Part shown: one piece after another, positions 1-64,000 of the stretch
How positions within the stretch are numbered: position 1 is the stretch's first letter
Layout of the letters: the number at the start of each line of letters is the position of its first letter
NCBI GenBank assembly: GCA_964577595.1
Contig: CAZNZK010000001.1
Span: 66,271-130,270 of the forward strand
From: an uncultured Candidatus Saccharibacteria bacterium
GTDB lineage: Bacteria; Patescibacteriota; Minisyncoccia; Phycocordibacterales; JAKAEA01
DNA length: 64,000 nucleotides
Direction: 5' to 3'
The notes under the pieces: generated by a model
What the model was told of the DNA's origin: nothing
What the model saw: only the letters and a program-made list of their open reading frames with translations
Database searches by the model: none
Program-made: the position numbers and the translations under genes

Positions 1-891
1 CTAAATAGAATAAAATAATGGCTGATGATGGGTCTAGGCGCTGGTTACTGTACATCAAAAAAGCCAGGCCTATGGCCAACACGAGCATGCCGGTGGTGGC
101 GCCAATATCTTCAATAGGAGGCAATAAATTGGAGAATTTTTGGATGCGAGAAGTTCGGGCTATGTCGCGTACGCTTGCTTCGGCAAAGAGCGCTCTCTCC
201 ACGTCTTCTTTACCGAAACCGATGATAATAGGGAGGGAATACAAAATCTGAAAAACCCGCTCATTGAGAGTTTGGGTGGCTACCTTGGCGTTCGCGACCG
301 CTTTTTTGACCTGGATAATAAGGCGCTTGGTAAAAAAATTAATCACCGGAAAACAGAGTGCGGAGATAAGTGTTAATTGCCAGGAAATCCTGAACATCAC
401 GAAAAAGTAGGCCGCCAAGAGTAGGAGTTGAATCAAAAAATTCTGCAAGAGGCGAAATTGATTTTCTATGGCTCCGGTGGAACTGGTCAGTACGTCTTGG
501 ACCCAACTCAGTTTGTGTTCGTCGTAGAATGCTTTGCCGAAGGCAAGGACCTTGTCCAAAAGCATGCCACGGACTTTTTCCCGGGCGATATTAGCCTGAT
601 GTTGGGCACTCATGGCCGCGCTATATTGCAGGATATTTTTGACGATAATGGTGGCGTAAATCCATACCACCAGCAAAAGAAAAATCGCCACCGGTGAGGA
701 AAAGGTGCTCGGAAAGAGGCGGATCATCCTGCCTATGCCGGGCAGGGCGCCCGCGCCGCTCCAGTCGCGCTTCACGATGCCCTGGACGAGCGGGAAGAGT
801 AGGGAAACGGTATAGAGATTGAAAATTGCCAGGCCAAGTGATAGGCCAAGTGACCACAGAAAAAAGCGCAGACGCACGCCCGTTTTCTTCA
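1..891 (-). CDS. ABC exporter (MsbA/ABCB-like) N-terminal transmembrane domain; runs off window start (C-terminus outside)
   Basis: Manual reverse-complement translation from ATG at 891 gives an open frame of ~297 aa to position 1 (MKKTGVRLRFFLWSLGL...). Multi-helix hydrophobic pattern with TMD motifs typical of type I ABC exporters (e.g. LTSSTGAIENQF). Missing from the ORF track, presumably because no stop lies in the window. Confidence 0.5.
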
Positions 892-948
892 TGAAAAAAA
901 ACACCTGCCGGAAATCTGTAATGAGGTCGGTCATTGCCGCGGATGTAG

Positions 949-2466
949 TTAACTGCAACAGCTCTGATTCCAGCTGGTGCAGGTTGTTATGTCTGTAAAG
1001 CCCGCGCATTCAGTGTCGCAACAGTAGCTGTTACTGTTGCTGTAACTATCGCTGCCTTCACCGTTTGTAGTATAGCCGGTGCAGGTTTGGGCGCAGTAAT
1101 AGCCGCCGGTACACTGATAGTCATATGACCAGTTTGTACAGGAACACTGACTAGGCTTGCAGGTGCCATTTCCTCCGTTTCCATTCCCGTCGTTGCTGGC
1201 AGGGTCAATATTTTCAGTCGGGCAAGTAATTGATGTAGTCACTCCTCCTGAGGTTATTTGTAGGTTGGGTGTTGAGCCGCCACTGCTAGTATATTGCACT
1301 GGCAACACTTGTCCTGTGCCGGTAAAGCTGGCGCCGAGGCCGAGGTTGGCCCAAGTATAGGAATATTTGCCGTTGCCGCCGATAGGGCTTGCCGTCCAGG
1401 TTACGGTGTCGCCAACCTTCGGATTAGGATTGGCCGGCTCCGCTGGCGAAACGGAACAGGTGCCACTAACTGTTGGCAGAGCAATGGGTACGGAGCAATT
1501 GCCGTTGCCGATCAAGCTACCATTTTGATCTTTAACCGTAACGACGGTTTGAAATTTACCACTAGCGGCTTGTCCGGCGATGTCTGTTGTTGGCGAAAGG
1601 GTTTCGGTGAAATGTTGGCAATTATACGTGTTGGACGAGCAAACTCCAGAGCTCAAGCTAGATTGTGTATTAGTCCATACATAAGAATAACTAGTATTTG
1701 TCGGACCTGTTATGTTCCAAATAACCGTTTGACTTGAAGGGCTACTAGCATCCAGTGTGCCCGTACTTGGAACTGTGACGGTACCCGAACAAACCACGGC
1801 TTGGTTGCCGCCCGTGCTGCCCGAACTGCTTCCACCACTACTGCCGCCATTAATAACGCCTGGAGCGCAGGTAGCGACGTTGTAGGCCACGGGAGTATTC
1901 CAAATGCCGACCGTTTGGCAGGCCTCACTCGCACCGCCCTGCGTGCTCTGGCCAACGTTGATGTTATTGAGTGGAAAGGTGAGATAGCTGGTGCCGGAAG
2001 GGCACACTAGCGTGCCGTCGGTATCTGTGGTGGCAGTAGTACTCAAACAAGAAAGGTAGACAAAACCCTGCTCTTTACCGCCACTATCGTTAATGGCTGG
2101 CATGTTTCCAACAGAAAGAGCGGAGAGGGCGGTGCTGACCGAAAGCTTGGTGCTTATGCTCGGAAGACTAGGGTTCGCTGAGGTGATATTTGTATTCGTC
2201 GGGTCTGCCAAAAGACACGAATCGCTACCGACGCATTTCAGAGTGTAGTCTGGCGAAATATAGGGGTAGCCGCCATGATCAAAATAATAAATCTGCAAAG
2301 CGGCGCGCACCTGGTCGCGTTCGCTTAGGGTGGCAAGGTCGCGGCCGCTCGAGCCGGCGCTATTGCGAAGGTTAAGAATAATGACTGTTGCCAGAATGGC
2401 GATGACGCCTAAAACCACCACGAGTTCAACCAAGGTAAAACCGGAAGAGGTGCGGCGTTTTGGCAT
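949..2466 (-). CDS. type IV pilin-like / pseudopilin protein with large Cys-rich C-terminal domain
   Basis: N-terminus MPKRRTSSGFTLVELVVVLGVIAILA is a class III (prepilin peptidase) signal with G|FTLVE and Glu5. Long Ser/Thr/Gly/Cys-rich extracellular region follows. Confidence 0.6.
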   Translation of the reverse strand: MPKRRTSSGFTLVELVVVLGVIAILATVIILNLRNSAGSSGRDLATLSERDQVRAALQIYYFDHGGYPYISPDYTLKCVGSDSCLLADPTNTNITSANPSLPSISTKLSVSTALSALSVGNMPAINDSGGKEQGFVYLSCLSTTATTDTDGTLVCPSGTSYLTFPLNNINVGQSTQGGASEACQTVGIWNTPVAYNVATCAPGVINGGSSGGSSSGSTGGNQAVVCSGTVTVPSTGTLDASSPSSQTVIWNITGPTNTSYSYVWTNTQSSLSSGVCSSNTYNCQHFTETLSPTTDIAGQAASGKFQTVVTVKDQNGSLIGNGNCSVPIALPTVSGTCSVSPAEPANPNPKVGDTVTWTASPIGGNGKYSYTWANLGLGASFTGTGQVLPVQYTSSGGSTPNLQITSGGVTTSITCPTENIDPASNDGNGNGGNGTCKPSQCSCTNWSYDYQCTGGYYCAQTCTGYTTNGEGSDSYSNSNSYCCDTECAGFTDITTCTSWNQSCCS

Positions 2467-3136
2467 GGGTATAGTATAGCAAACTCATAGTCAGCAAAAT
2501 TTTTTTCACAAAAGTAAGAAGAAAGCCCCGCATAAGAGGCGGGGCGGGTATGTTTGGCGGTATTACCAATTGTTTTGGGTTATGCACCGTTCTGCTTCTT
2601 CTAGGTGCTCGTCAACCCAAGCAAAAAGCATTTCGTATGTGGGTGATTGTTGGCCGTTGAGGATTTGTATGAAGCCGGCAGGTAATCTGCCCGAGTGGAG
2701 TTGGTTATGTAAGAGTTTGCCGACTATTTCCCCGGCGCGCTCTTCACGACTTCGGACTTGCGTCCCCATAGAATATCTCCTTAGTAATAAGGTCTGTTAA
2801 GTACGATACCATACTTTTGAGATAATGCAAGTTGGGCAATAAAAATACCCACTCCCTGGTTGCCTTTTCAGGTTTCCAGGAGGGTGGGCATGGTGTCTTG
2901 ACCCGTTTTCGGTGGCCAAACCGAAGGTTGAGCGACAATTCGCTCCGAGAGGCATAGAAACACGCCGGCGTTTTGGGGACAAGCGCGATAACTTGCGGGG
3001 AGAAGAAAGAACGTCTTTCCCGGCAGAGTACGCTGCACGTCCAAGCGTTTTATGCTCTCTGGCAACGGCCAAGATAAACCTCGTATATACTACCAAATTC
3101 TACGGTTTTGTCAAGGGTGGTAAAACCCGGAAAATC

Positions 3137-3589
3137 TTATGAACCTAAACCGCTGGTTACGGTAATGGTGCCGTGCATTGAAGGGTGGATTTTACAATGA
3201 TAACTTACTGTGCCGAGGTCGTTGAGGGTGACACTATATGACTGGCCGGGCTGGAGGGTAGGTGAGTTAAGAACTGTTCCAGAATCAGAAGTGACCGTAT
3301 GGGGAGCGCTGTCGTCGTTGACCCAGGTTACTGTTGTGCCGACTTTAACAAACATCGCCGCCGGATTAAATGCAAAATTCTTAATATCTATCGTTACTAC
3401 TGAAGGGGTTGGTGCAGGTGTTGTTGGTGTTTCGTCGGGCGTGCCTGAGGCCATACCAAGACTATTAAGGTCGTAGGTTGCGGGCCCGGTTGTGGCCGGT
3501 GTGCTTTGATGAGCGAATGCTCCATATATAAGGAATCCTCCAATTACTATAACGGCTATCACAATAATCCAGATAATAGTTTTATTCAT
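3137..3589 (-). CDS. cupredoxin (plastocyanin/amicyanin-like blue copper protein), membrane anchored
   Basis: Likely start at MNKTIIWIIVIAVIVIGG (TM anchor) inside ORF 3137..3685. C-terminal cupredoxin fold motifs with His...Cys...His...Met ligand spacing: TVTWVNDDSAPHTVTS ... YHCKIHPSMHG. Confidence 0.55.
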   Translation of the reverse strand: MNKTIIWIIVIAVIVIGGFLIYGAFAHQSTPATTGPATYDLNSLGMASGTPDETPTTPAPTPSVVTIDIKNFAFNPAAMFVKVGTTVTWVNDDSAPHTVTSDSGTVLNSPTLQPGQSYSVTLNDLGTVSYHCKIHPSMHGTITVTSGLGS

Positions 3590-3685
3590 ATAGTTTGGTG
3601 AGCGTTGATAATACTCATCCTTACAATACCACGAATCTTCTCTTGATGGATACAAAAGTTGGTGTAAAATTGGTAAAATACCCAC

Positions 3686-3937
3686 ATGATAAAAAAAGGA
3701 ATCTCAGCCGGCACTGTGCATGCCTTGCCTGATGACGTGCAAAAAGCCATCGTTGCTTCGCCGGCCATGCGGGCAAAATGGGAGGATATCACCCCGCTTG
3801 CCCGCAATGAATGGATTTGCTGGATAATCTCCGTTAAAAAATTAGAAACGAGAAAAGAGCATATAGAACGGGCGCGCAACCAGCTCATAGGAGGGAAGCG
3901 CCGTCCTTGTTGCTGGGCAGGCTGTCCGCATCGGTAA
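3686..3937 (+). CDS. YdeI/OmpD-associated family (DUF1801-like) small protein
   Basis: LPDDVQKAIVASPAMRAKWEDITPLARNEWICWIISVKKLETRKEHIERA resembles the YdeI C-terminal domain. Confidence 0.45.
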   Translation: MIKKGISAGTVHALPDDVQKAIVASPAMRAKWEDITPLARNEWICWIISVKKLETRKEHIERARNQLIGGKRRPCCWAGCPHR

Positions 3938-3946
3938 AACTTCCGC

Positions 3947-4378
3947 CTACATTTTATTCGGCTGGAGGATTGAGAAGCGGTTGCCCTCGGTGTCCATGGC
4001 TGAAATCCACAAGCCAACGCCCGGTATCATCTGAGGCTCATTCGTATGTTTGCCCGCTTGATTCATACCACCCAGAATTTTTCCGCCCGCAGCAGTGGCG
4101 TCCTTTATTGCCTCCTGAATATCGTCCACGGCAATCACTATAGAAGGCGCGTGGGAAGTAGGGCTGTCGGTTTTCTTGTAGAAGCCACCATTAATGGCGC
4201 CCGGCGTTTTTATCATTCCGTTCTTGTCGGTTTCTGTTGTGTGCACGACCACATAGTTGCCCATCTCCGGGCCCATCATTTCGGCCTCCCAGCCGAAGAC
4301 TTTCGTGTAAAAATCGGTCATTCTCTGCTTGTCATCGTAGCCCATTTCAAAATGAACCACTGGGTTTTTCTTTTTCAT
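3947..4378 (-). CDS. VOC (glyoxalase/bleomycin-resistance) family protein
   Basis: VHFEM...FYTKVFGWEAE and overall beta-alpha-beta-beta-beta module pattern at ~140 aa. Confidence 0.6.
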   Translation of the reverse strand: MKKKNPVVHFEMGYDDKQRMTDFYTKVFGWEAEMMGPEMGNYVVVHTTETDKNGMIKTPGAINGGFYKKTDSPTSHAPSIVIAVDDIQEAIKDATAAGGKILGGMNQAGKHTNEPQMIPGVGLWISAMDTEGNRFSILQPNKM

Positions 4379-4456
4379 GTCTTAAATATAGGTTACATAC
4401 ATGTACATAATAACGCTTTAAGCTTACACAATTTTAAATTTTAAGGCTAGGTAAAA

Positions 4457-4837
4457 TTATTTCGCCGCCACTTCTTTAACGCCAGAACTTAAAGCCTTCC
4501 AGTGCTTTTTGAGGTCTGCGGCGAGCTCGTGGATTTCTTCCTGGCTGGCCTCTTTACCGGCATTATATTTTGCGGCAACTGTATCAATGATGTGATCGTA
4601 TGTTTCTTGCGTGACGTCGTTTACTTTCTCCAGTTTTTCTATGACATCAGCTCGCATCTTGAGGGCCCAGGATTTCGCCTGCTTCTGGTGTTTTTTGCCA
4701 TTTGGCCCAAAGAAAAAGTAGGCTCCGGCGGCTAGCCCGGCAAGAGTAACGCCAACGACTGCGGCTTTCATAACCCCAGAACTTTTATGTGCCACAGCAT
4801 GTACTTCGTGGGGAGTTGTTGAAGTTTTTTTATTCAT
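4457..4837 (-). CDS. hypothetical membrane-anchored protein
   Basis: 126-aa ORF with one TM helix (AAVVGVTLAGLAAGAYFFFG) and a charged helical C-terminus. Confidence 0.35.
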   Translation of the reverse strand: MNKKTSTTPHEVHAVAHKSSGVMKAAVVGVTLAGLAAGAYFFFGPNGKKHQKQAKSWALKMRADVIEKLEKVNDVTQETYDHIIDTVAAKYNAGKEASQEEIHELAADLKKHWKALSSGVKEVAAK

Positions 4838-4863
4838 GATTTTACATGGTTTAAAACGGATAA

Positions 4864-5118
4864 TTACTTCTTAAGGCGGGTCCTATTTCTAGGAGGGAAG
4901 AGGAGCCTAAAAATTACATTGCTCTCCAGCCGATCCTTAAGGTCAACAAAAAATTCTCCGCCTTCTTTTAGGCCGCCTGTAAGTGCTTCGGAAAGCTGGT
5001 GGAGATTACGTGCCGCTCTAATAAGGTAGAAAAGAAGGATTGCAGCAAGAATACCCAAGACAACCGTAGCGCTTGAGGCGATAAAGAAAAAGACGTCCGC
5101 TTTTATGAGTGTGTCCAT
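4864..5118 (-). CDS. hypothetical small membrane protein
   Basis: 84-aa ORF with an N-terminal TM helix; co-oriented with its neighbour. Confidence 0.3.
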   Translation of the reverse strand: MDTLIKADVFFFIASSATVVLGILAAILLFYLIRAARNLHQLSEALTGGLKEGGEFFVDLKDRLESNVIFRLLFPPRNRTRLKK

Positions 5119-5210
5119 TTACTCGTTGCTGATTTTTGACCTCACGCTACAAGCGACACGTAAAAAGAGTATTAATTACAGTACATTCGCAGGGGCGGGG
5201 ATCGCCAGTT

Positions 5211-6932
5211 TTATTTCCAGCTATTGTTATAGGCATTGACGCTTGCGGTATCAATGACGTCATTGTTGGCAAAGGATGCAGCGGTATTGTCGCGCACCAC
5301 CACATTGTGTGCTTGGCCAACCCAAATTAAAGCGTCGCCTTGGCTAACCGTGTTATTAGCTATCGTTATGTTTCTGCCTTCCCAAATACCGATACCGCCA
5401 ACGTTAGTCGGCCCGGCATAAATAATATTGTTGAGTATGGAAATCTGATTACAGCCCATATCGCCAGTGCGTACTGCAATACCCGAGCTACCTCCAGGGG
5501 TGCCAATCACATTGTTTTGCGCGGTGGTGTGAGTAGAAGATTCTTCAAACGTAAGGTTCCCGATCGTGTTGCCCGAGATGGTACCCTGGCGGCTGGAGTT
5601 TATGGCTATTCCGCCCGGTACGGTGTCATTGGTTAGTTGATAATTCGTGGTCAGAATAAGCGAAAATCCTCCATGACCGCCCGCTTGCGTGGTGTTGAGT
5701 ATGTGCACGTGGTCAATGGTAAAATTGGTGCTGAAAAGTGTCATGATGGAAACATCGGCTTGGGGATTACTAAAGTGAATCGCCAGATTTTTTATGGTGA
5801 TGTGGTCGGCGGGAGCGGTTACCGGCCAAACGGTCAGGTAGTTGTTGTTCGCGGCCTGACCGCTCGGCAGGAGGTTGGCGTAATCGCCCGAACCGATAAC
5901 GTTATTGATGAGGGTCACTACAGTTTGTCCCTGCGCGTTTGTGGTGACCGAAGCAACGGTCACAAACTCAGAAGGAGCCGGTGCGTTGAATTCGTTGGGC
6001 ACGTCAAGAGTGCCGCCGTATTGACGCTCCAGTACGCGAGTGGCACTCATGCCGTCAGAAAGAAACAGTGTGTCGCCAGTCCTGAAGGGGACGGATTGGC
6101 CAAAGACAATAGTATTACCGGTCACTGATTGAACGGGATTGTAGGTCGCCGACTGATTCACCGTTGCTCCCACCGTAATGGGCATGCCTTGGTAGTCGCC
6201 GCCGTGGTAACTGTCAAAAAAGTCCAAAACAGTCTGGTCTCCTTGGCCGCTGAACGTAATATTGCTTCCGTATAAATGGAGGCCGCTTGCAAGTTTGAAT
6301 GTGCCGGCAGGAAGAGTGATGGTAGAGATTTTGTTTTGATTCGCCACATCTATCATTTCTTGGATAGTGGCGGTGTCGTCGGTGCTATCGTTGGGATGCA
6401 GTTGTGCCGCTAAAGCCGCAAGCCCCGTGCCGGAAGACTGAAACGCGGGTGTGGTAAAAGCGGTGACGGGGTTTGTGATTGTGTTGGTGGGGGTCGTCTC
6501 TGGCTGTGCCGGCAATGGTGTCATGGTCGGTGCGGTAGTATTGAAGCTGACAGCCGCATTTTGGCACTGGGTGGTCACTAAGTATCGGCGGGTAAGCGTA
6601 CCCAAGATTCCTGTCCCGTGGGCCAGTCCATAGGGCAAAAGCACACTTTGCGTATGCAATTGCTGATAGTGAATTACCGCTGTTTTGGTGGCTAAGCCGT
6701 AAAAAGTGGTTTCATGCTGAGGGGATCCGTTGCCGGCCGTGGCAACTTGTGTTGCCGGATTTTCATTGAGAATAATCTGCAGTCGCTGTACGTCGGCACC
6801 GCGGTCTCCTAATTTTAAATTACGAGGGAAACTGCACGCTACCGCGGCAGACGCAAAGTGCAAAGGGAAGAATCCGGATAAAAGAAGTAGGGAAACAAAG
6901 CCCAGCTTCGGAAGCAACGTTTTCATCCTCAA
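5211..6932 (-). CDS. secreted right-handed beta-helix (pectate-lyase fold) protein with N-terminal peptidoglycan-binding-like domain
   Basis: Signal peptide MRMKTLLPKLGFVSLLLLSGFFPLHFASAAVA. PG_binding_1-like LKLGDRGADVQRLQIILNE. Many NxxG/ parallel beta-helix repeats (NNTVSQG, NNTAASFANN, ILNNIIYAG). Confidence 0.5.
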   Translation of the reverse strand: MRMKTLLPKLGFVSLLLLSGFFPLHFASAAVACSFPRNLKLGDRGADVQRLQIILNENPATQVATAGNGSPQHETTFYGLATKTAVIHYQQLHTQSVLLPYGLAHGTGILGTLTRRYLVTTQCQNAAVSFNTTAPTMTPLPAQPETTPTNTITNPVTAFTTPAFQSSGTGLAALAAQLHPNDSTDDTATIQEMIDVANQNKISTITLPAGTFKLASGLHLYGSNITFSGQGDQTVLDFFDSYHGGDYQGMPITVGATVNQSATYNPVQSVTGNTIVFGQSVPFRTGDTLFLSDGMSATRVLERQYGGTLDVPNEFNAPAPSEFVTVASVTTNAQGQTVVTLINNVIGSGDYANLLPSGQAANNNYLTVWPVTAPADHITIKNLAIHFSNPQADVSIMTLFSTNFTIDHVHILNTTQAGGHGGFSLILTTNYQLTNDTVPGGIAINSSRQGTISGNTIGNLTFEESSTHTTAQNNVIGTPGGSSGIAVRTGDMGCNQISILNNIIYAGPTNVGGIGIWEGRNITIANNTVSQGDALIWVGQAHNVVVRDNTAASFANNDVIDTASVNAYNNSWK

Positions 6933-7136
6933 TATAATAGCACGTATGGCCTACCGCACGATTGAGTGTGGTACTATACGGGTCATGTCTAATTCAAAGA
7001 AAAATTGGAATGCCTCAAAGGCAAATAAGCGCTCCATCGCTGCCACCAAGCAGGCTGTTAAAATAAGAGTCATGGAAGCGAGAGACGCCCAAAAAAGAAT
7101 TGGTAAAGGAAGAGGCTAAGTTAGTATAAAAGAAAA

Positions 7137-7176
7137 CCCCGCGAACTGTTTTGCAACAATTCGCGGGGTGGGTTTG
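7137..7176. terminator. intrinsic terminator-like hairpin (CCCCGCGAA...TTCGCGGGG then TGGGTTTG)
   Basis: Perfect 9-bp GC-rich inverted repeat followed by a T-rich run, just downstream of the 3' end of the minus-strand gene at 7283. Confidence 0.4.
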
Positions 7177-7282
7177 CGGATATCTCAGAATGAACTATGA
7201 GCGGGTGATTGTTGCCGATGGATACGCGGAAAGCGAACTCGGCAGGGAACCTGCTTGTTAGTGGGAGAGAGCGCTCGGGGAA

Positions 7283-7540
7283 TTATTTTTTACTGAAGAG
7301 TTCGGAAAGTTTGAGTTTGGCAAAACCAAAGAGATAAATAATCTCAAGAATGCCAAGAGTGTTAATGATAAGGAGAAAGAAGAACCACCATGGCTGGACG
7401 CGTCGGGCTGAATGCCACAAGGCAAGGCCTTTCCAAAAGATGCTCCACAACACCAAGACAACCAATATAGGTCCAAAGGTGTGGACCCAAGTGGATGCTC
7501 CGAAACCAACCCCGTAATTGTTTGAATAGAAATTATGCAT
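7283..7540 (-). CDS. hypothetical small integral membrane protein
   Basis: 85 aa with two strongly hydrophobic helices. Overlapping alternative frame 7258..7509 is less protein-like. Confidence 0.3.
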   Translation of the reverse strand: MHNFYSNNYGVGFGASTWVHTFGPILVVLVLWSIFWKGLALWHSARRVQPWWFFFLLIINTLGILEIIYLFGFAKLKLSELFSKK

Positions 7541-7573
7541 AAATGCGTTTGTACTATTGTTAAGTTTTTTCTA

Positions 7574-8266
7574 TTATATCAGAGTAGCACTCACCACCAG
7601 TCGCTCGTCATACGTTTTTTGATCTCCTACCCACGTTCCGTCGCAGGTTATCAATTGGATGGTCGGACTTGAAGAGTTTAGAATGCTAGCCATCGGTACG
7701 TTTTGGTAACCGTATACATTGATTGCCACGACCTGGAACACCAGTGTCTTGCCAAGGGCAGTCGTCACCGACATTTCAGTACCGGTAGCTATAGTGGAAA
7801 GATTTTTGAACACGCCCGCTAGCCCGAGGCCGTTATCAACGTGGCCGTCAATGATAGCACTGCCTGGCTGGCCCGGTGCCGGACCGTATTTATACCAGGC
7901 GACATCGGTGAAATTGTTTGGGGCACCGATGTTGCCGATACTATTGAGCCCGACCTGCTGGACTTTGGCATTGATGCCCAAGCTTGGAATATATAGAGTG
8001 ACCGGATAGTCACTTGTGCCTGCATTCGTGTCCGGAGCCCCGCTTACATTTTTGACTATCGGAGTTGAGGATGTGGCGACCGTGGTAGATGCGGTGGTCG
8101 CGACGCTCGTTGTTGCGTTAGACAAAACCGAACTGACCACCGGAGGCGCGTACATATTGTCGCCGGGAACGTACAGAGTGGCTCTGGTCAGAATGTAGAG
8201 ACCATACGCACTGGCCCCAATCACCACCACGCCGACGGCAACGAAGGAAACCGCACTGATCTTCAT
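7574..8266 (-). CDS. sortase family transpeptidase
   Basis: N-terminal TM anchor. Catalytic His (AIIDGHVDNG), Cys (IQLITCDGTW) and downstream Arg in sortase order. Confidence 0.7.
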   Translation of the reverse strand: MKISAVSFVAVGVVVIGASAYGLYILTRATLYVPGDNMYAPPVVSSVLSNATTSVATTASTTVATSSTPIVKNVSGAPDTNAGTSDYPVTLYIPSLGINAKVQQVGLNSIGNIGAPNNFTDVAWYKYGPAPGQPGSAIIDGHVDNGLGLAGVFKNLSTIATGTEMSVTTALGKTLVFQVVAINVYGYQNVPMASILNSSSPTIQLITCDGTWVGDQKTYDERLVVSATLI

Positions 8267-8270
8267 GGCG

Positions 8271-8720
8271 TTATTTAGCTAAGGCTGTTTGACGAGAGAT
8301 TGAACGATAGGCGAGATAGGCGCCACCGGCGAGAACTAGCATTCCCAGAGCGGCGAGAGTCAACCAGGTAGATCCTGCGTTGCCGCCGGCACCGGTATTG
8401 GGAATACCGACAATGGGAGCAGTTGATGAGACACTGTACGGATAGTTTGTGCTTATATAGGAGGGGTCGGTAATACTGCCATAAGTTTGGGTATTTGGAT
8501 TGTAGTAAATACTATTTCCGTAGTAGTAAATTTGGGTGTCGTTTGCCAAGTAATAGATACCCGGAGCGATTGAGGCACCTGCGGTGTTGTATACCTGCAC
8601 GCCTGTTTGGGTGTGGAATACTGGCGTGGTAGCGCTTTGAGCAAAGACCAAACTTATCGGCAGGGCCGCCATGAGAAAGAAGGCCGATGCTGTTCCCGCG
8701 ATTAGAAGTGTTTTTTTCAT
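8271..8720 (-). CDS. sortase substrate: secreted protein with C-terminal IPNTG sorting signal
   Basis: Signal peptide from MKKTLLIAGTASAFFLMAALPISLVFA. C-terminus ...IVGIPNTGAGGNAGSTWLTLAALGMLVLAGGAYLAYRSISRQ is an LPXTG-type motif plus hydrophobic span plus basic tail. Directly downstream of the sortase. Confidence 0.55.
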   Translation of the reverse strand: MKKTLLIAGTASAFFLMAALPISLVFAQSATTPVFHTQTGVQVYNTAGASIAPGIYYLANDTQIYYYGNSIYYNPNTQTYGSITDPSYISTNYPYSVSSTAPIVGIPNTGAGGNAGSTWLTLAALGMLVLAGGAYLAYRSISRQTALAK

Positions 8721-8870
8721 GTTTATATTATAGATTATGATTAATTTTGATATACACACGATGCCGTTCTGATGACCACATTATTACAAGCCCATAATTT
8801 GATTAATTTCTTTTTTCAGTTTTTCAATACGAGCTAAAACTTTGTGAAGTATTTTCTTCATAGAATCATG

Positions 8871-9425
8871 TTATTTTAATGTTCCTAATTTTATTTGATT
8901 AATTTCCTTTTCCAGTTTTTTGATGCGGACATCCTGCCGTTGGCTTTGTTCCGTGAACTTTGTTTCCAACTGTTTCGTATGGCTGGCGAAGTTTTCGGCG
9001 GCGATCATCATCTGGGTGACGTCTTCAATGGCCAAGAGGATTATTGGGGGAAATATTTCCGACGGGTCTTTCTTTTGAAGATGGATCTGACGAGCATTCA
9101 AGATCATGATTTTCCGACCGATCACGGGAAATTCATGGATGACTTCAAACCCCTTGAAAAAGGTATGCTTGGGCAAAACATCCTCAAGAAGTTTTTGGAG
9201 GGCGGGAATATTCCACTGGCCATTTCCCAATTCATAGACGATTTTGCCCAGAGTATTTTTTGCCTCGACTTTGAAGGTCTGATAAAAAGGGTCGTTGGCG
9301 GCGATGACCCGAAGATCTTTATCCAGAATCAAAATAGGCTCGCGAACGACGTCAACCACGGTTTTAATGTATGTCCAACTCCTCTCCCACAAGCGTTCAA
9401 TAAAATCAACAGTGAGTGTTTCCAT
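8871..9425 (-). CDS. PAS-domain protein with C-terminal coiled coil
   Basis: PAS-like core EPILILDKDLRVIAANDPFYQTFKVEAKNTLGKIVYEL. Likely start at METLTVDFIERL. Heptad-like C-terminus. Confidence 0.4.
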   Translation of the reverse strand: METLTVDFIERLWERSWTYIKTVVDVVREPILILDKDLRVIAANDPFYQTFKVEAKNTLGKIVYELGNGQWNIPALQKLLEDVLPKHTFFKGFEVIHEFPVIGRKIMILNARQIHLQKKDPSEIFPPIILLAIEDVTQMMIAAENFASHTKQLETKFTEQSQRQDVRIKKLEKEINQIKLGTLK

Positions 9426-9593
9426 ATGGTACTGTAGCCGCTTGACCGACAATTTTATTGCAAACGTGGCAAAAAGTCGCAAAATAAGGTATAGTGAAGC
9501 CCTGTGAGATTTTCTCCTTAACGTGACACATGTGTGGTGTAGTGTAGTTAGTCAGTAACAAGAGATGGCCAACACCGTCTTAGTTTATATATT

Positions 9594-10112
9594 ATGACCT
9601 CAAAACAGAATATCGATCGAAGCGCCCAGTTAAGCGGGGCCCGTCATAGTTATGAAAATGGGCTTGTTAAGCACGCGTTTTTCAAAACAAACGATCAGGC
9701 GCTGAGCGATAATTTATCACAAGACACGTTTATGAAAACTTGGCAATATCTGGCCAAGGGAGGGAAAATCATCATCATGAAGGCTTTTTTGTATCACATC
9801 ATGAATAACCTCATCGTGGATGAATATCGGAAACGCGGAACAACTTCACTCGACGTTCTTTTGGAACAGGGTTTTGAACCGAGTACCGATGATGCCAGTG
9901 ATATTTTTAATCTTTTAGATGGAAAAACGGCAATGCTTTTGATTGGGCGTTTGCCGATCACCTATCAAAGAACGATGCATTTGCGGTATACGGAGAACAT
10001 GTCACTTTCAGAAATTTCTTTTGCTACTAAACAAACAAAAAATACCGTTGCCGTGCAAATCCATCGAGGACTGGAAAAAATGAGACTATTATGCGCGCCG
10101 GCTCACGCGTAA
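9594..10112 (+). CDS. RNA polymerase sigma-70 family, ECF subfamily sigma factor
   Basis: Region 2 (FMKTWQYL...FLYHIMNNLIVDEYRKR) and region 4 HTH (MSLSEISFATKQTKNTVAVQIHRGLEKMR). Confidence 0.6.
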   Translation: MTSKQNIDRSAQLSGARHSYENGLVKHAFFKTNDQALSDNLSQDTFMKTWQYLAKGGKIIIMKAFLYHIMNNLIVDEYRKRGTTSLDVLLEQGFEPSTDDASDIFNLLDGKTAMLLIGRLPITYQRTMHLRYTENMSLSEISFATKQTKNTVAVQIHRGLEKMRLLCAPAHA

Positions 10113-10268
10113 AATAAAATGAGAACAACATGCTCTGGATAATTATTGTCGTTTTGGTGGTCCTGTGGCTTCTCGGGTTTAGTTTTTCCATAGGCGGTGG
10201 TCTTATCCACCTCCTGCTCGTTATTGCGCTTGTCTTGGTTATTGTTCGGCTTCTGACGTAGTAGGTCA

Positions 10269-10338
10269 AAAATAGGTTCGAATCCTATTTGGGGTATCAA
10301 AAAATCACGTTGATTTATAAAGAGGTTTTCGGCGGCTC
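10269..10338 (+). repeat. direct repeat copy 1 (~70 nt) containing a tRNA 3'-end-like segment (T-arm ATAGGTTCGAATCCTAT plus acceptor 3' strand TTGGGGTA)
   Basis: Near-identical to 11583..11654. GGTTCGAATCC is the canonical T-arm. No matching tRNA 5' half upstream. Confidence 0.55.
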
Positions 10339-10427
10339 CGAGGGCTGGACGATGTTAGAACCTGGTTGCAGGAGTGTCCGTAGAGTAAATATTTGGATGT
10401 TAGTCAATTTGATATACTTCAGTTAAC

Positions 10428-11582
10428 ATGAAAAACTCTCAAAAAGCTTTCATTGTCCCTTTGTTAATAATTATTGCAGTGTTGGTGATTGGGGCTGGAA
10501 TCTATGTTTATGCGCAAAGTAAAATTCAATCACCAACAGAACAAGCTGTTGGTCAACCATATCCAAATAACAGTCTAGAAGATTGTATGGCCGGAAAGCT
10601 TGATCAGCCGCCCGTATACTGTTTTGAATTCACCTTACCCCCGAGTACCACTTTTCAAGGGGTGATGAATTCCTGTCTGGCATTGCCAGATAATCAGTAC
10701 GTGACTGATTTGGGCCCATATGAAAAAGCTTCCTGGTATCCAAGTAATTTTTCCTATCAAGAATATTGTGTTTCTCACTTAGCATCAGATATTATTGAGC
10801 CACAAAGAAATTATCCTTCTACCGACTTTCAAAAGAAATTTTTCCCAAATTTTGTATTACCCGACTTCAGTATTTCTGTCTACAACACAATTGATTATGC
10901 ATTCCAAGCAAAAGTCTGCACTAATTATGGTGTCGTTACTAATTCACCTTCGAAATCGGACCGATGTCTACTTTTTTCTTTCTTAAATCGAATGACGATC
11001 AAGCCGGGTGTCACTGACACTGACAATCAAGTGTCCATTTTTTGTGGCGCCTTAAGTTCAGAGAGTCTGTCGTCGCAATGTAAAAACGTTAAACCTCTCT
11101 CTATAGATACTGCAATTTCGTCTAACTCAAAAAAAGTGGTCGTTCCACCAGTCATAACTTCTTGGACAACATATGTAAGTTCAACGCTAGGTATTTCTTT
11201 CAATTATCCGGCAAGCTGGACACAGCCTGCGTATGTTGGACCAGATACAGGTCTTAACCAGCTTACTTTTAAAGATGGACTGTTTGTAAATATTGGCTTT
11301 AGAGATTCTTATGCAAACAAGTGGATAACACTGAATGACTACCTTAACCTACAAAACACTACTGGCGCTTCAGGATATTCCTCAAAGACAGGTAGCATAA
11401 CAGTAAATGGTAAAAACTATACTACAGTCACCTCTTTGTCTTATGGCCAAGTTGTTGAAAATTCAGTGATTATTCCTAATCCGAATTCAGCAACGAACTT
11501 CGTTATTTTTGATGACGGTGGAAAGATTGATGCAAAAACTTTTAACTCTATCGTTAGTAGCTTCAAATTTATCGGTCCATAA
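10428..11582 (+). CDS. hypothetical secreted/membrane-anchored protein (Cys-containing extracellular domain)
   Basis: 384-aa ORF. N-terminal TM/signal anchor FIVPLLIIIAVLVIGAGIYVYA. Exactly bracketed by the two direct repeats. Confidence 0.4.
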   Translation: MKNSQKAFIVPLLIIIAVLVIGAGIYVYAQSKIQSPTEQAVGQPYPNNSLEDCMAGKLDQPPVYCFEFTLPPSTTFQGVMNSCLALPDNQYVTDLGPYEKASWYPSNFSYQEYCVSHLASDIIEPQRNYPSTDFQKKFFPNFVLPDFSISVYNTIDYAFQAKVCTNYGVVTNSPSKSDRCLLFSFLNRMTIKPGVTDTDNQVSIFCGALSSESLSSQCKNVKPLSIDTAISSNSKKVVVPPVITSWTTYVSSTLGISFNYPASWTQPAYVGPDTGLNQLTFKDGLFVNIGFRDSYANKWITLNDYLNLQNTTGASGYSSKTGSITVNGKNYTTVTSLSYGQVVENSVIIPNPNSATNFVIFDDGGKIDAKTFNSIVSSFKFIGP

Positions 11583-11654
11583 AAATAGAGGTTCGAATCC
11601 TATTTGGGGTATCAAAAAAACACGTTGATTTATAAAAGAGATTTTCGGCGGCTC
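11583..11654 (+). repeat. direct repeat copy 2 (~70 nt) with tRNA 3'-end-like segment
   Basis: AAATAGAGGTTCGAATCCTATTTGGGGTATCAAAAAAACACGTTGATTTATAAAAGAGATTTTCGGCGGCTC matches copy 1 with 3 small differences. Confidence 0.55.
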
Positions 11655-11821
11655 GACGTTGTGCGCGAGGTAATAACCTTTTGGAAGACCAATAAAGAGC
11701 ACATTTATATCCCGAATTATAGGGATGGATTGTTTAAGATTACACAGCCGACAGAGGTAGAGATGGCGGAGTATCGGTAGGGTTTTAGCAAAAAGGGGTT
11801 AAAAATGATAAAGTTTAACTT

Positions 11822-12334
11822 ATGGAAATAAAATCAACTCTCACAAATCAATCTGGGCAAGTATTGGATGTTGCATATAACGATATCAATAGTGAGCTTG
11901 ACCTCGGTTATAAAAAAATCCAAGGCGTACATGCTTACTGCTTTTGCGAAGGTAAGTTGGTACTCGTATATGCCGATAAGAAAGGATATTGGACCCCACC
12001 AGGTGGTGGAGTTGAGGCTGGTGAAAGTGCTCGTGATGCAGTAAGACGAGAAGTAAAGGAAGAGACAAATATGAATGTTATCAGACAGCGCTTTATTGGT
12101 TGTCAGGATATAACAGAGCCACAAGGTGTTGTATCACAAACTAGATCAGTATGTATTGTTGAACCATTCGGTCCTTTTACTAATGATCCAGATGGAGACA
12201 TTACAAAGATTGAACTTATTGACCCTGCTGACTACAAGAAATATTTTGATTGGGGCGAGATTGGAGACCGCATTATGCAACGTGCACTTGAACTAAAAAA
12301 GCAGATGGATTTAGAAATGAATTACGTTAAGTAA
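11822..12334 (+). CDS. NUDIX hydrolase
   Basis: Nudix box GGGVEAGESARDAVRREVKEETNMN (GX5EX7REUXEEXGU). Lies in an AT-rich stretch. Confidence 0.7.
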   Translation: MEIKSTLTNQSGQVLDVAYNDINSELDLGYKKIQGVHAYCFCEGKLVLVYADKKGYWTPPGGGVEAGESARDAVRREVKEETNMNVIRQRFIGCQDITEPQGVVSQTRSVCIVEPFGPFTNDPDGDITKIELIDPADYKKYFDWGEIGDRIMQRALELKKQMDLEMNYVK

Positions 12335-12354
12335 GTTGAGACTACGCTTTATTG

Positions 12355-13323
12355 CTAAATTTCTTGAACTTTACTCTTAGCAAAATCCCAGAACTTTTGT
12401 GCAAATTCAACCTCTTTCAATACATACATATAGGGCGCCTGAATTAGAGCAGCGACGACTTGTAAGTAGGCTCTAACTTTCGGATCTAGTTTGGTATTTC
12501 GAACCTCTTCAAACTTGCTGAACATTGCGTCTGCATACTCTTTACCAGCCAAGACCTCAAGATCGGTAGCGGGTCTACTTATAGAATACGCATCGTTTTG
12601 AATTCTCCATATTCTCATTGGTGGCATAGAATCAATAAAATTAACCTTGTTATTAGAGAAAAGGATGTTACCACCATGATTATCGATAGATGCGAGATAT
12701 CTTTTGTTATCAAAATTCTTAAAATATGTATACGATGAAACAAAGGACTTTATCTTATCGATTATCGCATCTGCCTCTTGTTTTGGAATAAATTCAGAAC
12801 CCATATATAACCACTCTCTTGTACTCTCTAGATTTTGTAAATCTAAATCAACATAAGACATACTGAAAAGATCTTCCATGTCTGTGTGTTTTATCTCAGT
12901 CAATTTTTCTGTACGCTTAAACATCTCCTCAGTAATAAGTTCAAGGTTTTCTTTTGTGAAAGTCTTGTTTCTAATATGATTAAATAAAGTCTGGGAATCA
13001 TCTATTTTCTTCATGAGAATAAAATAGTCCTCCGATGTATCATGAGTTGCTTCGATAAAAGTATCACCGTCTCTTTTTACATATCCAAGCTTAATATAGA
13101 TATCAGGTGCCATGGTGTTATTCCATGTAAAATCGTTGTGATAGAACTCGTGTCTAAAACGATCATCTGAAAAATCACCAAAAAAAGCTTTGTTGTATTT
13201 ATATACTTTATATACATCATCACCAAAGAAAAAGAGCTTCGAGATAAGAGTTTCAATTACACGCTCTGGCTTGCCAAGTTTATTAAAATTTCCATTTTCA
13301 ATTGTTTCAATTAAGGTCGTCAT
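12355..13323 (-). CDS. protein-kinase-like fold phosphotransferase (APH/choline-kinase-like) family protein
   Basis: Brenner-type catalytic motif IDNHGGNILF (HGDxxxxN-like) and downstream IDSMPP (DFG-like) at appropriate spacing. AT-rich codon usage. Confidence 0.4.
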   Translation of the reverse strand: MTTLIETIENGNFNKLGKPERVIETLISKLFFFGDDVYKVYKYNKAFFGDFSDDRFRHEFYHNDFTWNNTMAPDIYIKLGYVKRDGDTFIEATHDTSEDYFILMKKIDDSQTLFNHIRNKTFTKENLELITEEMFKRTEKLTEIKHTDMEDLFSMSYVDLDLQNLESTREWLYMGSEFIPKQEADAIIDKIKSFVSSYTYFKNFDNKRYLASIDNHGGNILFSNNKVNFIDSMPPMRIWRIQNDAYSISRPATDLEVLAGKEYADAMFSKFEEVRNTKLDPKVRAYLQVVAALIQAPYMYVLKEVEFAQKFWDFAKSKVQEI

Positions 13324-13392
13324 ATTTTTCTATTATAACATAAAAAGATAAGGGCTCCGTCTTGCGACAGAGCCCTTGGTTGAGTGTTGAGA

Positions 13393-14052
13393 TCACGAAC
13401 TGAACTGGCTCGCAAAGAGTTCGGCAGGAAGTTTGCAATCAAACTCCCGACTATACTCCCTGAACGTTGCCCGAACGTGTATGTGACCTTTCTTGTCCGA
13501 AGCGGTGAGCTCCATTTTGATGACTTCGCCGTGAATGAGAGGCTCCTTGAAACCAAACGTTGCCGCTAGGTCCCAAAGAACTTCATAGTGCGAAGTGTGG
13601 ATCATCACGTCCGGTAACTTGTCGGCGACGAATCGCTCGAACAGGCTCCCGAGATACGTGAAGAAACGGTGCTGAATCGCAGAACGTTTCTCGATGGCCA
13701 CGCCTTCTTCGAACCGAGGATCACTTGCATACGCTCGGTCCACATCACGCGCCGAGGGGAAGCTCGACCAGATGGCATTCGCAGCGTCGTTGTCATAGAA
13801 ATCCATGCAACGAATTGCGAGCTCATGTTCGACTTCCTCGTAGGGGTATCCCAATTTCTTGGCGATGATGTCTGCAGTCCCGAGTGCTCTCGGTAACGGC
13901 GAGCTGACGATACGAACGTCCTCGTTCTTTCCGACGATGTCGAGAATTTCAGCGGCTGCTTTGCCGATTTGTTCTTTTCCTTCGTCAGTCAGATCAGAGA
14001 ACTGTCCCGTATAGGCAGTTTTGCCGTGTCTCAAAAAGATCAGTGTTTTCAA
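13393..14052 (-). CDS. histidine phosphatase superfamily (phosphoglycerate-mutase-like) protein
   Basis: N-terminal LIFLRHGKTAY (RHG catalytic motif). ~220 aa. Confidence 0.7.
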   Translation of the reverse strand: MKTLIFLRHGKTAYTGQFSDLTDEGKEQIGKAAAEILDIVGKNEDVRIVSSPLPRALGTADIIAKKLGYPYEEVEHELAIRCMDFYDNDAANAIWSSFPSARDVDRAYASDPRFEEGVAIEKRSAIQHRFFTYLGSLFERFVADKLPDVMIHTSHYEVLWDLAATFGFKEPLIHGEVIKMELTASDKKGHIHVRATFREYSREFDCKLPAELFASQFSS

Positions 14053-14276
14053 AGGTGCCTCCTTGTTTGTTTTGTTTCTAGAGACACCACTTTAGTGTCT
14101 AGTAGTATTATAACATAGAATATCTAACAATGCAAGCTTTTGCAAAGTGAGCCTTAAATATGAGTATATTAACGAGTATAAACAGTAATTTAAAACCTAA
14201 GATTATTATTTAGGTCTGTCGCCCTTAATCAATCTCTCAAAAGCCTCGAGGTTGCCCATAGCATCATGTACAGGGA

Positions 14277-14590
14277 ATGGTAAAAAGAAAGCTGATCCTT
14301 GAAGATGAATTGAAAGTCACCAACAAGCAGGTCCTCGAATGGGTAGAGCTCACAGAAAAGACCTTTGACTTCGCTTGTTACGCTCACATTTGGTTTGAAA
14401 AAGGAGACGATAAGACCAAGCGAGCGATACTTTCATGTTTAGGCTCGAACCTCACTATAAAAGGCAAAAAACTCTTTGTAAATTACCATTCTTTCATAAA
14501 GACCATGATAAAAAGTCGAGAGGCGGTTATCAAAGAATTAGACTCCGCTCGAACCTCGAAACCATCAAGCCATATAAGACAAAACCCCAC
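14277..14590 (+). CDS. hypothetical small protein (possible gene remnant); 3' part of track ORF 14277..14708 overlaps a tRNA exon and is not coding
   Basis: ORF in AT-rich DNA. Only the first ~100 codons are outside the tRNA-Asn 3' exon. Confidence 0.2.
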
Positions 14591-14615
14591 AAATTGTGAG
14601 GTTTCGTCACTAGGG

Positions 14616-14936
14616 CTCCCCCGGGAGGATTCGAACCTCCGACCAATCGCTTACACGAGTCCTTCTATTACTAAAAGGGGTGGACTATATCATTTCCATG
14701 AACCGTGAGGTTTTTAGGAATGAGGCGCTTCCGCAAGAATCTTAAAAAATTCTTGAGTACTCCCGCAAGGGGATAGTCTCTACACCTTCAATGACTTTCG
14801 TCAAAGCTTGGCTCGGTATTGCCCACACGATCGTTTATCTTGGGGGGTTCACCGAATTCACCTCATTTTCAACCACTATTTTCAAAGTGGTGCTGCCTTG
14901 AGACAGGCGACTGCTCTACCGCTGAGCTACAGGGGA
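14616..14936 (-). tRNA. tRNA-Asn(GUU) interrupted in the anticodon loop by a 249-nt group I intron (exons 14903..14936 and 14616..14653)
   Basis: Minus-strand 5' exon TCCCCTG-TA-GCTCAGCGGTAGAGC-A-GTCGC-CTGT. 3' exon TAA-GCGAT-TGGTC-GGAGGTTCGAATCCTCC-CGGGGGA-G. Acceptor pairs with one G.U. Joined loop is CUGUUAA. U1-A72 and G73 as in bacterial tRNA-Asn. CCA not encoded. Confidence 0.7.
14654..14902 (-). other. group I self-splicing intron (subgroup IC3-like) within tRNA-Asn
   Basis: 5' exon ends in U, which pairs as U.G in P1 (exon CUGU / internal guide GCAG near the intron 5' end). Intron ends in G. Conserved core elements present: CCGAGCCAAGC, GAAGGTGTAGAGACTA (P7 5' strand) and GATATAGTCC (P7 3' strand / P9.0). 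Confidence 0.65.
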
Positions 14937-15093
14937 ATAATTGGTTCGGTGTAGAAGCCTTTGCACGACTTCGCGTTTAGACCAGGGGCTTCCTAGTCTA
15001 TTGATGCCTCACATACGACTACGTCCACCGAACCGGAACTATCATAGCAGAAAAGTTTGGCCGAGAAAAGGGTTGTCTGGTATACTTCGGAAT

Positions 15094-15459
15094 ATGAAAA
15101 TAAATATTAAAACAGTAGGCGTGGAGCTTGCTCCGGAGATTCGCGAATATGTTGAGAAAAAACTTGCTGTTATTGAGCGCTTTGGGCACCTCATGGGGGA
15201 GGATGCGGCCCTACATCTTATTCTGGGAAAAACCACCGAGCATCATAAGGGGGGCGCGGATGCTTTTTCCGCGGAAATTCAGTTGCGAGCTATGGGGCGC
15301 GATATCGTGGCGAAGTCTTTTGGTGCCGATATTCGGGCGGCCATTGACGGGCTTAAGGACGAACTCTCTAAAACGTTGGTTTCCGGTGCCGATAAAAAGC
15401 GCACGCTCTTGCGCCGTGGTGCTTCCGCGGTGAAGAATTTTTTGAAGGGCGGAAAATAA
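15094..15459 (+). CDS. hpf: ribosome hibernation promoting factor (HPF/RaiA family)
   Basis: MKINIKTVGVELAPEIREYVEKKLAVIERF... typical HPF N-terminal domain. Track ORF starts further upstream at 14941, but that part overlaps the tRNA promoter region. Confidence 0.65.
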   Translation: MKINIKTVGVELAPEIREYVEKKLAVIERFGHLMGEDAALHLILGKTTEHHKGGADAFSAEIQLRAMGRDIVAKSFGADIRAAIDGLKDELSKTLVSGADKKRTLLRRGASAVKNFLKGGK

Positions 15460-15485
15460 TTTAAAACCGGGGTCAGGCACCGGTT

Positions 15486-16295
15486 TTAGAGGTATCCTTT
15501 GGCAAAATCGGGCCAATTCATTTCTTGTTTGCCTTCGGGGATGACGCGCTCTATGAGGAAGGTGCGTTTTTCGTCGCTATAGTCTACTTCGGTGATAATG
15601 ATGCGTTGGCGACGGCCTTTGCGTTCAATAAAAAAGTGAGCCTTTGGCCAGTGGGAGAACGCTTGGATTTTTAGAAAGTTTTGATACGGGTCACCGGCTA
15701 AGAATTTTTTTGCCGGGTCAAAAGCAAGTTCCCCGTCATTTTTGGTGATTTTTTTGGTGAACGTGGCGAGGGCGTGATTTTGCGGCTCCGCTGGAATTTT
15801 GCCGGCGAGCCATTCGGGCAGGATTTTTGCCAATATATTTCCGCCAATACCACCAAGTTTTATTTCCATTTTCTGGTAGCTGGGTGGCCATGCGCTCACG
15901 GTCACTTTTTCTTGAGCTATAAGAGGGCCATGATCCACATCTTTATCCATGAGCATGATTGAGACGCCTGTGGTGCTGTCATCGGCAAGGATAGCTGATT
16001 GTAGGGGAGAGGGGCCGCGGTATTTTGGTAACAACGAAGGGTGAACATTAAGCGAGCCGTGCTTCGGGAGATTTAAAATTGCTTCGGGAATGATTTGACC
16101 ATATGAGGCAACAATAAAAACATCCCAGCCACCAGCGGGCGCTTTTTCTTGTAATTCTTTCAGGCTGATTTTTTTAGAAGCGTCAGTAATAATAAGGGTG
16201 GGTATAAAACCAGCGGCTTCCAGCTCATTCATGACAAGGATTGAAAAGGGCGATTCACTGCCGAAAAAAACGTAGGAGATTTTCATTATAGACAT
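15486..16295 (-). CDS. fmt: methionyl-tRNA formyltransferase
   Basis: Formyltransferase N-domain motif SLNVHPSLLPKYRGPSPLQ. Lies downstream of def. Confidence 0.7.
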   Translation of the reverse strand: MSIMKISYVFFGSESPFSILVMNELEAAGFIPTLIITDASKKISLKELQEKAPAGGWDVFIVASYGQIIPEAILNLPKHGSLNVHPSLLPKYRGPSPLQSAILADDSTTGVSIMLMDKDVDHGPLIAQEKVTVSAWPPSYQKMEIKLGGIGGNILAKILPEWLAGKIPAEPQNHALATFTKKITKNDGELAFDPAKKFLAGDPYQNFLKIQAFSHWPKAHFFIERKGRRQRIIITEVDYSDEKRTFLIERVIPEGKQEMNWPDFAKGYL

Positions 16296-16930
16296 TATAG
16301 AATTGTGCTTTCGGCGGGTGGTTCCTCGCGCAGATCTTTGGCTGAATCAACAAAAAGGATACCATTGAGGTGGTCGGTTTCGTGCTGGAAAATTTGGGCC
16401 AAAAGGCCGCTTGCACCGCGGGTAAAAGCTTGGCCACTTTCGTCCAAGGCTTTAACCGTGGCTTTTTCGGAGCGGCGGACGTTGCCATAGAGCCAGCGCA
16501 CGGAAAGACAGCCTTCAAGCATCGTTTGTTTTTGGCGGGAGAGCTTGGTTAATTCAGGATTGATAAAAACCATGTCGGCGGGAATGGTGCCCGCCGTTGC
16601 CATCTCTTCTAACTCTTTATTTTCCAGGTCGGCGTAATTGGGCAGGAGGATTTTTCCGGCAACCACAAAGATGCGCCATGGCTCGCCGATTTGCGGCGCG
16701 GCTACGGCCACGGCGTCTGCCTGCTCGGCGATGACGCGCTTCATACGCTCAATAATGCGCTTCAGCTTGGCTGAGCCGAAAAAGTCTGCGGGCACGGGTT
16801 CGGCTTTTTGACGCAGAACTGGGTCGCCTTTTTGCACTACAGCTATTGGCGTGGCCTGAACATTTTTTACTGGCGCCTCGGCCTGCGCGGCGACTGTTTT
16901 TTTAGCAGATTTTTTTGAGGTGGCTGGCAT
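16295..16930 (-). CDS. def: peptide deformylase
   Basis: All three PDF motifs: VAVAAPQIG, EGCLSV, QHETDHLNG. Lys-rich N-terminal extension. Confidence 0.8.
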   Translation of the reverse strand: MPATSKKSAKKTVAAQAEAPVKNVQATPIAVVQKGDPVLRQKAEPVPADFFGSAKLKRIIERMKRVIAEQADAVAVAAPQIGEPWRIFVVAGKILLPNYADLENKELEEMATAGTIPADMVFINPELTKLSRQKQTMLEGCLSVRWLYGNVRRSEKATVKALDESGQAFTRGASGLLAQIFQHETDHLNGILFVDSAKDLREEPPAESTIL

Positions 16931-17002
16931 AAAAATACGGCTTCAGAATACTGTAAAAAACGAACTTTGTCCATTGTCTCAGCAGTGCCGAAGCCTGGTC
17001 TT

Positions 17003-18925
17003 TTAGAGCAGGCTTTCCGGGTCAATATTAACGCTGAGCGTTGGCGGCAGGGCGGCCAACTCGGCGTGCAGCTTGCCGCCGGGCCAGGTGCCGCGGGGCA
17101 GGGCCAGTAATAAGTGCATGCGGAATTTGCCGCGGGCGAATTCTACAAAAGCCGGGAACATGATTGGTTTGTAATTCTGGAGGTGGCGGGCCAGAGCGAA
17201 CATTTCTTTTTCCACTTCGGCGCGGTCGCCCTCGGCGGTGATTTTGATGAGGGTGGTGCTCGGCGGGTAGCCCAGACGTTCGCGCTCGGCAAGTTCGTCG
17301 CGGTGGAAGTCGGCGGCGTTACCACTCTGGGCGGCCTTGAATGCCGGCTGAGCGCCGGAACGGCTCTGAATCAAAAATTGTTTTTGGGCGAGTGAGCGCA
17401 AGCGCAAAAGCAGATTGGTGACTTCTTCACCGATGCGGAAATCGGGGATTGAGAAAAGGGCATCGGCACTGGCTACGGCCACGTTTTCCACGGGCTTATC
17501 TAAATAGGCAACGGCCAGTTCGGTGCCCAGCAATACCGAGCCGGGCGAATTATAAAAGTGCTCTACCCGTTCGCGGGCTTCGCGTCGGTTAGCGATAGAG
17601 TCGCTATCAAGCTGAAAAACGTTCAGGTCGGGAAAAAGGCCGGTCAAGGCTTCGGCCACGAGGGTGATGCCAATGCCAAGCGTGGTGAGGTTCCAGGAAT
17701 CACAAATGCTACAGCGCTCGGCGGCACTACGCCGTTCCCCACAGCGATGACACAGAAAAAATTGCTCGGCTTCGTCGCCACCGCCGCTGCGGTGTAAAAC
17801 GATAGGCGCGCGACAGCGTGAACAAAGCACGGTGGCGCCGCAGTCGCCGCACACCGTGGTGGGCGCTAAGCCGCGCCGAGCGCAAAAAAGAAAGAGGCGC
17901 TCATTGTGTTCGCGGTTTTCGCGCACTAACGTTTCCAGCTCGTCACTAATGATGCGGAATTCCGGCCGGTCCAATATTTTATACTTTTTCATGTCTACCA
18001 GGCGGGCGGCGGCACTGGAAAGTAGGCGGAACTTCAAGGGCACCAGCTCATGAGCTTCGTCGCGGTTGACCCGGTCTAGGGTTTCGGCGCGCAGGAGGAT
18101 GTCGCCGAGCACTAGGCGAATGCCGAGTTGTTTAGCCAGTATCTCGGCGGCGCGGCGGATATCTACGAACGGTCGAGCTTGCTGTTTGTAGCCCGTGGCC
18201 GCTTCACGCTCCACAATAATAGTGCCGAGGTCGGCCCGGGGCAGGCACAAAAAAGCGCCGGTAGCGATGATGAGTAGGGGATGCGGCTCGCCGACGGCGC
18301 GGTTCCACACTTCGGCGAGCTGTTTTTTTGTCATCGCGGCATTGGCCACGAGCGTGTTATTTTCAATGCCTTTAGAGAGTGTCTCAAAAGCACGAATACC
18401 ATCCTGAATAGTTGGCAGAACCACAAACACCGAACGCTTCCGGGCGAATTCTTCGCGAATAATACTCTTATAATGAGCGAAGCGGTCGCTGTCGTCGGCT
18501 TGGAGGACGAGGGGCGGCAAGGGTAAGTCGGCTATTTTTTTCACCACCATGCTCGCGGGTTCCTTCAGGGTGGCAGCCTGCTCCAGGATTTTTGCCGGCA
18601 CTAAAGCCGCCACTACATTGCCCGTAGTGCCGACAAAATAGTGCGCCAACTCGGCGCACGTTTGCATGAAAGGATTCAGAAATAGTTGCCCTCCGGCCTT
18701 CTCGCCAATCTTACTGGTTCCGACACTGCGTAAAGCAAAAGCAGCTGTTTTTACTTCGCTTTTAATATTGGCCGCCAGCACACTCTCCAGCACAATAGCC
18801 GCTATCAGCCGCTTGCGTAGGGGCACTTTAATGACCGTGCCTGGCGGGAGCAGGGCGGCGCTAAAATAAGTGAGGGTTTCCGCTTGGAGACCGCGGCGAA
18901 TGGGGATGACGCGGACGATGAACAT
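17003..18925 (-). CDS. priA: primosomal protein N' (PriA)-like, with degenerate Walker A/B motifs
   Basis: Cys-rich zinc region CGDCGATVLCSRCRAPIVLH...CHRCGERRSAAERCSICDS. Helicase-domain colinearity with PriA (VFVVLPTIQDGIR ... PLLIIATGAF ... TGYKQQ). Expected GxGKT is ADDSDRFAHYK and DEEH is EREA. Confidence 0.6.
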   Translation of the reverse strand: MFIVRVIPIRRGLQAETLTYFSAALLPPGTVIKVPLRKRLIAAIVLESVLAANIKSEVKTAAFALRSVGTSKIGEKAGGQLFLNPFMQTCAELAHYFVGTTGNVVAALVPAKILEQAATLKEPASMVVKKIADLPLPPLVLQADDSDRFAHYKSIIREEFARKRSVFVVLPTIQDGIRAFETLSKGIENNTLVANAAMTKKQLAEVWNRAVGEPHPLLIIATGAFLCLPRADLGTIIVEREAATGYKQQARPFVDIRRAAEILAKQLGIRLVLGDILLRAETLDRVNRDEAHELVPLKFRLLSSAAARLVDMKKYKILDRPEFRIISDELETLVRENREHNERLFLFCARRGLAPTTVCGDCGATVLCSRCRAPIVLHRSGGGDEAEQFFLCHRCGERRSAAERCSICDSWNLTTLGIGITLVAEALTGLFPDLNVFQLDSDSIANRREARERVEHFYNSPGSVLLGTELAVAYLDKPVENVAVASADALFSIPDFRIGEEVTNLLLRLRSLAQKQFLIQSRSGAQPAFKAAQSGNAADFHRDELAERERLGYPPSTTLIKITAEGDRAEVEKEMFALARHLQNYKPIMFPAFVEFARGKFRMHLLLALPRGTWPGGKLHAELAALPPTLSVNIDPESLL

Positions 18926-19109
18926 GGCTTAAATATAGGGGTCAGGGCCTAGTTTTGCAAACCAAACAAAAACTCCGCCGGAAGTATTAAAACTGTGGCG
19001 GAGCTTTGCTTAGCCTTGCGGGGATAACCACCCACTAACCATTGACACGTAGAAGTATAGCAGATTCTCTTTTACAGGCAACTATACGAAATAAAAAGTA
19101 TATTGCCTA

Positions 19110-19178
19110 AATTTTCTTGTAGGGGCGGCGGGAGTTGCACCCGCACGGCTAACGTGTCAATGGTTAGTTGAGACTCTC
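19110..19178 (-). ncRNA. tRNA-like structured RNA, family copy A (acceptor AGGGGCG/CGCCCCT, mini D hairpin, 9-nt loop CAUUGACAC, T-arm GCGGG-UGCAACU-CCCGC)
   Basis: 69-nt cloverleaf-like fold on minus strand. Near-identical to 52761..52831 with compensatory stem changes. Preceded by a conserved promoter-like motif and a leader hairpin. A hairpin plus U-tract terminator lies ~150 nt downstream at ~18957..18995. Confidence 0.45.
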
Positions 19179-19330
19179 TCGCGCCCCTATTACCGAGCAA
19201 TCTTACGAAATTGCCGGTACTTGTATTGTAGGCAGGGGTCGTTAAATTAGTCCTGAAGGAATAGTAAAGAAAAATTAAAATTCAACACTGCTCATTAGAA
19301 AAAACAAGATGTCAAATTTTCTGGTGCCGG

Positions 19331-20869
19331 TTAAAAATCGCGAAGGATGGAGATTTTGGCGCCGAGGGAATTGAGGCGAGCAACAATGTCTTCATAACCG
19401 CGGTTGATGGAATAGATATTACGCAAAACGGAAGTGCCACTGGCCGCGAGCATACCTATTAATAGAATGGCAGCGGGGCGCAAGGCGGGCGGACAAATTA
19501 CTTCCGCGGCCTTCAATGGGGTGATGCCGGTAACATACAAACGGTGCGGATCAACCAAAACGGCTTCAGCGCCGAGCTTTTCAATGTCTTTAGTGTAGAT
19601 AGCCCGCTTTTCATAGGGCCAGTCGTGAATGAGGGTGGTGCCTTTGGCTTGGGTGGCAATGATCGCGAAAAAAGGCAAGTTGTCCATATTTAAGCCGGGG
19701 TAGGGGCGGCATTCAATTTTTTCTTCTAAGGCGGTGAGGCGTGAAGGCAGGGTTTTTAAATCAACGAGTGCCGTGCGTTCGTTGTGCGCGATGTAGCGTT
19801 TCAGGATTTTATAACGGAAGCCCATTTTTTCCAGTTTCAAAAGTTCCAGTTCTAAAAATTCAATTGGCACGCGGCGCAAGGTGATGCTTGAGCGGGTTAC
19901 CACGGCGGCAGTTAAAAAGAACATAGCATCAATAGGGTCTTCAGCTAAGCGGTAGGTTACGGGTGCGTCTATTTTTGTCACGCCGTGCACAACGAGCGTA
20001 GTGGTGCCGATGCCGTCAATTTTCACACCGCATTTTTCCAAAAAGAAACACACTTCCTGCACCATATAATTGGCGGAAGCGTATTTTATGACCGTACGGC
20101 CAGGAATGAGGGCGGCGGCCATAATAGCACTCTCGCTGGCAGTGTCGCTGGATTCATAAAGAATGATTTCTGCTGGCTTAAGCTTGGCGGCCTGAACCTC
20201 GTAGTATTTCTCCTTCGTGGTGATGTTGACGCCAAGTTTTTCCAAAGCATAAAGATGTGGCTTCACGGTGCGTGAACCAAGCCGGCAACCGCCGGGCTGA
20301 GGCAGGCGAAACTTCGGCAGGGCGTGCAAGAGGGGGGCAATAAGCATGACAATGCTTCGGGTTTTTTCCGCCGATTCAGCATTCAGATTCTTCAGATCAA
20401 ATTTTTCCGGTGGTTTAATTTCCAAATCGTTCCCGCTGGCACCTGTCCATTTCACCCCGACGCCGATGGATTGAAAAACTTCAATCATGCGGTTCACTTC
20501 CTCAATTTTCGGCACGCTCTGCAAAACGGTTTTGTTGCGATTTAAAAGAGCGGCGCAGAGCAAACCCATGGCGCCGTTTTTACTCGTTTTAATGGTGATA
20601 TCTCCGGAAAGCGGGCGACCGCCTTCAATCCGAAAATTCAAGGCACCTTTGGAAAGCTGGAGGATGTCGCGGTCCAAGGCGCCACTTAATTTGGCCAGCA
20701 TTTCCGTGGACAAGTTTTGCTCTCCGCGCTCAATGCGAGCAATGGCGCTCTGGCTGGTTTCTAGGCGAAGGGCCAATTCGTCTTGCGTTAAGCCACGGGC
20801 TTGGCGCAAGCGGCTGATAAAGGTGCCTATATCGCTCAAGTGCTTGGCTGTTCGTGGGGCGGCTGGCAT
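19331..20869 (-). CDS. murA: UDP-N-acetylglucosamine 1-carboxyvinyltransferase (MurA) with N-terminal XRE-type HTH domain fusion
   Basis: MurA/EPSP-synthase fold throughout (FRIEGGRPLSGDITIKTSKNGAMGLLCAALL; active-site region QPGGCRLGSRTVKPH). First ~65 aa ISRLRQARGLTQDELALRLETSQSAIARIERGEQNLSTEMLAKLSGAL form a Cro/C1-type HTH. Start inferred at MPAAPRT; the upstream part of the 672-aa track ORF reads through an AT-rich promoter. Confidence 0.65.
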   Translation of the reverse strand: MPAAPRTAKHLSDIGTFISRLRQARGLTQDELALRLETSQSAIARIERGEQNLSTEMLAKLSGALDRDILQLSKGALNFRIEGGRPLSGDITIKTSKNGAMGLLCAALLNRNKTVLQSVPKIEEVNRMIEVFQSIGVGVKWTGASGNDLEIKPPEKFDLKNLNAESAEKTRSIVMLIAPLLHALPKFRLPQPGGCRLGSRTVKPHLYALEKLGVNITTKEKYYEVQAAKLKPAEIILYESSDTASESAIMAAALIPGRTVIKYASANYMVQEVCFFLEKCGVKIDGIGTTTLVVHGVTKIDAPVTYRLAEDPIDAMFFLTAAVVTRSSITLRRVPIEFLELELLKLEKMGFRYKILKRYIAHNERTALVDLKTLPSRLTALEEKIECRPYPGLNMDNLPFFAIIATQAKGTTLIHDWPYEKRAIYTKDIEKLGAEAVLVDPHRLYVTGITPLKAAEVICPPALRPAAILLIGMLAASGTSVLRNIYSINRGYEDIVARLNSLGAKISILRDF

Positions 20870-20996
20870 ATTAAAATAATATATCACATATGGTATATAT
20901 TTAAAAATTGAAAAATGGTGATAACTTTTGTAGGCTTGCGATATTTCTGCAAGGTGATAGCGTAGTGGTTGGATACTTTGTTTTTGGAGGTGCCCT

Positions 20997-21275
20997 ATGG
21001 CTAAAGTACCAACGTCCGATGAGGTTTTTGCGGGTGTAGAGGAAGTTCTCCGTGACACCTTTGTCGCTCCCGGCGCGATCATTAACCGTGATACGCTCCT
21101 CAAGGAAGATCTTAAGGCTGATTCGCTTGATAGCGCGGAGGTCGTCCTCAGCCTGGAGGAGAAGTTCGGGATTGAAATTCCCGACTCTGCGCTGGAGCCG
21201 GTTCCGACAACGGTTGGCGATCTCTGTGCTGTGGTTATGCGTCTCGTCCAGGCCCGGGAGCCAAGCGTTTCGTAA
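20997..21275 (+). CDS. acpP: acyl carrier protein
   Basis: Phosphopantetheine attachment motif LKADSLDSAEVVLSLEEKFGIEIPD. GGAGGTG RBS upstream. Confidence 0.7.
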   Translation: MAKVPTSDEVFAGVEEVLRDTFVAPGAIINRDTLLKEDLKADSLDSAEVVLSLEEKFGIEIPDSALEPVPTTVGDLCAVVMRLVQAREPSVS

Positions 21276-21375
21276 GGAGTTTTTGCAAAATGTCGCAGTA
21301 CTACTCGCCGCCCTATCGTGGGCGGCTTTTCATTTGCCAGAATCTGCATAAAATGGTACTATTCTAGTAGCGTTT

Positions 21376-21747
21376 TTGACCCCGTGTCCTTTTCATGGAG
21401 GTTGTGACATGGTAGAAATACTAAAAGCGGGGGAACGAACCGTGCTGTCAGATAAACAGCTAACAGACATTATCGTCAGTGTTGTGACGGGTATTTCCGG
21501 TAACCCAGATATTTCTACAACACCCCAGTCACAAATTCTGGATCTGCCTATGTTCCATTGCGCGCCGTTCTGGTTTAAGTCGGGAGATGCGTTGACTCTC
21601 AATTCTGAACTGGCCGAATCTTTTGGCATTCCGGAACTCACGGTAGAGGAGCTTGATGAAGTGGCGAAGGTGTTTGGTCCGCAATTGACCATTCGCAAAA
21701 TCCGCGACATCGCTCTGGCTCATATGGGTGCGTTCGGAAAATATTAA
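21376..21747 (+). CDS. hypothetical protein
   Basis: 123-aa ORF (possible start at MVEILKAG) directly upstream of mreB. Confidence 0.3.
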   Translation: MTPCPFHGGCDMVEILKAGERTVLSDKQLTDIIVSVVTGISGNPDISTTPQSQILDLPMFHCAPFWFKSGDALTLNSELAESFGIPELTVEELDEVAKVFGPQLTIRKIRDIALAHMGAFGKY

Positions 21748-21879
21748 GAATCAATTAATGCAGGCACGAGCCGGCTTCTTCTCACGGAGAGCCGGCTTTT
21801 TTCTGCATATCTTTTTTGGGAAATTTTTATTTTATTTCATTTGTAAAATCTTCAAAAATCACGTAGTATGCCTATATAT

Positions 21880-22893
21880 ATGGCATTTTTCTCCAAAAAA
21901 CTCGGCATTGATTTGGGCACTACTAATACGCTCGTTTTCGTGCCAGGGCGGGGGATTGTGCTCAATGAGCCTTCGGTAGTGGCTGTTTCGGAGCAGGACA
22001 ATGTTATTTTAGCGGTGGGGGCCGAGGCTAAAGCGATGATAGGCCGCACGCCCGACAACGTCATTGCCTACCGGCCCATGAAAGATGGCGTTATTGCCGA
22101 TTACCGTGTCACCGAAGCCATGCTCCGTTATTTTATTAGTAAGGCTCTTGGTCGCTGGAGTTTTTTTCGGCCTGACGTGCTTGTTTCTGTGCCAGCCGGC
22201 GTTACTTCCACTGAGCGTCGCGCGGTGGTAGAGGCGGCGGTGAAAGCTGGCGCTAAAAACGCCTACGTGGTTAAAGAGCCTATCCTTGCCGCTATTGGCG
22301 CGGGTATTCCTATTCAGGAGGCAATGGGCAGAATGATTTGCGACATTGGTGGTGGCACCACCGACGTGGCGGTGATTTCCCTTGGTGGCATCGTGGCGTG
22401 CACTTCCGTGAAGGTGGCCGGCAACAAAATTGACGCCGCTATCATTGATTATTTGAAGAAAAATTTTAACCTAGGGCTGGGCGATAAAACTGCCGAAGAC
22501 GTCAAAATTAAAATCGGTTCAGCTATTCCCATTGAGGATGAATTGACCATGACGGTTAAGGGTCGCGATTTTGTTACTGGCTTGCCGCGCTCGGTGGAGC
22601 TGAAAACCAATGAAATCGTCAAGGCTATCGGCAAGGAACTCACCGAAATGATCGGCGCCATTAAAACCGTTTTGCAGGAAACACCCCCTGAGCTCGCCAG
22701 CGATATTATTGATAACGGCATCATTATGACCGGCGGTTCTTCGCAATTGCGCAATTTGCCCGAGCTGGTTTTTCGGCGCACCGGCGTTAAGGCCGTTTTG
22801 GCCGACGAAGCCCTTTATTGCGTGGCTAAAGGCACTGGTTTAGCTTTGGAACATTTGGATGTTTATAAGAAGAGCATTATCGCCAAGCGATAA
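21880..22893 (+). CDS. mreB: rod shape-determining protein MreB (copy 1)
   Basis: MAFFSKKLGIDLGTTNTLVFVPGRGIVLNEPSVVAV...; actin-fold phosphate-1/2 and adenosine motifs (DIGGGTTDVAVISLGG, GIIMTGGSSQLRNL). Confidence 0.8.
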   Translation: MAFFSKKLGIDLGTTNTLVFVPGRGIVLNEPSVVAVSEQDNVILAVGAEAKAMIGRTPDNVIAYRPMKDGVIADYRVTEAMLRYFISKALGRWSFFRPDVLVSVPAGVTSTERRAVVEAAVKAGAKNAYVVKEPILAAIGAGIPIQEAMGRMICDIGGGTTDVAVISLGGIVACTSVKVAGNKIDAAIIDYLKKNFNLGLGDKTAEDVKIKIGSAIPIEDELTMTVKGRDFVTGLPRSVELKTNEIVKAIGKELTEMIGAIKTVLQETPPELASDIIDNGIIMTGGSSQLRNLPELVFRRTGVKAVLADEALYCVAKGTGLALEHLDVYKKSIIAKR

Positions 22894-23038
22894 TTTTTGT
22901 CGGCCACGCCATTCTTGACAAGAAAGCTGAGCGTGCTATAATGCAACAGAACGAATCCGGATGTTTGTTGTGTGCATTCGGGTAAGTGGCGGCTGGTAGA
23001 TTCCCAATATCTGCCAGCCGCTTTTTTATATTCAAAAA

Positions 23039-23746
23039 GTGCCGTACTATATCAGTATGGTAGGCCAGTCTCAAAAAAAACTTGAAACTCTTTTTTCTAC
23101 CGACCAGCTACATCATGCCTATTTATTAGAAGGGGAGGCGGTAAGTATTGTACCGGAATTACGGCGCTTACTTGAAAAAGAGCTCGGTATTGTCGCCACG
23201 GGCAATCCCGATTTTCGCCATATCAAAACAGAGTCGCTGACGGTGGACGATGCTCGTCAGCTACGCGAAGCCCAGCAAGTTAGGACATTTTCCGGCGGCA
23301 AAAAAATCTTCATCCTTGAAGTGTCTACAATCACCAACGAAGCTCAAAATGCTTTACTGAAAATCCTGGAAGAGCCGACTACGGGCACTCACTTTTTTCT
23401 TACTATGCCGAGTCGCTGGTTATTATTACCAGCGGTGCGTTCGCGCTTACAAATTATCAGTATGGTGCCACCAGGTCAGAAATCGGGGTCAGGCACCGCT
23501 TTGGCCTTTATGAAAGCAGCGCCCGCCGAGCGCCTTGCCCTTCTCGTGCCGATTCTGGAAGAAAAAGATAAAGCAGCCGCGCTGGTTCTTGTTGACGACC
23601 TTGTCGCTTATACGCGCGAGCGCGGCGGATCGCAGAAACACGTTGTGCTTAAAGAACTACTCCATGTTCGTCAGTATGTAAACGACCGCTCCGCTTCGCT
23701 TAAGCTTCTGTTGGAGCATGTTGCGCTCACGTTGCCCTCGCTATAA
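23039..23746 (+). CDS. holB: DNA polymerase III delta' subunit-like protein
   Basis: HAYLLEG, QNALLKILEEP and RSRLQ motifs of clamp-loader delta'. No Walker A. Confidence 0.55.
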   Translation: MPYYISMVGQSQKKLETLFSTDQLHHAYLLEGEAVSIVPELRRLLEKELGIVATGNPDFRHIKTESLTVDDARQLREAQQVRTFSGGKKIFILEVSTITNEAQNALLKILEEPTTGTHFFLTMPSRWLLLPAVRSRLQIISMVPPGQKSGSGTALAFMKAAPAERLALLVPILEEKDKAAALVLVDDLVAYTRERGGSQKHVVLKELLHVRQYVNDRSASLKLLLEHVALTLPSL

Positions 23747-23770
23747 AATATCTGCTATACTTGTCTCTAT

Positions 23771-24322
23771 ATGAACTATGATTTCAACCCATTAAAAAAG
23801 AAAGCCAAAGAAATTGATGACTGGCTTAAAAAAGAGCTGTTGCAGATTCGTACTGGCCGGGCCACGCCAGCACTCTTGGATGGTGTTGGTGTTGAGGTGT
23901 ATGGCGCAAAAACACCACTTAATCAGCTCGGCAGCGTTTCCATAGAAGATCCGCGTACCTTGCGGGTGAATGTTTGGGATGCTAGCCAGGTTAAGGCGGT
24001 AGAAAAAGCTATTAGCGTCGCTAACTTTGGAGTCAGTGTCGGGGCCGACGAACGCGGGGTGCGTGTGAGTTTTCCCGAGTTAACCGCCGAGCGTCGCACC
24101 CAAATTTTAAAAATCGCCAAAGAGCGCGTTGAGCAAGCTCGCGTTTCCTTGCGCAAGCTCCGTGATGAAATTTGGAATGAAATCCAGAAGCGTGAAAAAG
24201 AAGGTGGTATGAGTGAAGACGAAAAGTTTCGCTTTAAAGATACGATGGAAAAAACCATCCAGGAAACCGGCAAAGCTTTCGACTCCCAATTTGAGAAGAA
24301 AGAGAAGGAAATTGCAAGTTAA
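23771..24322 (+). CDS. frr: ribosome recycling factor
   Basis: IRTGRATPALLDGVGVEVYGAKTPLNQLGSVSIEDPRTLRV ... ELTAERRTQILKIAKERVEQARVSLRKLRDE. Confidence 0.8.
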   Translation: MNYDFNPLKKKAKEIDDWLKKELLQIRTGRATPALLDGVGVEVYGAKTPLNQLGSVSIEDPRTLRVNVWDASQVKAVEKAISVANFGVSVGADERGVRVSFPELTAERRTQILKIAKERVEQARVSLRKLRDEIWNEIQKREKEGGMSEDEKFRFKDTMEKTIQETGKAFDSQFEKKEKEIAS

Positions 24323-24331
24323 TTAAAAAAA

Positions 24332-25741
24332 ATGACCGAAAAATCTCCAGAAATTCCAGCAGAGCCAACGCCTGAGACTGCTCCGGCCCAAAAACCGTCA
24401 AAAATTTCAGCATCCCAATTTAATCAGAGTGATATCGGTCTACTTACAAGTATGATTGGCGACCCCGAACAAAGAAGGCGAAACAAGGATCAGTTGACAC
24501 GGGTCGCAGAAAACGCAAGGAAAAATACTCAAGAGCAAGAACGGGCACAGTTGCAGCGGGTACGCGACGATCTTACGGAAAAGTCAGTATCGTTCCCAAC
24601 GCACAAGTTGGAGCAAGCGGTTCCAGAAACTGCTCCACAGAAAAGCGGTTGGGTTGTGAATTTTTTGCGCAGATTTTCCCGGACCGCTCAGCGAAATCCG
24701 CCGGAAATAAAACCACAAGAAATAAAAAAACCACAAGAAATAAAAATTGAAGAGAAGCCGGCACGGTTTACTGAAACAGTGGTGCCTCCGCCAGAGAAAA
24801 AAGTTGTTGCGCCTGGGCCTGAATATATCGCTGGCGCACCATTTAAAGTCACCAAAGAAGTAGTGCCTAGTGTGCCGCAGAAGGCTGGGTATACAACAGG
24901 ATCACCGTTTCTTGTCACGCACGAGGAGCCGGAGAAGTCGCCACAAACGGTGAATATTGAGGGCGTTGCCAAGGATTGGCTTATAAAAGAGAAACCGTCA
25001 CAACGAAAATCGACTGCGGAATATGCTACCAAAGCTCCTTTTTCTGTTACTCAAAGAGCTCCGGAAAATCCGCCGGTATTTGTTAAGGGAAAGGAGAACG
25101 TTACGGTGAGTGCGCCTGCGCCAAAAACCATTCCCGCTGAGCCGGTTGCGCCTGAAAAGAAAGGGTTTTTTGCACGTCTCTTTGGTCGGCGCTCTGAAAA
25201 AAAAGAGGAAGCCGTCATTCCAACACCACACAATCCACGCGCTCTCAAGGCACTTGAGGCCATAAAGACGACTCAAGAGGAAACAAGAAAAACCCATTTG
25301 TTAAAAATAACAAACGAGCAATTGAATACCTATTTCGGTGCTAATCAAAAGAAAACGGGCGATCCCGCCTTTTCTGGTTCAGAACAGCTTGCTGCAGCTA
25401 CTGGCGCGGCGAATCTACTCAAAAGATTAAAAGATCTCAACCCCTCGTCAAAAGATATCCCTGCTTTTGAAGCAAAACTTAATCGCGATACTGAAGGTGC
25501 TGCCACGCAGGCCGCGATGGATATTTTTACGCCGATGAAAAATTTCAATCAATACCCGAAAGGGCTACGTCAGACCCAGTTAGAAACTCTACTCTCGCGG
25601 CCGGAAGTGAGTCCGTATAAGGAGAGGATTCAGGCTGTATTACGAGAAATTCTTGAAAATCGCCAGAAGTCCCCGAAGCCCGAAGAGAAAGAAAGTACTC
25701 AATTTTTGAGTGACGTGCTTGCCGGGCAGGGTCGTCGTTAG
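24332..25741 (+). CDS. hypothetical Pro/Glu/Lys-rich protein with internal APF-x-VT repeats
   Basis: Low-complexity N-terminal half with repeated GAPFKVTKE / GSPFLVTHE / KAPFSVTQR motifs. More ordered C-terminal region. Confidence 0.4.
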   Translation: MTEKSPEIPAEPTPETAPAQKPSKISASQFNQSDIGLLTSMIGDPEQRRRNKDQLTRVAENARKNTQEQERAQLQRVRDDLTEKSVSFPTHKLEQAVPETAPQKSGWVVNFLRRFSRTAQRNPPEIKPQEIKKPQEIKIEEKPARFTETVVPPPEKKVVAPGPEYIAGAPFKVTKEVVPSVPQKAGYTTGSPFLVTHEEPEKSPQTVNIEGVAKDWLIKEKPSQRKSTAEYATKAPFSVTQRAPENPPVFVKGKENVTVSAPAPKTIPAEPVAPEKKGFFARLFGRRSEKKEEAVIPTPHNPRALKALEAIKTTQEETRKTHLLKITNEQLNTYFGANQKKTGDPAFSGSEQLAAATGAANLLKRLKDLNPSSKDIPAFEAKLNRDTEGAATQAAMDIFTPMKNFNQYPKGLRQTQLETLLSRPEVSPYKERIQAVLREILENRQKSPKPEEKESTQFLSDVLAGQGRR

Positions 25742-25750
25742 GATTTTACA

Positions 25751-26854
25751 ATGCTTCTTACCGTTCTCATTTTTATCGTCATTTTAGCCGTGCTTGTGCT
25801 CGTGCATGAGCTTGGGCATTTTCTAGTGGCAAAATGGAGTGGCATTCGGGTTGATGAGTTTGGTTTGGGTTTTCCGCCGCGATTAGCGAGTTGGAAACCG
25901 CGCGGTGGGGAAACTACCTATTCGCTTAATGCCATTCCGTTTGGTGGTTTTGTTAAAATTTTTGGCGAGAATGGGGCCGAGGAGGGTGTCAGCGAAGACG
26001 CTTCTCGCAGTTTTGTAGCTAAGCCTGCGGTAGTGCAAATTGCGGTGTTGGTGGCGGGGATCGCATTCAATCTGCTCTTTGCGTGGTCACTCATCTCGTT
26101 CGGCTTCATGATAGGCATGCCGGTACCGACCGATTATTTGCCCGGGGCACATCTTTCCAATGTGCAAACCACTATTACGAGTGTTGATCCCGCTTCGCCG
26201 GCAGCTCTCGCTGGTTTAAAAAGTGGTGACGAAGTGGTGGGCCTGAGTGTCGCGGACACTACAAGCGCTGGCATAACCATTAGCGACATTCAGCAATTTA
26301 CCGCCGCCCACCAAGGCCAGTCAATTATCGTTTCTTATAAGCGCGGAGTCACCCTTGGTACTGCGCAGGTGATTCCTGTTTTTGAAAGTAACATCAACCG
26401 TGCCGCCATTGGCGTGTCCTTGGATAGTATTGGTATTTTACGGCTCAATGTATTTTCGGCGCTTTGGCACGGGGCGACGCTTACCACTTCACTCGTCGGC
26501 GAAACGGCCACCGGCCTAGTGCAATTTCTTGGCCAGCTTTTTGTCGGTCATGCCAACTTAGCTCAGGTTACTGGCCCTGTTGGCATTGCCGGCTTGGTTG
26601 GCCAGGCCGCGGCCCTTGGCTTCGTCTACATTCTTTCCTTCACTGCCTTTATTTCCATCAATCTTGCCATCATCAATCTTATTCCGTTTCCGGCGCTGGA
26701 CGGCGGCCGCGTCCTGTTTGTCATTATTGAAAAAATCAAAGGCTCACCAATCAAGTCTTCGGTTTCAAATATGGTGAACACTGTCGGCTTCGTGCTCCTT
26801 ATTTTATTAATGCTCCTCGTGACCTTTCACGATATTGTTGGACTAGTACACTAA
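25751..26854 (+). CDS. rseP: RIP metalloprotease RseP (site-2 protease, M50 family)
   Basis: HELGHFLVAKWSGIRVDEFGLGFPP (HExxH), internal PDZ region, C-terminal NLIPFPALDGGRVLF. Confidence 0.75.
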   Translation: MLLTVLIFIVILAVLVLVHELGHFLVAKWSGIRVDEFGLGFPPRLASWKPRGGETTYSLNAIPFGGFVKIFGENGAEEGVSEDASRSFVAKPAVVQIAVLVAGIAFNLLFAWSLISFGFMIGMPVPTDYLPGAHLSNVQTTITSVDPASPAALAGLKSGDEVVGLSVADTTSAGITISDIQQFTAAHQGQSIIVSYKRGVTLGTAQVIPVFESNINRAAIGVSLDSIGILRLNVFSALWHGATLTTSLVGETATGLVQFLGQLFVGHANLAQVTGPVGIAGLVGQAAALGFVYILSFTAFISINLAIINLIPFPALDGGRVLFVIIEKIKGSPIKSSVSNMVNTVGFVLLILLMLLVTFHDIVGLVH

Positions 26855-26856
26855 AA

Positions 26857-27168
26857 TTAATCTAATTTTTTAGCCAAAGTTTCCGCGAGTGGTTTCCAGT
26901 TGGTCGTTTCAATGAGTTCGCGCATTTTTGTGACGATGTCGTCAGCATCGCCTTCTTCCACGATGCGCAAGGCACCCAAAGGCACACCTTTATAGTTGAA
27001 GAGCCGAACATCAAGCGTTTCTAGTTCGTCTGGCGTGAATTCATTCAGCATCCGCGTCGCTGTTGGCACGTTTTCTTTTGTGCTCAATTCTTGTAATTGA
27101 GCCCGGACATCCATGCTCTCAGGCGACTCGAGTTTAGTTGTTGTTCCTGGTGAATTTTCTTTTGACAT
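26857..27168 (-). CDS. hypothetical acidic protein
   Basis: 103-aa ORF convergent with rseP. Confidence 0.3.
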   Translation of the reverse strand: MSKENSPGTTTKLESPESMDVRAQLQELSTKENVPTATRMLNEFTPDELETLDVRLFNYKGVPLGALRIVEEGDADDIVTKMRELIETTNWKPLAETLAKKLD

Positions 27169-27232
27169 ATTCGCTAGTATACCATTCCGTGTTTTTTTTG
27201 GTATTTATACCACGTAGTGGTACAATCTTTCC

Positions 27233-28480
27233 ATGCGTCAATCTCAGCTTTTCACTAAAACCCGCCGCGAAGCGCCGGCCGACGAAGTCGCCAAAAACGC
27301 CCAGCTTCTTATTCGCGCTGGTTATATCCATAAAGAAATGGCAGGCGTCTATTCTTTTTTGCCGCTCGGCCTGCGGGTGATGAATAATATAGAGCGCATT
27401 ATTCGTGAAGAAATGGATGCTATTGGCGGCCAGGAGCTTTCGCTTACCGCCTTGCAGGACAAAAATCTCTGGAGCCGCACCGACCGCTGGGACGATAAAA
27501 AAGTAGACAACTGGTTCAAGAGCGCCTTTAAGGCTGGCGGAGAAGTCGGCTTGGCCATTACCCACGAAGAACCGCTCACGGCCATTATGAGCGAATATGT
27601 TTCTTCGTATCGCGACGTGCCGAAGCTTGTCTATCAATTTCAAACCAAGTTTCGCAATGAAATGCGGGCCAAAAGCGGTATCATGCGCGGCCGTGAGTTT
27701 TTAATGAAAGACATGTACTCTTTCGCCCGCGACCAAAAAGAGCATGAAATGCTCTATGGCAAAGTGCGGGAGGCCTATGTGAATATTTTTGAGCGCGTTG
27801 GCCTTGGCGCGGTTACGTTTCCGACATTCGCCACTGGCGGCATTTTCAGTAAATATTCCGAAGAATTTCAAACCGTTTCCGAAGCTGGCGAGGATTTAAT
27901 TTACGTTGATGAAAAAAAGAAGGTGGCTGTCAATAAAGAAGTTTTAAACGACGAAGTTCTGGCTGATTTGAAACTTGACCGAAACCACCTGGTGGAGAAA
28001 AAAGCCGTGGAAGTTGGCAACATTTTCTCCCTCGGCACCCGTTTTTCCGAAGCGCTCGGCTTAGCATTCACCGATGAAAAAGGCGAGAAAAAGCCAGTGG
28101 TCATGGGCAGCTATGGTATTGGCCTCGGCCGCTTAATGGGCACTATTGTAGAAACTTTAAGTGACGCTAAGGGCATTGTTTGGCCAAAAGCGGTGGCACC
28201 GTTCCATATCCACCTCATTTCATTGGTGGGTAAAACCGACACTGCTGGCGTAGCCAAAGCCGCCGATGCGCTCTATGAAAAACTTACCAAGGCTGGCATG
28301 ACTGTTCTCTACGATGACCGCGACGCTCGCGCCGGCGAAAAATTCGCCGATAGCGATTTACTCGGCATTCCCTCGCGCGTTGTCATCAGCGACAAAACCC
28401 TCACGGAAGGGAAAATTGAGTTCACTACCCGCGCCAATGGCGAAACCAAGTTTGTGACGGAAAAAGAACTCCTTGCTTGA
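27233..28480 (+). CDS. proS: prolyl-tRNA synthetase (bacterial-type core without the INS editing insertion)
   Basis: N-terminus MRQSQLFTKTRREAPADEVAKNAQLLIRAGYIHK is colinear with bacterial ProS. Class II motifs and C-terminal anticodon-binding domain present. 415 aa implies the ~180-aa editing domain is absent. Confidence 0.75.
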   Translation: MRQSQLFTKTRREAPADEVAKNAQLLIRAGYIHKEMAGVYSFLPLGLRVMNNIERIIREEMDAIGGQELSLTALQDKNLWSRTDRWDDKKVDNWFKSAFKAGGEVGLAITHEEPLTAIMSEYVSSYRDVPKLVYQFQTKFRNEMRAKSGIMRGREFLMKDMYSFARDQKEHEMLYGKVREAYVNIFERVGLGAVTFPTFATGGIFSKYSEEFQTVSEAGEDLIYVDEKKKVAVNKEVLNDEVLADLKLDRNHLVEKKAVEVGNIFSLGTRFSEALGLAFTDEKGEKKPVVMGSYGIGLGRLMGTIVETLSDAKGIVWPKAVAPFHIHLISLVGKTDTAGVAKAADALYEKLTKAGMTVLYDDRDARAGEKFADSDLLGIPSRVVISDKTLTEGKIEFTTRANGETKFVTEKELLA

Positions 28481-28483
28481 TTC

Positions 28484-28834
28484 ATGAAAATTGTTTCGTG
28501 GAATGTTAATGGCATTCGCTCGGTTTTCAAAACCACCTTTCTTTCGTATCTCCAAGAAGCCAACCCGGACATTATTTGTCTTCAGGAAATAAAAGCTGAT
28601 TTCACCGAGCTCGCTGAAGAATTTTTAAAAATTGATGGTTACTGGGCATACTTTAATTCCTCTGTCGTAAAGAAAGGTCGCTCTGGCGTTGCTATATATT
28701 CAAAAATAAAGCCGGAAAATGTAGAAACCAAGCTGGGCATTAGTCGTTTTGATAATGAGGGCCGGTGCCTCAAATTAACTTTTGCCGATTTCGTTCTGTT
28801 TAATTTTTACATTCCCAACGGCGGCCGTTCATGA
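28484..28834 (+). pseudogene. xth: exodeoxyribonuclease III (Xth/APE) N-terminal fragment; truncated after ~115 aa
   Basis: MKIVSWNVNGIRS...ICLQEIK...FYIPNGG matches the first third of ExoIII. Stop follows immediately, with ~270 nt of non-coding, hairpin-rich DNA before the next gene. Confidence 0.5.
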
Positions 28835-29104
28835 CAGTCAAAAACAAAGACGCATTTTAAAAGTAATTCTTCAAAAGAAAGGAGGTGGAAAAGTTTTCTT
28901 TTTGAGTGTGATGGAAAAAAGACATTTTTCAGGAACGAAAAAACTCAAGCGATAGCTTGAGTTATTTCGTGTGCCTGCCTGCTAGCCTGAAGCTAGGGAG
29001 GAGCTTTCACTCCGACAAGCACGGAAGTATTTTATTCCAACGGAAAAATAATGTCAATAATTGACTGCGGGCGATTTTGGGCTTACAGTTAGGCCATATT
29101 TCCT

Positions 29105-30253
29105 TTGGAAAACACTATGGCTACGCCTGCTCCCATCTCTTTCCGCCAACGCATTCGCGCCTTTCTTTCTAATGATATCGGCATTGACTTAGGCACGGCG
29201 AATACGCTCGTCTACGTGCGGGGGCGGGGGATTGTGGTGAACGAGCCTTCGGTAGTGGCGATTAATCAAAAAACAGGCATGGTGGTTGCTATTGGTACTC
29301 AGGCCAAGGACATGCTCGGGCGCACGCCCCAGCACATTACGGCAGTAAAGCCGATTGTTGAGGGTGTCATTTCCGATTTTGAAGTGACGGAAGAAATGAT
29401 GCGTTATTTACTCAAGCGCGCCCAGGAAGACGGCCGGAAATTTTTGGGGCCGCGTGTTGTTGTGGGTGTGCCCTCCGGCATTACGAATGTGGAAACGCGG
29501 GCAGTGCGTGACGCGGCTATTTCCGCCGGCGCGCGTGAAGTGCATATTATAGAAGAGCCAATGGCCGCGGCTATCGGCATTCGCTTGCCTGTTTTGGAAC
29601 CGGTGGGAAGTATGATTATTGATATCGGCGGCGGCACTACCGACATCGCCGTCATTTCACTTGGTGGCATTGTTGTTTCTAAAAACTTGAAAATCGCTGG
29701 CGACAAGCTTAATAGCGACATTATGAATTATATCCGCAATGAGTTTAAAATTTTAATCGGCGAAAAAACGGCCGAGTATATTAAAATAGCCATTGGCTCA
29801 GTTTCTGCGGAAGGAATGCCCGGTACTAGGACGGGTCGGAACAAAACGCCAGTTGGTGCGGTAAGTGAAATAGAACCACTGGAAGCGGTTATTCGTGGGC
29901 GCGATTTGGTGACCGGCTTGCCCCGTGAAGTAGTGGTAACTGATGTTGATATCCGAGAGGCCACGCGCCAATCCATAGAGACATTACTTGAGGCCGCAAA
30001 AGAAACATTAGAAACGACGCCGCCGGAAATTGTGGCAGATGTCATGCATCGCGGCGTACACGTCACTGGCGGAGGGGCACTTTTTCGCGGTTTGGCCGAT
30101 GTCTTGCGCGAGCATTTGAAAATTCCCGTGACCGTAGCCGACGATCCGCTTACCGCCGTGGCCCGTGGCACGGGTGTTGTTCTGGAAAACCTACCGCGCT
30201 ACATGGAGGTATTAATAAAGAACGATGATGCTCTTCCGTCCGCGAAATTCTAG
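29105..30253 (+). CDS. mreB: MreB-like actin homolog (copy 2, with ~40-aa insertion)
   Basis: IGIDLGTANTLVYVRGRGIVVNEPSVVAI..., DIGGGTTDIAVISLGG, HVTGGGALFRGL. Followed by mreC and mreD. Confidence 0.75.
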   Translation: MENTMATPAPISFRQRIRAFLSNDIGIDLGTANTLVYVRGRGIVVNEPSVVAINQKTGMVVAIGTQAKDMLGRTPQHITAVKPIVEGVISDFEVTEEMMRYLLKRAQEDGRKFLGPRVVVGVPSGITNVETRAVRDAAISAGAREVHIIEEPMAAAIGIRLPVLEPVGSMIIDIGGGTTDIAVISLGGIVVSKNLKIAGDKLNSDIMNYIRNEFKILIGEKTAEYIKIAIGSVSAEGMPGTRTGRNKTPVGAVSEIEPLEAVIRGRDLVTGLPREVVVTDVDIREATRQSIETLLEAAKETLETTPPEIVADVMHRGVHVTGGGALFRGLADVLREHLKIPVTVADDPLTAVARGTGVVLENLPRYMEVLIKNDDALPSAKF

Positions 30254-31100
30254 TTTCTCCAGTTCACGTGCGTTGACGCGTCAACGTCGCTGGTATACCG
30301 TGGCCGGCGTCGTACTCGCTCTCGCTCTGGTGTTGTTGGCGGCTCACTATGCGCCGCATTTCTTGGCAACACCTGTTCAAGGTATTGCTCGACCCATTAT
30401 CGCGGCTCGCGATTGGGTGGGCAATGGTTTGGGCGGTTTCCTCTCTTTCTTCCAAAACAAGGCCAGTTTGAGACAGCAAAATGTCGCATTGCAAGAAGAA
30501 TTGATTTTTTATAAAGCGGCGACAACCGAGCGGGATTATTTTCTGGCACAAAACAGTCGTCTACAGCAATTACTTGGCCAAATCGCCTCATCATCTTCGG
30601 CGGCACAGTTTGTGGCGGCAAATATTGTGGAGAAACCGAATTTTTCACCCTACGACACTATGTTAGTGGCGGCCAATAGTGGGGAAGGCATAACTACCGG
30701 CGATTTGGTTTTTGCCGATCCATTCACACTCGTGGGTTTTGTAAATTCTGTTTCGGCCGCCGCGGCCACAGTCACTGCGTATTCAACGCCGGGCCAACAG
30801 ATAAACGTGCTCATTGGTTCTTCTTCGGTTGAGGCCGCCGCTACCGGCCTCGGCGGGGGCACTTTGGAGGTGCGACTGCCTCGTAATTCACTGGTTGCCG
30901 CCGGCGACATTGTTACGGCCGCCGGCCTGCCCGGTAACTATATTCTCGGCCGGGTTACTATTGCTACCAGTACGCCGACGGACCCTTATGAACGGGTGCT
31001 CTTCACGTCACCGCTCGACATCTTTGATCTCTCGTATGTGCTTATAAAAATAGAAGCGCCGGCGTCGCATTTCGCCCCTCATGGTTCCGTCAAAAAATAG
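30225..31100 (+). CDS. mreC: rod shape-determining protein MreC
   Basis: N-terminal TM, coiled-coil LRQQNVALQEELIFYKAA, C-terminal beta domains. Operon position after mreB. Confidence 0.65.
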   Translation: MMLFRPRNSSFSSSRALTRQRRWYTVAGVVLALALVLLAAHYAPHFLATPVQGIARPIIAARDWVGNGLGGFLSFFQNKASLRQQNVALQEELIFYKAATTERDYFLAQNSRLQQLLGQIASSSSAAQFVAANIVEKPNFSPYDTMLVAANSGEGITTGDLVFADPFTLVGFVNSVSAAAATVTAYSTPGQQINVLIGSSSVEAAATGLGGGTLEVRLPRNSLVAAGDIVTAAGLPGNYILGRVTIATSTPTDPYERVLFTSPLDIFDLSYVLIKIEAPASHFAPHGSVKK

Positions 31101-31365
31101 ATGGCTCTATATAAGAATCGTGGCTGATACGGCTTTAGTATTGGCCGCCATAGCCGCGCCTTGGTGGTTGGTCGCCGTGCTTGCTAGTATCGCCGCTTTC
31201 TATTTTCGGCGCTGGGCGGAGCTTGTCGCGATTGGCATCATTCTTGACTCGCTTTATAATGGGCCGGCCGGTTGGTTTGGTGGTTTTCCTTACACGATGA
31301 CGTTAGTGGCCATTGTCACCCTTCTCGTCATTGAGTATTTGAAAACATTCTTGCGTACCTCCTAG
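31081..31365 (+). CDS. mreD: rod shape-determining protein MreD-like small membrane protein
   Basis: 94-aa polytopic membrane protein between mreC and PBP2. Confidence 0.45.
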   Translation: MVPSKNRWLYIRIVADTALVLAAIAAPWWLVAVLASIAAFYFRRWAELVAIGIILDSLYNGPAGWFGGFPYTMTLVAIVTLLVIEYLKTFLRTS

Positions 31366-31372
31366 TATCTTC

Positions 31373-33067
31373 ATGCGTTTCTTTAAACAGCTTCCCCCTT
31401 CATCGTCGGGTATTGATCCCGATCAGGTTTTCCTGGATGCCTCCAACTTGCCGCGTTTTGACCAGCATCAATTTGAAGGTCGCTTGGAAAAGCCCATCAG
31501 TCGTAATACGGTGTTTTTTATGAGCGTTTGCGTTCTCGTTGTTGGTCTTATTTTTATCGGACGTCTTTGGGATTTGCAGGTTGGCCACGGCGTTACCTAT
31601 AAGCAGTTGGCGGAAAGTAATAGTTTACACCCGTCCATTTTATTCGCGTCGCGCGGCGTTATCACCGATCGTAACGGTACTCTTCTTGCTTGGAATGGCG
31701 TTAACCCAGCTAACCCGGCGGTGCCCATGCGTAAGTATAGTACCGCTAATGGCATGTCTACCGTGTTGGGTTATGTAAAATATCCGACCCAAGACACGGC
31801 CGGTTTCTATTATCGCGAAGATTATCTCGGCGTGACCGGCGCGGAAAAATTCTTCAACGAACAGCTAACCGGCCAGAACGGCAGTGAATTGCGCGAACAA
31901 AATGCCGCCGGTGCGGTGCTTTCTGAAAGTGTTATTAAGCCGTCTCAACCGGGTAAAAGCGTCATACTCTCAATTGATAGTCGCGTTCAGTCTGAAATGT
32001 ACTCTGCGCTGGCCGATATTGCCGCTAAGGTGGGCTCGCCGGGCGGGGCCGGGCTCATTATGGACGTACATACTGGTGAAATCATGGCTGACGTCAGTTT
32101 CCCTGAATACAGCTCACAGGTCATGTCTGATGGCGTCAACACTGCCGCCATCAACTCCTATCTCAACGACCCGCGACATCTTCTTCTAGATCGTTCGGTT
32201 GACGGTCTCTATGCCCCTGGATCCATTATTAAGCCAGTTATGGCTCTTGGCGCGCTGGACACTGGCACTATTGCCGCCAGCACCATTCTCTATACTAATG
32301 GTTCAATTTCCGTGCCTAATCCCTACGATCCATCTGTTACGTATGTCTATCACGATTGGCGTAATAACGGCCCGCTTGATATGGAGCATGCCATTGCCGA
32401 ATCTTCCGACGTTTATTTTTATGAAGTTGGTGGTGGCTATCAGGGTCAAAAAGGTATGGGTATCGCCAATATTGATAAATATGCGGCGCTTTTTGGGTAT
32501 GGTCAGCTCGTGCCAAGTACTTTTTTTTCCGGACCGGCCGGTGTCGTGCCTTCACCCGATTGGAAAAAGGCTACGTTTAAGGGTGAAACCTGGACCATCG
32601 GCGATACATATCATAGTGCTATCGGTCAATTTGGCTGGCAAGTCACGCCTTTGCAAGTTTTGCGTGCCATTACTGCTGTGGCCAACGATGGCACACTTCT
32701 CACCCCGACCATTATACTGGGGGATACGAACGCGCTTTCTACAGCCACGCACATTAATTTACCGCAAAGTGAATTTGACGTGATCCACAAAGGCATGCGC
32801 CTTTCGGCTACAATCGGCACTGGCGACGCTCTGAATGTTGGTTATATGCAATTTGCCACCAAAACCGGTACTGCTCAGCTTGGCGCCAATAATGAATTGG
32901 AAAATTCCTGGGTTGGCGGTTTTTGGCCATACGATAATCCCAAGTATGCCTTTGTGATGATGCTGGAGCGTCGTCCTATCGGCAATGTTCTCGGCTCATT
33001 CACTGCCGCTCGCGAGCTTTTCGATTGGATGGCCACAAATACTCCCGAGTACATGGTGAATAACTAG
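31373..33067 (+). CDS. mrdA: penicillin-binding protein 2 (elongasome transpeptidase)
   Basis: SxxK (GSIIKPV), SxN-like (SSD) and KTG (KTGTAQ) transpeptidase motifs. N-terminal TM plus dimerisation domain. mre operon context. Confidence 0.75.
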   Translation: MRFFKQLPPSSSGIDPDQVFLDASNLPRFDQHQFEGRLEKPISRNTVFFMSVCVLVVGLIFIGRLWDLQVGHGVTYKQLAESNSLHPSILFASRGVITDRNGTLLAWNGVNPANPAVPMRKYSTANGMSTVLGYVKYPTQDTAGFYYREDYLGVTGAEKFFNEQLTGQNGSELREQNAAGAVLSESVIKPSQPGKSVILSIDSRVQSEMYSALADIAAKVGSPGGAGLIMDVHTGEIMADVSFPEYSSQVMSDGVNTAAINSYLNDPRHLLLDRSVDGLYAPGSIIKPVMALGALDTGTIAASTILYTNGSISVPNPYDPSVTYVYHDWRNNGPLDMEHAIAESSDVYFYEVGGGYQGQKGMGIANIDKYAALFGYGQLVPSTFFSGPAGVVPSPDWKKATFKGETWTIGDTYHSAIGQFGWQVTPLQVLRAITAVANDGTLLTPTIILGDTNALSTATHINLPQSEFDVIHKGMRLSATIGTGDALNVGYMQFATKTGTAQLGANNELENSWVGGFWPYDNPKYAFVMMLERRPIGNVLGSFTAARELFDWMATNTPEYMVNN

Positions 33068-33069
33068 TA

Positions 33070-33130
33070 GGCAAAAGGGCTTTGACGAAGGCTTTCCCTC
33101 TCGTCCGGCCTGAGAAAAAGTCCTTTTGCC
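33070..33130 (+). repeat. nested-hairpin intergenic repeat, family 1 copy 1 (GGCAAAAGG...AGGC-TTTCCCTCTCGTCCG-GCCT-GAGAAAAAGT-CCTTTTGCC)
   Basis: 61-nt element immediately after the mrdA stop. Conserved core shared with 33713..33773. Outer and inner stems differ between copies but remain paired. Confidence 0.5.
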
Positions 33131-33216
33131 GAGTATTTGTCCCCACGTGTTCTTGACTTATCGCCCAGAATTGGTAAACTTGCGCGTACTTTTACTCCCT
33201 TATTTTTTTCACGATT

Positions 33217-33693
33217 ATGCCTGATACCAAAGAATACTTGACCCAGGAAAAACGCGACGAGCTTGTTAAAGAATTAGAACATCTTCGCAATACCAAGCGC
33301 AAAGAAGTGGCTGAAGAGCTTGAATATTCAAAACAGCTCGGTGATCTTTCTGAAAATGCCGAATATCACCAGGCCCGTGAAGAGCAAGCGATGCTTGAAG
33401 ATCGTATTGGTAAATTAGAAAGCCTGCTTAAAGGAGCGGCTATTATTGGCGGCGACACAAATGTTCGCCGTGGCATTGTTTCTGTTGGTTCAACGGTAGA
33501 GTTACATCGGGAAGGCAAAAAAGACAGCGTTTCCTATACTATCGTCGGTAGTGAAGAGGCCAACACGGCTGCGGGCAAAATTTCCTCATCTTCACCAATT
33601 GGCTCTGCTATGCTCGGTAAGAAGAAAGGTGATTCTGTCACTGTAAAAACCCCAGGTGGCGATGCTGTGTACTCCATCGTAAAAATTTCCTAG
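33217..33693 (+). CDS. greA: transcription elongation factor GreA
   Basis: N-terminal coiled coil with LGDLSENAEYHQAREEQAMLEDRIGKLE. C-terminal FKBP-like domain. Confidence 0.8.
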   Translation: MPDTKEYLTQEKRDELVKELEHLRNTKRKEVAEELEYSKQLGDLSENAEYHQAREEQAMLEDRIGKLESLLKGAAIIGGDTNVRRGIVSVGSTVELHREGKKDSVSYTIVGSEEANTAAGKISSSSPIGSAMLGKKKGDSVTVKTPGGDAVYSIVKIS

Positions 33694-33712
33694 GGGATTT
33701 GCTAGAATAAAA

Positions 33713-33773
33713 GGCAGAAAGGGTTTTCCGAAAGCTTTCCCTCTCGTCCGGCTTGAGAAAAACCTTTTCTGCC
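33713..33773 (+). repeat. nested-hairpin intergenic repeat, family 1 copy 2
   Basis: GGCAGAAAGG-gttttccgaa-AAGC-TTTCCCTCTCGTCCG-GCTT-GAGAAAAA-CCTTTTCTGCC immediately after the greA stop. Compensatory changes relative to copy 1 in both stems. Confidence 0.5.
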
Positions 33774-33787
33774 GTTAATTATTACAC

Positions 33788-35275
33788 ATGGCAACACTTG
33801 AAGAATTACGCGAGGTTCGTCTTAAAAAGTTGGCGTTATTGCGCCAGAAGGGAATGGATCCCTACCCGGCAGTAGTTGCCCGGGACTTTTCACTGGCCGC
33901 TTTGGTGGAGGAATTTCCCCGAATTGCGCCCGAACGCGCTCTTTCCATAGCTGGCCGCATTATGGCTCTTCGCCCGCAGGGCGCTCTCACGTTTATTGTC
34001 CTTAATGACGGCACCGGAAAATTTCAGGCCCTCATCAAAAAAGATGAAATTTCTGCCGACCAGTGGGAACTTTTCGAGCAGGCGGTAGACATTGGTGACT
34101 TTCTGGAAATCACCGGCACGCTTTTTACTACCGCCCGCGGCGAAAAAACCATAACCGTGAAGCGCTGGAAAATGCTCTCAAAGTCGCTCTTGCCGTTGCC
34201 GGAAAAGTGGCACGGCTTGCAGGACGAAGAAGAAAAGCTCCGCAAGCGCTATTTAGATATTCTATTCAATCCTGCTACTCGCGAGCTTTTGGAGAAGAAG
34301 GCAAAATTCTGGCAATTCATTCGCGCCTACCTTATAAAGGCCGGTTTCTTGGAAGTAGAAACGCCAACCCTTGAGCTCACCACGGGCGGCGCCGAAGCCC
34401 GGCCATTTAAAACCCACCATAACGATTACGACATCGACGTCTTTCTGCGTATTTCTGTTGGCGAGCTTTGGCAAAAACGCCTTTTGGCCGCCGGTTTTCC
34501 ACGTGTATTTGAAATCGGCCGCATTTATCGCAATGAAGGCTCCAGCCCCGAACATCTCCAAGAATTCACCAATATTGAGTTTTACGCCGCCTACATGGAC
34601 TACGAAGAAGGAATGGTCTTCACGGAGAAACTCTTGCGCGAAATGGCCGAGCAGGTTTTTGGCACCACTAAATTTTCTTCTCGCGGTTTTGAATTTGATT
34701 TCGCTAATGGCGGCAAGCCTTGGCCCAAACTTGATTACGTTGAGGCGATAGAAAAAATGGCCGGTGTCAATATTCTCAAAGCTACTGAAGAAGAAATGCG
34801 CGCCAAGCTGGACGAATTAAAAGTAAAATACGACGGCACCAATAAAGAGCGCCTTATAGACACACTCTGGAAATATTGCCGCAAGCAAATCGCTGGCCCC
34901 ACCTGGCTGGTCAATCATCCGAAAATTGTTTCGCCGCTCGCCAAAGCTAATCTAAAAAATCTGGAACTCACCCAGCGCGTCCAACTCATCCTTGCTGGTG
35001 CCGAAGTCACCAACGGTTTCAGCGAGCTCAACGACCCTGTTGACCAGCGCGCTCGTTTCCAGGAACAGCAGAAGCTCATTGACCGCGGCGACGAGGAAGC
35101 GATGATGCCCGATATAGAATTCGTTGAGATGCTTGAACATGCTATGCCACCCGCTTTCGGCAATGGGTTCGGTGAACGCCTTTTTGCCATCCTCGCCGGC
35201 GTGCCTGTGCGCGACGCACAAACATTTCCGCTGGTAAGGCCGAAGAAAGAAAAAACTGAAAAAAATAAAGAATAA
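33788..35275 (+). CDS. lysS: lysyl-tRNA synthetase, class II
   Basis: N-terminal OB anticodon-binding domain. Class II motifs including FEIGRIYRNEGSSPEHLQEFTNIEFY and C-terminal GFGERLFAIL. Confidence 0.85.
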   Translation: MATLEELREVRLKKLALLRQKGMDPYPAVVARDFSLAALVEEFPRIAPERALSIAGRIMALRPQGALTFIVLNDGTGKFQALIKKDEISADQWELFEQAVDIGDFLEITGTLFTTARGEKTITVKRWKMLSKSLLPLPEKWHGLQDEEEKLRKRYLDILFNPATRELLEKKAKFWQFIRAYLIKAGFLEVETPTLELTTGGAEARPFKTHHNDYDIDVFLRISVGELWQKRLLAAGFPRVFEIGRIYRNEGSSPEHLQEFTNIEFYAAYMDYEEGMVFTEKLLREMAEQVFGTTKFSSRGFEFDFANGGKPWPKLDYVEAIEKMAGVNILKATEEEMRAKLDELKVKYDGTNKERLIDTLWKYCRKQIAGPTWLVNHPKIVSPLAKANLKNLELTQRVQLILAGAEVTNGFSELNDPVDQRARFQEQQKLIDRGDEEAMMPDIEFVEMLEHAMPPAFGNGFGERLFAILAGVPVRDAQTFPLVRPKKEKTEKNKE

Positions 35276-35302
35276 AAAACCGGTGGCGAACCATCGGTTT
35301 TC
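35275..35302. terminator. bidirectional intrinsic terminator hairpin (AAAACCGGTGG-CGAA-CCATCGGTTTT)
   Basis: Stem-loop with flanking A and T tracts between convergent lysS and the 35326..35835 gene. Confidence 0.5.
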
Positions 35303-35325
35303 CTTTCGTGTTTGTACATTTGTGA

Positions 35326-35835
35326 TTAGTCCGGCTTGAAGAGCAGACCGCCTTGGTACGAATGCGTACCCAGCTCGGTAATTTTTGCAGATTCCATAGC
35401 TATCTTTTCTCGGCCTTTGAACTCCGAAAAATCTCCCTTGCAGTCGTAGTTGTAGTATGCCAGGCCGCTGTCGACTTGTTCACAGTTGGCACCGCGTCCG
35501 CCGTGAAAAACTCCTGCGCGGTAGTTTTCCAACAAACATTCCTGAAGGAAGGGAATTGCTTCTTTCTCATACCAACCCCAGTAAGACATGTGCCACACTG
35601 GCTGACCCCGGTAGGTGATGAGGGTGTAGCCCCAGCTGTACTTCTCGCCTGCATTGACCCAGTAGCGATCAGTAACCTGCCAATCGCTTTTTTCTTCGGG
35701 GGGAGGGTAAACATACTGCTCAGAACCGTCGGGCAGTACTTCGGGTGAGGCGCCTGCCGCCCAGCCGTGCAACATTGCCTCAAAGAACATGCTTTGAATT
35801 TCTTCCACGGGCGCTTTCATGTGCGCTCCTTTCAT
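35326..35835 (-). CDS. hypothetical protein (Trp/Tyr-rich DUF)
   Basis: 169-aa ORF with good coding statistics. No recognisable motif. Confidence 0.35.
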   Translation of the reverse strand: MKGAHMKAPVEEIQSMFFEAMLHGWAAGASPEVLPDGSEQYVYPPPEEKSDWQVTDRYWVNAGEKYSWGYTLITYRGQPVWHMSYWGWYEKEAIPFLQECLLENYRAGVFHGGRGANCEQVDSGLAYYNYDCKGDFSEFKGREKIAMESAKITELGTHSYQGGLLFKPD

Positions 35836-36061
35836 GTTGGCTGTTTTTATAGAAAAGTCACGCGACTCTTCAAAATTTCTGCTTGTAAAATAACATTTTT
35901 AATATTTTTGTCAATAAACTTTCAGAAAACGGTGAAAATGTGGATAACTGTGTTGGCATGTAGTAGAATGTGGTATAAAATGGTTAAGAGTGGGAGAAAG
36001 TGGAGTGGCGATTTTAGTCGGCTCCATTTGCCTCTCCCGAAAAAATACACGAAAGAATCAT

Positions 36062-36508
36062 ATGCTGATCGGCGAATTTACACACACTATTGATGATAAA
36101 AACCGCGTGGCTTTGCCCGCGAAGTTTCGCCGTGACTTGGGCAAAAAAGTGGTGATGACTTACGGCTTGGACCAGTGCTTGGCGCTGTATCCGGCGGGCG
36201 AGTGGCAAACGATTGCTACGAAGCTTTCCGGCCTCAGCACGGGTGTTGCGGACAGCCGTGGTTTCAACCGCTTAATGCTCTCTGGTGCCACCGACGCTGA
36301 GGTTGATGGCGCTGGCCGCTTGCTTATACCCGAACACTTACGCGATTTTGCCCAACTGGGCGACAAGGCGGGTGCAAAGGTCGTTTTTGCCGGCGTCGGT
36401 AACCGGCTTGAAGTGTGGAGCGAGGCGCGCTGGGCGAGCTATAAGAAGAGCATCACCAGCCGGGCCGACGCTCTGGCTCAAAAATTGGGCGAAATAGGCG
36501 CTTTCTAA
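36062..36508 (+). CDS. mraZ: transcriptional regulator MraZ
   Basis: MLIGEFTHTIDDKNRVALPAKFRRDL ... GRLLIPEHLRDFAQL (tandem MraZ repeats with DxxxR). First gene of the dcw cluster. Track ORF starts 72 nt upstream. Confidence 0.75.
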   Translation: MLIGEFTHTIDDKNRVALPAKFRRDLGKKVVMTYGLDQCLALYPAGEWQTIATKLSGLSTGVADSRGFNRLMLSGATDAEVDGAGRLLIPEHLRDFAQLGDKAGAKVVFAGVGNRLEVWSEARWASYKKSITSRADALAQKLGEIGAF

Positions 36509-36509
36509 C

Positions 36510-37421
36510 ATGGAAAGCACGGTTCATACGCCAGTTCTTTTACAAGAAGTTATTGATGGCTTGAGTGTTCAGCCGGGCGACATTGTGGTTGATGGCACCG
36601 TGGGTGGCGCTGGCCACAGTGAAGAGCTTTTAAAGCGCGGTGGCGGGCAGATCAAACTGATTTGTCTTGATGCCGACGCGGGAGCTTTGGCTCGTGCCCG
36701 AGAACGTCTCGCTTCGTTTGACCAAGCGAAAATCTTTTTTATTGAAAGCAATTTTCGCCGGTTAGTGACGGTGCTTGATGAGCTCGGTGTGCCGAAAATC
36801 AACAAACTGCTCTTGGATCTCGGCTTGAGTTCCGATGATCTCGCGCAATCGGGCAGGGGATTCAGTTTCCAAAAAACTGATGAGCCCTTGCTGATGACAT
36901 TCGCCGACCCGGCCAAAGAGCCTGCCTTGTTGACTGCTGAAACCATCTTGAACACCTGGAGCGCAGAAACACTCACTACTATTTTGACTGGGTACGGCGA
37001 AGAGCGGTATGCCTTCAAAATTGCGCAGGCAATTGTTGAGGCGCGCCGAGGAAAGCCATTCAAAACCGTCGGTGATTTGGTGGAGGTAATTTTGGCGGCG
37101 ACGCCGAAAAGCTACCATCACCGCAAAATCCACCCAGCCACCAAAACATTTCAGGCTCTGCGCATCGCCGTTAACGACGAGCTTGGCGCTTTGCAGGAAG
37201 CTCTGGAAGCCGGTTGGCAAGTGCTCGCTCCGGGTGGCCGCATTGCCATCATCAGCTTCCACTCGTTGGAAGATCGCATTGTTAAACGGTTCTTCCAACA
37301 GGAAAAGAAAGAAGGCAGGGCGGATGTACTTACGAAAAAGCCTCAAACTGCCAGCCGAGCTGAAGCCATCAGTAACCCCCGCAGTCGTTCCGCAAAATTA
37401 CGCATCATTCTCAAAAAATAA
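36510..37421 (+). CDS. rsmH: 16S rRNA (cytosine1402-N4)-methyltransferase RsmH (MraW)
   Basis: HTPVLLQEVIDGL ... DGTVGGAGHS ... LDLGLSSDDL: typical RsmH SAM-binding motifs. Confidence 0.8.
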   Translation: MESTVHTPVLLQEVIDGLSVQPGDIVVDGTVGGAGHSEELLKRGGGQIKLICLDADAGALARARERLASFDQAKIFFIESNFRRLVTVLDELGVPKINKLLLDLGLSSDDLAQSGRGFSFQKTDEPLLMTFADPAKEPALLTAETILNTWSAETLTTILTGYGEERYAFKIAQAIVEARRGKPFKTVGDLVEVILAATPKSYHHRKIHPATKTFQALRIAVNDELGALQEALEAGWQVLAPGGRIAIISFHSLEDRIVKRFFQQEKKEGRADVLTKKPQTASRAEAISNPRSRSAKLRIILKK

Positions 37422-37440
37422 TTTTCATACTTAGAACAAA

Positions 37441-37800
37441 ATGCAGTACGTATCAACTTACAACCAATCAACCCCCGCCTGGAAACTTTGGCTTCGCCTA
37501 CTGACCGCTAAGCGGCTCTTTTTTGTGTGCGCGGCGTTGTTGCTCGTGTTGTTTGGTATATACGTCTATTTTATTAATGCTACTATCCGCAATGTTGTCG
37601 CTTTTAACCGTCTTCAACAATCCAATAGCGCTATGGCTGTGGAGGTGAATAATCTGCAAACAGAATACAGCAGTCTTAAAAGCGCGGTGAGTTTGGCGAG
37701 TGCCTATCAAAGCGGCTACCAGGATGTGGCCACCCCCCAATTCATTTCTGCGGCGCCAAGTTCCCGTGCAGGTGTCGCTCTTTCGTATAAATACCCATAA
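37441..37800 (+). CDS. ftsL: cell division protein FtsL-like (single-TM, coiled coil)
   Basis: 119 aa with one TM helix followed by a heptad region. Positioned between rsmH and ftsI. Confidence 0.45.
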   Translation: MQYVSTYNQSTPAWKLWLRLLTAKRLFFVCAALLLVLFGIYVYFINATIRNVVAFNRLQQSNSAMAVEVNNLQTEYSSLKSAVSLASAYQSGYQDVATPQFISAAPSSRAGVALSYKYP

Positions 37801-37821
37801 GCGGCCGCGCTCGCGTATATT

Positions 37822-39543
37822 ATGAGCACTCGTAGCCGCATTCGTCTCATTTCCATTTTGCTCATAGCTTTTGCTCTGGTGCTCGTTGGCCGCCTTTATT
37901 TTATTCAGATAGTTCAGGGTGGGGATTTTTCTGCGCGTGCCGACGAGCAATATACTCGGCCGAGTAGTGGCCTCTACAACCGCGGTACTATTTACTTTCA
38001 GGATAAAACAAGCACGCTCATTCCTGCCGCTTCACTAGCCACGGGTTATACGGTTGCGATTAATCCTAATCAAATAAGCGCCAGTGGTACGCCAGCGCTG
38101 ATCTACCAAAAACTTAATGGTATTTTGCCGCTGGATAAACCGACATTTTTGGCCGATGCTGCCAAAAGCACCGATACATATGAAGAAATTGCTCAACATG
38201 TTCCGAAATCGCAAGCTGACGCCATTACCGCCCTCAAACTTTCCGCTATTGGTATTTATCAAGATCGTTGGCGAGTCTACCCAGAAGATACTCTAGCTTC
38301 GCAGGTCGTTGGTTTTGTTGGTTACGATAGCACTACCACTGACGGTCGCTATGGTTTGGAAAAATATTACAATAGCACGCTAGAACGCGATGGCGATGAT
38401 GTATACGTAAATATTTTTGCTCAAATTTTTTCTAATATAAAAGAAGTCACTGGAGGTCAGCAAGAGGGGGACATTGTTACCACTATTGATCCGAACGTTC
38501 AGCAATATTTAGAGCAACAATTGCAGGCTGTGCAAGCAAAATACAGCTCAACAGTCACTGGTGGTATTGTTATTGATCCACAGACTGGCAATATTATTGC
38601 CATGGGCGCCACCCCCGATTTTGACCCGAATAATTACGGTAATGTCAGCGATATTGGTGTTTTCACAAACCCGTTGGTGCAAAACGTGTATGAAATGGGT
38701 TCGGTTATAAAGTCGCTGACTATGGCAGCCGGCTTGGATGCGGGGGTAGTGACACCGACCACGACCTATAACGACACCGGCTCGCTCACTTTGGACGGGC
38801 ACACTATTTGGAATTATGATTTACGTGGTCGGGGGCCACAAACCACTATGCAAACGGTTTTGAATGACTCGCTCAACACGGGTGCGGCCACAGTTGCCCT
38901 CAAGCTCGGCAATAGCCTATTCTCAAATTATATGTACCGTTTTGGCCTTGGTTCCAGCACGGGTATTGATTTACCTAATGAGGCACACAACTTACTGAGT
39001 ACTCTACAAAGCTCGCGTGACATTGATCATGCCACCGCCGCGTATGGCCAGGGTATTGCCATGTCGCCGATTTCTACGGTCCGCGCGCTTTGTGCTTTGG
39101 CTAATGGTGGCACGCTTATTACGCCGCACGTGGTCAATCAGATTAATTATACCGATGGTACGAGTCGCACGCTTTCGTATGGTCCAGGTCCGCGGGCTAT
39201 TTCCACCAGCACAGCGCTGGCTATTTCCGGCATGCTTACCACGGTGTATCAGCAGGCCTTAGTTGCCGACAAGGTTGGCGCGGTTAAATTTAATAACTAT
39301 TCCGTTGCTTCTAAAACCGGCACGGCTCAAATTCCGGCGCCTGGCGGCGGCTATCTGCCCAATCAATATTTGAACTCTTTCTTCGGTTATTTCCCCTCAG
39401 CTCAGTCGCAGGCACGTTTCCTGATTTTCTTGTATACTTATAAGCCGCAGAATGTTGACTTTGCTTCGCAGAGCTTAACGCCATCATTTGTTAATTTGGT
39501 CAAATATCTGATAAATTATTACGAAGTGCCTCCAGATCGCTAG
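37822..39543 (+). CDS. ftsI: peptidoglycan D,D-transpeptidase FtsI (PBP3-like)
   Basis: SxxK (GSVIKS), SxN (NDSLNTG), KTG (KTGTAQ). N-terminal TM. dcw position. Confidence 0.75.
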   Translation: MSTRSRIRLISILLIAFALVLVGRLYFIQIVQGGDFSARADEQYTRPSSGLYNRGTIYFQDKTSTLIPAASLATGYTVAINPNQISASGTPALIYQKLNGILPLDKPTFLADAAKSTDTYEEIAQHVPKSQADAITALKLSAIGIYQDRWRVYPEDTLASQVVGFVGYDSTTTDGRYGLEKYYNSTLERDGDDVYVNIFAQIFSNIKEVTGGQQEGDIVTTIDPNVQQYLEQQLQAVQAKYSSTVTGGIVIDPQTGNIIAMGATPDFDPNNYGNVSDIGVFTNPLVQNVYEMGSVIKSLTMAAGLDAGVVTPTTTYNDTGSLTLDGHTIWNYDLRGRGPQTTMQTVLNDSLNTGAATVALKLGNSLFSNYMYRFGLGSSTGIDLPNEAHNLLSTLQSSRDIDHATAAYGQGIAMSPISTVRALCALANGGTLITPHVVNQINYTDGTSRTLSYGPGPRAISTSTALAISGMLTTVYQQALVADKVGAVKFNNYSVASKTGTAQIPAPGGGYLPNQYLNSFFGYFPSAQSQARFLIFLYTYKPQNVDFASQSLTPSFVNLVKYLINYYEVPPDR

Positions 39544-39546
39544 AAG

Positions 39547-39605
39547 GTGAAAGAACTTTTCGCAGGGGCTTGCATCGTTTATCTCCCCGAGAAAAGTTCT
39601 TTCAC
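39547..39605 (+). repeat. nested-hairpin intergenic repeat, family 2 copy 1
   Basis: GTGAAAGAACTTTTC-GCA-GGGG-CTTGCATCGTTTATCT-CCCC-GA-GAAAAGTTCTTTCAC between ftsI and murF. Reverse-complement homolog of 49570..49628 with compensatory outer-stem changes. Confidence 0.5.
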
Positions 39606-39616
39606 CGTATAACACT

Positions 39617-40969
39617 ATGAAAGAAACATTTAAATTTATAGTTGAGAAAATAATCGTTTGGGAAGCGAAATTAGTCCTTAAAAAATATAAGCCTAGAATT
39701 ATTGCCATCACTGGTTCGGTGGGGAAGACTTCCACGAAGGATGCAATTTTCAGCACCCTGGTGGCTATTTTGCCGGGCGGGGCACAAGCAGTGCGTAAGA
39801 GCGATAAAAGCTTCAATAGCGACATTGGCGTGGCTCTCACCGTGCTGGGCTTGCCTAACGGTTGGTATAACCCTTTTCGTTGGCTGGCTAATTTCGTTGA
39901 GGGTTGTATGCAGGCATTTTTCACTCTCCACTATCCAAAGTTGTTGGTGCTGGAAATTGGGGCCGACAGGCCGGGCGACATTGCCCGCGTTACCGAATGG
40001 GTTAAGCCCGACATCGTCGTGCTCACCAAACTCGCTGATGTGCCGGTGCATGTTGAGTTCTTTCCATCGGTGGAGGCACTTGTCAGTGAAAAAGGTCAGC
40101 TGGTGGCGGCCCTTAAGCCTACTGGCACGCTCATACTCAATGCCGACGATGAGCGCGTCACGGCTTTGGCTAATGGAGTGGCCTGCAAAAAAATTACCTA
40201 TGGTTTCGGGGCTACTGCGGCGGTGCGCGTTGGTTATGATGAAATCGCCTACGCGCCTTCCGAGCGTTCCGACGTGGCGATGCCGGCCGGCCTACGTTTT
40301 CGGCTTGAATATGGCGGTACGAGCATACCGGTTATGATTGCTGGTGTGTTAGGCCGTCAGCATATCTACCCATTAGCCGCCGCTTTCGCTGTAGCCACGG
40401 CTTTGGGCGAAACTAATCACCTGTTGGTGGCCGAAGCTTTAGCAAAATACGAGCCAACGCCGGGCCGGATGCGTCTGGTGACTGGTATGCACGAAACCGT
40501 TATTTTAGATGATAGTTACAACGCTTCGCCGGTGGCGGTGGCGGCAGGGCTTGAAGTGCTTGAAAGCTTGAAAGTGCCCGGCCGAAAAATCGCTGTTTTG
40601 GGCGATATGATGGAACTCGGTGACTATTCCGTAGTTGAACATCGAAAAGTCGGGGAACGGGTGGCTAAAATCAGTAAAAAGTCCAGTAAGAAATTTCCGA
40701 CGTTTTTTGTTGGCGTCGGTGTACGCATGCGTGGAGCTGCCGACGCCGCTTTAGATGCTGGTATGGACGACAATACTGTTTTGCAATTTGATACGAGCCG
40801 CGAAGCCGGCCGCTACCTCGCCGACCAGCTCCAGCAGGGAGATGCTATTTTCGTGAAAGGTTCCCAAAGCCTGCGCATGGAGCGCGTTACTGAAGAATTG
40901 ATGGAGCATCGCGAAATCGCCGAAAAATTGCTCGCCCGCCAGGAGGGTGTGTGGAAAAGAAAGAAATAA
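39617..40969 (+). CDS. murF: Mur ligase family protein, MurF-like; lacks the usual N-terminal domain
   Basis: P-loop IIAITGSVGKTSTKDAI at residue ~30. C-terminal GDMMELGDYSVVEHRKVG motif typical of MurF. dcw context. Confidence 0.55.
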   Translation: MKETFKFIVEKIIVWEAKLVLKKYKPRIIAITGSVGKTSTKDAIFSTLVAILPGGAQAVRKSDKSFNSDIGVALTVLGLPNGWYNPFRWLANFVEGCMQAFFTLHYPKLLVLEIGADRPGDIARVTEWVKPDIVVLTKLADVPVHVEFFPSVEALVSEKGQLVAALKPTGTLILNADDERVTALANGVACKKITYGFGATAAVRVGYDEIAYAPSERSDVAMPAGLRFRLEYGGTSIPVMIAGVLGRQHIYPLAAAFAVATALGETNHLLVAEALAKYEPTPGRMRLVTGMHETVILDDSYNASPVAVAAGLEVLESLKVPGRKIAVLGDMMELGDYSVVEHRKVGERVAKISKKSSKKFPTFFVGVGVRMRGAADAALDAGMDDNTVLQFDTSREAGRYLADQLQQGDAIFVKGSQSLRMERVTEELMEHREIAEKLLARQEGVWKRKK

Positions 40970-41005
40970 ATTGTAAAAGGGATAAAGACACGTTATTATT
41001 CAGGT

Positions 41006-42010
41006 ATGAAAAACGGCTCACAAAAAATTCTCCTTTCCGGTGTGAAGCCTACGGGCCGGCCGCATATTGGAAATTACTTTGGAGCCATGAAGCAGTTTGT
41101 GGATATGCAGAATGAACATGCTACTTTTGTGATGATTGCCGACTACCACGCGCTTATTAGTGTACATAATAAGGAGGAATTAGCGGGCGACATTCTTGGC
41201 GTGGCTTTGGACTATTTAGCTATTGGCTTGGATCCGGCCAAGGTGACTATTTTTAAACAGTCGGATGTCTCGGCACACACCGAGCTTGCTTGGATTTTTA
41301 ATTGTTTAACAACCATTCCGTATTTGGAACGAGCTCATGCTTTTAAGGACGCGGAGGCTAAGGATAAGGAGGTGAATATGGGGCTTTTTGACTATCCGGT
41401 GCTTATGGCTGCTGATATTTTACTCTACGATGCCGATGTTGTGCCCGTAGGTGCTGATCAGGCTCAGCATTTGGAAATTAGTCGCGATTTGGCTCGTAAA
41501 TTCAATCTTACGTTTGGCGGTAAGGGTGAAAAGGGCGAGCCGATTTTCAAAGAGCCAAAAGGGTTAATTTTGAAAGACGTTGGTGTGGTGCCAGGCACCG
41601 ATGGCCGCAAAATGTCCAAGAGCTATGGCAATACTATTCCGCTTTTTGCCAGTGACGAAGAAATTAAAAAAGCGGTGATGAGTATTGTGACCGATTCTAA
41701 ATCACCAGCCGAGCCGAAGGATCCAGAGAAGGATAATATTTTTGCTTTATATAAGCTTTTTGCTACGCCGAGCGAATTAGCCGAATTGCGCGAGCGCTAT
41801 GTGAAGGGTGGCTTGGGCTACAAAGAGGCGAAAGAGTTGCTTATCGTGCGGATTTTAGCGTTCGTAGCGCCCTTGCGTGAGAAGCGCGCCAAGCTTGAAA
41901 AGAATATTGCTTCAGTTAAGGAAATCCTTTTGGCCGGAGGCGAAAAAGCTCGCGAGGTTGCCGATGCCAAAATGCGGAAGGTGCGTGACGTTATTGGGGT
42001 GAATCTATAA
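41006..42010 (+). CDS. trpS: tryptophanyl-tRNA synthetase
   Basis: HIGH (TGRPHIGN) and KMSKS motifs. 334 aa class I Trp/Tyr fold. Confidence 0.85.
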   Translation: MKNGSQKILLSGVKPTGRPHIGNYFGAMKQFVDMQNEHATFVMIADYHALISVHNKEELAGDILGVALDYLAIGLDPAKVTIFKQSDVSAHTELAWIFNCLTTIPYLERAHAFKDAEAKDKEVNMGLFDYPVLMAADILLYDADVVPVGADQAQHLEISRDLARKFNLTFGGKGEKGEPIFKEPKGLILKDVGVVPGTDGRKMSKSYGNTIPLFASDEEIKKAVMSIVTDSKSPAEPKDPEKDNIFALYKLFATPSELAELRERYVKGGLGYKEAKELLIVRILAFVAPLREKRAKLEKNIASVKEILLAGGEKAREVADAKMRKVRDVIGVNL

Positions 42011-42018
42011 AATGCAAA

Positions 42019-42339
42019 TTAGTTGGCGATGCAGGAGGTGGCAATAGCTGTGAGGCTGGTTGATGAACTCAATAGTGCGGAAAAGTCTATAGAGATTGGC
42101 TGGCCGTTGGAATAGGTGAATGCGGTTGGTTTTGTGATTGTGTTAATTGCGGCGCAGGAAATAGCGGCTGTGGTAGTGCGTGCCTGGCTAGTGGCATTTT
42201 CAAATTGCATTTCCAATGCCCGCAGGCGTTCCACTTGTATAAAAAGAGCGAGGCAAAGAATGGCACTAAAAAAGATGACGCCAATGAGGGCGACGAAGCC
42301 ATCGTGGCTGCTATGCGATTTTCGCTGATTATTGCGCAT
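42019..42339 (-). CDS. possible minor pilin-like protein
   Basis: After MRNNQRKSHSSHDGFVALIGVIFFSAILCLALF: a hydrophobic pilin-like N-terminus but lacking Glu5. Overlaps the next pilin gene by ~10 nt. Confidence 0.3.
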   Translation of the reverse strand: MRNNQRKSHSSHDGFVALIGVIFFSAILCLALFIQVERLRALEMQFENATSQARTTTAAISCAAINTITKPTAFTYSNGQPISIDFSALLSSSTSLTAIATSCIAN

Positions 42340-42703
42340 AATAGTAATCAAGTTGCCATGGTGGCGCAAGCGATATGGATAGATGGTTAATTGTTTGCAG
42401 TACACTAACAGCTCCGAGTAAAAGTGTGGATGAAGTGCTTTCGCTCACCACAATCGGCGCGGCAATAGTATGCCACGCTTGCGTGTTGATAGTGTTCACG
42501 GCGGCAGGGTAATTTGTGGCACCGCTGATTTCTGCGTCGACATTTTGGACGGCAAAAAGGAGCGCCTCCTGATTTTTTGCTAAACGCATGAATGTGGCAT
42601 TTTGCTTGGCGAGTGAAATCCACGTTTCCGTCACACCCACAAAAAGCAGGGAAAAAAGACCATAGTAGATAAGCATCTCAATAAAGGTGAATCCTCGGTG
42701 CAT
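42329..42703 (-). CDS. type IV pilin / pseudopilin
   Basis: MHRGFTFIEMLIYYGLFSLLFVGV: G|FTFIEM class III signal with Glu5. Confidence 0.55.
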   Translation of the reverse strand: MHRGFTFIEMLIYYGLFSLLFVGVTETWISLAKQNATFMRLAKNQEALLFAVQNVDAEISGATNYPAAVNTINTQAWHTIAAPIVVSESTSSTLLLGAVSVLQTINHLSISLAPPWQLDYYYAQ

Positions 42704-42715
42704 GAGCGGTTGGAA

Positions 42716-44083
42716 TTATTGGTGGCTAAAGGAAACAATGGCCGATGATGTGGCGGCGATGGTATAGAGCATGTTGTTTTCGCTATCAAGGCCGAGTGTC
42801 GCTTGCGACCATACTTTTAGTGGTGTTCCGAAGAACGGGCCAGGGCCGATAGCGTTGGTAGTAAGCGAAAAAATACCCACGCTTGTTGCCACGAGAACGT
42901 GGCCGGCGATGGCTCGCAAGCCGGTTATATTCGCGGCTAGAGAGCTTGTTGCGATGATAGATGGTGCCGACGAACTTGCCACGTTGATGGCGACTAATTC
43001 CGGGTGGCTGGCAGAGGCGCCCTTAAGGCGTCCGGCATAGAGTGTGGTGCCAAGCAAAAAGAGCCGCTCAGTGTCTTCCGTTCCGGTAAAGCTTAAGTCG
43101 GCGATTTTGCCGGGGTGCGCGGGGTCGGCGACGTTTATAACTATAATGTCGCTGGTATTGCCCGATGTTGCCAGGTAAGCATAGTTGCCGGCGACAACAA
43201 TGTCGTTAATGTTGTGATTAAGCTCAAGTGAGCCAAGCCAACGCGGGTTTCCGGGCGTGGTGACGTCAAAAATATGAAATTCGTTGCCGGCCGTGCGATG
43301 GGTGCCTACATAGGCGCGGCCGGCATAGTAGCGCACACTTAAGCCGGAGGGCGCGGAGCCCGTAACGCCGGGTAATGAACGTGTAGCGACAATTTTAGGT
43401 TGGCTGGGATTTTGAATATCAACGATTTGTAACTGGCTGGTGGTGCCAACGACAACTAGGTACACATAGCTACCTGCGGCGTCAAGCATATTGACTGGCG
43501 GCGTGATGAGGCGGGAAATTATTGTTTGCGCAATAGTGCTGCTCACCACAAAATTGTAGCCGTCAGTTGAAGACGCGGCGAGATAGGTATTTCCGGAGAA
43601 AAAATCAAAACTGGTAATGCCGGACTCAAACACATGAGGCGCAGAAAAAGCAAAAGGTGGAGCGAGGCCTTGAGGTAGCATATAGCCGCCGCAGTCATTA
43701 CCAGCCGCCGCCAACGCTAAGGGTGGCGAATATGAAGCGGTCATGATCAATGTTCGGCTCATGCCCGTGCCTATTGCTCCGCGTGCCATTGCTATCGCTT
43801 CATTCAAGCATGGTTCAATCGCCGTAATTGAAGATGAGGCAAAAATGCCCGAAACGGTTTCTTGCTCTGCAGAGTTGTAGGCGATAGTTTTTTCCAACAA
43901 TGCTTGATCTCGGAAAAGCATATTGCTGTAAAGCGCTAGTCGTTCCAGGGATTGAAAATAATTTTGAAGCGTGGGCAATGCGGCGGCAATAATCATGCTG
44001 AAAATAACGGTCGCGATAATCACTTCAATCACTACCGACCCTTGTGCGGTGCCGAAGCCGTTTTTAGTAGGCCAGTTCTCCAT
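42716..44083 (-). CDS. large pilin-like protein with C-terminal beta-propeller-type repeats (candidate pilus tip/adhesin)
   Basis: N-terminus ...GFGTAQG|SVVIEVIIATVIFSMIIAAALP (Glu5 present). C-terminal ~300 aa with repeated Y-x-Y-L/V-A-x-G / beta-strand blades. Confidence 0.5.
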   Translation of the reverse strand: MENWPTKNGFGTAQGSVVIEVIIATVIFSMIIAAALPTLQNYFQSLERLALYSNMLFRDQALLEKTIAYNSAEQETVSGIFASSSITAIEPCLNEAIAMARGAIGTGMSRTLIMTASYSPPLALAAAGNDCGGYMLPQGLAPPFAFSAPHVFESGITSFDFFSGNTYLAASSTDGYNFVVSSTIAQTIISRLITPPVNMLDAAGSYVYLVVVGTTSQLQIVDIQNPSQPKIVATRSLPGVTGSAPSGLSVRYYAGRAYVGTHRTAGNEFHIFDVTTPGNPRWLGSLELNHNINDIVVAGNYAYLATSGNTSDIIVINVADPAHPGKIADLSFTGTEDTERLFLLGTTLYAGRLKGASASHPELVAINVASSSAPSIIATSSLAANITGLRAIAGHVLVATSVGIFSLTTNAIGPGPFFGTPLKVWSQATLGLDSENNMLYTIAATSSAIVSFSHQ

Positions 44084-44357
44084 CTGTATACACAATAATT
44101 GGCTCGGCGAACGTGCCGAATGAAGGAGTAATTGTAACTGTGGTAGTGCTTTGGCTGGCGTGGCGGTTTTCTATGAGTGTGTCCAGTTTGTTTTCTCGCA
44201 AAGTGAGCGCCATCCACTGATTATATTGGCTGAAAGAAATACCGAAGCCTGCAGCAGCAAGCAGGGCAAATATACCTATGACCGCCATGATTTCAATAAG
44301 CGTAAAAGCATTTTGGCGATTGTTAATGAATAGCGCTGACCGATTGCGAGATGGCAT
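44064..44357 (-). CDS. type IV pilin-like protein
   Basis: NRQNAFTLIEIMAVIGIFALLAAAG prepilin-type N-terminus. 97 aa. Confidence 0.5.
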   Translation of the reverse strand: MPSRNRSALFINNRQNAFTLIEIMAVIGIFALLAAAGFGISFSQYNQWMALTLRENKLDTLIENRHASQSTTTVTITPSFGTFAEPIIVYTDGELAY

Positions 44358-45420
44358 AAATGGGCAATATCATAGCTAAGGAAATAAAACCGACAGAGAT
44401 GCCCATGCCAATCATAAGCGCCGGCTCCAAAAGACTCATCCATTTTTTAACCGCATCCTCATATTCATTCTGAAAATACTCGGAAAGAAATGAGAGGGTT
44501 TCAGCCAGGGAAGCGCTCGCTTCGGCTGCGGAAATGAGCTGGATCATGGTTTGCGGAAAAAGGCGTGGGTTACGAGCAAGCGCGGCAGAAAACTTACCAC
44601 CGCCTTCTATATCGCCTCTGACTTTTTCCAGTGATCGGGCATAGGTGATATTGCCAGGGCGGGCACGCCGCAGACTTATCGGCAAAGAAAGGCCAGCCAA
44701 GATAAGCGTTGCTGTGGTGCCCGTAAAGACGCTCAGAACGTGTGATTTTAGAGTATTTCCAACTAGTGGTAACCACAGAAGCATTTGTCCTCCGCGATTG
44801 GCAATAACTTCTCGTGTCAGGGTAAGTTTACTGCAGAATATACTGATGCCGATAAATCCAATGCTGCTACTGGAGACTATAAGCCAATGGTGGACAACAG
44901 TGTCGGATACGAAGATTACAACACGTGTCGGCAAGGGCAACGCGGTGTGCATACTTGTCAGAAGTGGCCTGATTTTCGGAAAAATGCCGAAAGTCATGCC
45001 GCCGGTAAGTGCTATAGACAGAAGGGCGATACAGCAAGGGTAGGTGAGGGCTCCGATAAGTTTTTTACGGCTTGCATCTTTTTTGACGAGTTCATTACCC
45101 GCCCGTTCAAGCGCTGTCCGTAAGTTCCCCGATTCTTCGCCTGCGCTAATAACTGCCACAATGCCCGAGGGTAGAGAATTGGTATGTTGTTCAAGAGAGT
45201 AGGCAAGTGGCAAGCCGGTAGCCATATCGGCCGTAATGGCTTCCAAAAACCGGCGCATGCGATTTTTGGGCGGTAACGAAGCATTGGCAAGGCGCAAGCA
45301 TTCATCCAATGATGCTCCTGATTTTAGGAAAAAGCCCAACTGTTTGAACAGAATTATTTGTTCGCGCAAGTTGATATTTATTTTCTTAGTAGTTAACATT
45401 ATGTATTGATTACAGCGCAC
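44323..45420 (-). CDS. pilC: type IV pilus assembly platform protein PilC (GspF family)
   Basis: Two T2SS-F domains, three TM segments, ~365 aa. Adjacent to the secretion ATPase. Confidence 0.7.
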   Translation of the reverse strand: MRCNQYIMLTTKKININLREQIILFKQLGFFLKSGASLDECLRLANASLPPKNRMRRFLEAITADMATGLPLAYSLEQHTNSLPSGIVAVISAGEESGNLRTALERAGNELVKKDASRKKLIGALTYPCCIALLSIALTGGMTFGIFPKIRPLLTSMHTALPLPTRVVIFVSDTVVHHWLIVSSSSIGFIGISIFCSKLTLTREVIANRGGQMLLWLPLVGNTLKSHVLSVFTGTTATLILAGLSLPISLRRARPGNITYARSLEKVRGDIEGGGKFSAALARNPRLFPQTMIQLISAAEASASLAETLSFLSEYFQNEYEDAVKKWMSLLEPALMIGMGISVGFISLAMILPIYAISQSVSAIH

Positions 45421-46507
45421 TAATTACTTCTCCGTCGTCAATAAGGCCGCGACGGGATTTTTCCATACCATCCATAGCCAGAGTGCGCATGTTTTCTTGG
45501 GCGGCAATCGTTTGCAATTGGGCTAAGGAGGCACCACGAATCACCGCCTCCCGCAAGGCAGTGCTCATGGTAGCGATTTCGTAGACTGCTAGCCGGCCGC
45601 GAAAGCCAGTATAACGGCAAGTCGCACACCCTTTTGATCCACGTTCTCGACAGCGTTCGCACCGCTTGCGCACCAGTCGTTGTGCCACAATAGTCTCCAG
45701 AGTAGCCGCGATTAGATAGGGTGCTACACCCATGTCTAAAAAACGGACAACCACAGATAAAGCGTCGTTGGTATGCAGGGTGGAAAGCACGAGGTGGCCG
45801 GTGAGCGAGGCGTGAATGGCAATATGGGCTGTTTCCGCGTCGCGGATTTCACCGACCATAATGACGTCCGGATCTTGTCGCAGAATGGAGCGCAAGCCGG
45901 CGGCAAAAGTTAAACCGTGAGCCGCGTCAACCTGCACCTGCCGAGCGCTTGGCAGAACATATTCCACAGGGTCTTCAATAGTAACCACCAAGCGTTCTGG
46001 TGATACTAACCGCAATAAGCTATAGAGCGTCGTGGTTTTTCCCGAACCCGTTGGTCCAGTGATCAGGACCATACCTTGTTTGCGTGCCATAGCGGCCTCT
46101 AGGCGGGCCACATCAATCACGTTCACTCCTAACGTTTCCAGCCGCGCGAAATCAGGCTTATCTTTAAGAATGCGCAGAACTGCCGCTTCGCCATAGTGCG
46201 TGGGCATGATAGAGGCGCGAATATCCCCGCCACCAAATTCGCGTGTCAGCCGCCCGTCTTGGGGCATGTTGTGCAAATCCGTCCGCAATCGCGCTAGGAT
46301 CTTTATACGGCTTATAAGCCCAGCATGGAGTGCCTTTGGTACCCGACGCTCCACCGCGAGCAGGCCGTCAGCCCGAAACCGAACCAACACTTCATTACTA
46401 CCTGGATCCACATGAATATCGGAAGCACCTGCCCGGTCGGCCTCATGCAAAATAATTTCAATAATTTTTGCGGGCGCCGCGGCCTCTTCAGAATCCTCGG
46501 TCTCCAT
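45410..46507 (-). CDS. pilB: type IV pilus assembly ATPase (PilB/GspE family, short form)
   Basis: Walker [18 protein letters not shown]; Asp box and Walker B; His box. C-terminal tetracysteine [19 protein letters not shown] characteristic of GspE/PilB rather than PilT. Confidence 0.7.
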
Positions 46508-46564
46508 TACTGCAATTATAAAAGCAGTCGCTAAAATCTTTCTGAACTTTTATTAAATTAAAAA

Positions 46565-47017
46565 TTAAAACAACGATTCCACCACACTTTTTATTTCAGC
46601 GCCATCGGCTTGGCCTTTTAATTCCTTGTTTATAGCCCCGATTAATTTGCCCATTCCAGCCTTGTCAGTGACACCGAGTTGTTGTTTAACTTTTTTTGCC
46701 ACTTTTTCAATCTCTTTTCGGGGTAGGGAAGCTGGTAAAAACTCTTGCAAAATCTTCAATTCTGCCTGTTCCACTTTCACTAAATCCTTTCGGCCGCCTT
46801 TGGTAAACTGCTCAATAGAATCCTTATGCTGATTAGCCAGCTTTTTCACTATGGCAAGAACGACGTCGTCTTTGGCATCTTCTCCCTCCTTGGCCTTTTT
46901 AGCCATGAGTTCATAGGTTAATGCGGCCAAAATAGAGCGGCAAACCGTGGTGCGCACAGTGTCTTGGTCTAAAAATGCCCGCTTCGCTTCCTCTTTGATT
47001 TTTGTATGCAGAGACAT
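46565..47017 (-). CDS. GatB/YqeY domain protein
   Basis: 150-aa all-helical, Lys-rich; pattern typical of YqeY. Confidence 0.6.
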   Translation of the reverse strand: MSLHTKIKEEAKRAFLDQDTVRTTVCRSILAALTYELMAKKAKEGEDAKDDVVLAIVKKLANQHKDSIEQFTKGGRKDLVKVEQAELKILQEFLPASLPRKEIEKVAKKVKQQLGVTDKAGMGKLIGAINKELKGQADGAEIKSVVESLF

Positions 47018-47087
47018 GAGAATGTTTGTAATTACTTAATATTTCCATACTATATCACTAATTTTCTAGTATAATAGTGGCATACTT

Positions 47088-48191
47088 ATGGATGGCACAT
47101 TCTTTATTTTAATACTCGTCATTATTGTGGCCGCGGGAGCGGTAGTTTATGCTGTCCGGAAAAGTGGTGCGGGGTTAGAAAAGTCCGAAAATAATGAGCA
47201 AGCCAGCACATTTCAGTTGCTCATAGAGCAAATTAATGATTTGGGTCGGCGGGTTGATTTCAAAGTCGGGGAGCTCCACAAAACGGTAGACACCAAAATG
47301 GGGGAGTCGTCCAAAATGATTCAAAAGTCGGTATCCGACCAGCTTTTAACATCACAAAAACTTATCCAAGACATTACCCGCGAACTCACCGAAGTTAAGG
47401 AAACCGGTAAGCAGGTAGTGGGTTTTGCCGACCAGCTCCAAAGTCTGCAGGATATTCTTAAAAATCCAAAGCAACGTGGTATTCTCGGTGAGTATTATTT
47501 GGAAACTCTTCTCAAAAATACTCTACCGCCAGAAAGCTACCAAATGCAATATGCTTTTTCCGATGGCACTATTGTTGACGCCGCCGTTTTCGTTAAAGAC
47601 AAAATCATCCCTATCGATTCAAAATTTTCCCTGGAAAATTACAATCGCCTGAGCGAAACCCGCGACCCAGCCGAGCGCGACCGCCTGGAAAAAATCTTCG
47701 TCAACGACCTCAAAAATCGTATTCTGGAAACCAGTAAATACATTTTGCCCAAAGAGGGGACTATGGACTTTGCCTTCATGTTTATTCCCCACGAGGCCAT
47801 TTATTACGAGCTTTTGGTGAGCACTATTGGCGCCCTCAAAGATGAGCCGGAAAACCTCATCCAGCGGGCCGCCAGTAAGTACCACGTCATTATTGTGTCG
47901 CCGACCTCCTTCCTGGCCTACCTCCAAACCGTCCTGCAGGGCCTACGCGCATTACAAATAGAGGAGTCGGTGAAAGGGGTCATTAAGAATGTGGGTGAGC
48001 TTAGCAGGCATCTTAAAACCTATGAGGAATACCATGGCAAGCTCGGCAATGCTTTAGCTACCACTATCAATCACTACAACGCCACCGGTAAAGAATTCAA
48101 GAAAATTGATAAAGATATTTTGCGCATCACCGGTACATCGCTTGAAATTGAAACGCTGACTTTAGACAAGCCCGATACCGACGAAATGTAA
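47088..48191 (+). CDS. rmuC: DNA recombination protein RmuC
   Basis: N-terminal TM, long coiled coil, C-terminal RmuC nuclease-like region YILPKEGTMDFAFMFIPHEAIYYELL. Confidence 0.65.
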   Translation: MDGTFFILILVIIVAAGAVVYAVRKSGAGLEKSENNEQASTFQLLIEQINDLGRRVDFKVGELHKTVDTKMGESSKMIQKSVSDQLLTSQKLIQDITRELTEVKETGKQVVGFADQLQSLQDILKNPKQRGILGEYYLETLLKNTLPPESYQMQYAFSDGTIVDAAVFVKDKIIPIDSKFSLENYNRLSETRDPAERDRLEKIFVNDLKNRILETSKYILPKEGTMDFAFMFIPHEAIYYELLVSTIGALKDEPENLIQRAASKYHVIIVSPTSFLAYLQTVLQGLRALQIEESVKGVIKNVGELSRHLKTYEEYHGKLGNALATTINHYNATGKEFKKIDKDILRITGTSLEIETLTLDKPDTDEM

Positions 48192-48586
48192 TAAAAAGGC
48201 AGATTGTGGATATCCTCTTGCACGATTTTATCAGTAGGAGTACTATCATTTCAGACACAAAATTCTTTTTTGGTTCCATTGGGAGCCAGGGTTTTGTCAT
48301 TTCTCTTGTTAATGTCGCGCAAGGATGTGCGACACGCCGGCCTGAAAGGAGCTGGCAAAAAAACGAGGAAATTTCATACGTTTCAATCGAAATGCTTGAT
48401 TCTATCGTGCTTAAAGCGCTTGTTTAGGGCCCTGGACTCACGTCGCGACTGAGTCGGACGGCCTACAGCAGAAAACACGTAAGGATCAAAATGGCTGAAC
48501 TGCGACTCACAACCGCGGTTCAGCTATTTTTTATTGGCAATGTGCACTATTGCCTTTTTATTAATATCTGTTAAAATAGCGAAACT

Positions 48587-48922
48587 ATGACGAAAACAGG
48601 CCAATTTGCGGTTATTGAAACAGGCGGCAAGCAATACAAAGTTGCCGTTGGTGATTCTATTAAAATTGAAAAGCTTAACGATGAGGCCAAGGTGGGGGAC
48701 TCTCTGGCTTTTGATAAAGTCCTGTTAGTTGCTGACGAAAATACGGCTAAGGTTGGCTCTCCAAACCTTGCTGGTGCTTCTGTTAAGGCCACCCTTACTA
48801 AAATCGGCCGCGCCGCAAAAATCCTCGTGGTTAAATTCAAACAAAAGAGCCGCTATATGAAGCGCAATGGTCATCGCCAGCCTTTCTTTGAGGTAAAAAT
48901 TGATTCTATTTCTGCCAAGTAA
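48587..48922 (+). CDS. rplU: 50S ribosomal protein L21
   Basis: MTKTGQFAVIETGGKQYKVAVGDSIKIEKL ... HRQPFFEVKI. Confidence 0.85.
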   Translation: MTKTGQFAVIETGGKQYKVAVGDSIKIEKLNDEAKVGDSLAFDKVLLVADENTAKVGSPNLAGASVKATLTKIGRAAKILVVKFKQKSRYMKRNGHRQPFFEVKIDSISAK

Positions 48923-48941
48923 ATATAAGAAAAACCGCTTA

Positions 48942-49553
48942 CTACGAGCGGTTTTTTAGTGCGAATTTAAGGGTGTCGCTATCAGAATATTCTAATTCGG
49001 TGCCAGTGGAGACGCCTTTGCCTAAATGGGAGATTTTTGCGGTGCCCATGACGGGTGCTAAAAGTCGTTCTATGTAGTCGCCGGTGTGTTCGCCCTCGGG
49101 GGTGACATTCATAGCCAAGATAATTTCCCGCAAGTCCGCTTGACGGTTTTTAACCGTAGCGAGCAGTTCTGTTTGGCGAATCCGTTCCTCTGGCTTTTCC
49201 GTGAGAATGGGTACACTACCGCCGAGCACAAAATAAAGACCCTTATAGGCGCCGCTCTTTTCGATACTTTCAAGGTCAATATCGCGACTCACTATCATGA
49301 GTTGGCTTTTATCACGATGCTCGTCGCGGTCAATATCGCAGAGTTTTTGGTGATTGCCGGCTGGTTTTTCAAAAAAACGGTGGCATGCCGTACATTCCGC
49401 CACGGTGCCCTTCAGGGTGCTGACAAGCTTCGTTAATTCCTCATTGTGGTGTTGCGAGCGGGTAAGAAGGTAATAAGTGAATCGTCTTGCCTGCCTCGGT
49501 CCAATGCCTGGAAATTTTCCAAACAGTTCTGTTAATCGTTCTATGGTAGTCAT
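48942..49553 (-). CDS. recR: recombination protein RecR
   Basis: HhH LFGKFPGIGPRQARRFTYYLL, C4 zinc finger CTACHRFFEKPAGNHQKLCDIC, Toprim domain. Confidence 0.85.
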   Translation of the reverse strand: MTTIERLTELFGKFPGIGPRQARRFTYYLLTRSQHHNEELTKLVSTLKGTVAECTACHRFFEKPAGNHQKLCDIDRDEHRDKSQLMIVSRDIDLESIEKSGAYKGLYFVLGGSVPILTEKPEERIRQTELLATVKNRQADLREIILAMNVTPEGEHTGDYIERLLAPVMGTAKISHLGKGVSTGTELEYSDSDTLKFALKNRS

Positions 49554-49569
49554 TAAAATTTATTATAAC

Positions 49570-49628
49570 GCAAAAGAGCTTTTCTCGGGGAGATAAACGA
49601 TGCAAGCCCCTTCGAAAAGCTCTTTTGC
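49570..49628 (+). repeat. nested-hairpin intergenic repeat, family 2 copy 2 (inverted orientation relative to 39547..39605)
   Basis: GCAAAAGAGCTTTTC-tcGGGGagataaacgatgcaagCCCCtt-CGAAAAGCTCTTTTGC between recR and dnaB. 16-bp perfect outer stem. Confidence 0.5.
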
Positions 49629-49651
49629 TTTCAAATACACTAAAAACCACC

Positions 49652-51043
49652 TTAAAAATCATCACCTCCAGCTGGAGCGGCAAAATTATTATCCAGGGTA
49701 ACGAAACTCGTCTTTTTCTCGTCAAAGTAGAGCTCTGCCTTGCCGGTGGGGCCGTTGCGGTGTTTTTCAATCAGAATTTCGGCGATATTTGGCCGGCCCG
49801 AATCTTTATTTTGTTTATCTTCACGGTGAATGAACATAACCACATCGGCGTCTTGTTCAATGGATCCGGAATCGCGCAAGTCGGAGAGGCGGGGGCGGCC
49901 ACCGCGTTGTTCAACGGCGCGGGAAAGCTGGGAAAGGGCCAAAACGGGCACATCTAGTTCGCGGGCTAATTGTTTGAGTGAGCGGGAAATTTCGGTGATT
50001 TGTTGTACTAAATTGTCATTGGCCCGAGAATTGGTTGGTTGCATGAGCTGGAGATAGTCCACCACCACCAAGCCAAGACCCTTTTCTGATTTTAGGCGCC
50101 GCGCAGTAGAGCGCATCTTCAAAATAGTGTTAGCAGGCGCGTCGTCAATAAATATAGGCGCTTTAGAGAGGCGACTCATGCCTTCCTGGAGAGCGGTGAA
50201 GTCGTGCTCAACAAAACCGTGACCCGTGCGCAATTTCCAGGAATCAACACGCGACTCGGCGGCGAGCATGCGGTCAACGAGCTGTTGAGCGCTCATTTCC
50301 AAAGAAAATACTCCAACAGGGATATTGTGGGTGATAGCGGCATGGCGAATAATGTCCAAGGCGAGCGACGTTTTACCAACAGATGGGCGAGCGGCCAAAA
50401 TTATAAGATCCGATTTCTGTAGACCGGCCAGCTTGCTGTCCAAATCCTTAAAGCCGGTAGGGACGCCGCGAAGTTCGTCACGTGATTGGTGGAGCTTGTC
50501 AAAACGCTCCCAAGCACCAGCGAGTTCGTCGCCGAGCATGACGAAGCGGTGAGCAGTAGGGGCGTTGGTGACCTCAAAAACACGTTTTTCCGCGGAATCC
50601 AGCAATACTTCCAGCTCGTTGCCTTCATCGTAGCCCAGACGGTTAATATCCTCGCCACACTCAATGAGGTTACGCATCACAAACTTCTTTTCCACGATTT
50701 CCGCATAGTGCTTAATGTTGGCAGCCGATGGCACTGAGTTGACGAGCTCGCTCAAATAGCTGGCGCCACCAACGCGGTCAAGCTCGCCTTTTTCGCGCAA
50801 GCGGTTGGAAAGGGAGAGGAGGTCGATTGGTGTGGAAACATTTAAAAGATCCAGCATCGTTTGGTAGATAATGCGGTGGCGCTCGGCATAAAAAGAATCA
50901 GATTTAATTTGGTCCACCACTTCATGGATGACATCAGGACGGAGCATGACAGAACCCAAGAGGGCCATTTCAGCTTCCACGCTTTGCGGCGGCACCCGCA
51001 CGTACGGAGATTTTTGTTGAATGAGTTTAGATTCTGTTGACAT
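49652..51043 (-). CDS. dnaB: replicative DNA helicase DnaB
   Basis: N-terminal DnaB domain (ALLGSVML). RecA-like domain with Walker A ARPSVGKTSLALDI, Walker B VVVDYLQLM, arginine finger. 463 aa, no intein. Confidence 0.85.
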   Translation of the reverse strand: MSTESKLIQQKSPYVRVPPQSVEAEMALLGSVMLRPDVIHEVVDQIKSDSFYAERHRIIYQTMLDLLNVSTPIDLLSLSNRLREKGELDRVGGASYLSELVNSVPSAANIKHYAEIVEKKFVMRNLIECGEDINRLGYDEGNELEVLLDSAEKRVFEVTNAPTAHRFVMLGDELAGAWERFDKLHQSRDELRGVPTGFKDLDSKLAGLQKSDLIILAARPSVGKTSLALDIIRHAAITHNIPVGVFSLEMSAQQLVDRMLAAESRVDSWKLRTGHGFVEHDFTALQEGMSRLSKAPIFIDDAPANTILKMRSTARRLKSEKGLGLVVVDYLQLMQPTNSRANDNLVQQITEISRSLKQLARELDVPVLALSQLSRAVEQRGGRPRLSDLRDSGSIEQDADVVMFIHREDKQNKDSGRPNIAEILIEKHRNGPTGKAELYFDEKKTSFVTLDNNFAAPAGGDDF

Positions 51044-51208
51044 ATTCTTTATCTTTTTTTCATATTCATTTTAACATTTATTTAACGACCGCAAATAGTC
51101 AAAACCCTTACAATGTGTGCATATGCTGTGGATTGTGCACTGGAGAATGGTTTTCACGTTAGCACAAGGATTTTTAGTATGAAAATACGGTGTGTTATGA
51201 TTAAAAAA

Positions 51209-51859
51209 ATGAACATAAACCCAGAGGCAAAAAGAATACTGTGTTTTGGAGACTCCAATACTTGGGGGTATATGCCGGGGAGTAAGCACAATCGCTATTC
51301 AGCAGACCTGCGTTGGACGGGCATATTACAAGGGTTATTGGGTACCTCTTACGAAGTTATTGAAGAAGGTCTTAATTCTCGTGGAATCACAAAAGGAGAT
51401 CCACGTCCGGGAAAAGAAGGAAGAAGTTCTATAGAATATATAATCCCTTGTTTAGACTCCCATGACCCGCTGGATTATATAGTTGTATTTCTTGGTACAA
51501 ATGAACTTAAATCGGAATTTAACCTATCTGCTGAGGGTGTTGGCGAGAACTTGGAAATGTTAATAAGAATGATTATTAAACAGCCATCACAATTTAGAGA
51601 TATAAAACCTCAAATACTTATTGTCACCCCTCCCGCTGTAAGCGAAACAACAGAATATGCTTCAAAAGGTGGAAAATATAGAGGCGCACATGAAAAATCC
51701 ATAGAACTTAAAAAGATTTTTAAGAAAGTGGCGGAAGATACTAGTAGTTTGTTTGTTGATATTCAAGACCAGTTGTCGGTGGGAGAGGACGGTGTACACA
51801 TGCTTCCTGTCGGACACAAAAAACTTGCTGAAGCGGTGCGTTCCATCTTGGTTGAGTAA
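51209..51859 (+). CDS. SGNH/GDSL-family hydrolase (esterase/lipase-like)
   Basis: ILCFGDSNTWG (GDS block I), conserved G and N blocks, C-terminal DGVHM (DxxH). AT-rich region. Start inferred at MNINPEAK. Confidence 0.6.
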   Translation: MNINPEAKRILCFGDSNTWGYMPGSKHNRYSADLRWTGILQGLLGTSYEVIEEGLNSRGITKGDPRPGKEGRSSIEYIIPCLDSHDPLDYIVVFLGTNELKSEFNLSAEGVGENLEMLIRMIIKQPSQFRDIKPQILIVTPPAVSETTEYASKGGKYRGAHEKSIELKKIFKKVAEDTSSLFVDIQDQLSVGEDGVHMLPVGHKKLAEAVRSILVE

Positions 51860-51948
51860 ATTAAACAAAAACTACATGTCCCCATCCTTAGGCGTGGGAC
51901 ATGTAGTTTTTGCTATTCTCCACTCCCAATTTGCTATACTTTCAGTAT

Positions 51949-52551
51949 ATGAAAAGCTCATCAAAAGGTTCCGTTAAAACAATATTAATAATAATTATTA
52001 TTCTTGTACTTATTGGTTTTGTTATCTACGCGTATTCGCAGCAGGGGACTAGTCAATCGGCGAATACTCCTACTGCCACAGTTTTCACAAACACAAATCA
52101 AACTCCGGCTGTTCCTCAAACCCCAGCTCCGAAAACTACCCAAACAAACGTCCTTGCTCCTGCAAAGGTCACTCCTTCCGCAAATTCCAGTCTTATTAGC
52201 GTTTTTGCTCCTGTGGCCGGCAGCCAGTTCAAGGTTGCAAAATCAGGGAATTGGACATCAGTACAGCCAATATCAATTATCTGGGCTACGCATTACGCGC
52301 CAGTTAAGGGTCTCTTTGCCTTTCTGGTGCCGAGCAATAAAACTAGTTCTTCTGTTTATTTTGCCGATCAGCTAGGGATTACTGCTAGTGGTGGCAGCAC
52401 CCTCACTATTGGGGGAAATAATCTAACGATCCCTCCTGGTAGTTATCAAATCAAAATTTGTGATGAGGGAAATATCACCAATCCTTCTGCCAATCCTATC
52501 GCCGGCACGGCATGTGGCCTGAGTCCTGTTTTCAGCCTCGTTGCTTCGTAG
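51949..52551 (+). CDS. hypothetical membrane-anchored Thr/Pro-rich protein
   Basis: TM anchor ILIIIIILVLIGFVIYAY followed by a T/P-rich linker and a beta-rich domain. Confidence 0.35.
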   Translation: MKSSSKGSVKTILIIIIILVLIGFVIYAYSQQGTSQSANTPTATVFTNTNQTPAVPQTPAPKTTQTNVLAPAKVTPSANSSLISVFAPVAGSQFKVAKSGNWTSVQPISIIWATHYAPVKGLFAFLVPSNKTSSSVYFADQLGITASGGSTLTIGGNNLTIPPGSYQIKICDEGNITNPSANPIAGTACGLSPVFSLVAS

Positions 52552-52760
52552 GAAAAGAGTTATATATTAAATTGTCTGTTATCACTCGGGTACAAGCGAT
52601 CAATTTTGCGTGTATAGATTTTACGCAGTTCTCTTGACGCACTCAATTTTCTAATGAGCAGTACGCGATTTCATAAAAGATTTAAGTCTCTTTCAGGACT
52701 ATTTTAACAACCCCTGACTAAAATACTAATACCGGCAATTCTGCGGAATTGCTCGGCAAT

Positions 52761-52831
52761 AGGGGCGTGAGAGTAGTCTCAACTAATTCTTGACGTATTA
52801 GTCTTGCGGGGTGCAACTCCCGCCGCCCCTA
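52761..52831 (+). ncRNA. tRNA-like structured RNA, family copy C (loop UCUUGACGU; anticodon-like stem CTAAT/ATTAG compensatory to copy A CTAAC/GTTAG)
   Basis: Shares about 85% identity with copy A from 52694 (CAGGACTATTTTAACAACCCCTGACTAAAATAC promoter-like motif) through the tRNA-like domain, downstream conserved blocks and the terminator at ~52958..52990. Confidence 0.45.
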
Positions 52832-52991
52832 CCACAAAAATAGTCAACAACACAAATTTTTTATTGCGTATAGTTGCTTGTATGTGGGGATCTGTTATAC
52901 TCCCTTAACATGTCAAGAGTTAGTTAGGGATTATATCTCTAAGACTAAGCCAAAGACTCCGCTAGGTGTAATAACTAGGCGGGGTTTTTGT

Positions 52992-54353
52992 TTATCTTAA
53001 ACTTTCAATAATGGAGCCGCTGGCAATATCTTTCACCTCAAACCCTAGTTTCTGAATTTTTTTGCGAATATCATCGGCATCATTCCAGCGTTTTTCGGCG
53101 CGGGCCTGTTCGCGTTCAGTCGTGAGTTTTTTGACTTCTTCTGGAATAGTAATGTGGTGCTTCTGGCCAAGTTGGAGGCCAAGAACCGTATCAAATTTCA
53201 AAATAGTTGCTTTTTTGGTGCCGGCAGAAAGTTTCTGATCGCCAACCATCTCCCACACAATAGCCAAGGCTTGCGGGGTGTTCAAGTCGTCATTAACAGC
53301 ATTCAAAAATGCTTTTTCGTATCTTCCAGTATTTTCAGTTGTCTCGCCATGCCATTCTTGCGTGTATCCCTGAAGCCGCTTATAGGCCTGCCCAGCCGCT
53401 TCGAGCGCTTCCCAGCTAAAATTCATCGGGGTGCGGTAATGGCCGCCAAGGAGCCAGTAGCGATAGGCGAGAGGGTTAATGCCGCGTTCAGTGATGCTGG
53501 CGAGCGTAATGCCCGTGCCTTCTGATTTCGCCATTTTACTCTCTCCCACATTCACAAAAGCATTATGGAGCCAGTAATTTACGAAGGGCCCGCCATGCGC
53601 GCATTCCGACTGGGCGATTTCGTTATTATGGTGGATCGGCGCTAAATCCATGCCGCCGGTGTGAATGTCAAAATGCGGGCCGAGGTAGCGTTCACTCATG
53701 GCCGAGCACTCTATATGCCAGCCAGGGAAACCCTTACCCCAAGGACTTTCGTAGCCAATAGAGTGATTGAATTTCCACAGAGCAAAATCTTTTTGGTTTT
53801 TCTTCTCGCTTTTGAGACCGATACGCGATTCGTCGCCGCCGGTGCCGCCCAGCTTGCCGTAGTGTGAGTCCTTGCTTGTGTCAAAATAAAGGCCATCGGA
53901 AGTTTTGTAGGTAAAACCTTTCTTCTCCAGCTTTTCAATAAGCTTTATGTCTTCGGAAATGTGTTGGGAAGCACGGGGCAATTCGTGCGGAGGCAGAATA
54001 TTGAGCGCCGCGATGTCGGCCTGGAATTTTTTAGTGTAAAAATCGGTTAGTCCACTCATGGCCTCCAACGTAATGGGCTTGCCTTCGCGCTTCAATCCTC
54101 GGATGATCTTATCCTCACCTTCGTCGTTGTCGCCGCCAATGCCAACGTCGGTGATATTCACCACTTGGCGCACGGCGAAACTATTATATTCAAAAACGCG
54201 CCGAACGATGTCGGAAAGCACAAATGAGCGCAAGTTACCGATATGTGCGTAATCATAGACCGTTGGCCCACAGGAATAAAGGCCGACATGGCCGACCTTA
54301 ATGGGCGTAAATAGCTCTTTTTTCTTGGTTAATGAGTTTGTCAATTCAATCAT
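52992..54353 (-). CDS. cysS: cysteinyl-tRNA synthetase
   Basis: Start inferred at MIELTNSLTKKKELFTPIKVGHVGLYSCGPTVYDYAHIGN (HIGH); KMAKSEG (KMSKS); C-terminal DALR-like domain. Track ORF extends 44 codons further upstream. Confidence 0.8.
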   Translation of the reverse strand: MIELTNSLTKKKELFTPIKVGHVGLYSCGPTVYDYAHIGNLRSFVLSDIVRRVFEYNSFAVRQVVNITDVGIGGDNDEGEDKIIRGLKREGKPITLEAMSGLTDFYTKKFQADIAALNILPPHELPRASQHISEDIKLIEKLEKKGFTYKTSDGLYFDTSKDSHYGKLGGTGGDESRIGLKSEKKNQKDFALWKFNHSIGYESPWGKGFPGWHIECSAMSERYLGPHFDIHTGGMDLAPIHHNNEIAQSECAHGGPFVNYWLHNAFVNVGESKMAKSEGTGITLASITERGINPLAYRYWLLGGHYRTPMNFSWEALEAAGQAYKRLQGYTQEWHGETTENTGRYEKAFLNAVNDDLNTPQALAIVWEMVGDQKLSAGTKKATILKFDTVLGLQLGQKHHITIPEEVKKLTTEREQARAEKRWNDADDIRKKIQKLGFEVKDIASGSIIESLR

Positions 54354-54387
54354 GGAGAAACTATAGCAGATTTCCAGAGATTGTTCA

Positions 54388-64000: not shown

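Follow-up and report, generated by a model that had tools for sequence, protein, structure and literature searches.

Prophages, ICEs, and genomic islands that insert into tRNA genes are flanked by att repeats at a T-loop or 3'-end sublocation (Reiter 1989; Williams 2002; Islander; van der Gulik et al. 2023, PMC9897764), and fragments of tRNA genes have been documented as a pervasive result of mobile-element integration (PMC9897764). The locus described here, in a 64-kb window (the whole stretch of DNA that was analyzed, 64,000 nt), contains two direct repeats that share many features with such att sites. Both include the 3' part of a tRNA gene from the T-stem onward, have an exactly matching core, and continue a short way beyond the end of the tRNA; compositionally foreign DNA is flanked, and the fragments are not functional tRNAs. 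Unlike the repeats of tRNA-inserted elements, however, both copies are orphans, with no complete tRNA and no integrase; a single 1.24-kb gene is enclosed, foreign DNA extends past the second repeat, and the 42-nt trailer is long.

Two other systems bear comparison. The ICESt1/CIME system of Streptococcus thermophilus reportedly includes cis-mobilizable elements and tandem accretion at att sites. As in CIMEs, the segment between the repeats has no recombination module of its own, such that it would move only with a cognate integrase supplied in trans, and reuse of one site, as in CIME accretion, would give an att-cargo-att-cargo layout; unlike CIMEs, the locus belongs to a Patescibacterium, lacks the third att copy expected of an accretion, and is only putatively mobile. 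Integron cassettes are similar in organization: a single promoter-proximal open reading frame (ORF) ends exactly at an approximately 70-nt repeat, with a similar repeat upstream, in a unit of 1315 bp. Inspection of the repeats, however, revealed neither the R''/L''-L'/R' inverted cores of attC nor the GTTRRRY motif or a GTTRRRY/RYYYAAC pair, the repeats form no significant hairpin, and no IntI is present, and on these grounds an integron attC was rejected. Furthermore, there is no longer array, and the two repeats are nearly identical, whereas attC sites differ between cassettes.

Within the same phylum, and in the same genome region, large-serine-recombinase elements at tRNA-Asn (P0144, P0167, P0180, and the remnant at 14277-14616) likewise produce orphan 3' pieces of tRNA genes and show that tRNA 3' ends serve as integration points in Patescibacteria. 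The remnant, on the plus strand, is a truncated large serine recombinase of which only the C-terminal ~110-130 residues are left, and it represents an event separate from the repeats. Its reading frame enters, in antisense, the 3' end of a tRNA-Asn(GTT) gene (14616-14936, minus strand) that contains a group I intron (~14654-14902) and was missed by ARAGORN; orphan tRNA-Asn 3' fragments beside the same recombinase remnant were identified in other Patescibacteria (L023). Located 2.6 kb from the repeats, this remnant is the sole trace of a recombinase: no intact recombinase was found in the window, no integrase lies inside or adjoining the repeats, and tblastn searches with full-length recombinases revealed no further remnant. 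In contrast to the repeats, these elements target tRNA-Asn, on the opposite strand, and the repeat tail does not resemble the sequence coding for the recombinase C terminus; serine recombinases neither need nor create 70-nt direct repeats. Derivation of the repeat tail as an antisense remnant of the serine-recombinase 3' coding end was rejected, given that a profile of the C-terminal region matched the six-frame translations only at 14262-14705. An origin of the repeat as the 3' end of the neighboring tRNA-Asn, moved from its place, was ruled out as well, the two being on opposite strands and matching in the T-loop only; the first-pass annotation had likewise seen a mismatch with this tRNA.

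Both repeats are on the plus strand, at a spacing of 1315 nt. The first copy (10268-10338, 71 nt) starts 6 nt past the stop codon of a gene encoding a DUF5670 protein, at the boundary between host-like DNA and DNA with a low GC content at third codon positions (GC3), and the second copy (11581-11654, 74 nt) overlaps, by its first 2 nt, the TAA stop codon of a 384-aa ORF. The window contains exactly two occurrences of a 30-mer, GGTTCGAATCCTATTTGGGGTATCAAAAAA, which was matched in 0 of 100 shuffles; with the preceding A included, the exact core common to both copies is 31 nt long. Across their full length, 2 substitutions and 2 small indels separate the copies (~93% identity). The edges are sharp, the flanks past either end being no more alike than shuffled sequence, with no extended homology outside the repeat units on either side and no third copy in the window. 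Two independent assemblies at k=141 (L001 and L002), k being greater than the repeat length, show exactly this layout, whereas the k=31 Logan contigs (L003 and L029) end exactly at the shared 31-mer. Thus, the claim of near-identical direct repeats made from the sequence was borne out by the exact matches, the sharp edges, and the agreement of independent assemblies. The sequence shared by the copies past the tRNA-like part, put at about 45 nt in the first-pass annotation, was corrected to 42-43 nt: the tail comprises 42 nt in the first copy (10297-10338, TCAAAAAATCACGTTGATTTATAAAGAGGTTTTCGGCGGCTC, plus strand) and spans 11612-11654, on the same strand, in the second. The 42-nt tail had no match in collections of viral contigs, phages, or plasmids. 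Other repeated, structured intergenic elements are found in the window at 39543-39612 and 49563-49632 and at 33069-33131 and 33712-33774.

The first 25 nt of the tRNA-like segment amount to a complete T-arm, acceptor 3' strand, and discriminator. In the first copy (10272-10296, plus strand), these consist of the T-stem strands ATAGG and CCTAT around the T-loop TTCGAAT, which together form a perfect hairpin, followed by the acceptor 3' strand TTGGGGT and the discriminator A. In the second copy (tRNA-like part at 11590-11611, plus strand), the 5' strand of the T-stem carries a 2-nt insertion (ATAGAGG), which damages the hairpin, so that the predicted T-arm, acceptor, and discriminator are present in both repeats but the T-arm is intact in only one. 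The repeat 22-mer proved identical to the 3' end of real tRNAs in five phage-like tRNA arrays, the only places where it was found, including two tRNAs confirmed by both Rfam and ARAGORN (L013, 2907-2980, and L014, 10824-10896); it was absent, also with T-loop wobble allowed, from 185,579 species-representative genomes. By this identity of its 22-25-mer to the ends of confirmed tRNAs elsewhere, the repeat segment is tRNA derived. Neither copy qualifies as a functional tRNA: both lack the 5' acceptor strand, ARAGORN and Rfam call no tRNA at either, and in the window the same programs identify no tRNA with a matching 3' end. The 5' tRNA half is missing, as had been noted, because coding sequence abuts each copy, namely, the DUF5670 gene before the first and the 384-aa ORF before the second. 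Outside the repeats, tRNA-Asn is the only place in the window with GGTTCGAATCC.

The unique segment between the repeats (10339-11580, plus strand) consists of an 89-nt leader and, as initially reported, exactly one ORF, which encodes a 384-aa, Cys-rich protein with an N-terminal membrane anchor (10428-11582, plus strand). This protein could not be assigned to a family and contains no recombinase domain. Among 5.8 billion proteins, it has 2 real homologs, of 47-49% identity, both from other Patescibacteria, and the gene is accordingly patchy in its phyletic distribution; a phage origin was rejected, there being no IMG/VR relative, no PHROG match, and no DNA similarity to phages or plasmids. Upstream of the first repeat lies a 43-aa membrane protein gene of the DUF5670/lmo0937 family (10130-10261, plus strand; GC3, 0.568), part of the host-like left flank, preceded by an ECF-type sigma factor gene (9594-10112). 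The bracketed gene had been placed directly downstream of the sigma factor gene, which is incorrect insofar as the DUF5670 gene separates the latter from the first repeat.

The 384-aa gene (GC3, 0.317) shares its low GC3 with the two genes past the second repeat (11655-13323), a NUDIX hydrolase gene (11822-12334, plus strand; GC3, 0.287) and a 322-aa gene with no function assigned (12355-13323, minus strand; GC3, 0.319). With GC3 of 0.287-0.319 versus 0.445-0.644 for the 21 other genes checked, these three genes sit in a compositionally foreign block. The block begins exactly at the first repeat; conversely, the second repeat falls inside it, and no copy of the repeat is found at its right end. 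Because the foreign DNA continues for ~1.7 kb beyond the second copy, to describe the element as bracketed by the repeats is an oversimplification, and accretion in two successive events is required; because the right end has no repeat, the loss of a third copy must be assumed.

Exact-protein look-ups showed the cassette to be present in every contig of the same strain and in all four samples containing the strain. No empty site or circular junction was seen, although the k=31 contigs end at the repeat and are uninformative in this respect. The databases contain no close relatives; in the nearest other organisms, the neighboring sigma factor is only ~64% identical, and the synteny is different. 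The comparison with relatives that had been proposed was run on homologs: the repeat is absent from both the cargo loci (L006-L012) and the sigma factor loci (L017-L020), their contexts are nonsyntenic and too distant for DNA comparison, and no cassette-free relative was found. The retrieved loci and the public collections that were scanned contained no further copy of the 71-nt unit, and no element carrying the repeat as its att sequence was found among viral contigs, phages, or plasmids.

We favor the interpretation, to which we assign a probability of about one-half, that the repeats are decayed att-type scars of two successive integrations at one site, the integrase having been lost. What is seen here is most likely a feature of a known and fairly ordinary type, the fossil integration-site scar. 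An identity block extending from the T-stem to past the 3' end is reportedly one known layout of tRNA-targeted integration. The sharp bounds and the 31-nt exact core, combined with unrelated flanks, point to att hybrids rather than to a decaying long duplication. The attL/attR assignment made in the first-pass annotation thus stands in part: the repeats are tRNA derived and sharply bounded, the left one is at a composition boundary, and integration debris is nearby; conversely, there is no intact tRNA and no linked integrase, and the foreign block outruns the second repeat. [quoted passage not shown]

Under the scar interpretation, the ancestral unit would have been the 3'-terminal part of a tRNA gene, running from its T-arm through the discriminator, together with a trailer of ~42 nt. 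Low-GC foreign DNA would have entered by recombination within the 31-nt core, probably in two steps. The segment with the NUDIX and 322-aa genes would have arrived first, its distal att copy probably being lost later; the 1.24-kb segment carrying the 384-aa putative surface-protein gene would then have integrated at the remaining left-hand copy, regenerating the repeat on each side of itself. The responsible recombinase has presumably been lost since, and the intact target tRNA is not at the locus. The remainder may be described as an integrase-less, att-flanked mini-island that would be a fossil or, at most, mobilizable in trans.

Among the alternatives, an unlikely one is RecA-dependent homologous recombination of the Campbell type, requiring no dedicated site-specific recombinase, whereby a circular or linear foreign fragment that happened to carry the same 71-nt pseudo-tRNA and trailer would have duplicated the resident copy around the 384-aa gene. 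The ~93% identity spans all 71 nt and stops abruptly at both ends, as expected of a limited patch of homology, and no integrase was found in the window; the restriction of the cargo homologs to other Patescibacteria makes a related donor with a similar intergenic sequence plausible. However, RecA would have only a short, mismatched substrate of 71 nt, and an unrelated donor would have to carry the same tRNA fragment and trailer beside the gene, a requirement that in itself would imply an att-like module that is conserved. Nor does such a crossover explain why the unit starts exactly at the tRNA T-stem.

A selected cis element present in two copies, such as a 3'-untranslated-region stabilizer, a processing signal, a weak T-arm-hairpin terminator, or a protein-binding site, would account for the start of both copies about 0-6 nt past the stop codon of a plus-strand gene and would be in keeping with the use of repeated structured intergenic elements elsewhere in this genome. 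The repeats themselves, however, show neither a shared nor a significant fold (Z scores of -0.4 and +0.2 on the plus strand and +0.2 and +1.0 on the minus strand), and the one obvious structure, the T-arm hairpin, is disrupted in the second copy. No consensus promoter-like or terminator-like site was found inside either copy on the plus strand, and neither copy matched Rfam, even at E<=10. A structured RNA, terminator, or promoter was rejected on the basis of these fold scores, the plus-strand consensus scan, and the Rfam search, all of which came back empty. Given, in addition, that there are only two copies and that homologs were not found in the collections scanned, we consider a selected cis element improbable.

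The two copies could, alternatively, belong to a dispersed tRNA-derived repeat family of the SINE, MITE, or REP kind that would have more members in other parts of the genome, their bracketing of a single gene being coincidental. The sequence is indeed tRNA derived, the genome has other small repeat families, and the 64 kb inspected belong to a genome of roughly 1 Mb. Yet the repeat units lack terminal inverted repeats and target-site duplications, the window has only the two copies, 1.3 kb apart, with none in the other loci and collections scanned, and their location where the composition changes favors an integration junction, such that a dispersed family, too, appears improbable. We see only a slim chance that the 1315-bp unit, consisting of the leader, the surface-protein ORF, and the 71-nt repeat, is a live integrase-less cassette inserted and excised at the 31-nt core by a recombinase whose gene lies at another place in the genome or on a phage. 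Finally, chance resemblance to a tRNA or an assembly artifact is effectively refuted: although GGTTCGAATCC is nearly palindromic and genes are often followed by hairpins, ~0.03 exact matches to it would be expected in 64 kb (by arithmetic), 3 additional stem pairs and an 8-nt acceptor/discriminator stretch are identical to those of real tRNAs, and the independent assemblies with k longer than the repeat reproduce the layout.

If the repeats are indeed integration scars, the locus would add a further case, in Patescibacteria, of tRNA 3'-fragment scars that mark horizontally acquired DNA, the mobile elements of this group being poorly charted. The repeats point to a foreign block of roughly 3 kb, with genes for a surface protein, for a NUDIX hydrolase, and for one unknown protein, and to an integration hotspot. 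The general picture would remain unchanged unless the cassette proves mobile in trans; a live cassette would imply a minimal form of surface-protein cassette exchange in CPR bacteria that follows the logic of integrons and CIMEs but uses a tRNA 3'-end site. For annotation, such fragments should not be called tRNAs, and they may be of use for tracing gene flow in CPR bacteria.

Both direct repeats are on the + strand: copy 1 spans positions 10268-10338 (71 nt) and copy 2 spans 11581-11654 (74 nt), with a spacing of 1315 nt between them. Both contain an exact 31-nt core, AGGTTCGAATCCTATTTGGGGTATCAAAAAA; the 30-mer left when its initial A is dropped appears exactly two times in the window and in 0 of 100 shuffles. 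Over their full lengths, the copies are distinguished by two substitutions and two indels, one of 2 nt and one of 1 nt. The repeats end sharply: the flanking sequences outside them align locally no better than shuffled sequence, the observed score being reached by 516 of 2000 shuffles for the right flank and 272 of 2000 for the left. The same arrangement is present in two independent k=141 assemblies of this strain (L001 and L002), and the Logan contigs built at k=31 (L003 and L029) start and stop precisely at the 31-mer, as expected from a de Bruijn graph at a true repeat; the repeats are therefore not an assembly artifact.

The sequence of copy 1 at 10272-10296, ATAGG-TTCGAAT-CCTAT-TTGGGGT-A, comprises a 5-bp T-stem with perfect pairing, a canonical T-loop, the 7-nt 3' strand of the acceptor stem, and the discriminator. 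In copy 2, a 2-nt insertion on the 5' side of the T-stem disrupts the hairpin. Beyond the repeats, the 11-mer GGTTCGAATCC occurs at a single other site in the window, the tRNA-Asn gene, and by our own arithmetic ∼0.03 exact matches are expected by chance in 64 kb. The derivation of the repeat segment from a tRNA gene is well supported by sequence comparison, because the 22-mer GGTTCGAATCCTATTTGGGGTA forms the 3' terminus of real tRNAs in two tRNA-array loci on other contigs, L013 (2907-2980) and L014 (10824-10896), which ARAGORN calls as tRNAs with anticodons TAG and CAG and which score 53.5 and 52.6 bits in Rfam. These two tRNAs have Leu anticodons yet lack a long variable arm. Three additional loci (L004, L005, and L015) also carry GGTTCGAATCCTATTTGGGGTA, within phage-like tRNA arrays. 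For two of these, both IMG/VR contigs, ARAGORN and Rfam reject the surrounding sequences as tRNAs (L004, 430-528; L005, 1084-1162); in L004, a 5' acceptor strand is not visible, and upstream is a CUUCAAA loop that resembles one with a UCA anticodon. Exact-match scans of one genome from each of 185,579 species of bacteria and archaea, with T-loop variants included, returned 0 occurrences of GGTTCGAATCCTATTTGGGGTA; such a search would miss a diverged host tRNA.

As the first-pass annotation had noted, neither copy is preceded by the 5' half of a tRNA. Instead, both adjoin or overlap the ends of coding sequences: the 43-aa DUF5670/lmo0937 gene (10130-10261) stops 6 nt ahead of copy 1, and the 384-aa ORF (10428-11582) terminates in a stop codon that extends 2 nt into copy 2; no tRNA was detected at either copy by ARAGORN or by Rfam at E ≤ 10. 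The DUF5670 gene also intervenes between copy 1 and the ECF-type sigma factor gene (9594-10112), which had been thought to be immediate neighbors. The direct repeats themselves and the T-arm, acceptor strand, and discriminator proposed for them are confirmed, with the T-stem damaged in copy 2 and the shared tail after the discriminator measuring 42 to 43 nt rather than ∼45 nt. This tail has 0 matches in viral contigs, phage records, and plasmid records. The tail was also tested as the 3' end of a recombinase coding sequence read in antisense, comparable to the junction at tRNA-Asn, and this origin was ruled out.

The window comes from an ENA metagenome and represents part of a Patescibacteria/CPR chromosome. 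Among its core genes are mreB, RRF, several aminoacyl-tRNA synthetases, PBPs, dnaB, and recR; relatives of the sigma factor are labeled Minisyncoccota or Patescibacteria. Third-position GC (GC3) sets three consecutive genes apart from all others checked, namely, the 384-aa ORF (0.317), a NUDIX gene (11822-12334; 0.287), and a 322-aa ORF (12355-13323; 0.319). The DUF5670 gene, which abuts copy 1, has a GC3 of 0.568, the His-phosphatase gene to the right of the foreign block (13393-14052) has 0.595, and all 21 genes checked outside the block, the DUF5670 gene among them, range from 0.445 to 0.644. Given this contrast across copy 1, the left host/foreign boundary is at that repeat. Copy 2 is internal to the foreign block, and no repeat copy is present at the right end of the block (∼13.33 kb).

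The 384-aa cargo protein, anchored in the membrane at its N terminus and rich in cysteines, was assigned to no family in Pfam, NCBIfam, PHROGs, or PDB. Its only two real homologues (47 to 49% identity) come from other Patescibacteria, in nonsyntenic contexts without the repeat. The collections searched contain no close relative: the nearest sigma factor homologue beyond the same strain is 64% identical and sits in a different gene order. Exact-protein look-ups in four samples returned the occupied arrangement only. In the locus of the 586-aa cargo homologue (L006), the upstream region and the N-terminal anchor are duplicated before a second gene (9956-10087 and 13559-13690), and a 31-nt intergenic motif recurs upstream of genes (12330-12360 and 14330-14360).

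The leading interpretation, with a probability of roughly 0.5, is that the 71-nt unit is an att-type sequence originating from a tRNA 3' end and its trailer and that the foreign DNA entered via recombination in the identical core. Two successive insertions at one site (accretion) would be needed, because foreign DNA flanks copy 2 on both sides. A segment with the NUDIX and 322-aa genes would have entered first and subsequently lost its distal copy; the segment with the 384-aa gene would then have integrated into the surviving left-hand copy, the integrase having since been lost and the intact tRNA being absent from the locus. [quoted passage not shown] The main departure from this textbook arrangement is that both copies are partial here. 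The att scar originally proposed is partly supported; its strongest new support comes from the compositional boundary at copy 1, and the strongest objections to it are that both an intact tRNA and an integrase are lacking.

No intact recombinase was detected in the window when all called genes were annotated with Pfam. General homologous recombination across the 71-nt patch, giving a Campbell-type insertion, is a possible, if unlikely, route of entry. It is doubtful that the repeats are a selected cis element placed after stop codons: their positions fit such a role, which is weakened by the broken hairpin of copy 2 and by the absence of a fold, the whole unit folding no better than shuffles on either strand. 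The minimum-energy structures of the two copies differ, and a consensus scan of the + strand found no promoter-like or terminator-like site inside them. Just as doubtful is a dispersed tRNA-derived repeat family with its remaining copies beyond the window; a profile of both copies found no third one in the 64 kb. A live single-gene cassette mobilized in trans is slightly less plausible still. Chance or an assembly artifact is scarcely credible.

Other repeats and small-RNA-like features were also observed. Two paralogous tRNA-like genes of ∼70 nt (52761-52833, +; 19118-19188, −), uncalled by ARAGORN and Rfam, have an acceptor stem of 7 bp, a tiny D-arm, an anticodon stem of 5 bp in which one change is compensatory, a 9-nt loop with UUGAC, and a T-loop in which GUGCAAC replaces TTCGAAT; one of the two has a CCA end. 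Their consensus fold is a cloverleaf (z-scores, −2.9 and −1.7), and their motif was not found in viral contigs. A ∼60-nt promoter-like block containing TTCAGGACTATTTTAACAACCCCTGNCTA (52666-52726, 56480-56540, and ∼19200-19290) lies upstream of both genes and of a tRNA-Thr (56363-56434) that falls below the Rfam gathering score, which suggests a promoter common to small-RNA genes. Intergenic long-hairpin repeats (39543-39612/49563-49632 and 33069-33131/33712-33774) probably represent structured elements, either terminator-like or regulatory. Members of the first pair are 86% complementary over a 70-nt span; their interior is invariant, and their outer stem shows compensatory changes (GGTGAAAGAAC...GTTCTTTCACC versus AGCAAAAGAGC...GCTCTTTTGC). 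Finally, the 3' end of the PAS-domain coding sequence is duplicated just past its stop codon, forming a 35-nt direct repeat (8797-8831/8893-8927; 86% identity) with a spacing of 96 nt.

The only recombinase sequence surviving in the window, by tblastn, is a C-terminal piece of a large serine recombinase (14277-14616, +), 77 to 84% identical to short ORFs of many Patescibacteria contigs. A profile of such ORFs matches the C-terminal ∼120 residues of 540- to 590-aa proteins with Resolvase, Recombinase, and Zn_ribbon_recom domains, which are large serine recombinases. The frame of the remnant enters, in antisense, the 3' end of tRNA-Asn(GTT) (14616-14936, −), a gene that ARAGORN misses because a group I intron (∼249 nt; Rfam RF00028, 53.3 bits) interrupts it in the anticodon loop. 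The same intron-containing tRNA-Asn is also present at the end of contig L024. In sample ERZ27245399, one contig stops at window position 14592 and another begins at ∼14392, just 3' of tRNA-Asn and within the remnant, a possible sign of strain heterogeneity or of a repeat at the junction.

The event at tRNA-Asn is separate from the 71-nt repeats, since the tRNA concerned is a different one, encoded on the opposite strand, and a host-like gene lies between the two loci. In two other contigs, the remnant adjoins a degenerate orphan 3' fragment of tRNA-Asn (L023) or lies ∼460 nt away from an intact tRNA-Asn (L022). Given these arrangements and the remnant at tRNA-Asn, tRNA 3' ends demonstrably serve as integration points in this lineage, with orphan fragments left behind. 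In two full-length relatives of the recombinase, P0144 and P0167, the terminal codons overlap a tRNA T-arm. Together with the similar fragments in many contigs (also L022, L023, and L024-L026), these ends suggest that serine-recombinase elements targeting tRNA 3' ends are a widespread family in CPR bacteria.

Follow-up and report, generated by a model that had tools for sequence, protein, structure and literature searches.

We propose that the window, by which we mean the whole 64-kb stretch of DNA that was analysed, carries on its minus strand a functional tRNA-Asn(GUU) gene in which a predicted self-splicing group I intron of 249 nt sits between U35 and U36; this intron is of subgroup IA (IA1-like) and has no endonuclease gene. 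We put the probability of this reading at roughly 0.92. The intron adds a new member to a family that is known and has been validated by experiment, and the arrangement, the insertion site, the self-splicing, and the annotation pitfall were all published in January 2026 (PMC13011429). The gene is made up as follows.

14936..14903, minus strand: 5' exon of tRNA-Asn(GUU), TCCCCTGTAGCTCAGCGGTAGAGCAGTCGCCTGT, with the acceptor 5' strand, the D arm, the 5' strand of the anticodon stem, and C32, U33, G34, and U35.
14902..14654, minus strand: ORF-less group I intron of predicted subgroup IA (IA1-like), 249 nt, starting with CTCAAGGCAG and ending in ...ACTCGTG.
14653..14616, minus strand: 3' exon of tRNA-Asn, TAAGCGATTGGTCGGAGGTTCGAATCCTCCCGGGGGAG, with U36, A37, A38, the 3' strand of the anticodon stem, the variable loop, the T arm, the acceptor 3' strand, and the discriminator base G73.

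A first-pass annotation, made from the letters of the DNA, had reported a tRNA split by a 249-nt group I intron at these positions, and the sequence is as it was described. On the minus strand the 5' half reads …GTCGC-CTGT at its anticodon-loop end and the 3' half reads TAA-GCGAT-…-CGGGGGA-G. Given the joined exons, ARAGORN returned tRNA-Asn(gtt) with a length of 72 nt and with pairing in all four stems, as had been expected, and the restored anticodon loop is CUGUUAA. CCA is not encoded in the gene, which is directly followed by CCCT. Intron_gpI (RF00028) was the sole Rfam family found in the 64-kb window. Its match at 14912..14661 on the minus strand runs over the whole model (1-253 of 253) with 53.3 bits and E = 1.1e-10, the gathering score being 50, and is far beyond chance; this match and the covariation in P1-P9 that is described below uphold the identification as a group I intron. 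The motifs CCGAGCCAAGC, GAAGGTGTAGAGACTA, and GATATAGTCC are present in the intron and the guide GCAG is at intron positions 7-10. An antisense ORF at 14277-14708 on the plus strand was rejected as spurious; it has no Pfam match, and the gene calls for the identical contig do not include it.

With default settings ARAGORN missed the split tRNA-Asn and found only a tRNA-Thr(CGT) at 56363-56434 in the window. When the region was searched with the -i option the split gene was found, as the first-pass annotation had anticipated of an intron-aware search, but the isotype was not Asn: the gene was called tRNA-Thr(tgt) with the intron at 33/34. Since the gene can be found only in the intron mode and is given the wrong isotype there, the genome would seem to be without a tRNA-Asn. 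Two parses, shifted by 2 nt, fit the rule of a U at the end of the exon and a G at the end of the intron, namely, Asn(GUU) at 35/36 and Thr(UGU) at 33/34. The latter had been named as an alternative in the first-pass annotation and it does exist. In this parse, which is the one that ARAGORN -i reports, a tRNA-Thr(UGU) would be split between U33 and U34, and in the window sequence its 5' exon likewise ends in U and its intron likewise in G.

Homologous introns were used to decide between the two parses. Alignment A1 holds the window intron and 49 homologs (50 sequences, 460 columns). In it, C32, U33, and G34 face the invariant guide GCAG as C-G in 50/50, U-A in 50/50, and G-C in 47/48 sequences, and U35 forms a U-G wobble pair in all 48 scorable sequences. 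The P1 pair beyond the wobble, which is formed by the first intron base and the base preceding GCAG, covaries (GC 18, AU 12, CG 7, GU 2). Under the Thr parse the U at the splice site would be U33, which pairs with the A of the guide, whereas the invariant U-G wobble sits at U35. Judged from these pairings, the wobble that marks the 5' splice site of a group I intron is at U35 and not at U33. At the other end, a G stands directly before TAA in 89/89 homologous tRNA-Asn introns among the matches listed; 47 of these loci were re-parsed from an ARAGORN Thr call and their final G follows from the re-parse, and therefore the informative figure is 28, the number of homologs in which the Thr parse fails. 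Under that parse the omega-G would lie 2 nt further upstream, and this base is G in only 61/89 introns; in the other 28/89 it is A, C, or T, and the intron would lack a terminal G. The body of the tRNA also argues against Thr, because it has U1-A72 and G73 whereas the tRNA-Thr(CGU) elsewhere in the window has G1-C72 and A73. Finally, such genes in Patescibacteria are often called Thr(UGU) 33/34 by both ARAGORN and tFind, and the sequenced spliced products of a homolog show the 35/36 junction (PMC13011429). Together, the U35-G wobble and the position of the omega-G fix the predicted intron site at 35/36, and the comparative data decide for tRNA-Asn(GUU) over tRNA-Thr(UGU), for which we see next to no chance. 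Thus, the host tRNA, the splice site after U35 with its wobble to GCAG, and the G at the end of the intron (14654) stand as they were first described.

The secondary structure was examined by writing a P1-P9 model for the window sequence and then counting the pairs on alignment A1. The elements of the model, all of them on the minus strand, are the following.

14906-14902 with 14897-14893, minus strand: P1, formed by exon C32-U35 and intron C1 with GGCAG, in which U35-G7 is the wobble pair.
14873..14890, minus strand: P2 hairpin with a GAAA (GNRA-type) tetraloop; 6/6 pairs change on both sides.
14859..14865 with 14727-14721, minus strand: P3, 5' strand TGAGGTG and 3' strand CGCCTCA; 99.1% paired.
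14856-14851 with 14817-14812, minus strand: P4, which encloses P5; 98.0% paired, 4 pairs compensatory.
14846-14844 with 14824-14822, minus strand: P5; 88.7% paired, 2 pairs compensatory.
14785..14811, minus strand: P6/P6a hairpin with a GAAA loop; 100% and 95.0% paired, 5/5 P6a pairs covary.
14774..14778 with 14687-14683, minus strand: P7, 5' strand GACTA and 3' strand TAGTC, the latter inside GATATAGTCC; matches the Rfam P7 consensus.
14761..14773, minus strand: P7.1 hairpin, TCCC-CTTGC-GGGA; the search pattern accounts in part for its conservation in the loci retrieved.
14731..14757, minus strand: P7.2 hairpin of 9 bp with one bulged C; 8/9 pairs change on both sides.
14720-14717 with 14697-14694, minus strand: P8; 96.0% paired, 3 covarying pairs.
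14661..14678, minus strand: P9 hairpin with a GTAA (GNRA-type) tetraloop; 83.0% paired, 6/7 pairs covary.
14654..14654, minus strand: terminal guanosine (omega-G) at the 3' splice site; G before TAA in the 89 homologs mentioned above.

Over the whole model, 90.0% of the cells of A1 hold a standard pair, compared to at most 45.4% when the 3' partners are slid by 1-3 columns, and the covariation score is 0.489 compared to at most 0.135 in the slid controls. Changes on both sides are seen in 44/67 model pairs, and none of 500 shuffles matched the observed values for pairing and covariation. Compensatory changes are found in P2, P3, P4, P5, P6a, P8, and P9; in P3 there are three such pairs (e.g. 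CG 32, UA 15). P7, which is the guanosine-binding helix and forms a pseudoknot with P3, is invariant in all 50 sequences and its 5' strand is part of the search pattern, and covariation is therefore uninformative about it either way. P3-P9 can be folded with the P7 pairing that had been proposed and the fold is supported by covariation, with P7 itself being invariant. Most positions of P7.1 are invariant as well and give no covariation evidence, and this hairpin is also present in independently published homologs from Paceibacteria. The segment of P7.2 was unconstrained (N14-44) in the search pattern. The distal hairpin of P8, P8a, which lies in the element at 14694..14720, is poorly supported, with 45.9% of cells paired, this region being variable or misaligned. 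The GNRA tetraloops of P2 (GAAA) and P9 (GTAA) suggest tertiary docking. No convincing P10 pairing was seen in the intron and exon sequence. In the absence of a clear P10, the exons are probably held together by the anticodon stem, by analogy with the Anabaena pre-tRNA, in which the exons are aligned by the anticodon stem according to PMC3984707, where Zaug et al. 1993 is cited for it.

The first-pass annotation had typed the intron as IC3, a close relative of the introns in Azoarcus tRNA-Ile and cyanobacterial tRNA-Leu. The core motifs CCGAGCCAAGC and GAAGGTGTAGAGACTA are indeed common to these introns, and an HMM of nine labelled IC3 tRNA introns has a 40.3-bit match in the window intron. 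The Azoarcus intron has P2 and P9 capped by GNRA tetraloops, and so has the window intron. However, the match to the IC3 HMM spans only intron positions 45-129, and the 3' domain of the window intron scores -3.9 bits with it. An HMM of 13 published tRNA-Asn introns (IA1/Asn), in contrast, gave 97.9 bits over positions 4-249 in nhmmer, and when the Paceibacteria sequences were left out of it (Nitrospirota and Saccharimonadia remaining) the match was 47.7 bits and still full length. Furthermore, 46 nt separate P7 from P3' in the window intron, where labelled IC3 introns have a few nt, and these 46 nt are the two hairpins P7.1 and P7.2; the alignment to the Rfam model has a 44-nt insertion at the same place. 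Hairpins P7.1/P7.2 between P7 and P3' are said to be the classical mark of subgroup IA, going back to Michel and Westhof in 1990. They are among the features that are used for classing group I introns (PMC3984707). In Table S5 of PMC13011429 the homologous Nitrospirota tRNA-Asn introns at 35/36 and one Patescibacteria row are labelled IA1, and in the same paper subgroup IA accounts for 25/28 introns at 35/36 and no tRNA intron of Patescibacteria is placed in IC. The IC3 label is not supported. The motifs that were cited for it belong to the core that is common to IA and IC3: they are present as had been noted, and the closeness to IC3 introns that was read from them is not borne out. An IC3-type ribozyme is therefore very unlikely and, on the basis of homology to labelled sequences and of P7.1/P7.2, the intron is assigned to subgroup IA (IA1-like).

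The sequences for these comparisons were taken from Tables S3-S5 of PMC13011429 (Nakagawa et al. 2026, mSystems), in which a group I intron at 35/36 is reported for 15 tRNA-Asn(GUU) genes in a set of 95 complete Patescibacteria genomes; according to the same paper the tFind study had earlier listed this class as 'Asn.4Ug'. The window copy comes from a metagenomic contig (JGI 3300028800, Logan SRR8464963; the longest contig has 272 kb) and is outside those 95 genomes. It has the same host tRNA, the same site U35|U36 with the boundaries CTGT|...G|TAA, the same guide GCAG, the same core including a P7.1/P7.2-type insertion after P7, and the same miscall by ARAGORN as Thr(UGU) 33/34, and it is alike in length, since published copies without an endonuclease gene have 205-312 nt and the window intron has 249. 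The nearest published members are those of GCA_026016225.1 and GCA_016699245.1, both Paceibacteria (BLASTN E ~1e-12, 69-73% identity over 125-183 nt). The intron of GCA_016700035.1 was shown to self-splice precisely at 35/36 in vitro, and its mutant with omega-G changed to C was blocked at exon ligation (PMC13011429). This and the other Saccharimonadia members have one longer hairpin after P7, whereas the window intron has two. The Nitrospirota tRNA-Asn(GUU) introns at 35/36 that are listed as IA1 in Table S5 share the tRNA, the site, the guide sequence, and the 3' end (a GNRA-capped P9 hairpin and a short tail before G|TAA) with the window intron but are from another phylum and have another form of the insertion after P7. 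As far as the tabulated sequences go, the IC3 tRNA introns, namely, those of Azoarcus tRNA-Ile(CAU), Anabaena/Nostoc tRNA-Leu(UAA), and the fMet/Ile2 introns of PMC13011429, share the P3-P7 core motifs, lack P7.1/P7.2, and are inserted at 33/34, 34/35, or 36/37 and not at 35/36; their 3' domain differs and only the core, intron positions 45-129, can be aligned. In both groups the exons are presumably held by the anticodon stem.

The family was searched for in species-representative genomes with a subfamily pattern consisting of the P7 5' strand, TYCC-N3-7-GGRA, GTA, N14-44, and GAAGCRCC. The pattern matches at least 120 genomes. Among the matches listed, 111 loci were parsed with ARAGORN, and 89 of these are tRNA-Asn(GUU) genes with the boundaries CTGT|…G|TAA and with U1, the remainder being 10 Phe, 6 Tyr, and a few others. 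The first-pass annotation had suggested that tRNA-Asn would make an unusual host. This view is outdated, because the family was published and shown to splice in 2026 (PMC13011429) and at least 89 further copies were found. The records among the matches listed are mostly Patescibacteria MAGs (Paceibacterota/Parcubacteria and Kaiser-, Nomura-, Taylor-, Uhr-, and Falkowbacteria), and the closest copies among them, L013 and L004, are ~70-73% identical to the window intron, so that the species of the window is not itself represented in these loci. The subfamily was also seen in tRNA-Asn, tRNA-Tyr, or tRNA-His genes of MAGs labelled Elusimicrobia, Omnitrophota, Stahlbacteria, Edwardsbacteria, and Simkania, and some of these labels may be unreliable.

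The window intron has no ORF, but 27/89 relatives among the matches listed are longer than 450 nt and have an ORF in the P1 loop. The longest frames of these long relatives have 73-141 aa; they begin close to the intron's 5' end, and most of them end at or just past the guide. When the ORFs of three relatives were scanned, one passed the Pfam cut-off for HNH (PF01844, 28.2 bits) and two were just below it. HNH-type ORFs in the P1 loop of relatives agree with PMC13011429, in which HNH endonuclease genes are reported in a few copies of the family. These relatives would indicate the way in which the family spread.

Subgroup IA also includes classical phage introns, among them those of T4 td and SPO1. 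Phage group IA introns have the P7-P7.1-P7.2-P3' signature in common with the window intron but they interrupt protein-coding genes, and their guides therefore differ. As a separate observation, 37 IMG/VR contigs carry the signature, with 36 of the copies lying outside tRNA genes. Ten of the contigs were tested with Rfam, and 11 introns on 8 of them pass the gathering score of RF00028 with 54-92 bits. On L141 and L128, a single SU10-type major capsid gene (PF17236, E 2e-40) is interrupted by three of these introns (Rfam 81-89 bits).

Upstream of the tRNA-Asn gene in the window are hpf, fmt, def, a gene for a 640-aa protein, and a MurA-like gene. Among the matches listed, fmt is beside the intron-containing tRNA-Asn in 19 relatives, def in 17, and hpf in 11. 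The flanking genes are syntenic with those of Kaiserbacteria/Paceibacteria-like MAGs, the best identity being 62% at the amino acid level (the MurA-like protein, in a Kaiserbacteria MAG). The synteny and the best matches point to a Paceibacteria-like Patescibacterium as the probable host. From this gene order, the intron seems to have been inherited vertically with its neighbourhood (hpf, fmt, def) in the lineage.

A scan of the region from 14300 to 15300 for expression signals gave no sigma-70-like promoter in the ~360 nt upstream of the tRNA on the minus strand, and no terminator was called by the consensus scan of the region. One candidate was noted after the gene.

14608-14578, minus strand: hairpin followed by a T-rich tract, a possible terminator (RNAfold ~-20.6 kcal/mol for a 56-nt segment).

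Downstream of the tRNA is an AT-rich stretch (~10-13 kb, GC content 36-40%), which has no counterpart in any relative compared. The first-pass annotation had remarked on the intron lying next to an AT-rich island, and a region integrated at tRNA-Asn was considered. When a 22-nt stretch of the tRNA 3' end was searched for in the window as an att-like repeat, with 3 mismatches at most, only the gene itself came up, and the idea of an integrated island was dropped on that account.

The mechanism that we propose is modelled on the structure and on the homolog from GCA_016700035.1 that has been tested. On folding of the precursor, the exon end C32-U35 would pair with the guide GGCAG to form P1, in which the U35-G wobble would mark the 5' splice site. 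Free guanosine bound in P7 would then attack after U35. The last base of the intron, the omega-G at 14654, would next occupy the G-binding site and the 3'-OH of U35 would attack before U36, by which CUGU would be joined to UAA, the loop CUGUUAA restored, and the intron released. If, on the other hand, the intron were a decayed relic that no longer splices, this tRNA-Asn copy would be a pseudogene, and another part of the genome would supply an intact one. The intron has no endonuclease ORF, no recognisable promoter was seen, and the visible genome is 64 kb, all of which would suit a relic. However, the window sequence retains all 66 invariant columns of A1, those of the core, and every helix is intact; the tRNA exons fold canonically; and the locus is syntenic across many species, which indicates that it has been maintained over a long time. 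We therefore consider a relic very improbable and retain the reading of a functional tRNA-Asn gene with a predicted self-splicing intron.

A more speculative possibility, to which we give little weight, is that the intron is in the only tRNA-Asn gene of the genome and that its splicing depends on conditions such as guanosine or Mg2+ levels. If this is the case, then the supply of mature tRNA-Asn would be an RNA-level throttle on translation, and the divergent neighbour hpf, which codes for a ribosome hibernation factor and is found beside the gene in the 11 relatives counted above, would fit a shared growth-state module. The adjacency of hpf may also be plain synteny, and regulation through splicing appears in PMC13011429 only as speculation.

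There is little new biology in this copy of the intron, and its value is mainly for annotation: default tRNA finders miss the gene, and ARAGORN in its intron-aware mode mislabels it as tRNA-Thr(UGU). This miscall matters for the completeness estimates of candidate-phyla MAGs. As for the family, at least 89 tRNA-Asn copies were found with one subfamily pattern, and it is therefore much commoner than is suggested by the 28 introns at 35/36 that were counted in 4,934 complete genomes (PMC13011429).

The genes upstream of the intron-containing tRNA-Asn(GUU) gene form a neighbourhood that recurs in relatives where, among the matches listed, fmt was found beside an intron-containing tRNA-Asn at 19 loci, def at 17, and hpf at 11. 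In the window these genes are as follows.

15094-21349, hpf divergent: conserved neighbourhood of intron-containing tRNA-Asn, hpf, fmt, def, a 640-aa protein, and a MurA-like protein
19331-21349: the MurA-like protein, an HTH-EPSP-synthase fusion of 672 aa

The 640-aa protein gave no match in a Pfam scan. The MurA-like protein carries the HTH at its N-terminus, and this fusion is uncommon on its own account.

Downstream of the tRNA-Asn gene lies a stretch of different base composition.

9600-14052: AT-rich stretch, GC 36-40% versus about 48% elsewhere

Its genes encode an ECF-like sigma factor, a NUDIX protein, a histidine phosphatase, and two proteins of 384 and 322 aa that had no match in a Pfam scan. 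Two of these genes, those for the phosphatase and the 322-aa protein, were compared with related loci and had no counterparts there. No integrase domain was found among the ORFs scanned with Pfam, and no att-like repeat of the tRNA-Asn 3' end was found within the 64-kb window.

Two further features concern tRNA annotation.

14277-14708, plus strand: antisense ORF of 143 aa, overlapping the 3' exon of the tRNA and the intron's 3' portion
56363-56434, minus strand: tRNA-Thr(CGT), default ARAGORN

The antisense ORF had no match in a Pfam scan, is not annotated as a gene on the identical public contig, and is very likely spurious; automatic annotation could nevertheless accept it and thereby mask the tRNA. 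The sole tRNA that default ARAGORN reported over the 64 kb was tRNA-Thr(CGT), the D-arm region of which seems atypical when read by eye (GGGCCGG-CA-TGCCGGTACAGAAT…).

The P7-P7.1-P7.2-P3' signature of the window intron was also seen on 37 viral contigs from IMG/VR (loci L141, L128, and 35 more between L123 and L159), and 36 of these copies lie outside tRNA genes. Two of the loci have three group I introns each, contained in about 1.3 kb, with Rfam scores of 81-89 bits.

L141, 708-1935, plus strand: three group I introns, Rfam match
L128, 363-1590, minus strand: three group I introns, Rfam match

Joining the exons of L141 and L128 gave a match to PF17236 (E 2e-40), a major capsid protein of the SU10 type.

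Among the matches listed, tRNA-Asn introns longer than 450 nt (L006, L013, L097, and 24 more loci) contain open frames, the longest being 73-141 aa. All three ORFs scanned matched Pfam HNH (PF01844), one above the cut-off (28.2 bits) and two slightly under it. The frames start in the P1 loop, close to the intron 5' end, and mostly end at or slightly beyond the guide sequence GCAGC; P1 formation and translation would then compete in these long relatives.

Besides Patescibacteria, MAGs labelled Omnitrophota, Elusimicrobia, Stahlbacteria, Edwardsbacteria, and Simkania carry the subfamily among the matches listed (L029, L033, L035, L043, L045, L050, L075, L088, L089, L099, L101, L111, and L122), and the host genes there are tRNA-Asn, tRNA-Tyr, or tRNA-His. 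Allowing that MAG labels, TPA_asm above all, and binning may be unreliable, the host range of the subfamily is broader than is seen in the complete-genome set of Nakagawa et al. (2026; PMC13011429).

Follow-up and report, generated by a model that had tools for sequence, protein, structure and literature searches.

A 640-residue open reading frame in the 64-kb stretch of DNA analysed here (the window) encodes an orthologue of PriA in which motifs I, II, III, V and VI of the ATPase have all been replaced or deleted, as they have in each of 485 homologues. Orthology follows from homology, fold and synteny, and the host lineage, as read in our analysis, is Parcubacteria (GTDB-style Paceibacteria, phylum Patescibacteria). 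The best-supported reading of the sequence is that the protein neither binds nor hydrolyses ATP. We put at roughly 70% the probability that this is the housekeeping PriA of its host and a stable pseudohelicase, acting without ATP to sense forks and to scaffold the primosome, in the manner of the K230R and K230A variants of Escherichia coli PriA and of the PriA of Deinococcus radiodurans. Pseudohelicases of this kind are already known from Deinococcus; our literature search found no report of an ATPase-dead PriA in Patescibacteria.

We used profile, sequence and structure searches to assess the relationship of the protein to PriA. The model TIGR00595 matches residues 152-613 with E 2.7e-66, reaching model position 480 of 509; the score of 224.2 bits falls marginally below the curated equivalog trusted cut-off of 230.35. 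The same model matches all 46 relatives sampled for Pfam and NCBIfam domain counts, a small, diverse alignment of clade members, at best with E 4.5e-76. A sequence search of the PDB recovers the solved PriA structures 6dgd and 4nl4 at E 4.8e-34, and identity to E. coli PriA is about 23%. The colinearity with PriA claimed in a first-pass annotation, made from the sequence alone, is borne out by the profile and PDB matches, homology extending over almost all of the protein. Rocha et al. [quoted passage not shown]

An AF2 model of the protein has a pLDDT of 88.4 and a pTM of 0.87. With this model as the query, the top Foldseek matches are all PriA (8fak, 6dcr, 4nl4 and 6dgd; TM 0.70-0.74), led by E. 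coli PriA (8fak_H; E 1.2e-37, TM 0.74), and the next families, Mfd and DbpA, follow at just E ~1e-9. Model and matches together place two RecA-like SF2 lobes in the PriA arrangement, with the Cys4-Cys4 region inserted in lobe 2 at the PriA-aligned positions. HMMER, MAFFT and Foldseek agree on a single register for the query against PriA.

The domain order of canonical PriA (TIGR00595; 4nl4, 6dgd and 8fak) is preserved, from the 3'-DNA-binding domain (3'BD) through the two lobes and the Cys4-Cys4 region to a probable C-terminal domain. However, canonical PriA has the ATPase motifs and a winged-helix domain in 732 residues, whereas the query has neither in 640. The size difference of about 90 residues had been noticed at first pass; beyond that observation, it maps to the winged-helix domain and the segment preceding motif I. 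In a pairwise map, a 26-residue linker stands in for E. coli residues ~110-221, and its conservation (0.26) is the lowest among the segments. The PriA-like_WH family PF21213 matches none of the 46 clade members, whereas it matches E. coli PriA at residues 114-176 (E 1.3e-30). The winged-helix domain varies among PriAs and is therefore a weak criterion of membership. The second-best PDB match, 6dcr (TM 0.73), is a winged-helix-deletion form of E. coli PriA with the same domain complement as the query, but it is an engineered construct whose ATPase core is still active.

The N-terminal DNA-binding region, the helicase lobes and the Cys4-Cys4 insertion are all present, as first described. The 3'BD family PF17764 matches the query weakly (E 0.079) and 40 of the 46 clade members significantly; residues P8, L18, Y20 and G29 of this domain are conserved at 97% or more, and in the column of E. 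coli D17 the clade has Ser or Thr. Fork recognition may differ from the E. coli model because the winged-helix domain, which in E. coli PriA contacts the parental duplex, is absent and because of the change in the D17 column. Conservation is also high in lobe 1, which ranks with the best-conserved segments. In E. coli PriA, an aromatic-rich loop wedges into the fork junction (PMC10175261), and the columns of its putative equivalent are Y in 93%, K in 84%, P in 100%, D in 99% and R in 98% of the clade. Motif IV is identical to that of E. coli at R427 (99% of the 485 homologues), G429 (100%) and P432 (88%). All eight cysteines of the two zinc sites (C359, C362, C368, C371, C392, C395, C405 and C408) lie in columns that are 97-100% Cys in the same set. 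At the C terminus the PF18074 match is weak (query E 0.096; 3 of 46 members), and the TIGR00595 and NF004070 alignments extend into this region. A mapping of the SSB-tail pocket (W82, Y86, K370, R697 and Q701) was dropped because these residues did not match the E. coli numbering.

To describe the ATPase motifs we took column percentages from the 485 full-length homologues aligned to E. coli PriA numbering. HMMER and MAFFT both align ADDSDRFAHY with E. coli VTGSGKTEVY, replacing GSGKT by DDSDR, and VEREAAT with IDEEHDS. The first-pass annotation had placed ADDSDRFAHYK and VEREAAT at the positions of E. coli GVTGSGKTEVY and DEEHD, and inspection of the motif I and II columns confirms this degeneration, with no intact GxGKT elsewhere; a motif scan found no GK[ST] in the whole 640-residue protein. 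The column of the Walker A lysine (K230) is R in 100% and K in 0% of homologues, and that of G229 is E or D in 98%. In motif II of the query only the second Glu (E241) survives: across the homologues D320 is replaced by E in 74% and kept as D in 26%, E321 becomes K or R in 84%, E322 is retained in 98% and H323 becomes S or N in 84%.

Loss extends to motifs III, V and VI, which the first-pass annotation had not covered. Motif III has D for S356 in 94% of the homologues and retains T358 in 1%. In motif V, E. coli GTQ..KGH is reduced to GTE, with the ATP-facing part gone (G 95%, T 100%, Q to E 96%, K-G-H columns absent). In motif VI the arginine-finger segment is deleted, columns A582-G586 (within QxxGRAGR) being gaps in 100% of the homologues. 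The Pfam families DEAD, ResIII and Helicase_C match none of the 46 clade members, whereas E. coli PriA matches all three. The replacements are themselves conserved as the clade-specific motifs Q-x-x-[DE][DE][DE]-R, E-[RK]-E-S-S and G-D-x-L-L-R; Q142 and R148 are kept in at least 97% of the clade, and E241 and D275 also rank among the strongly conserved positions of the remodelled site. ATP hydrolysis is predicted to be lost because the lysine has become Arg, the P-loop glycines Asp or Glu and the Asp-Glu pair Glu-Arg, and because the motif VI segment is deleted. A protein unable to bind or hydrolyse ATP would in turn be unable to translocate or unwind.

Table 1. Features of the priA gene, its protein and relevant neighbours in the window.
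Feature	Residues	Position	Strand	Remarks
priA orthologue, ATPase-motif-less PriA ('pseudohelicase')	640 aa + stop	17003..18925	minus	ATG start
3'-DNA-binding domain (3'BD)	1-112	18590..18925	minus	Within Foldseek alignment to PriA
Linker	113-138	18512..18589	minus	Short, poorly conserved; stands in for the winged helix and the segment before motif I
Remodelled motif I (Walker A)	142-152 QADDSDRFAHY	18470..18502	minus	Lys to Arg148; P-loop Gly to Asp/Glu
Motif Ia (nucleic-acid contact)	168-176 VVLPTIQDG	18398..18424	minus	Retained; P253 column P in 99% of clade
Remodelled motif II (Walker B)	236-243 IIVEREAA	18197..18220	minus	DEEH to EREA
Putative junction-wedge loop equivalent	246-257 YKQQARPFVDIR	18155..18190	minus	Strongly conserved
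Remodelled motif III	273-279 LGDILLR	18089..18109	minus	SAT to DIL (D-x-L)
Motif IV (nucleic-acid contact)	345-355 FLFCARRGLAP	17861..17893	minus	Retained
Cysteine-rich region, two Cys4 zinc sites	359-408	17702..17851	minus	Intact
Motif V	464-475 VLLGTELAVAYL	17501..17536	minus	G-T retained; Gln and KGH segment lost
Motif VI remnant	503-512 TNLLLRLRSL	17390..17419	minus	5-residue deletion of A-G-R-A-G segment
C-terminal domain	526-640	17006..17350	minus	Confident in AF2 model; covered by PriA structural alignments
def (peptide deformylase)		16295..16930	minus	PF01327 E 1.6e-42; immediately downstream of priA, a conserved partner in the operon
fmt (methionyl-tRNA formyltransferase)		15486..16295	minus	PF00551 E 8.8e-28; next downstream
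dnaB replicative helicase		49652..51043	minus	PF03796 E 3.6e-101 and PF00772; intact Walker A AARPSVGKTS

We extended the analysis to the distribution of this form of PriA and the selection acting on it. Peptides specific to the clade occur in at least 378 GTDB species-representative genomes, and the proteins form 150 clusters at 50% identity, every one with E <= 1e-126. The first-pass annotation had suggested looking for the same degeneration in relatives, and it is present in 485 of 485; there is no intact form among them at identities down to 33%. New searches started from P0242 (33% identity) and from P0268, which branches off early in a rough NJ tree, returned only Parcubacteria, all degenerate, and did not reach the edge of the clade. 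Non-synonymous change is much rarer than synonymous change (pN 0.17 against pS 0.76, the latter saturated), and dN/dS between two relatives is 0.05. The gene is under strong purifying selection and is not decaying.

In E. coli PriA, the Lys-to-Arg change of K230R (priA300) abolishes ATPase activity on its own (PMC5778457, PMC4504706). In vitro, ATPase-dead K230A together with PriB, DnaT and DnaC loads DnaB, and in vivo the ATPase is dispensable for the PriA-PriB pathway (PMC10175261). These variants change the same lysine as the query, with ATPase, helicase and translocase activities abolished and primosome assembly persisting (PMC5778457, PMC10175261). However, they are laboratory point mutants of a canonical 732-residue PriA whose partners are PriB, DnaT and DnaC, whereas the query has a natural, fully remodelled site and no winged helix, in a lineage where PriB and DnaT are not known.

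The published natural precedent, and the fixation of the motif losses across the clade, both go beyond the first-pass annotation. D. radiodurans PriA, with a Walker A K-to-R change, has no measurable ATPase or helicase activity (Lopper et al. 2015, PMC4504706); it is folded and binds single-stranded DNA, forks and, directly, DnaB (PMC4504706). Deinococcus-Thermus PriA has accordingly been read as a factor for replication restart that does not act as a helicase, a state fixed throughout that lineage (PMC4504706). The query shares with it the Walker A lysine-to-arginine change, a degenerate Walker B and lineage-wide fixation, and it shows the sequence features by which these pseudohelicases were defined, with R148 at K230 and poor motifs I and II (PMC4504706). 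It belongs to another phylum and may also differ in its loss of the winged helix and of motifs III, V and VI, and in its conserved set of replacement motifs. The first-pass annotation had predicted either a PriA that loads the primosome but is no helicase or a pseudo-enzyme, still the best-supported reading of the sequence; clade fixation and the published precedent favour, under the second term, a conserved functional scaffold and not a decaying gene.

We infer from the retained parts that fork binding and DnaB reloading persist. At an abandoned fork or D-loop, the nascent leading-strand end would be recognized by the 3'BD, the two RecA-like lobes would contact DNA through motifs Ia and IV, and the lobe-1 loop would wedge into the junction. 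Lagging-strand single-stranded DNA would be encircled by the zinc-bound cysteine-rich region, which would also dock partners, and the C-terminal domain would be kept as part of the fork and D-loop recognition set. Most likely, PriA would be a structure-specific platform that needs no ATP and to which DnaB, its presumed client, is recruited directly or through adaptors, at forks or D-loops in which the lagging-strand template is already single-stranded. Among possible partners, we identified no PriB, DnaT, DnaD, DnaI or DciA in the 64-kb window. Speculatively, internal salt bridges between the invariant Arg148 and Glu241 and the acidic loop could make up a network that occupies the old nucleotide site.

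A bolder version of the pseudohelicase reading, possible but doubtful, is that the nucleotide pocket was rebuilt as a selected site, in which the near-invariant Gln142, Arg148 and Glu241, the acidic loop and Asp275 would lock the lobes in a DNA-clamping state or provide a docking surface. [quoted passage not shown] If true, a minimal restart system made of a single protein would be fixed in much of the Candidate Phyla Radiation.

ATP-independent PriA could also have a wider role, as a general DnaB-loading factor that acts at the origin as well as in restart. Bacteria without DnaC or DnaI may load through restart-type complexes (review, PMC3290774), D. radiodurans PriA binds DnaB directly, and we saw no helicase loader within the 64-kb window. 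However, the window is a small fraction of the genome and none of our results concerns origin function. We consider this unlikely, and it would extend the restart-scaffold explanation rather than replace it.

A second possibility is that an ATP-active PriA is encoded elsewhere in the genome and that this copy is a paralogue repurposed for another job. The window is part of a contig of at least 272 kb, the query scores just under the TIGR00595 trusted cut-off, and some relatives are 'hypothetical protein' in NCBI records. However, related loci conserve the order murA-like>priA>def>fmt, with def directly downstream of priA in 47 of 80 and fmt downstream in 53 of 80, so that the gene holds the priA-def-fmt position in most related genomes. 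The same priA-def-fmt order is found in Bacillus. Moreover, neither the window nor the flanking DNA of the 80 loci contains a second PriA-like sequence, the genomes are very small (the gene is borne on contigs of 0.55-1.0 Mb), and no relative has an intact form. A repurposed paralogue is therefore quite improbable.

Still less probable is that the protein works as an NTPase or helicase through a non-canonical site, in which Arg148 replaces the lysine or a partner supplies catalytic residues in trans. The lobe architecture and DNA-contact motifs are retained, and the strong conservation of the remodelled site means that it matters for something. Against activity, K230R alone abolishes the ATPase of E. 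coli PriA (PMC4504706) and D. radiodurans PriA, with the same change, has none that is measurable; in addition, acidic residues replace the two P-loop glycines, an aromatic residue replaces the Thr and Glu-Arg/Lys replaces the Mg-binding Asp-Glu, while motif III and the arginine segment of motif VI have been lost, the latter by deletion.

That a pseudogene, frameshift, sequencing error or misalignment masks an intact GxGKT is already refuted: the reading frame is uninterrupted in the ORF listing and free of any GK[ST], the alignment registers agree, purifying selection is strong, dnaB and a pilus ATPase in the window show a normal Walker A, and the sequencing error or frameshift that the first-pass annotation had named as grounds for refutation is excluded because three independent assemblies (Logan, ENA and JGI) encode the identical 640-residue protein and 485 homologues share its state.

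The clade probably constitutes a second natural lineage of PriA pseudohelicases besides Deinococcus, and a much larger one. It supports the view that ATP-independent fork recognition and primosome nucleation are the essential core job of PriA, and it implies that these small genomes would restart replication only where lagging-strand unwinding is not needed, or that another helicase would perform this step. At about 630 residues, the protein is also a naturally minimized PriA that is usable for structural and biochemical work. Annotation pipelines label such proteins 'replication restart helicase' or, because their scores lie near the model cut-off, 'hypothetical'. The 405-nt intergenic gap upstream of priA contains no open reading frame or terminator of note, just sigma-70-like promoter matches.

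The priA ORF is uninterrupted, starts with ATG and encodes a 640-aa protein (hereafter this PriA) that belongs to the PriA family, as the first-pass annotation had proposed. The PriA equivalog model TIGR00595 matches residues 152-613 with E 2.7e-66 (224.2 bits, slightly below the curated cut-off of 230.35), and the sequence also hits PriA structures solved for Klebsiella and E. coli (E 4.8e-34 to 3.9e-31). AlphaFold2, given 81 relatives, models the protein with confidence (pLDDT 88.4, pTM 0.87). The PDB entries that this model resembles most are PriA without exception, headed by 8fak_H (E 1.2e-37, TM 0.74); 6dcr, an E. coli PriA winged-helix-deletion construct, comes at TM 0.73, ahead of 4nl4 and 6dgd, and other families begin with Mfd and DbpA at E ~1e-9. 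Public records name the relatives just "primosomal protein N'" or "hypothetical".

Alignments to E. coli PriA made with HMMER and with MAFFT agree on the register of the helicase motifs. Walker A (motif I) reads ADDSDRFAHY against VTGSGKTEVY in E. coli, and Walker B (motif II) VEREAA against IDEEHD. The degeneracy claimed at first pass is thus confirmed, and was understated: motif III is GDILL (E. coli GSATP), motif V is GTELAVA-YL (GTQMLAKGHHF), and five residues, AGRAG, are deleted from motif VI (QVAGRAGR). No GK[ST], and hence no displaced GxGKT, occurs anywhere in the 640 residues; Walker A is normal in the dnaB and pilus ATPase genes of the same window. The shortfall of ~90 aa that had also been noted (640 vs 732 aa) comes from the loss of a particular segment: a poorly conserved linker of 26 residues stands in for E. 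coli residues ~110-221, which take in the winged-helix domain (PF21213, residues 114-176) and the segment leading up to motif I. The Pfam models DEAD, ResIII, Helicase_C and PriA-like_WH all match E. coli PriA, and none matches any of 46 diverse members of the Parcubacteria clade to which this PriA belongs.

Relatives were collected by three word-index searches and an exhaustive search of representatives, which gave 489 distinct proteins, 485 of them full length. The Walker A lysine is Arg in all 485 (Lys 0%), the preceding Gly is Glu or Asp in 98%, Asp replaces the motif III Ser in 94%, and the motif VI deletion is universal. With clustering at 50% identity, the best 150 representatives (E <= 1e-126) all show the degenerate type. 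When one genome per GTDB species was scanned for peptides specific to the clade, at least 378 genomes carried them, under the names Taylorbacteria, Parcubacteria, Paceibacterota and Minisyncoccia; some other members go by Nomurabacteria or Yonathbacteria. Contigs assembled independently from Logan, ENA and JGI data all encode this 640-aa protein without a single difference. Compared with its two closest relatives, the window priA shows 0.17 replacement differences per site, with saturation (0.76) at silent sites; the two relatives compared with each other give a dN/dS of 0.05. Conservation in lobe 1, the former seat of the ATP site, is among the highest in the protein, with at least 97% at each of Q142, R148, R157, F160, S165, P171, E241, P252, D255 and R257. 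Loss of the ATPase motifs is a fixed, selected state, neither decay nor error.

Other PriA elements are retained. Pfam recognizes the N-terminal 3'-DNA-binding domain in 40 of the 46 diverse members. Across the 485 homologues, the SF2 nucleic-acid contacts are kept (motif Ia Pro 99%, motif IV Arg/Gly 99-100%, motif V Gly-Thr 95-100%), as are the eight zinc-binding cysteines (97-100% each). The loop after motif II, which in E. coli PriA wedges into the fork junction (PMC10175261), keeps its Tyr, Lys and Arg and has gained an invariant Pro and Asp. Judged from sequence, ATP-contact elements have been erased and DNA-contact and partner-docking elements held under strong constraint, as expected of a pseudohelicase, a PriA without ATPase or helicase activity, that still does the ATP-independent job of PriA. 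The disappearance of all ATP-contact motifs supports the first-pass view that ATP hydrolysis would be lost, leaving a loader without helicase activity or a pseudo-enzyme. There may be an internal network of salt bridges among Arg148, Glu241 and an acidic loop where the nucleotide would sit.

Such a role is plausible given work on other PriA proteins. E. coli PriA K230R (priA300), which lacks ATPase, helicase and translocase activities, is close to wild type in its in vivo behaviour and functions in restart assays (PMC5778457). ATPase-dead K230A PriA, with PriB, DnaT and DnaC, allows DnaB to be loaded onto forks in vitro, and the PriA-PriB pathway does not require the ATPase (PMC10175261). D. 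radiodurans PriA, which shares the Lys-to-Arg change at Walker A, has no measurable ATPase or unwinding activity; it has near-normal affinity for single-stranded DNA and forks, and binds DnaB in a complex (PMC4504706). Recent work on E. coli PriA indicates that single-stranded DNA on the lagging strand, otherwise made by PriA unwinding, is required both for the cysteine-rich region to move and for partners to be recruited (PMC13594977). A non-unwinding PriA would accordingly act only where the lagging-strand template is already single-stranded (forks or D-loops), or would depend on another helicase. A wider role as a general DnaB-loading factor is possible and compatible with the pseudohelicase interpretation.

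It is unlikely that a second, intact PriA is hidden elsewhere in the genome: these genomes are very small, the housekeeping gene order around priA is conserved (murA-like>priA>def>fmt in most of 80 related loci), and neither the window nor the flanks of the 80 loci hold another PriA-like sequence. So many motif changes, and of such a kind, make activity through a non-canonical site very unlikely. An artefact is excluded by the independent assemblies and the 485 similar homologues.

The gene directly upstream of priA fuses an XRE-type helix-turn-helix domain to a MurA/EPSP-synthase-fold enzyme (512-518 aa by gene callers) and occupies this position in 65 of the 80 loci. The gap between the two genes is 405 nt, where many relatives have ~15-100 nt. 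Scanning it turned up several sigma-70-like promoter matches in the priA orientation and no convincing ORF or terminator.

The PriA pseudohelicase is a known kind, defined for Deinococcus-Thermus in 2015 (PMC4504706); a 2017 review named Deinococcus as the only exception to conserved PriA helicase activity (PMC5778457), and Rocha et al. (2005) described actinobacterial PriA as small and very divergent (PMC1193525). Its occurrence in Parcubacteria is new to the literature searched: full-text searches on PriA or the primosome in Patescibacteria, the Candidate Phyla Radiation and Parcubacteria turned up no account of a state lacking the ATPase motifs. What makes the Parcubacteria case notable is the size of the lineage, the completeness of the motif loss and the accompanying winged-helix loss.

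Coordinates of features in the window
Feature	Position	Strand	Remark
ORF	5211-6932	-	no Pfam match
Low-G+C region	10001-14000		G+C 0.39-0.41
ORF	10428-11582	+	no Pfam match
ORF	12355-13323	-	no Pfam match
tRNA-Asn(GUU) gene	~14617-14936	-	interrupted
Group I intron	~14654-14902		~249 nt
Methionyl-tRNA formyltransferase (fmt)	15486-16295		downstream of priA, after def
Peptide deformylase (def)	16295-16930		directly downstream of priA
priA	17003-18925	-	640 aa
murA-like/priA gap	18926-19330		405 nt
HTH-MurA-like gene	19331-~20870	-	upstream of priA; ORF as listed, to 21349, over-extended N-terminally
mreB, first copy	21868-22893	+
holB (DNA polymerase III delta')	23039-23746
ORF	24332-25741	+	no Pfam match
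mreB, second copy	29105-30253	+	followed by mreC and a PBP2-type transpeptidase gene
rmuC	47088-48191	+
recR	48942-49553	-
dnaB	49652-51043	-	Walker A intact; recR adjoins
ORF	60641-61930	+	no Pfam match

The remaining gene content is that of a typical Patescibacteria/Parcubacteria chromosome segment, with type IV pilus genes, a sortase, a mraZ/rsmH/PBP/mur cluster and two mreB paralogues less than 8 kb apart. The genome-maintenance genes rmuC, recR and dnaB are grouped at 47088-51043. In the tRNA-Asn gene a group I intron (Rfam RF00028, 53.3 bits) splits the anticodon loop; ARAGORN missed the gene in the raw window and called a 76-nt tRNA-Asn(gtt) after the intron was removed in silico. For five sizeable ORFs, of 322-573 aa, Pfam gives no match at E <= 1e-3 or 1e-4. 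The low-G+C region, set against 0.45-0.54 elsewhere in the window, contains unannotated ORFs together with a NUDIX gene and a histidine-phosphatase gene.

Follow-up and report, generated by a model that had tools for sequence, protein, structure and literature searches.

A family of tRNA-like cassettes in a Patescibacteria genome, possibly pairing tRNA mimics with cognate antisense sRNAs

Introduction

What does a bacterium make from a gene that has the shape of a tRNA and yet does not look like a normal decoder? The question is raised by a non-coding segment on the minus strand next to priA, in a 64-kb stretch of DNA (the window, by which we mean the whole stretch analysed) from a Patescibacteria (CPR) genome. 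A sequence-only reading had described it as a single unit of ~310 nt, present in three copies and composed of a promoter motif, a leader hairpin, a cloverleaf-like domain, some conserved 3' blocks and a terminator, and had proposed a tRNA-derived regulatory RNA, a tRNA mimic or the remnant of an RNA-guided mobile element. The observation itself is confirmed, all of these features being present on the minus strand; the interpretation is partly supported.

Both tRNA mimics and antisense sRNAs are familiar; we know of no description of an sRNA dedicated to reading the 'anticodon' of a tRNA mimic of its own, and, to our knowledge, almost nothing has been learned of the non-coding RNA biology of Patescibacteria. 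The reading we favour, with a probability of about 45%, is that the segment comprises two RNA genes, a tRNA mimic and a cognate antisense sRNA, and that it belongs to a set of such pairs, each orthogonal to the others.

Results

A family of at least five cassettes

The segment (copy A) is one of at least five paralogous non-coding cassettes of ~360 bp in a single genome. Cassettes A, B and T lie inside the window, D and E elsewhere in what is apparently the same genome. Cassette A occupies 19257-18964 on the minus strand from its P1 motif to its terminator. Cassette B is on the plus strand at 52634..52993, with its tRNA-like domain at 52761-52831, its P2 promoter at 52874-52901, its seed at 52908-52925 and its terminator, which overlaps the 3' end of the convergent cysS, at 52952-52993. 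Cassette T, on the minus strand at 56221..56573, has its tRNA-like domain at 56364-56434, P2 at 56325-56353, seed region CUGGCCCAAUUGACGACA at 56254-56271 and terminator at 56221-56254; it is the third copy previously noted, and its tRNA-like domain is the one that ARAGORN calls as tRNA-Thr(cgt), at 56363-56434. Copy A is 75% identical to a second copy over 309 nt, and in their RNA parts the copies now share ~55-75% identity; none has lost its promoter hexamers, leader hairpin or terminator. The only matches of a covariance model of the cloverleaf (R1) were five loci, with E values from 4e-8 to 1e-13; the model was built from four of these five sequences, copy E being the sole independent match, and the score of copy A (55.9 bits, E = 4e-11) is that expected by construction because A was among the four. 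Truncated or solo pieces of the cassette were absent from an nhmmer profile search.

Comparison with relatives marks the window copies as peculiar to one lineage. The murA-priA spacers of relatives whose PriA is 72-74% identical are 38-193 nt long and contain no tRNA-like gene, cassette T is absent from the L27|L9 spacer in four relatives, and all three window copies are missing at the syntenic sites. A and T appear there as clean insertions of ~360-400 bp and B sits in a lineage-specific stretch of ~2 kb; judged against these sites, A, B and T are lineage-specific insertions. No copy was found in ~135 kb from five related genomes using the covariance model or, locus L061 aside, nhmmer profiles. 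One relative (L005) gave a single weak trailer-like match. Scanning collections of genomes and viral contigs for exact patterns gave no match to the 23-mer of T arm plus acceptor or to the P1 motif, a longer P1 pattern returned copy D alone from metagenome contigs, and blastn against phages and plasmids gave no match: in these searches the family was found only in this lineage. The sequence-only reading had named a lack of conservation in related genomes as grounds for rejecting it; formally that lack is found, and constraint is seen instead in covariation among the paralogues. All of the evidence comes from these five paralogues of one population, whose assemblies are identical, so that shared ancestry inflates the apparent support; the assemblies show no variation and one orientation only. 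The genome is present in JGI 3300028800, the sample that yielded contig Ga0265336_10000015, ENA ERZ27245386 and SRR8464963.

The cassettes neighbour murA, priA, cysS, rplI, rpmA and glycosyltransferase genes; four of the five face a convergent or unrelated gene, and there is no neighbouring gene to which a cassette function can be tied. The position upstream of priA is incidental. The terminator of A ends 38 nt before the priA ATG (18925), and a priA promoter-like site, TTGCAA-17-TATATT (18932..18960, minus strand), lies outside the cassette and marks its boundary. Regulation of priA or murA by the cassette was rejected: the cassette is terminated, priA has a promoter of its own, and the relatives lack the tRNA-like gene. 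TTGCAA is present too in the short murA-priA spacer of relative L001.

A constrained cloverleaf that departs from ordinary tRNAs

The tRNA-like domain of copy A (19120..19188, minus strand) is 69 nt long, within a range of 69-71 nt across copies, and encodes no CCA. Its minimum free energy (MFE) fold is a cloverleaf: a 7-bp acceptor AGGGGCG/CGCCCCT (A1:U72, G2:C71, G3:C70, with A73), one linker nucleotide, a D hairpin GAGA-GAG-TCTC of 4 bp with a 3-nt loop, an anticodon-like arm CTAAC-CAUUGACAC-GTTAG of 5 bp with a 9-nt loop, a 4-nt variable region, and a T arm GCGGG-UGCAACU-CCCGC. The acceptor, T stem and anticodon stem thus have the 7, 5 and 5 bp of a canonical tRNA. Taken in isolation the domains of A, D, T and E all have the cloverleaf as MFE structure, and in the predicted fold of B the acceptor, D and T arms form and the anticodon-like stem does not; the 271-nt unit of copy A folds with z = -6.85. 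In an alignment of four copies, fitted by hand as was that of the seed, 96.6% of cells are paired and 15 of the 22 pairs have changed on both sides, against 43-55% paired when the partners are slid as a control. Covariation of the cloverleaf is evident from this alignment, and bears out the earlier view of a constrained RNA that is not a fragment of a degraded canonical tRNA gene.

Nor does the domain look like an ordinary decoder. The D loop (GAG, 3 nt) lacks G18G19, the T-loop is UGCAAYU across the copies (UGCAACU in A) and not T54-Psi55-C56, and there is one linker nucleotide, not two, at positions 8-9. The loop has the build of an anticodon U-turn, U33-NNN-C37-R38, and leaves position 39 unpaired; U33 and C37 are invariant in all five copies, whereas ordinary tRNAs have a purine at position 37. 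The 31:39 pair is mismatched in four of the five (C-C, U-U, C-A, C-A). The 'anticodon' triplets are UGA, UGA, CGA, CGU and UAC, and position 73 is A throughout. ARAGORN called T alone and not A, B, D or E, and the Rfam tRNA model gave no match at gathering. Searches of Rfam with all five copies, by gathering threshold and by E-value, reached no family at threshold; the sub-threshold matches were to the Tymovirus tRNA-like structure, the tmRNA tRNA-like domain, Thr_leader and rnk_pseudo, the last two aligning to the terminator only.

Upstream elements

The cassette does have its own promoter-like motif, leader and terminator, as had been described. Upstream of the motif lies a conserved block (19258..19320, minus strand), aligned in all five copies, with TTGACA at 19315-19310 and TTTTCTAATGAGCAGT at 19302-19287, and with no good -10 at the proper spacing; an nhmmer profile of this upstream region found the five cassettes only (E = 8e-37 to 2e-29). 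The P1 motif itself, TTCAGGACTAATTTAACGACCCCTGCCTACAATAC (19223..19257, minus strand), has three matches to its 24-nt form in the window where 0.01 is expected. Its -10-like hexamer, at 19230-19225 in A, is kept in the five copies as TACAAT, TAAAAT, TATACT, TAAAAT and CATAAT. The earlier assignment holds for TACAAT and the 17-nt spacing; the -35, GGACTA, is very weak, matching TTGACA at one position of six. The P1 spacer is, moreover, strongly conserved among the copies; this conservation and the want of a credible -35 count against the reading we favour.

The leader hairpin, CCGGCAAU...GAUUGCUCGG (19192..19218, minus strand), is present in the MFE folds of A and B. It starts 6-8 nt downstream of the P1 -10 and lies 3 nt upstream of the tRNA-like 5' end; its 3' arm reads GATTGCTCGG in copy A and AATTGCTCGG in copy B, and a GGCAA...UUGCC stem is present in all five copies. 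A hammerhead ribozyme was considered and dropped, CUGAUGAG occurring upstream in D only and A and B reading CUAAUGAG. No type I hydrophobic toxin ORF was found in the cassettes: the only recurrent ORF, upstream and of 17 aa, is basic and lacks a Shine-Dalgarno sequence; B and D have it, A has a truncated version and T and E have none, and it was rejected as not conserved.

A predicted promoter and a loop-complementary seed in the trailer

The ~150 nt that follow the cloverleaf, which the sequence-only reading took simply as conserved blocks, contain a T-tract, TTGCCT-16-TATACT, 17 nt that repeat the anticodon-like arm perfectly in inverted orientation, a small hairpin and the terminator. The T-tract CTTTTTATTT (19089..19098, minus strand) lies between the tRNA-like gene and P2, and B, D and T have one at the corresponding position; no hairpin precedes that of A, and it may be a UP-like A/T element rather than a terminator. 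P2 (19054..19081, minus strand), recovered by a promoter scan in A and D, is a sigma-70-like promoter with TTGCCT at 19081-19076, 16 nt, and TGn-TATACT at 19059-19054. Its -35 reads TTGCCT, TTGCTT, TTGCAA, TTGCTT and TTGACG in the five copies and its -10 TATACT, TATACT, TAAAAT, TATACT and TAAAAT; hexamers and a spacing of 16-17 nt are kept in all five while the spacer sequences differ. In A and B a GTATAG immediately 5' to the P2 -35 could pair with CTATAC of the -10 region, and the block may there be an RNA hairpin; this pairing fails in E.

Four nucleotides after the P2 -10 begins the first antisense block, or seed, ACGUGUCAAUGGUUAGU (19034..19050, minus strand), which forms the perfect inverted repeat with a target segment ACUAACCAUUGACACGU at 19152..19168 of the same strand. 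The target runs from the nucleotide before the anticodon-like stem through that stem's 5' strand and all of the 9-nt loop to the second base of the 3' strand, with the loop core U33-C39 at 19160-19154. Complementarity amounts to 17/17 Watson-Crick pairs in A, 16 with G-U in B, a perfect 13 in D, and 7 in T and E. In the 7-bp loop-seed core all 35 cells are paired, four of the seven pairs have changed on both sides, the 'codon' triplet and position 39 covary with the seed, and none of 500 shuffles reached the observed score. The seed matches are largely self-specific. A 7/7 partner arises in a shuffled trailer with a chance of 5-29% per copy, and RNAduplex applied to whole sequences gave no signal, since shuffles reach similar energies. 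T and E share a frame, CCCAAUUG-NNN-ACA, in which NNN is ACG or GUA opposite 'anticodons' CGU or UAC. An alternative view of the seed as a mini-ORF ('NUG + cognate codon') was set aside, the pattern being simpler as pairing with positions 37-39.

The seeds of A, B and D begin 4-7 nt past the P2 -10, at the predicted 5' end of a P2 transcript, and the predicted sRNA of these copies would have the classic layout of 5' seed, hairpin and terminator. The arms of their inverted repeats are 101, 105 and 104 nt apart, with P2 between. The fold of the predicted sRNA of A has an internal hairpin, GGGUGGUUAUCCC, which together with a second antisense block occupies 19008..19033 on the minus strand; GGCUAA of this block complements UUAGCC of the anticodon-like stem 3' strand and variable region, and the counterpart in copy B, read from the sequence, is AAGACUAA opposite UUAGUCUU. 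The Rho-independent terminator AAAGCUCCGCC...GGCGGAGUUUUUGUUU (18964..19007, minus strand), seen in MFE folds, forms the right-hand end of the cassette; a simple scan missed it because its loop exceeds 8 nt. Its GCGGrGTTTTTGTTT end is kept in A, B and D, T has a close variant, and E ends in GGGGCTTTTGTGT. Pairing with the loop is limited to 7 bp in T and E, whose trailers complement the acceptor strands as well; T/E and A/B/D may be two subfamilies that work differently.

A loop-complementary, covarying segment placed behind a conserved internal promoter makes it most likely that the locus consists of two genes and not, as had been described, of one ~310-nt RNA. The cassettes have what is expected of an antisense or RNA-antitoxin system, two adjacent (predicted) transcription units with copy-specific complementarity.

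Discussion

How the two RNAs might work together

On the reading we favour, a mimic and its cognate sRNA, the first gene would be made up of the P1 motif and leader hairpin followed by a compact tRNA mimic of 69-71 nt, almost devoid of linker nucleotides; RNase P/Z would process its transcript and CCA would be added. The second gene would begin 10-42 nt downstream, where P2 would drive an sRNA of 77-100 nt ending in the terminator. This sRNA would expose a single-stranded seed, 5'-N-U-G-[triplet]-A-3', complementary to loop positions 33-39 of its own neighbour, the U-turn displaying the 'anticodon' in a form that pairs quickly. For copies A, B and D the duplex could run on into the anticodon-like stem along its 5' strand (13-17 bp), which would unfold the cloverleaf, and the sRNA would thereby mask or destabilise its own mimic. 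Cellular tRNAs would be spared, because the seed G needs C37 and real tRNAs have a purine there. The firing of P1 and P2, pairing in vivo and any physiological role are what we infer from this architecture. Our guess is that the cassette is a module of orthogonal RNA-RNA control, or of the addiction type, resembling a toxin and antitoxin made of RNA only.

A more specific version of this, which we hold to be rather improbable, is a sequence-addressed poison/antidote or gating module made of RNA only and spreading as a selfish or defensive unit in a minimal CPR genome. The mimic, bearing a Ser, Thr or Val 'anticodon', would be stable and chargeable with alanine; it would interfere with translation, either through miscoding or by acting as a decoy for AlaRS, EF-Tu, SmpB or the A site of the ribosome. 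The sRNA next to it would serve as an anti-anticodon antidote private to that mimic, and every cassette would make up one orthogonal pair.

Relation to known RNAs

Searches of the literature and of Rfam found nothing like the arrangement of mimic and cognate sRNA, though its parts have recognisable kin. The acceptors of D, T and E (G1:C72, G2:C71, G3:U70, A73) are those of the tmRNA and tRNA-Ala minihelix; A and B have G3:C70, having lost G3:U70. A T arm GGGGG-UGCAAUU-CCCCC with CACCUCCA is almost the Rfam tmRNA consensus, and copy D matches the tmRNA model over acceptor and T arm only (33.3 bits, E = 1e-10; gathering 47 bits). The same T-arm string occurs in 46 viral contigs, where it usually falls within a tmRNA gene, often a permuted one, and in a few cases within a tRNA-Ala gene, and the loop motif UYGAC, as read from the sequence, recalls UUCGAC of the tmRNA D-loop region. 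A tmRNA or tRNA-Ala type of gene is a plausible source for the unusual T arm. Unlike tmRNA, however, the cassettes have a complete anticodon-like arm and D hairpin, and lack an mRNA-like domain, a tag reading frame and pseudoknots, trailer frames not being conserved; ARAGORN found neither tmRNA nor permuted tmRNA, and copy A has no tmRNA match. A two-piece tmRNA was rejected, the trailer reading frames having no tag or stop pattern in common. The best Rfam match of copy A is to the Tymovirus tRNA-like structure (RF00233; 20.4 bits, E = 0.05), at half the gathering threshold of 40 bits. The two have an identical T arm, GGGUGCAACUCCC, and the resemblance is confined to that one hairpin: the viral acceptor is closed by a pseudoknot at the RNA 3' end, whereas that of copy A is a normal 7-bp helix.

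Compact cores of comparable design are found in tRNA-Pyl and mammalian mt-tRNA-Ser(UCN), with 0-1 nt between acceptor and D stem, a D loop of 3-5 nt without G18G19, no T-Psi-C, an extended anticodon stem and a variable region of 3-4 nt or none (PMC7609411). The mimic shares the linker, the small D loop without GG, the short variable region and the missing T-Psi-C. It differs in having no CUA anticodon, G73 or PylRS context, and in that C37 is not a purine, the sixth 'pair' is mismatched in four of the five copies, and the genes come with a cognate antisense partner. The Bacillus cereus 'tRNA-Other' is a tRNA-shaped RNA outside translation and is thought to be regulatory (PMC3399842); the cassette mimic is likewise tRNA-shaped and probably apart from translation, but tRNA-Other is a single copy at an island border, with a different sequence and core and no cognate antisense RNA.

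As to the antisense half, hok/sok and Sib/Ibs are multi-copy families with RNA antitoxins, and CreT/CreA and SdsR/RyeA are RNA-RNA pairs of 'type VIII'. The cassettes resemble such systems in their two predicted promoters, the strong canonical one serving the short RNA, in their copy-specific covarying complementarity, and in their several intergenic copies restricted to a lineage. Loop positions 32-35 of B, D, T and E (CUUG, CUCG, UUCG, CUUA) conform to the YUNR motif of antisense pairs; those of A (AUUG, A being no pyrimidine) do so only one position along (UUGA). The cassettes differ in that the partner is in tandem on the same strand and not opposite, and that the target is a tRNA mimic and not an mRNA, with no conserved ORF for a toxic peptide. 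[quoted passage not shown] The cassette, however, does not precede an aminoacyl-tRNA synthetase or amino-acid gene as a 5' leader, its elements come in reverse order, it has neither the Stem I/K-turn nor the antiterminator architecture, and its partner is a dedicated C37 mimic rather than a cellular tRNA; the T-box family RF00230 gave no Rfam match at E <= 1-10.

Other explanations

Could the cassette instead be transcribed whole? A single ~300-nt P1 transcript might act as a switch in cis, the trailer pairing with the anticodon-like arm (in T and E also with the acceptor strands) and holding the domain unfolded as a 'pro-tRNA' until a nuclease or another signal removed it; the P2 hexamers would then be RNA sequence. 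The full-length MFE folds of A and B do choose the long-range helix over the cloverleaf (z = -6.9 and -6.5), transcription from P1 should read through a T-tract that follows no hairpin, and GTATAG can pair with CTATAC in these two copies. We nevertheless consider the switch unlikely, while giving it real weight: TTGnnn-16/17-TAnAnT is kept at promoter spacing in all five copies around unrelated spacers, E lacks the GTATAG/CTATAC pairing yet has the better promoter match (TTGACG-16-TAAAAT), a cis switch does not explain why the seeds of A, B and D follow the -10 by 4-7 nt, and the cloverleaf must form at some stage, since its anticodon stem and the long-range helix both covary. Selection on the cloverleaf would also be accounted for by working non-canonical tRNAs, whether decoders of UCA, UCG, ACG and GUA or non-ribosomal aminoacyl carriers, e.g. 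Ala donors for aminoacylation of cell wall or lipid in the manner of the Staphylococcus non-proteinogenic tRNA-Gly, the trailer complementarity being the leftover of an inverted duplication. U33 is invariant, D, T and E have the full AlaRS acceptor identity set, ARAGORN accepts T, functional tRNAs with compact cores exist (PMC7609411), and the non-proteinogenic tRNA-Gly likewise lacks G18G19 (PMC4052509). The idea seems to us decidedly unlikely given C37 in every copy where tRNAs have a purine, the mismatched 31:39 pair, 'Ser' anticodons with no long variable arm, and the missing G3:U70 of A and B. The genome's ordinary tRNA, an intron-containing tRNA-Asn (14620-14935), looks canonical, with D-loop GG and T-loop TTCGAAT, relatives manage without such genes at the same sites, and a leftover duplication would lack the compensatory changes by which triplet and position 39 follow the seed.

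The insertions could, alternatively, be elements that act as DNA: small non-autonomous mobile or recombination cassettes whose 13-17-bp repeats, ~101-105 bp apart, are recombinase or invertase sites flanking an invertible promoter, and whose tRNA-likeness reflects origin from an attachment site. The 3' ends of tRNA and tmRNA genes are common integration targets, and a T arm and acceptor 3' strand of tmRNA type, the clean insertions of A and T, the lineage-specific stretch around B and the constant arm spacing with P2 between the arms would all be in keeping. Junctions compared with relatives revealed neither terminal inverted repeats nor target-site duplications, the marks of a MITE or IS-type element, and no recombinase, transposase or reverse transcriptase gene adjoins any copy; a retron would have an adjacent reverse transcriptase gene. 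The repeat arms differ between copies by compensatory changes that include G-U pairs sensible only in RNA (B, D), T and E have no long inverted repeat, and a single orientation is found in all assemblies; we rate this explanation as very unlikely. The earlier suggestion of an RNA-guided mobile-element remnant fares no better, the annotated flanks holding no recombinase, TnpB/IscB or reverse transcriptase and the cassettes no terminal inverted repeats. Decaying, functionless duplicates of a tRNA or tmRNA gene would be multi-copy, confined to one lineage and aberrant as tRNAs, as these are. That they are pseudogenes is nonetheless scarcely credible when, at ~55-75% identity, double changes have kept 96.6% of cells in the cloverleaf and 100% of those between loop and seed paired, every copy retains promoter hexamers, leader hairpin and terminator, and broken or solitary pieces are absent.

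If the pairing of mimic and sRNA is real, it would be a natural, programmable, triplet-addressed form of RNA-RNA recognition that makes use of the tRNA U-turn, and a very small CPR genome would contain at least five orthogonal versions of it that arose by duplication. It could represent a new route for the control or neutralisation of tRNA-like molecules, and would give a handle on the non-coding RNAs of Patescibacteria. In practical terms, at least one gene of this genome that is annotated automatically as 'tRNA-Thr' probably encodes no tRNA.

A cassette family of five copies

Between a murA-like gene and priA, copy A of the cassette reads on the minus strand as a conserved upstream block (19320-19258), the motif TTCAGGACTAATTTAACGACCCCTGCCTACAATAC (19257-19223), a leader hairpin (19218-19192), a 69-nt cloverleaf (19188-19120), a T-tract (19098-19089), the promoter-like TTGCCT-16-TATACT (19081-19054), the segment ACGTGTCAATGGTTAGT, termed the seed (19050-19034), a small hairpin (19033-19008) and a terminator (19007-18964). 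The sequence-only observation of a constrained tRNA-like RNA at copy A is confirmed and extended: every detail of it was found, small slips aside. The leader hairpin is present, but its 3' arm in copy A is GATTGCTCGG; the motif proposed as a promoter (P1) is likewise present, but only a single position of its suggested -35 agrees with the consensus. The 640-aa ORF beside the cassette is priA, homologues of which carry the name primosomal protein N'. Going by how the PriA and CysRS homologues are named, the organism belongs to the Patescibacteria / Parcubacteria group. The murA-like gene (19331-21349, minus strand) joins an XRE-type helix-turn-helix domain at the N-terminus to an EPSP_synthase fold, a fusion that the relatives share, with genes called at 512-526 aa.

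Chance predicts 0.01 instances of the motif's 24-nt core in the window, which has three. The second belongs to copy B (52689-52993, plus strand; 75% identity across 309 nt by BLAST), and the third precedes a gene at 56363-56434 that ARAGORN calls tRNA-Thr(cgt), copy T. A pattern scan of metagenome contigs yielded a fourth unit, D (on L009), and a fifth, E (L013 20740-21135), was reached 10 kb past the window end using an assembly identical to the window over a 13,360-base overlap. A covariance model, R1, built from all the cloverleaves except that of E, gives scores of 41-64 bits at the five loci. Four of these are its training sequences, which leaves copy E (41.1 bits) as the sole independent match, and the model found nothing further in the window or its flanks. 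When the upstream part and the trailer, the region beyond the cloverleaf, were each profiled with nhmmer, the matches were limited to the five complete units, with no solo pieces of either. Between copies, conservation is higher in the upstream ~110 nt than in the RNAs. Within this block lies a 17-codon basic ORF in B (52649-52702, plus strand; MSSTRFHKRFKSLSGLF) and D (L009 3999-4052, plus strand; MSNGRFHKRFKKNSAKF), truncated in A, absent from T and E and without a Shine-Dalgarno motif. It probably does not encode a peptide, so coding would not account for the block's strong nucleotide conservation.

The tRNA-like domain

When the cloverleaves of four copies are aligned, standard pairs fill 96.6% of cells and 15 of the 22 pairs show changes on both sides, falling to 43-55% pairing if partners are slid by 1-3 columns; these figures come from paralogues, aligned by hand so as to fit the structure. 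The folding check suggested earlier returned the cloverleaf as the minimum-free-energy fold of the isolated domain in A, D, T and E, while copy B keeps the acceptor, D and T arms and does not form the anticodon-like stem. The core is compact, with 0-1 nt between acceptor and D stems and a short or absent variable region, an architecture like that described for tRNA-Pyl and mt-tRNA-Ser(UCN) (PMC7609411). The D loop has 3-5 nt and no GG, and the T-loop is UGCAACU or UGCAAUU. U33 and C37 are present in the anticodon-like loop of all five copies, 31:39 is mismatched in four, and the central triplets are UGA, UGA, CGA, CGU and UAC. ARAGORN did not call A, B, D or E as tRNA, and none of the five reached the gathering score of any Rfam family. 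The window's one ordinary tRNA, tRNA-Asn(GUU), has textbook D and T loops, so the odd features of the tRNA-like copies do not typify this genome.

The acceptors of D, T and E carry G1:C72, G2:C71 and G3:U70 with A73, which is the alanine identity set; A and B have A1:U72 and G3:C70 instead, and on this criterion would not be alanine acceptors. The ends of the Rfam tmRNA consensus match D's acceptor and T arm at nearly every base, with a score of 33.3 bits (E = 1e-10) where gathering requires 47. The pattern GGGGTGCAATTCCCC-N5-TCCA occurs at 46 loci in viral contigs (IMG/VR; L014-L059), most of them inside tmRNA genes, often permuted, and a few inside tRNA-Ala genes; a T-loop with G55 is therefore a known, regular variant of tmRNA / tRNA-Ala type. 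Two of the 46 are 69-75-nt tRNA-like RNAs, not called by ARAGORN, that consist of the tRNA-like domain alone. These two (L046 8048-8119 and L055 396-473, both minus strand) combine a G3:U70 acceptor with a D region of GGAUCGAC type and the T arm GGGG-UGCAAUU-CCCC, resemble the tRNA-like domain of tmRNA, and score 31.8 and 27.8 bits with R1; ACCA is encoded in the former. Most of the tmRNA genes that bear the pattern on these contigs, which are labelled viral, are permuted (two-piece) and adjoin a tRNA-Thr(tgt).

Complementarity of loop and trailer

The earlier interpretation, that copy A is a constrained RNA which cannot decode normally and may be tRNA-derived or tRNA-mimicking, was partly right and overlooked a putative cognate antisense partner in the trailer. 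In copy A a 17-nt segment, ACUAACCAUUGACACGU, spanning the nucleotide before the anticodon-like stem, the stem's 5' strand, the entire 9-nt loop and two bases at the start of the 3' strand, is perfectly reverse-complemented 101 nt downstream. Copy B has a like arrangement (16 pairs with G-U, separation 105 nt), as does D with entirely different sequence (CCUGUUCUCGACA / UGUCGAGAACAGG, 104 nt). The layout differs in T and E: CCCAAUUG-NNN-ACA stands directly ahead of the terminator and provides 7 bp with loop positions 33-39, NNN being ACG in T, where the loop triplet is CGU, and GUA in E, where it is UAC; the sequence directly upstream complements the 5' strand of the acceptor (CUGGCCC vs GGGCCGG in T, CCGGGCCC vs GGGCCCGG in E).

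All 35 cells of the 7-bp core (33-39 with seed N-U-G-NNN-A) pair across the five copies, with both-sided changes in four of the seven pairs; no shuffle scored as high as the real sequences, and sliding the partners left 20-54% pairing. Because the seeds had been picked by complementarity, we ran a shuffled-trailer control: a 7/7 partner arises by chance in 5-29% per copy, a level that the extended matches of copies A, B and D far exceed. C37 and the G of the seed, both invariant, pair with each other; the purine 37 of a cellular tRNA would not fit, so that the loop-seed pairs look shielded from the cell's actual tRNAs. A GGUGG block in the trailers of A, T and E complements the acceptor 3' strand, and in T and E reads UGGUGGA, the complement of UCC-A-CCA, CCA not being encoded in these two genes; since the block is already paired within the predicted sRNA fold, a functional contact here is only a lead.

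Distribution and insertion sites

The murA-priA spacer is 405 nt here vs 38, 91 and 193 nt in relatives (PriA or CysRS 72-75% identical), and the L27|L9 spacer 434 vs 5-56 nt. Cassette B lies within a ~2-kb lineage-specific insertion between dnaB and cysS, genes separated by only 110-169 nt in relatives; it shares this stretch with a GDSL-lipase gene and an ORF of 213 aa that has no Pfam match (51113-52551, plus strand). A search of ~135 kb across five related genomes turned up no copies, and neither did exact-pattern scans of 185,579 species-representative genomes or blastn against phage and plasmid records. The 193-nt spacer, from a relative whose PriA is 74% identical, contains TTGCGC-16-TATACT followed by a 77-nt hairpin-plus-terminator RNA (L005 8318-8432, plus strand; z = -5.9) of weak similarity to the cassette trailers (nhmmer E = 0.46), with no tRNA-like gene ahead of it. 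This RNA may represent a homologue of the sRNA half alone in the corresponding position, and from such a trailer-like promoter and RNA the sRNA half may, provisionally, be older there than the tRNA-like half.

One gene or two

A predicted sigma-70-like promoter, P2, lies between cloverleaf and seed in every copy: TTGCCT and TATACT spaced by 16 nt in A, TTGCTT and TATACT by 16 nt in B and by 17 nt in T, TTGCAA and TAAAAT by 17 nt in D, and TTGACG and TAAAAT by 16 nt in E. Between the hexamers the sequences are unrelated. A TGn extension is seen in A and B and an upstream T-tract in A, B, D and T, and the TTGC-type -35 is common to priA's own promoter-like site. In A, B and D the seed starts 4-7 nt past the -10, at the predicted 5' end, and the predicted RNAs, 77-100 nt long, run from seed through hairpin to terminator as sRNAs usually do. 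Together these features favour two genes per cassette.

We suggest, with a probability of about 0.45, that each cassette comprises a tRNA mimic gene and a private antisense sRNA gene acting on the mimic's loop. The U-turn loop would be the recognition site, and the mimic would be masked or unfolded by its own sRNA. The known comparison class is that of multi-copy RNA-antitoxin families and RNA-RNA 'type VIII' pairs, which the cassettes resemble in a canonical sRNA promoter with a weak, unusual mimic promoter, in copy-specific covarying complementarity, and in multiple copies restricted to a single lineage; toxicity of a cassette component is purely conjectural. A single RNA with a cis switch appears unlikely. 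Against the two-gene reading, nothing stops P1 transcripts ahead of the trailer; if P1 is active, there must also be RNA that reads through and folds in cis. Minimum-free-energy folding of the full-length unit favours the long-range helix, and GTATAG and CTATAC near P2 could pair as RNA in A and B.

That the cloverleaves are genuine if odd tRNAs, or non-ribosomal aminoacyl carriers, seems more doubtful still, non-proteinogenic tRNA-Gly without G18G19 being the comparison for a carrier (PMC4052509, PMC12256121). We give little credence to a recombination element acting at the DNA level; neither terminal inverted repeats nor target duplications were found at the cassettes, nor recombinase or RT genes near them. 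Decaying pseudogenes are scarcely credible. Membership of the tRNA, tmRNA, T-box and tymoviral tRNA-like structure families was rejected because their defining features were tested and failed, though the cassette borrows parts of their logic. The cassette is a combination of known kinds of parts for which no earlier description was found, documented so far in one genome and wholly in silico.

Other RNA features of the window

A weak Rfam match to the ohsC antitoxin sRNA (35.9 bits vs a gathering score of 50, E = 0.043) lies at ~59111-59181 (plus strand; L013 8471-8541), within 779 nt having no gene in a crude ORF list. A group I intron (Rfam Intron_gpI, 53.3 bits) splits the anticodon loop of the tRNA gene at 14620-14935 (minus strand), the joined exons giving CUGUUAA, hence tRNA-Asn(GUU); the syntenic tRNA-Asn(gtt) of relatives is uninterrupted (L001 13871-13943). 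This split gene agrees with a recent report of group I introns in tRNA-Asn/Asp genes of Patescibacteria (PMC13011429).

Follow-up and report, generated by a model that had tools for sequence, protein, structure and literature searches.

Positions 19331-20869 on the minus strand of the 64-kb stretch of DNA analysed here (the window) are occupied by a single unbroken open reading frame of 512 aa, starting MPAAPRT and ending in a stop codon at 19331-19333, with no internal stops. Its translation joins an N-terminal helix-turn-helix (HTH) domain to a MurA enzyme, and we refer to the gene as HTH-murA. The peptides quoted in an earlier, sequence-only reading of this region were found as written in the translation. 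The program-derived ORF extends upstream to 21349 (672 aa), and a 100%-identical public gene call (P0001, JGI source) has 518 aa, six residues more, a length that would fit an in-frame GTG at 20887. On sequence grounds the start is better placed at the ATG at 20869, because homologues range from 501 to 525 aa and the GTG lies inside the promoter. Homologue lengths and promoter position thus support the start originally proposed at MPAAPRT, and the AT-rich promoter proposed before it is supported by an extended -10 and a -35 element found in a promoter scan. Rfam and tRNA searches around HTH-murA matched no RNA element.

The XRE/Cro-C1 HTH domain (residues 19-69; 20663-20815, minus strand) matches Pfam HTH_3 at 50.9 bits (cut-off 23) and HTH_31 at 39.6 bits (cut-off 27), a significant match, not a missing one, for the Cro/C1-type HTH that had been proposed ahead of MurA. 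The AlphaFold2 model places helices at residues 6-24, 29-35, 40-47 and 55-64 (pLDDT 82-88) in a compact helical fold with a helix 2-turn-helix 3 arrangement, and predicts no fifth helix. All of the best 60 PDB matches to this domain are either MBF1 or XRE proteins that bind DNA; the nearest solved relatives among them are C.AhdI, C.Esp1396I and C.BclI, dimeric controller proteins of restriction-modification systems. The NCBIfam profile PRK08154 (BzdR-type) gives a weak match of 30.4 bits. The predicted recognition helix, QSAIARIE (residues 40-47; 20729-20752, minus strand), is preceded by T38-S39, and its residues Q40, S41, A44, R45 and E47 are invariant in an alignment of 54 homologues, as are Q29 and N52. 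By likeness to the 434 repressor we infer that Q29, Q40, S41, R45 and N52 are DNA contacts. C-proteins are self-regulating dimers. XRE regulators are typically autoregulatory dimers acting on palindromes upstream of their own genes (PMC12565409).

A short linker of about 12 aa (residues 65-77; 20639-20677, minus strand), modelled as coil with a pLDDT of about 70, connects the HTH to the MurA enzyme body (residues 78-512; 19334-20638, minus strand), which aligns end to end with residues 4-414 of E. coli MurA (1uae). The linker is conserved in the 54-sequence alignment, with G75 and N78 near-invariant, and its shortness and conservation would be compatible with a coupling of enzyme state to DNA binding. 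Pfam EPSP_synthase (PF00275) matches residues 82-498 at 158.6 bits, covering profile positions 2-416 of 417. The NCBIfam subfamily model PRK09369 matches residues 78-508 at 336.1 bits, over its cut-off of 297, and the equivalog model TIGR01072 scores 326.6 bits, under its cut-off of 392.7; by these profiles the protein is a divergent MurA lineage. Residues K97, N98, C195, R200, D396, R422, R464 and R490 are invariant among the 54 homologues and correspond, in the 1uae alignment, to K22, N23, C115, R120, D305, R331 and R397 of E. coli MurA for all except R464, which the 5ujs alignment matches to R371 and the 1uae alignment shifts by one residue. The codon of the active-site cysteine, C195, lies at 20285-20287 (minus strand); its E. 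coli counterpart, C115, is the target of fosfomycin. At sequence level, then, the MurA body is intact, with all catalytic residues present.

The fusion is widely conserved. Among 80 species-representative genomes of relatives, 72 carry the HTH-murA fusion, and both HTH and EPSP_synthase domains were found in all 240 homologues examined, these being the 120 matches listed around the window protein and the 120 listed around a distant member. The closest homologues share 66-83% identity over 98-100% of the length and the same two-domain architecture, and fused members reach down to about 40% identity when the N-terminal 141 aa are compared with a representative library, whose matches are mostly gene fragments and carry no taxonomy. 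Judged from this survey, the fused form is the usual murA in much of Patescibacteria and is filed in databases as plain MurA. The sequence-only reading had called it an unusual regulatory fusion: the rarity did not survive the survey of orthologues, whereas the regulatory meaning gains a candidate target in the palindromic operator described below, which is conserved and lies on the promoter of HTH-murA itself. The same reading had also asked for a check on a sequencing frameshift between two genes. We regard an artefact, in which a frameshift or an assembly error joined a small regulator gene to murA, as having virtually no chance of being correct, since hundreds of assemblies, made independently and from different sources, have the same in-frame junction, the linker is conserved across homologues, and the AlphaFold2 model of the whole protein is continuous (mean pLDDT 87.8). 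No frameshift was found, orthologues are not split into two genes, and the eight unfused orthologues have lost the HTH altogether instead of keeping it as a separate gene. What had been read as an in-frame fusion of a Cro/C1-type HTH to MurA is therefore one ORF with both domains, in the same architecture as in relatives.

On the other side of the gene's upstream region the sequence-only reading had placed a divergent stand-alone acpP. A divergent ACP-like ORF is indeed present (20997-21275, plus strand; 92 aa; PP-binding, 30.9 bits), but it stays under every NCBIfam ACP cut-off, and the conserved partner is mreB instead (21868-22893, plus strand; MreB_Mbl, 442.6 bits). A tblastn search with the ACP-like ORF gave no match in the 80 related loci; by this comparison it is a lineage-specific insertion outside the conserved unit. 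In 64 of the 80 loci mreB is found upstream of murA in divergent orientation; it is directly adjacent in 38 fused loci, in which the operator is held by an intergenic region of 70-329 nt, and at least 32 fused loci have the palindrome without a directly divergent mreB. Unfused and fused murA genes have a common mreB / murA / priA-pdf-fmt synteny, which suggests that HTH-murA is the housekeeping murA copy; only one MurA is encoded within the 64-kb window.

An 18-bp palindrome with the consensus TATAGCATATATGCTATA precedes 70 of the 72 fused murA genes; of the fused loci without a good copy, L065 has none and L063 one of 12.8 bits. In the window the predicted operator is TATATCACATATGGTATA (plus strand) at 20880-20897, which ends 10 nt before the murA ATG and is included in an inverted repeat of 12 + 12 nt at 20878-20901. 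It differs from the degenerate consensus by one mismatch and, with half-sites TATACCA and TATATCA, scores 22.1 bits, which places it among the weaker copies, a perfect site reaching 31.1. It is the only strong match in the 64 kb, the other match being a 13-bit site before frr. Across 881,659 nt of related loci there are 72 matches of at least 14 bits; the distance upstream of the murA ATG is at most 150 nt for 67 of them and 177-214 nt for three more. No other gene in the 6 kb around murA was found to have the palindrome. We accordingly rejected a generic promoter motif as an explanation, the palindrome being almost confined to the region upstream of murA in these 882 kb and the motif ATGCTATAMT having no match in the window.

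The palindrome is superimposed on the promoter. The TG-extended -10 box of the murA promoter (TGATATATT; 20878-20886, minus strand) forms its right half; the -10 hexamer TATATT lies at 20878-20883, 8 nt upstream of the ATG, and a -35-like hexamer, TTTAAA, at 20900-20905 (minus strand) across a 16-nt spacer, all from the promoter scan. Because the -10 element ends so close to the ATG, the murA mRNA of the window is probably leaderless. Palindrome positions A2, T3 and C6, the mirror images of T17, A16 and G13, show 100% conservation. The site reads TGCTATA on both strands and mreB is often directly divergent, so that it could be imagined as two overlapping back-to-back extended -10 elements serving murA and mreB. 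That explanation is highly improbable and was rejected: on the murA side, a T fills out the -10 hexamer in 93% of the 70 loci, with no conservation at the mirror position (33% A); mreB is served by -35/-10 elements of its own, whose distance from the palindrome varies; there are unfused loci with a divergent mreB but without the palindrome; and the palindrome also precedes unrelated HTH genes. By this flank asymmetry only the murA side completes a -10 hexamer, and the left half is conserved without an evident promoter role.

The palindrome and the HTH domain are lost together. Against its presence in 70 of 72 fused loci, the palindrome is found in none of the eight unfused ones, two of which (L074 and L078) retain only its -10 half. 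The unfused genes fall into four separate groups in 98 of 100 bootstrap neighbour-joining trees, and the HTH cassette appears to have been lost on at least three or four occasions. Protein and site also covary: operator position 5 is T in 24 of 32 half-sites associated with Ser39 and in 10 of 110 associated with Thr39 (Fisher p = 7e-13, calculated with no phylogenetic correction; Ser occurs in several clades). These observations also bear on an explanation in which the HTH binds no DNA and acts as a RodZ-like adaptor docking MurA onto MreB filaments. RodZ itself binds MreB through a cytoplasmic, XRE-type HTH, and such an adaptor would explain the adjacency of mreB, the divergent neighbour in most loci. 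It would leave the palindrome, its joint loss with the HTH and the covariation unexplained, as well as the retention of the palindrome in fused loci that lack a directly divergent mreB. Moreover, the RodZ-type profile Pfam HTH_25 had no match down to E = 0.1, and no RodZ chain is among the best 60 PDB matches; we rejected the adaptor, which we hold to be very unlikely.

In a reverse test, metagenomes were scanned blindly for exact matches to the palindrome, and adjacent HTH genes were sought by ORF clustering and HMM search. The scan returned 122 instances, 94 of them assessable, and a homologous HTH gene lay beside the palindrome in 78 of these 94: in 76 an HTH gene of the same subfamily is located within 1.3 kb and points away from the site, and the other two are truncated cases. 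The architectures so linked comprise HTH-MurA, HTH proteins of 93-103 aa, and modules of a Gp49 toxin with an HTH protein. The stand-alone HTH proteins, with the recognition helix T[TK]QS.I.R.E.G, adjoin an identical palindrome, and their close homologues bear the names of Patescibacteria lineages. The unit of promoter, operator and HTH probably originated in toxin-antitoxin-type XRE autorepressors of Patescibacteria, from which it seems to have been taken as a cassette and joined in frame to murA. No toxin gene lies beside HTH-murA, whose neighbours are priA, the ACP-like ORF and mreB.

Since stand-alone proteins with the same helix occur in Patescibacteria, a trans-acting protein could also occupy the site, and one may suppose that a separate XRE protein, for example of the antitoxin type, is its main ligand, the fused HTH being redundant or otherwise used. 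The metagenomic association of such proteins with an identical palindrome, and their Patescibacteria homologues, speak for this supposition. It does not readily account for the disappearance of the palindrome from every unfused locus in four independent groups, even where the -10 half was kept, and no such gene was found in the 64-kb window or within 6 kb of murA in the related loci, apart from one weak match in L073. We consider it unlikely.

We favour, as the likely explanation, that HTH-MurA is bifunctional, a housekeeping MurA and at the same time an autorepressor acting on the palindrome of its own promoter. As the palindrome on that promoter is its likely target, HTH-MurA probably controls its own production in many of the ultra-small Patescibacteria. 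Two HTH domains would bind the two halves of the 18-bp palindrome, which runs from about -26 to -9 of the promoter, taking in the spacer, the TG motif and the -10 hexamer up to its fourth base. With the operator occupied, RNA polymerase would be excluded from the murA promoter, so that murA transcription would drop as the concentration of HTH-MurA rises, placing the first committed step of peptidoglycan synthesis under negative autoregulation. Physical binding, dimerisation, and repression as opposed to activation are inferred here from comparative genomics. Canonical MurA is a monomer, so any dimer would have to form through the HTH or by cooperative binding. In most relatives the divergent mreB may be co-regulated, because the operator lies in the intergenic region common to murA and mreB.

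An extension of this autorepressor model, which we offer only tentatively, is a metabolite-gated switch. MurA undergoes an open/closed domain movement on binding UDP-GlcNAc or PEP and forms a tight complex with the pathway product UDP-MurNAc. Either could alter the geometry or pairing of the HTH domains, in which case precursor status would set the transcription of murA and of an adjacent mreB. Toxin-antitoxin-type HTH proteins in Patescibacteria use an identical operator, so that cross-regulation between antitoxins and MurA could occur in addition; if true, this would tie addiction or defence modules to cell-wall synthesis.

MurA catalyses the committed step of peptidoglycan synthesis and is the target of fosfomycin, and the control of its level is an active question. 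It appears that in a large part of Patescibacteria the enzyme itself carries a repressor domain and occupies its own promoter, a solution different from the regulated proteolysis of Firmicutes. Self-limiting expression without a separate regulator would suit genomes of 0.5-1 Mb. In evolutionary terms, a core housekeeping gene appears to have captured a toxin-antitoxin-like promoter-operator-HTH cassette that was then lost repeatedly, and thousands of database entries named only 'MurA' conceal a DNA-binding domain. Although the organisms are mostly uncultured, the proposal is directly testable, with a defined protein, a defined 18-bp site and a defined pair of predicted contacts, residue 39 and operator position 5. 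A literature search for a fusion of MurA with an HTH or XRE domain, or for the operator sequence, found no paper describing the fusion; one candidate (PMC8066302) deals with an ordinary Cys-to-Asp MurA and not with an HTH fusion. The palindrome ahead of fused murA genes is new here.

Several known systems resemble parts of this arrangement. PutA of E. coli and Salmonella represses its own gene through operators in the intergenic region common with the divergent putP, a geometry that HTH-murA and mreB share; PutA, however, is a ribbon-helix-helix protein with several operators, whose repression is relieved by proline-dependent membrane association, whereas HTH-MurA combines an XRE HTH, a single palindrome on the -10 box and a MurA enzyme. 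BirA and NadR likewise are single chains that unite enzyme and repressor and begin with an HTH, following the 'trigger enzyme' logic by which the state of an enzyme is coupled to transcription of its pathway. At sequence level HTH-MurA, too, has a competent enzyme and a DNA-binding domain within a single polypeptide. BirA differs in having a winged HTH, in needing biotinyl-AMP for dimerisation and DNA binding, and in regulating the bio operon, while the only conserved target predicted for HTH-MurA is its own promoter. BzdR-type regulators also carry an N-terminal XRE HTH on an enzyme-fold, shikimate-kinase-like domain. In BzdR the kinase-like domain senses a ligand and has no catalytic activity; in the MurA fusion, by contrast, the catalytic residues are all invariant and the gene sits at the housekeeping murA locus. 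RodZ, too, has an XRE-type HTH genetically linked to mreB, but HTH-MurA has no HTH_25, no transmembrane or periplasmic part, and a predicted cognate DNA palindrome. The amount of MurA sets the flux into peptidoglycan (PMC8528326). In Firmicutes the same node is regulated through ClpCP proteolysis by way of ReoM/ReoY and PASTA kinases; that control is post-translational and exerted by separate proteins, whereas the control proposed for HTH-MurA is transcriptional and built into the enzyme. Counterparts of the HTH are also found in the C proteins, which offer the closest solved structures, and in the XRE antitoxins of Gp49/HigB-type toxin-antitoxin modules: operons of a Gp49 toxin with an HTH protein, and small HTH proteins, have an identical palindrome as promoter-operator, and the recognition helix motif is shared. 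In mobile or addiction modules such proteins serve as small, stand-alone autoregulators, whereas in HTH-MurA the cassette is joined to a core biosynthetic enzyme with no toxin gene adjacent.

The HTH-murA gene is a single uninterrupted frame of 512 codons on the minus strand (window 19331-20869). The Cro/C1-type helix-turn-helix (HTH) noted ahead of MurA in the sequence-only reading was confirmed by profile search (Pfam HTH_3, XRE/Cro-C1, residues 19-69, 50.9 bits against a cut-off of 23), and the MurA fold follows at residues 82-498 (EPSP_synthase, 158.6 bits). The protein exceeds the cut-off of the NCBIfam MurA subfamily PRK09369 (336 bits versus 297) and falls below that of the equivalog TIGR01072 (326.6 versus 392.7); its sequence places it in a divergent MurA lineage. 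The mechanical ORF reaches upstream to 21349, and a public gene call (P0001, JGI source), 100% identical to the window protein, is six residues longer (518 aa), a length that would match a start at the in-frame GTG 20887. On the same strand, a promoter scan placed a TG-extended -10 box, TGATATATT, at 20878-20886, ending 8 nt before the ATG, and a -35 element, TTTAAA, at 20900-20905, with that GTG inside the promoter. Because of this placement and the homologue lengths of 501-525 aa, ATG 20869 is the best start, and the translated protein begins MPAAPRT, as had been proposed.

The MurA body matches solved MurA structures end to end (5ujs, 2e-56; E. coli 1uae, residues 4-414), and K97, N98, C195, R200, D396, R422, R464 and R490, which correspond in the structure-sequence alignment to E. 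coli K22, N23, C115, R120, D305, R331, R371 and R397, are invariant in a 54-sequence alignment. Structure matches were found to each half, and no solved structure spanning both domains was found; the AlphaFold2 model (mean pLDDT 87.8, pTM 0.80) has four helices (residues 6-64) that a coil (65-76) links to the MurA fold. A role of the HTH as a RodZ-like MreB adaptor is unsupported, neither the HTH profile search nor the PDB matches pointing to it.

All of the best 120 homologues (66-100% identity, 97-100% coverage, 501-557 aa) combine HTH and EPSP_synthase, and wherever the sources give these a name, they are labelled plain MurA. The architecture recurs in all of the further 120 listed in a second search with a distant member, L079, as query. 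In a survey of one genome per GTDB species, at least 548 loci encode relatives, and among the best 80 of these the fused form occurs in 72. No separate HTH gene lies within 6 kb of murA in any of the eight unfused loci. A sequencing artefact, such as a frameshift joining two genes, was rejected given the 72 fused loci. The loci records name Parcubacteria/Paceibacteria lineages (Taylor-, Nomura-, Kaiser- and Zambryskibacteria) as well as Uhrbacteria and Kerfeldbacteria. One locus, L062 (DATGWK010000003.1), carries the record title 'Candidatus Nanoarchaeia archaeon', yet it has the bacterial mreB-murA-priA order, its MurA is 68% identical to that of the window, and it is probably a mis-binned Patescibacteria contig. 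The order mreB | murA, priA, pdf, fmt is common to fused and unfused versions and, because both occupy the same locus, suggests that HTH-murA serves as the housekeeping gene rather than as a sensor descended from one.

Divergent mreB lies upstream of murA in 64 of the 80 loci, and directly adjacent in 38 fused loci, across an intergenic region of 70-329 nt. In the window the two are separated by insertions: a plus-strand ORF with a DSL phosphopantetheine motif (20997-21275; PP-binding, 30.9 bits) and a plus-strand 123-aa ORF without family match (21376-21747), neither of which has a match in the 80 related loci. The first of these is the stand-alone acpP of the sequence-only reading, a divergent ACP-like ORF that scores below all NCBIfam ACP cut-offs. 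Downstream, a PriA-like helicase (17003-18925, minus strand) has no Pfam hit at E <= 0.001 and, with a score of 224.2, narrowly misses the NCBIfam priA cut-off of 230.35, so that it is read as a divergent PriA. The 405-nt gap from the priA start to the murA stop contains an inverted repeat, ACTAACCATTGACACGT, with perfect 17-nt arms (19034-19050 and 19152-19168) 101 nt apart; folded as RNA, the region is more stable than each of 200 shuffles (z = -3.4), and it has no Rfam or tRNA match. Elsewhere, a plus-strand 469-aa ORF (24332-25741) without Pfam or NCBIfam match lies between frr and an M50/RseP-type protease gene, and a minus-strand group I intron (14661-14912; Rfam RF00028, 53.3 bits against a gathering score of 50) matches the full-length model, with no tRNA or rRNA gene called around it.

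A perfect palindrome of 18 bp, TATAGCATATATGCTATA, with A/C-T directly after it, emerged when the regions upstream of fused genes were aligned, and its right half reads as an extended -10 box, TGCTATAAT. Across 881,659 nt of loci, a position weight matrix derived from the aligned sites reaches 14 bits or more 72 times: 67 of these matches are no more than 150 nt upstream of the murA start codon, and another three are 177-214 nt upstream of it. The window copy of this predicted operator, TATATCACATATGGTATA (20880-20897), scores 22.1 bits, is the only strong copy in the window and sits within a 12+12-nt inverted repeat (20878-20901). A weaker plus-strand site, TATAAAATATCTGCTATA (23742-23759; 13.1 bits, three mismatches), 11 nt ahead of the start of frr (ribosome recycling factor), is probably a mere extended -10 promoter half-site. 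In the operator logo A2, T3 and C6 are 100% conserved, mirroring T17, A16 and G13; the former three, in the left half, belong to the promoter spacer and have no function in the promoter. Position 20 is T in 93%, completing the -10 hexamer on the murA side only, its mirror position being unconserved; the symmetry thus speaks for a dimeric binder. Back-to-back promoters were rejected on this flank asymmetry and on the presence of mreB's own -35/-10 elements.

HTH and operator are lost together. Of the 72 fused loci, 70 have a site scoring 14 bits or more (the other two being L063, with 12.8 bits, and L065, with none); by the weight matrix, none of the eight unfused loci has one. The unfused genes form four separate groups in the neighbour-joining MurA tree (98 of 100 bootstrap replicates); two of them, L074 and L078, keep the -10 half, ATATGCTATACT, and have lost the left half. 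Just ahead of the recognition helix, HTH-MurA has either Ser or Thr at residue 39. With Ser39, found in several clades of the MurA tree, operator position 5 is T (TATATCA) in 24 of 32 half-sites; with Thr39 it is mostly G (TATAGCA), and T in 10 of 110 (Fisher p = 7e-13, a statistic that ignores shared ancestry). Q29, Q40, S41, R45 and N52 are invariant in the 54-sequence alignment and, by analogy with 434 repressor, would contact DNA.

In murA promoter coordinates the operator reaches from about -26 to about -9, and bound HTH-MurA would therefore be expected to exclude RNA polymerase, resulting in negative autoregulation of murA. Binding to the operator, pairing of HTH-MurA into dimers, repression rather than activation and any effect of ligands are inferred from sequence. 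Operator-ATG spacings cluster at 22-33 nt and at 8-12 nt (25 loci; 10 nt in the window), the latter implying a putatively leaderless mRNA. Because the operator is constant in position relative to the murA -10 and variable relative to mreB's promoter elements, murA is its predicted primary target, and mreB a secondary one at most.

Scanning a metagenome collection for exact TATAGCATATATGCTATA, blind to genes, yielded at least 122 instances in at least 120 loci. In 76 of the 122 instances listed, an HMM of the HTH subfamily of HTH-MurA detected a gene of that subfamily no more than 1.3 kb from the palindrome and oriented outward from it; the remainder comprised two truncated cases, 28 instances with too little flank and 16 without HTH gene. 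Three architectures adjoin the palindrome: HTH-MurA (about nine loci among the matches listed); 93-103-aa proteins with the HTH, TKQSVISRLESG, at the C-terminus, starting 1-40 nt past the palindrome; and modules in which an HTH antitoxin comes after a Gp49/RelE-type toxin (PF05973, 71.8 bits). In these metagenome loci (L081-L200) the identical palindrome is a promoter-proximal site of toxin plus XRE antitoxin operons and of the small HTH genes. That the same recognition-helix motif accompanies the same palindrome where the genes around them are unrelated independently supports the view that HTHs of this type read it. By these associations the two are a widespread HTH-operator pair, one not found in the literature searched. 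The associations also suggest that murA took over a ready-made promoter-operator-HTH cassette. A separate HTH protein of like specificity, acting in trans, may also play a part at the palindrome, given the small HTH proteins beside it, one of which has close homologues named from Daviesbacteria, Blackburnbacteria, Levybacteria and 'Patescibacteria group' (Microgenomates lineages), but it would leave the joint loss of HTH and operator unexplained.

The HTH + MurA architecture is visible in databases, without remark there, and no paper on the fusion or the palindrome was found in the literature searched. The HTH of HTH-MurA most resembles restriction-modification controller proteins and the antitoxins of toxin-antitoxin systems, and in joining an XRE-HTH to an enzyme fold the protein resembles the regulator BzdR. 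HTH-MurA would follow the logic of the bifunctional enzyme-repressors PutA, BirA and NadR, and is the first case we found of such a putative design on MurA, with a defined and testable predicted operator.
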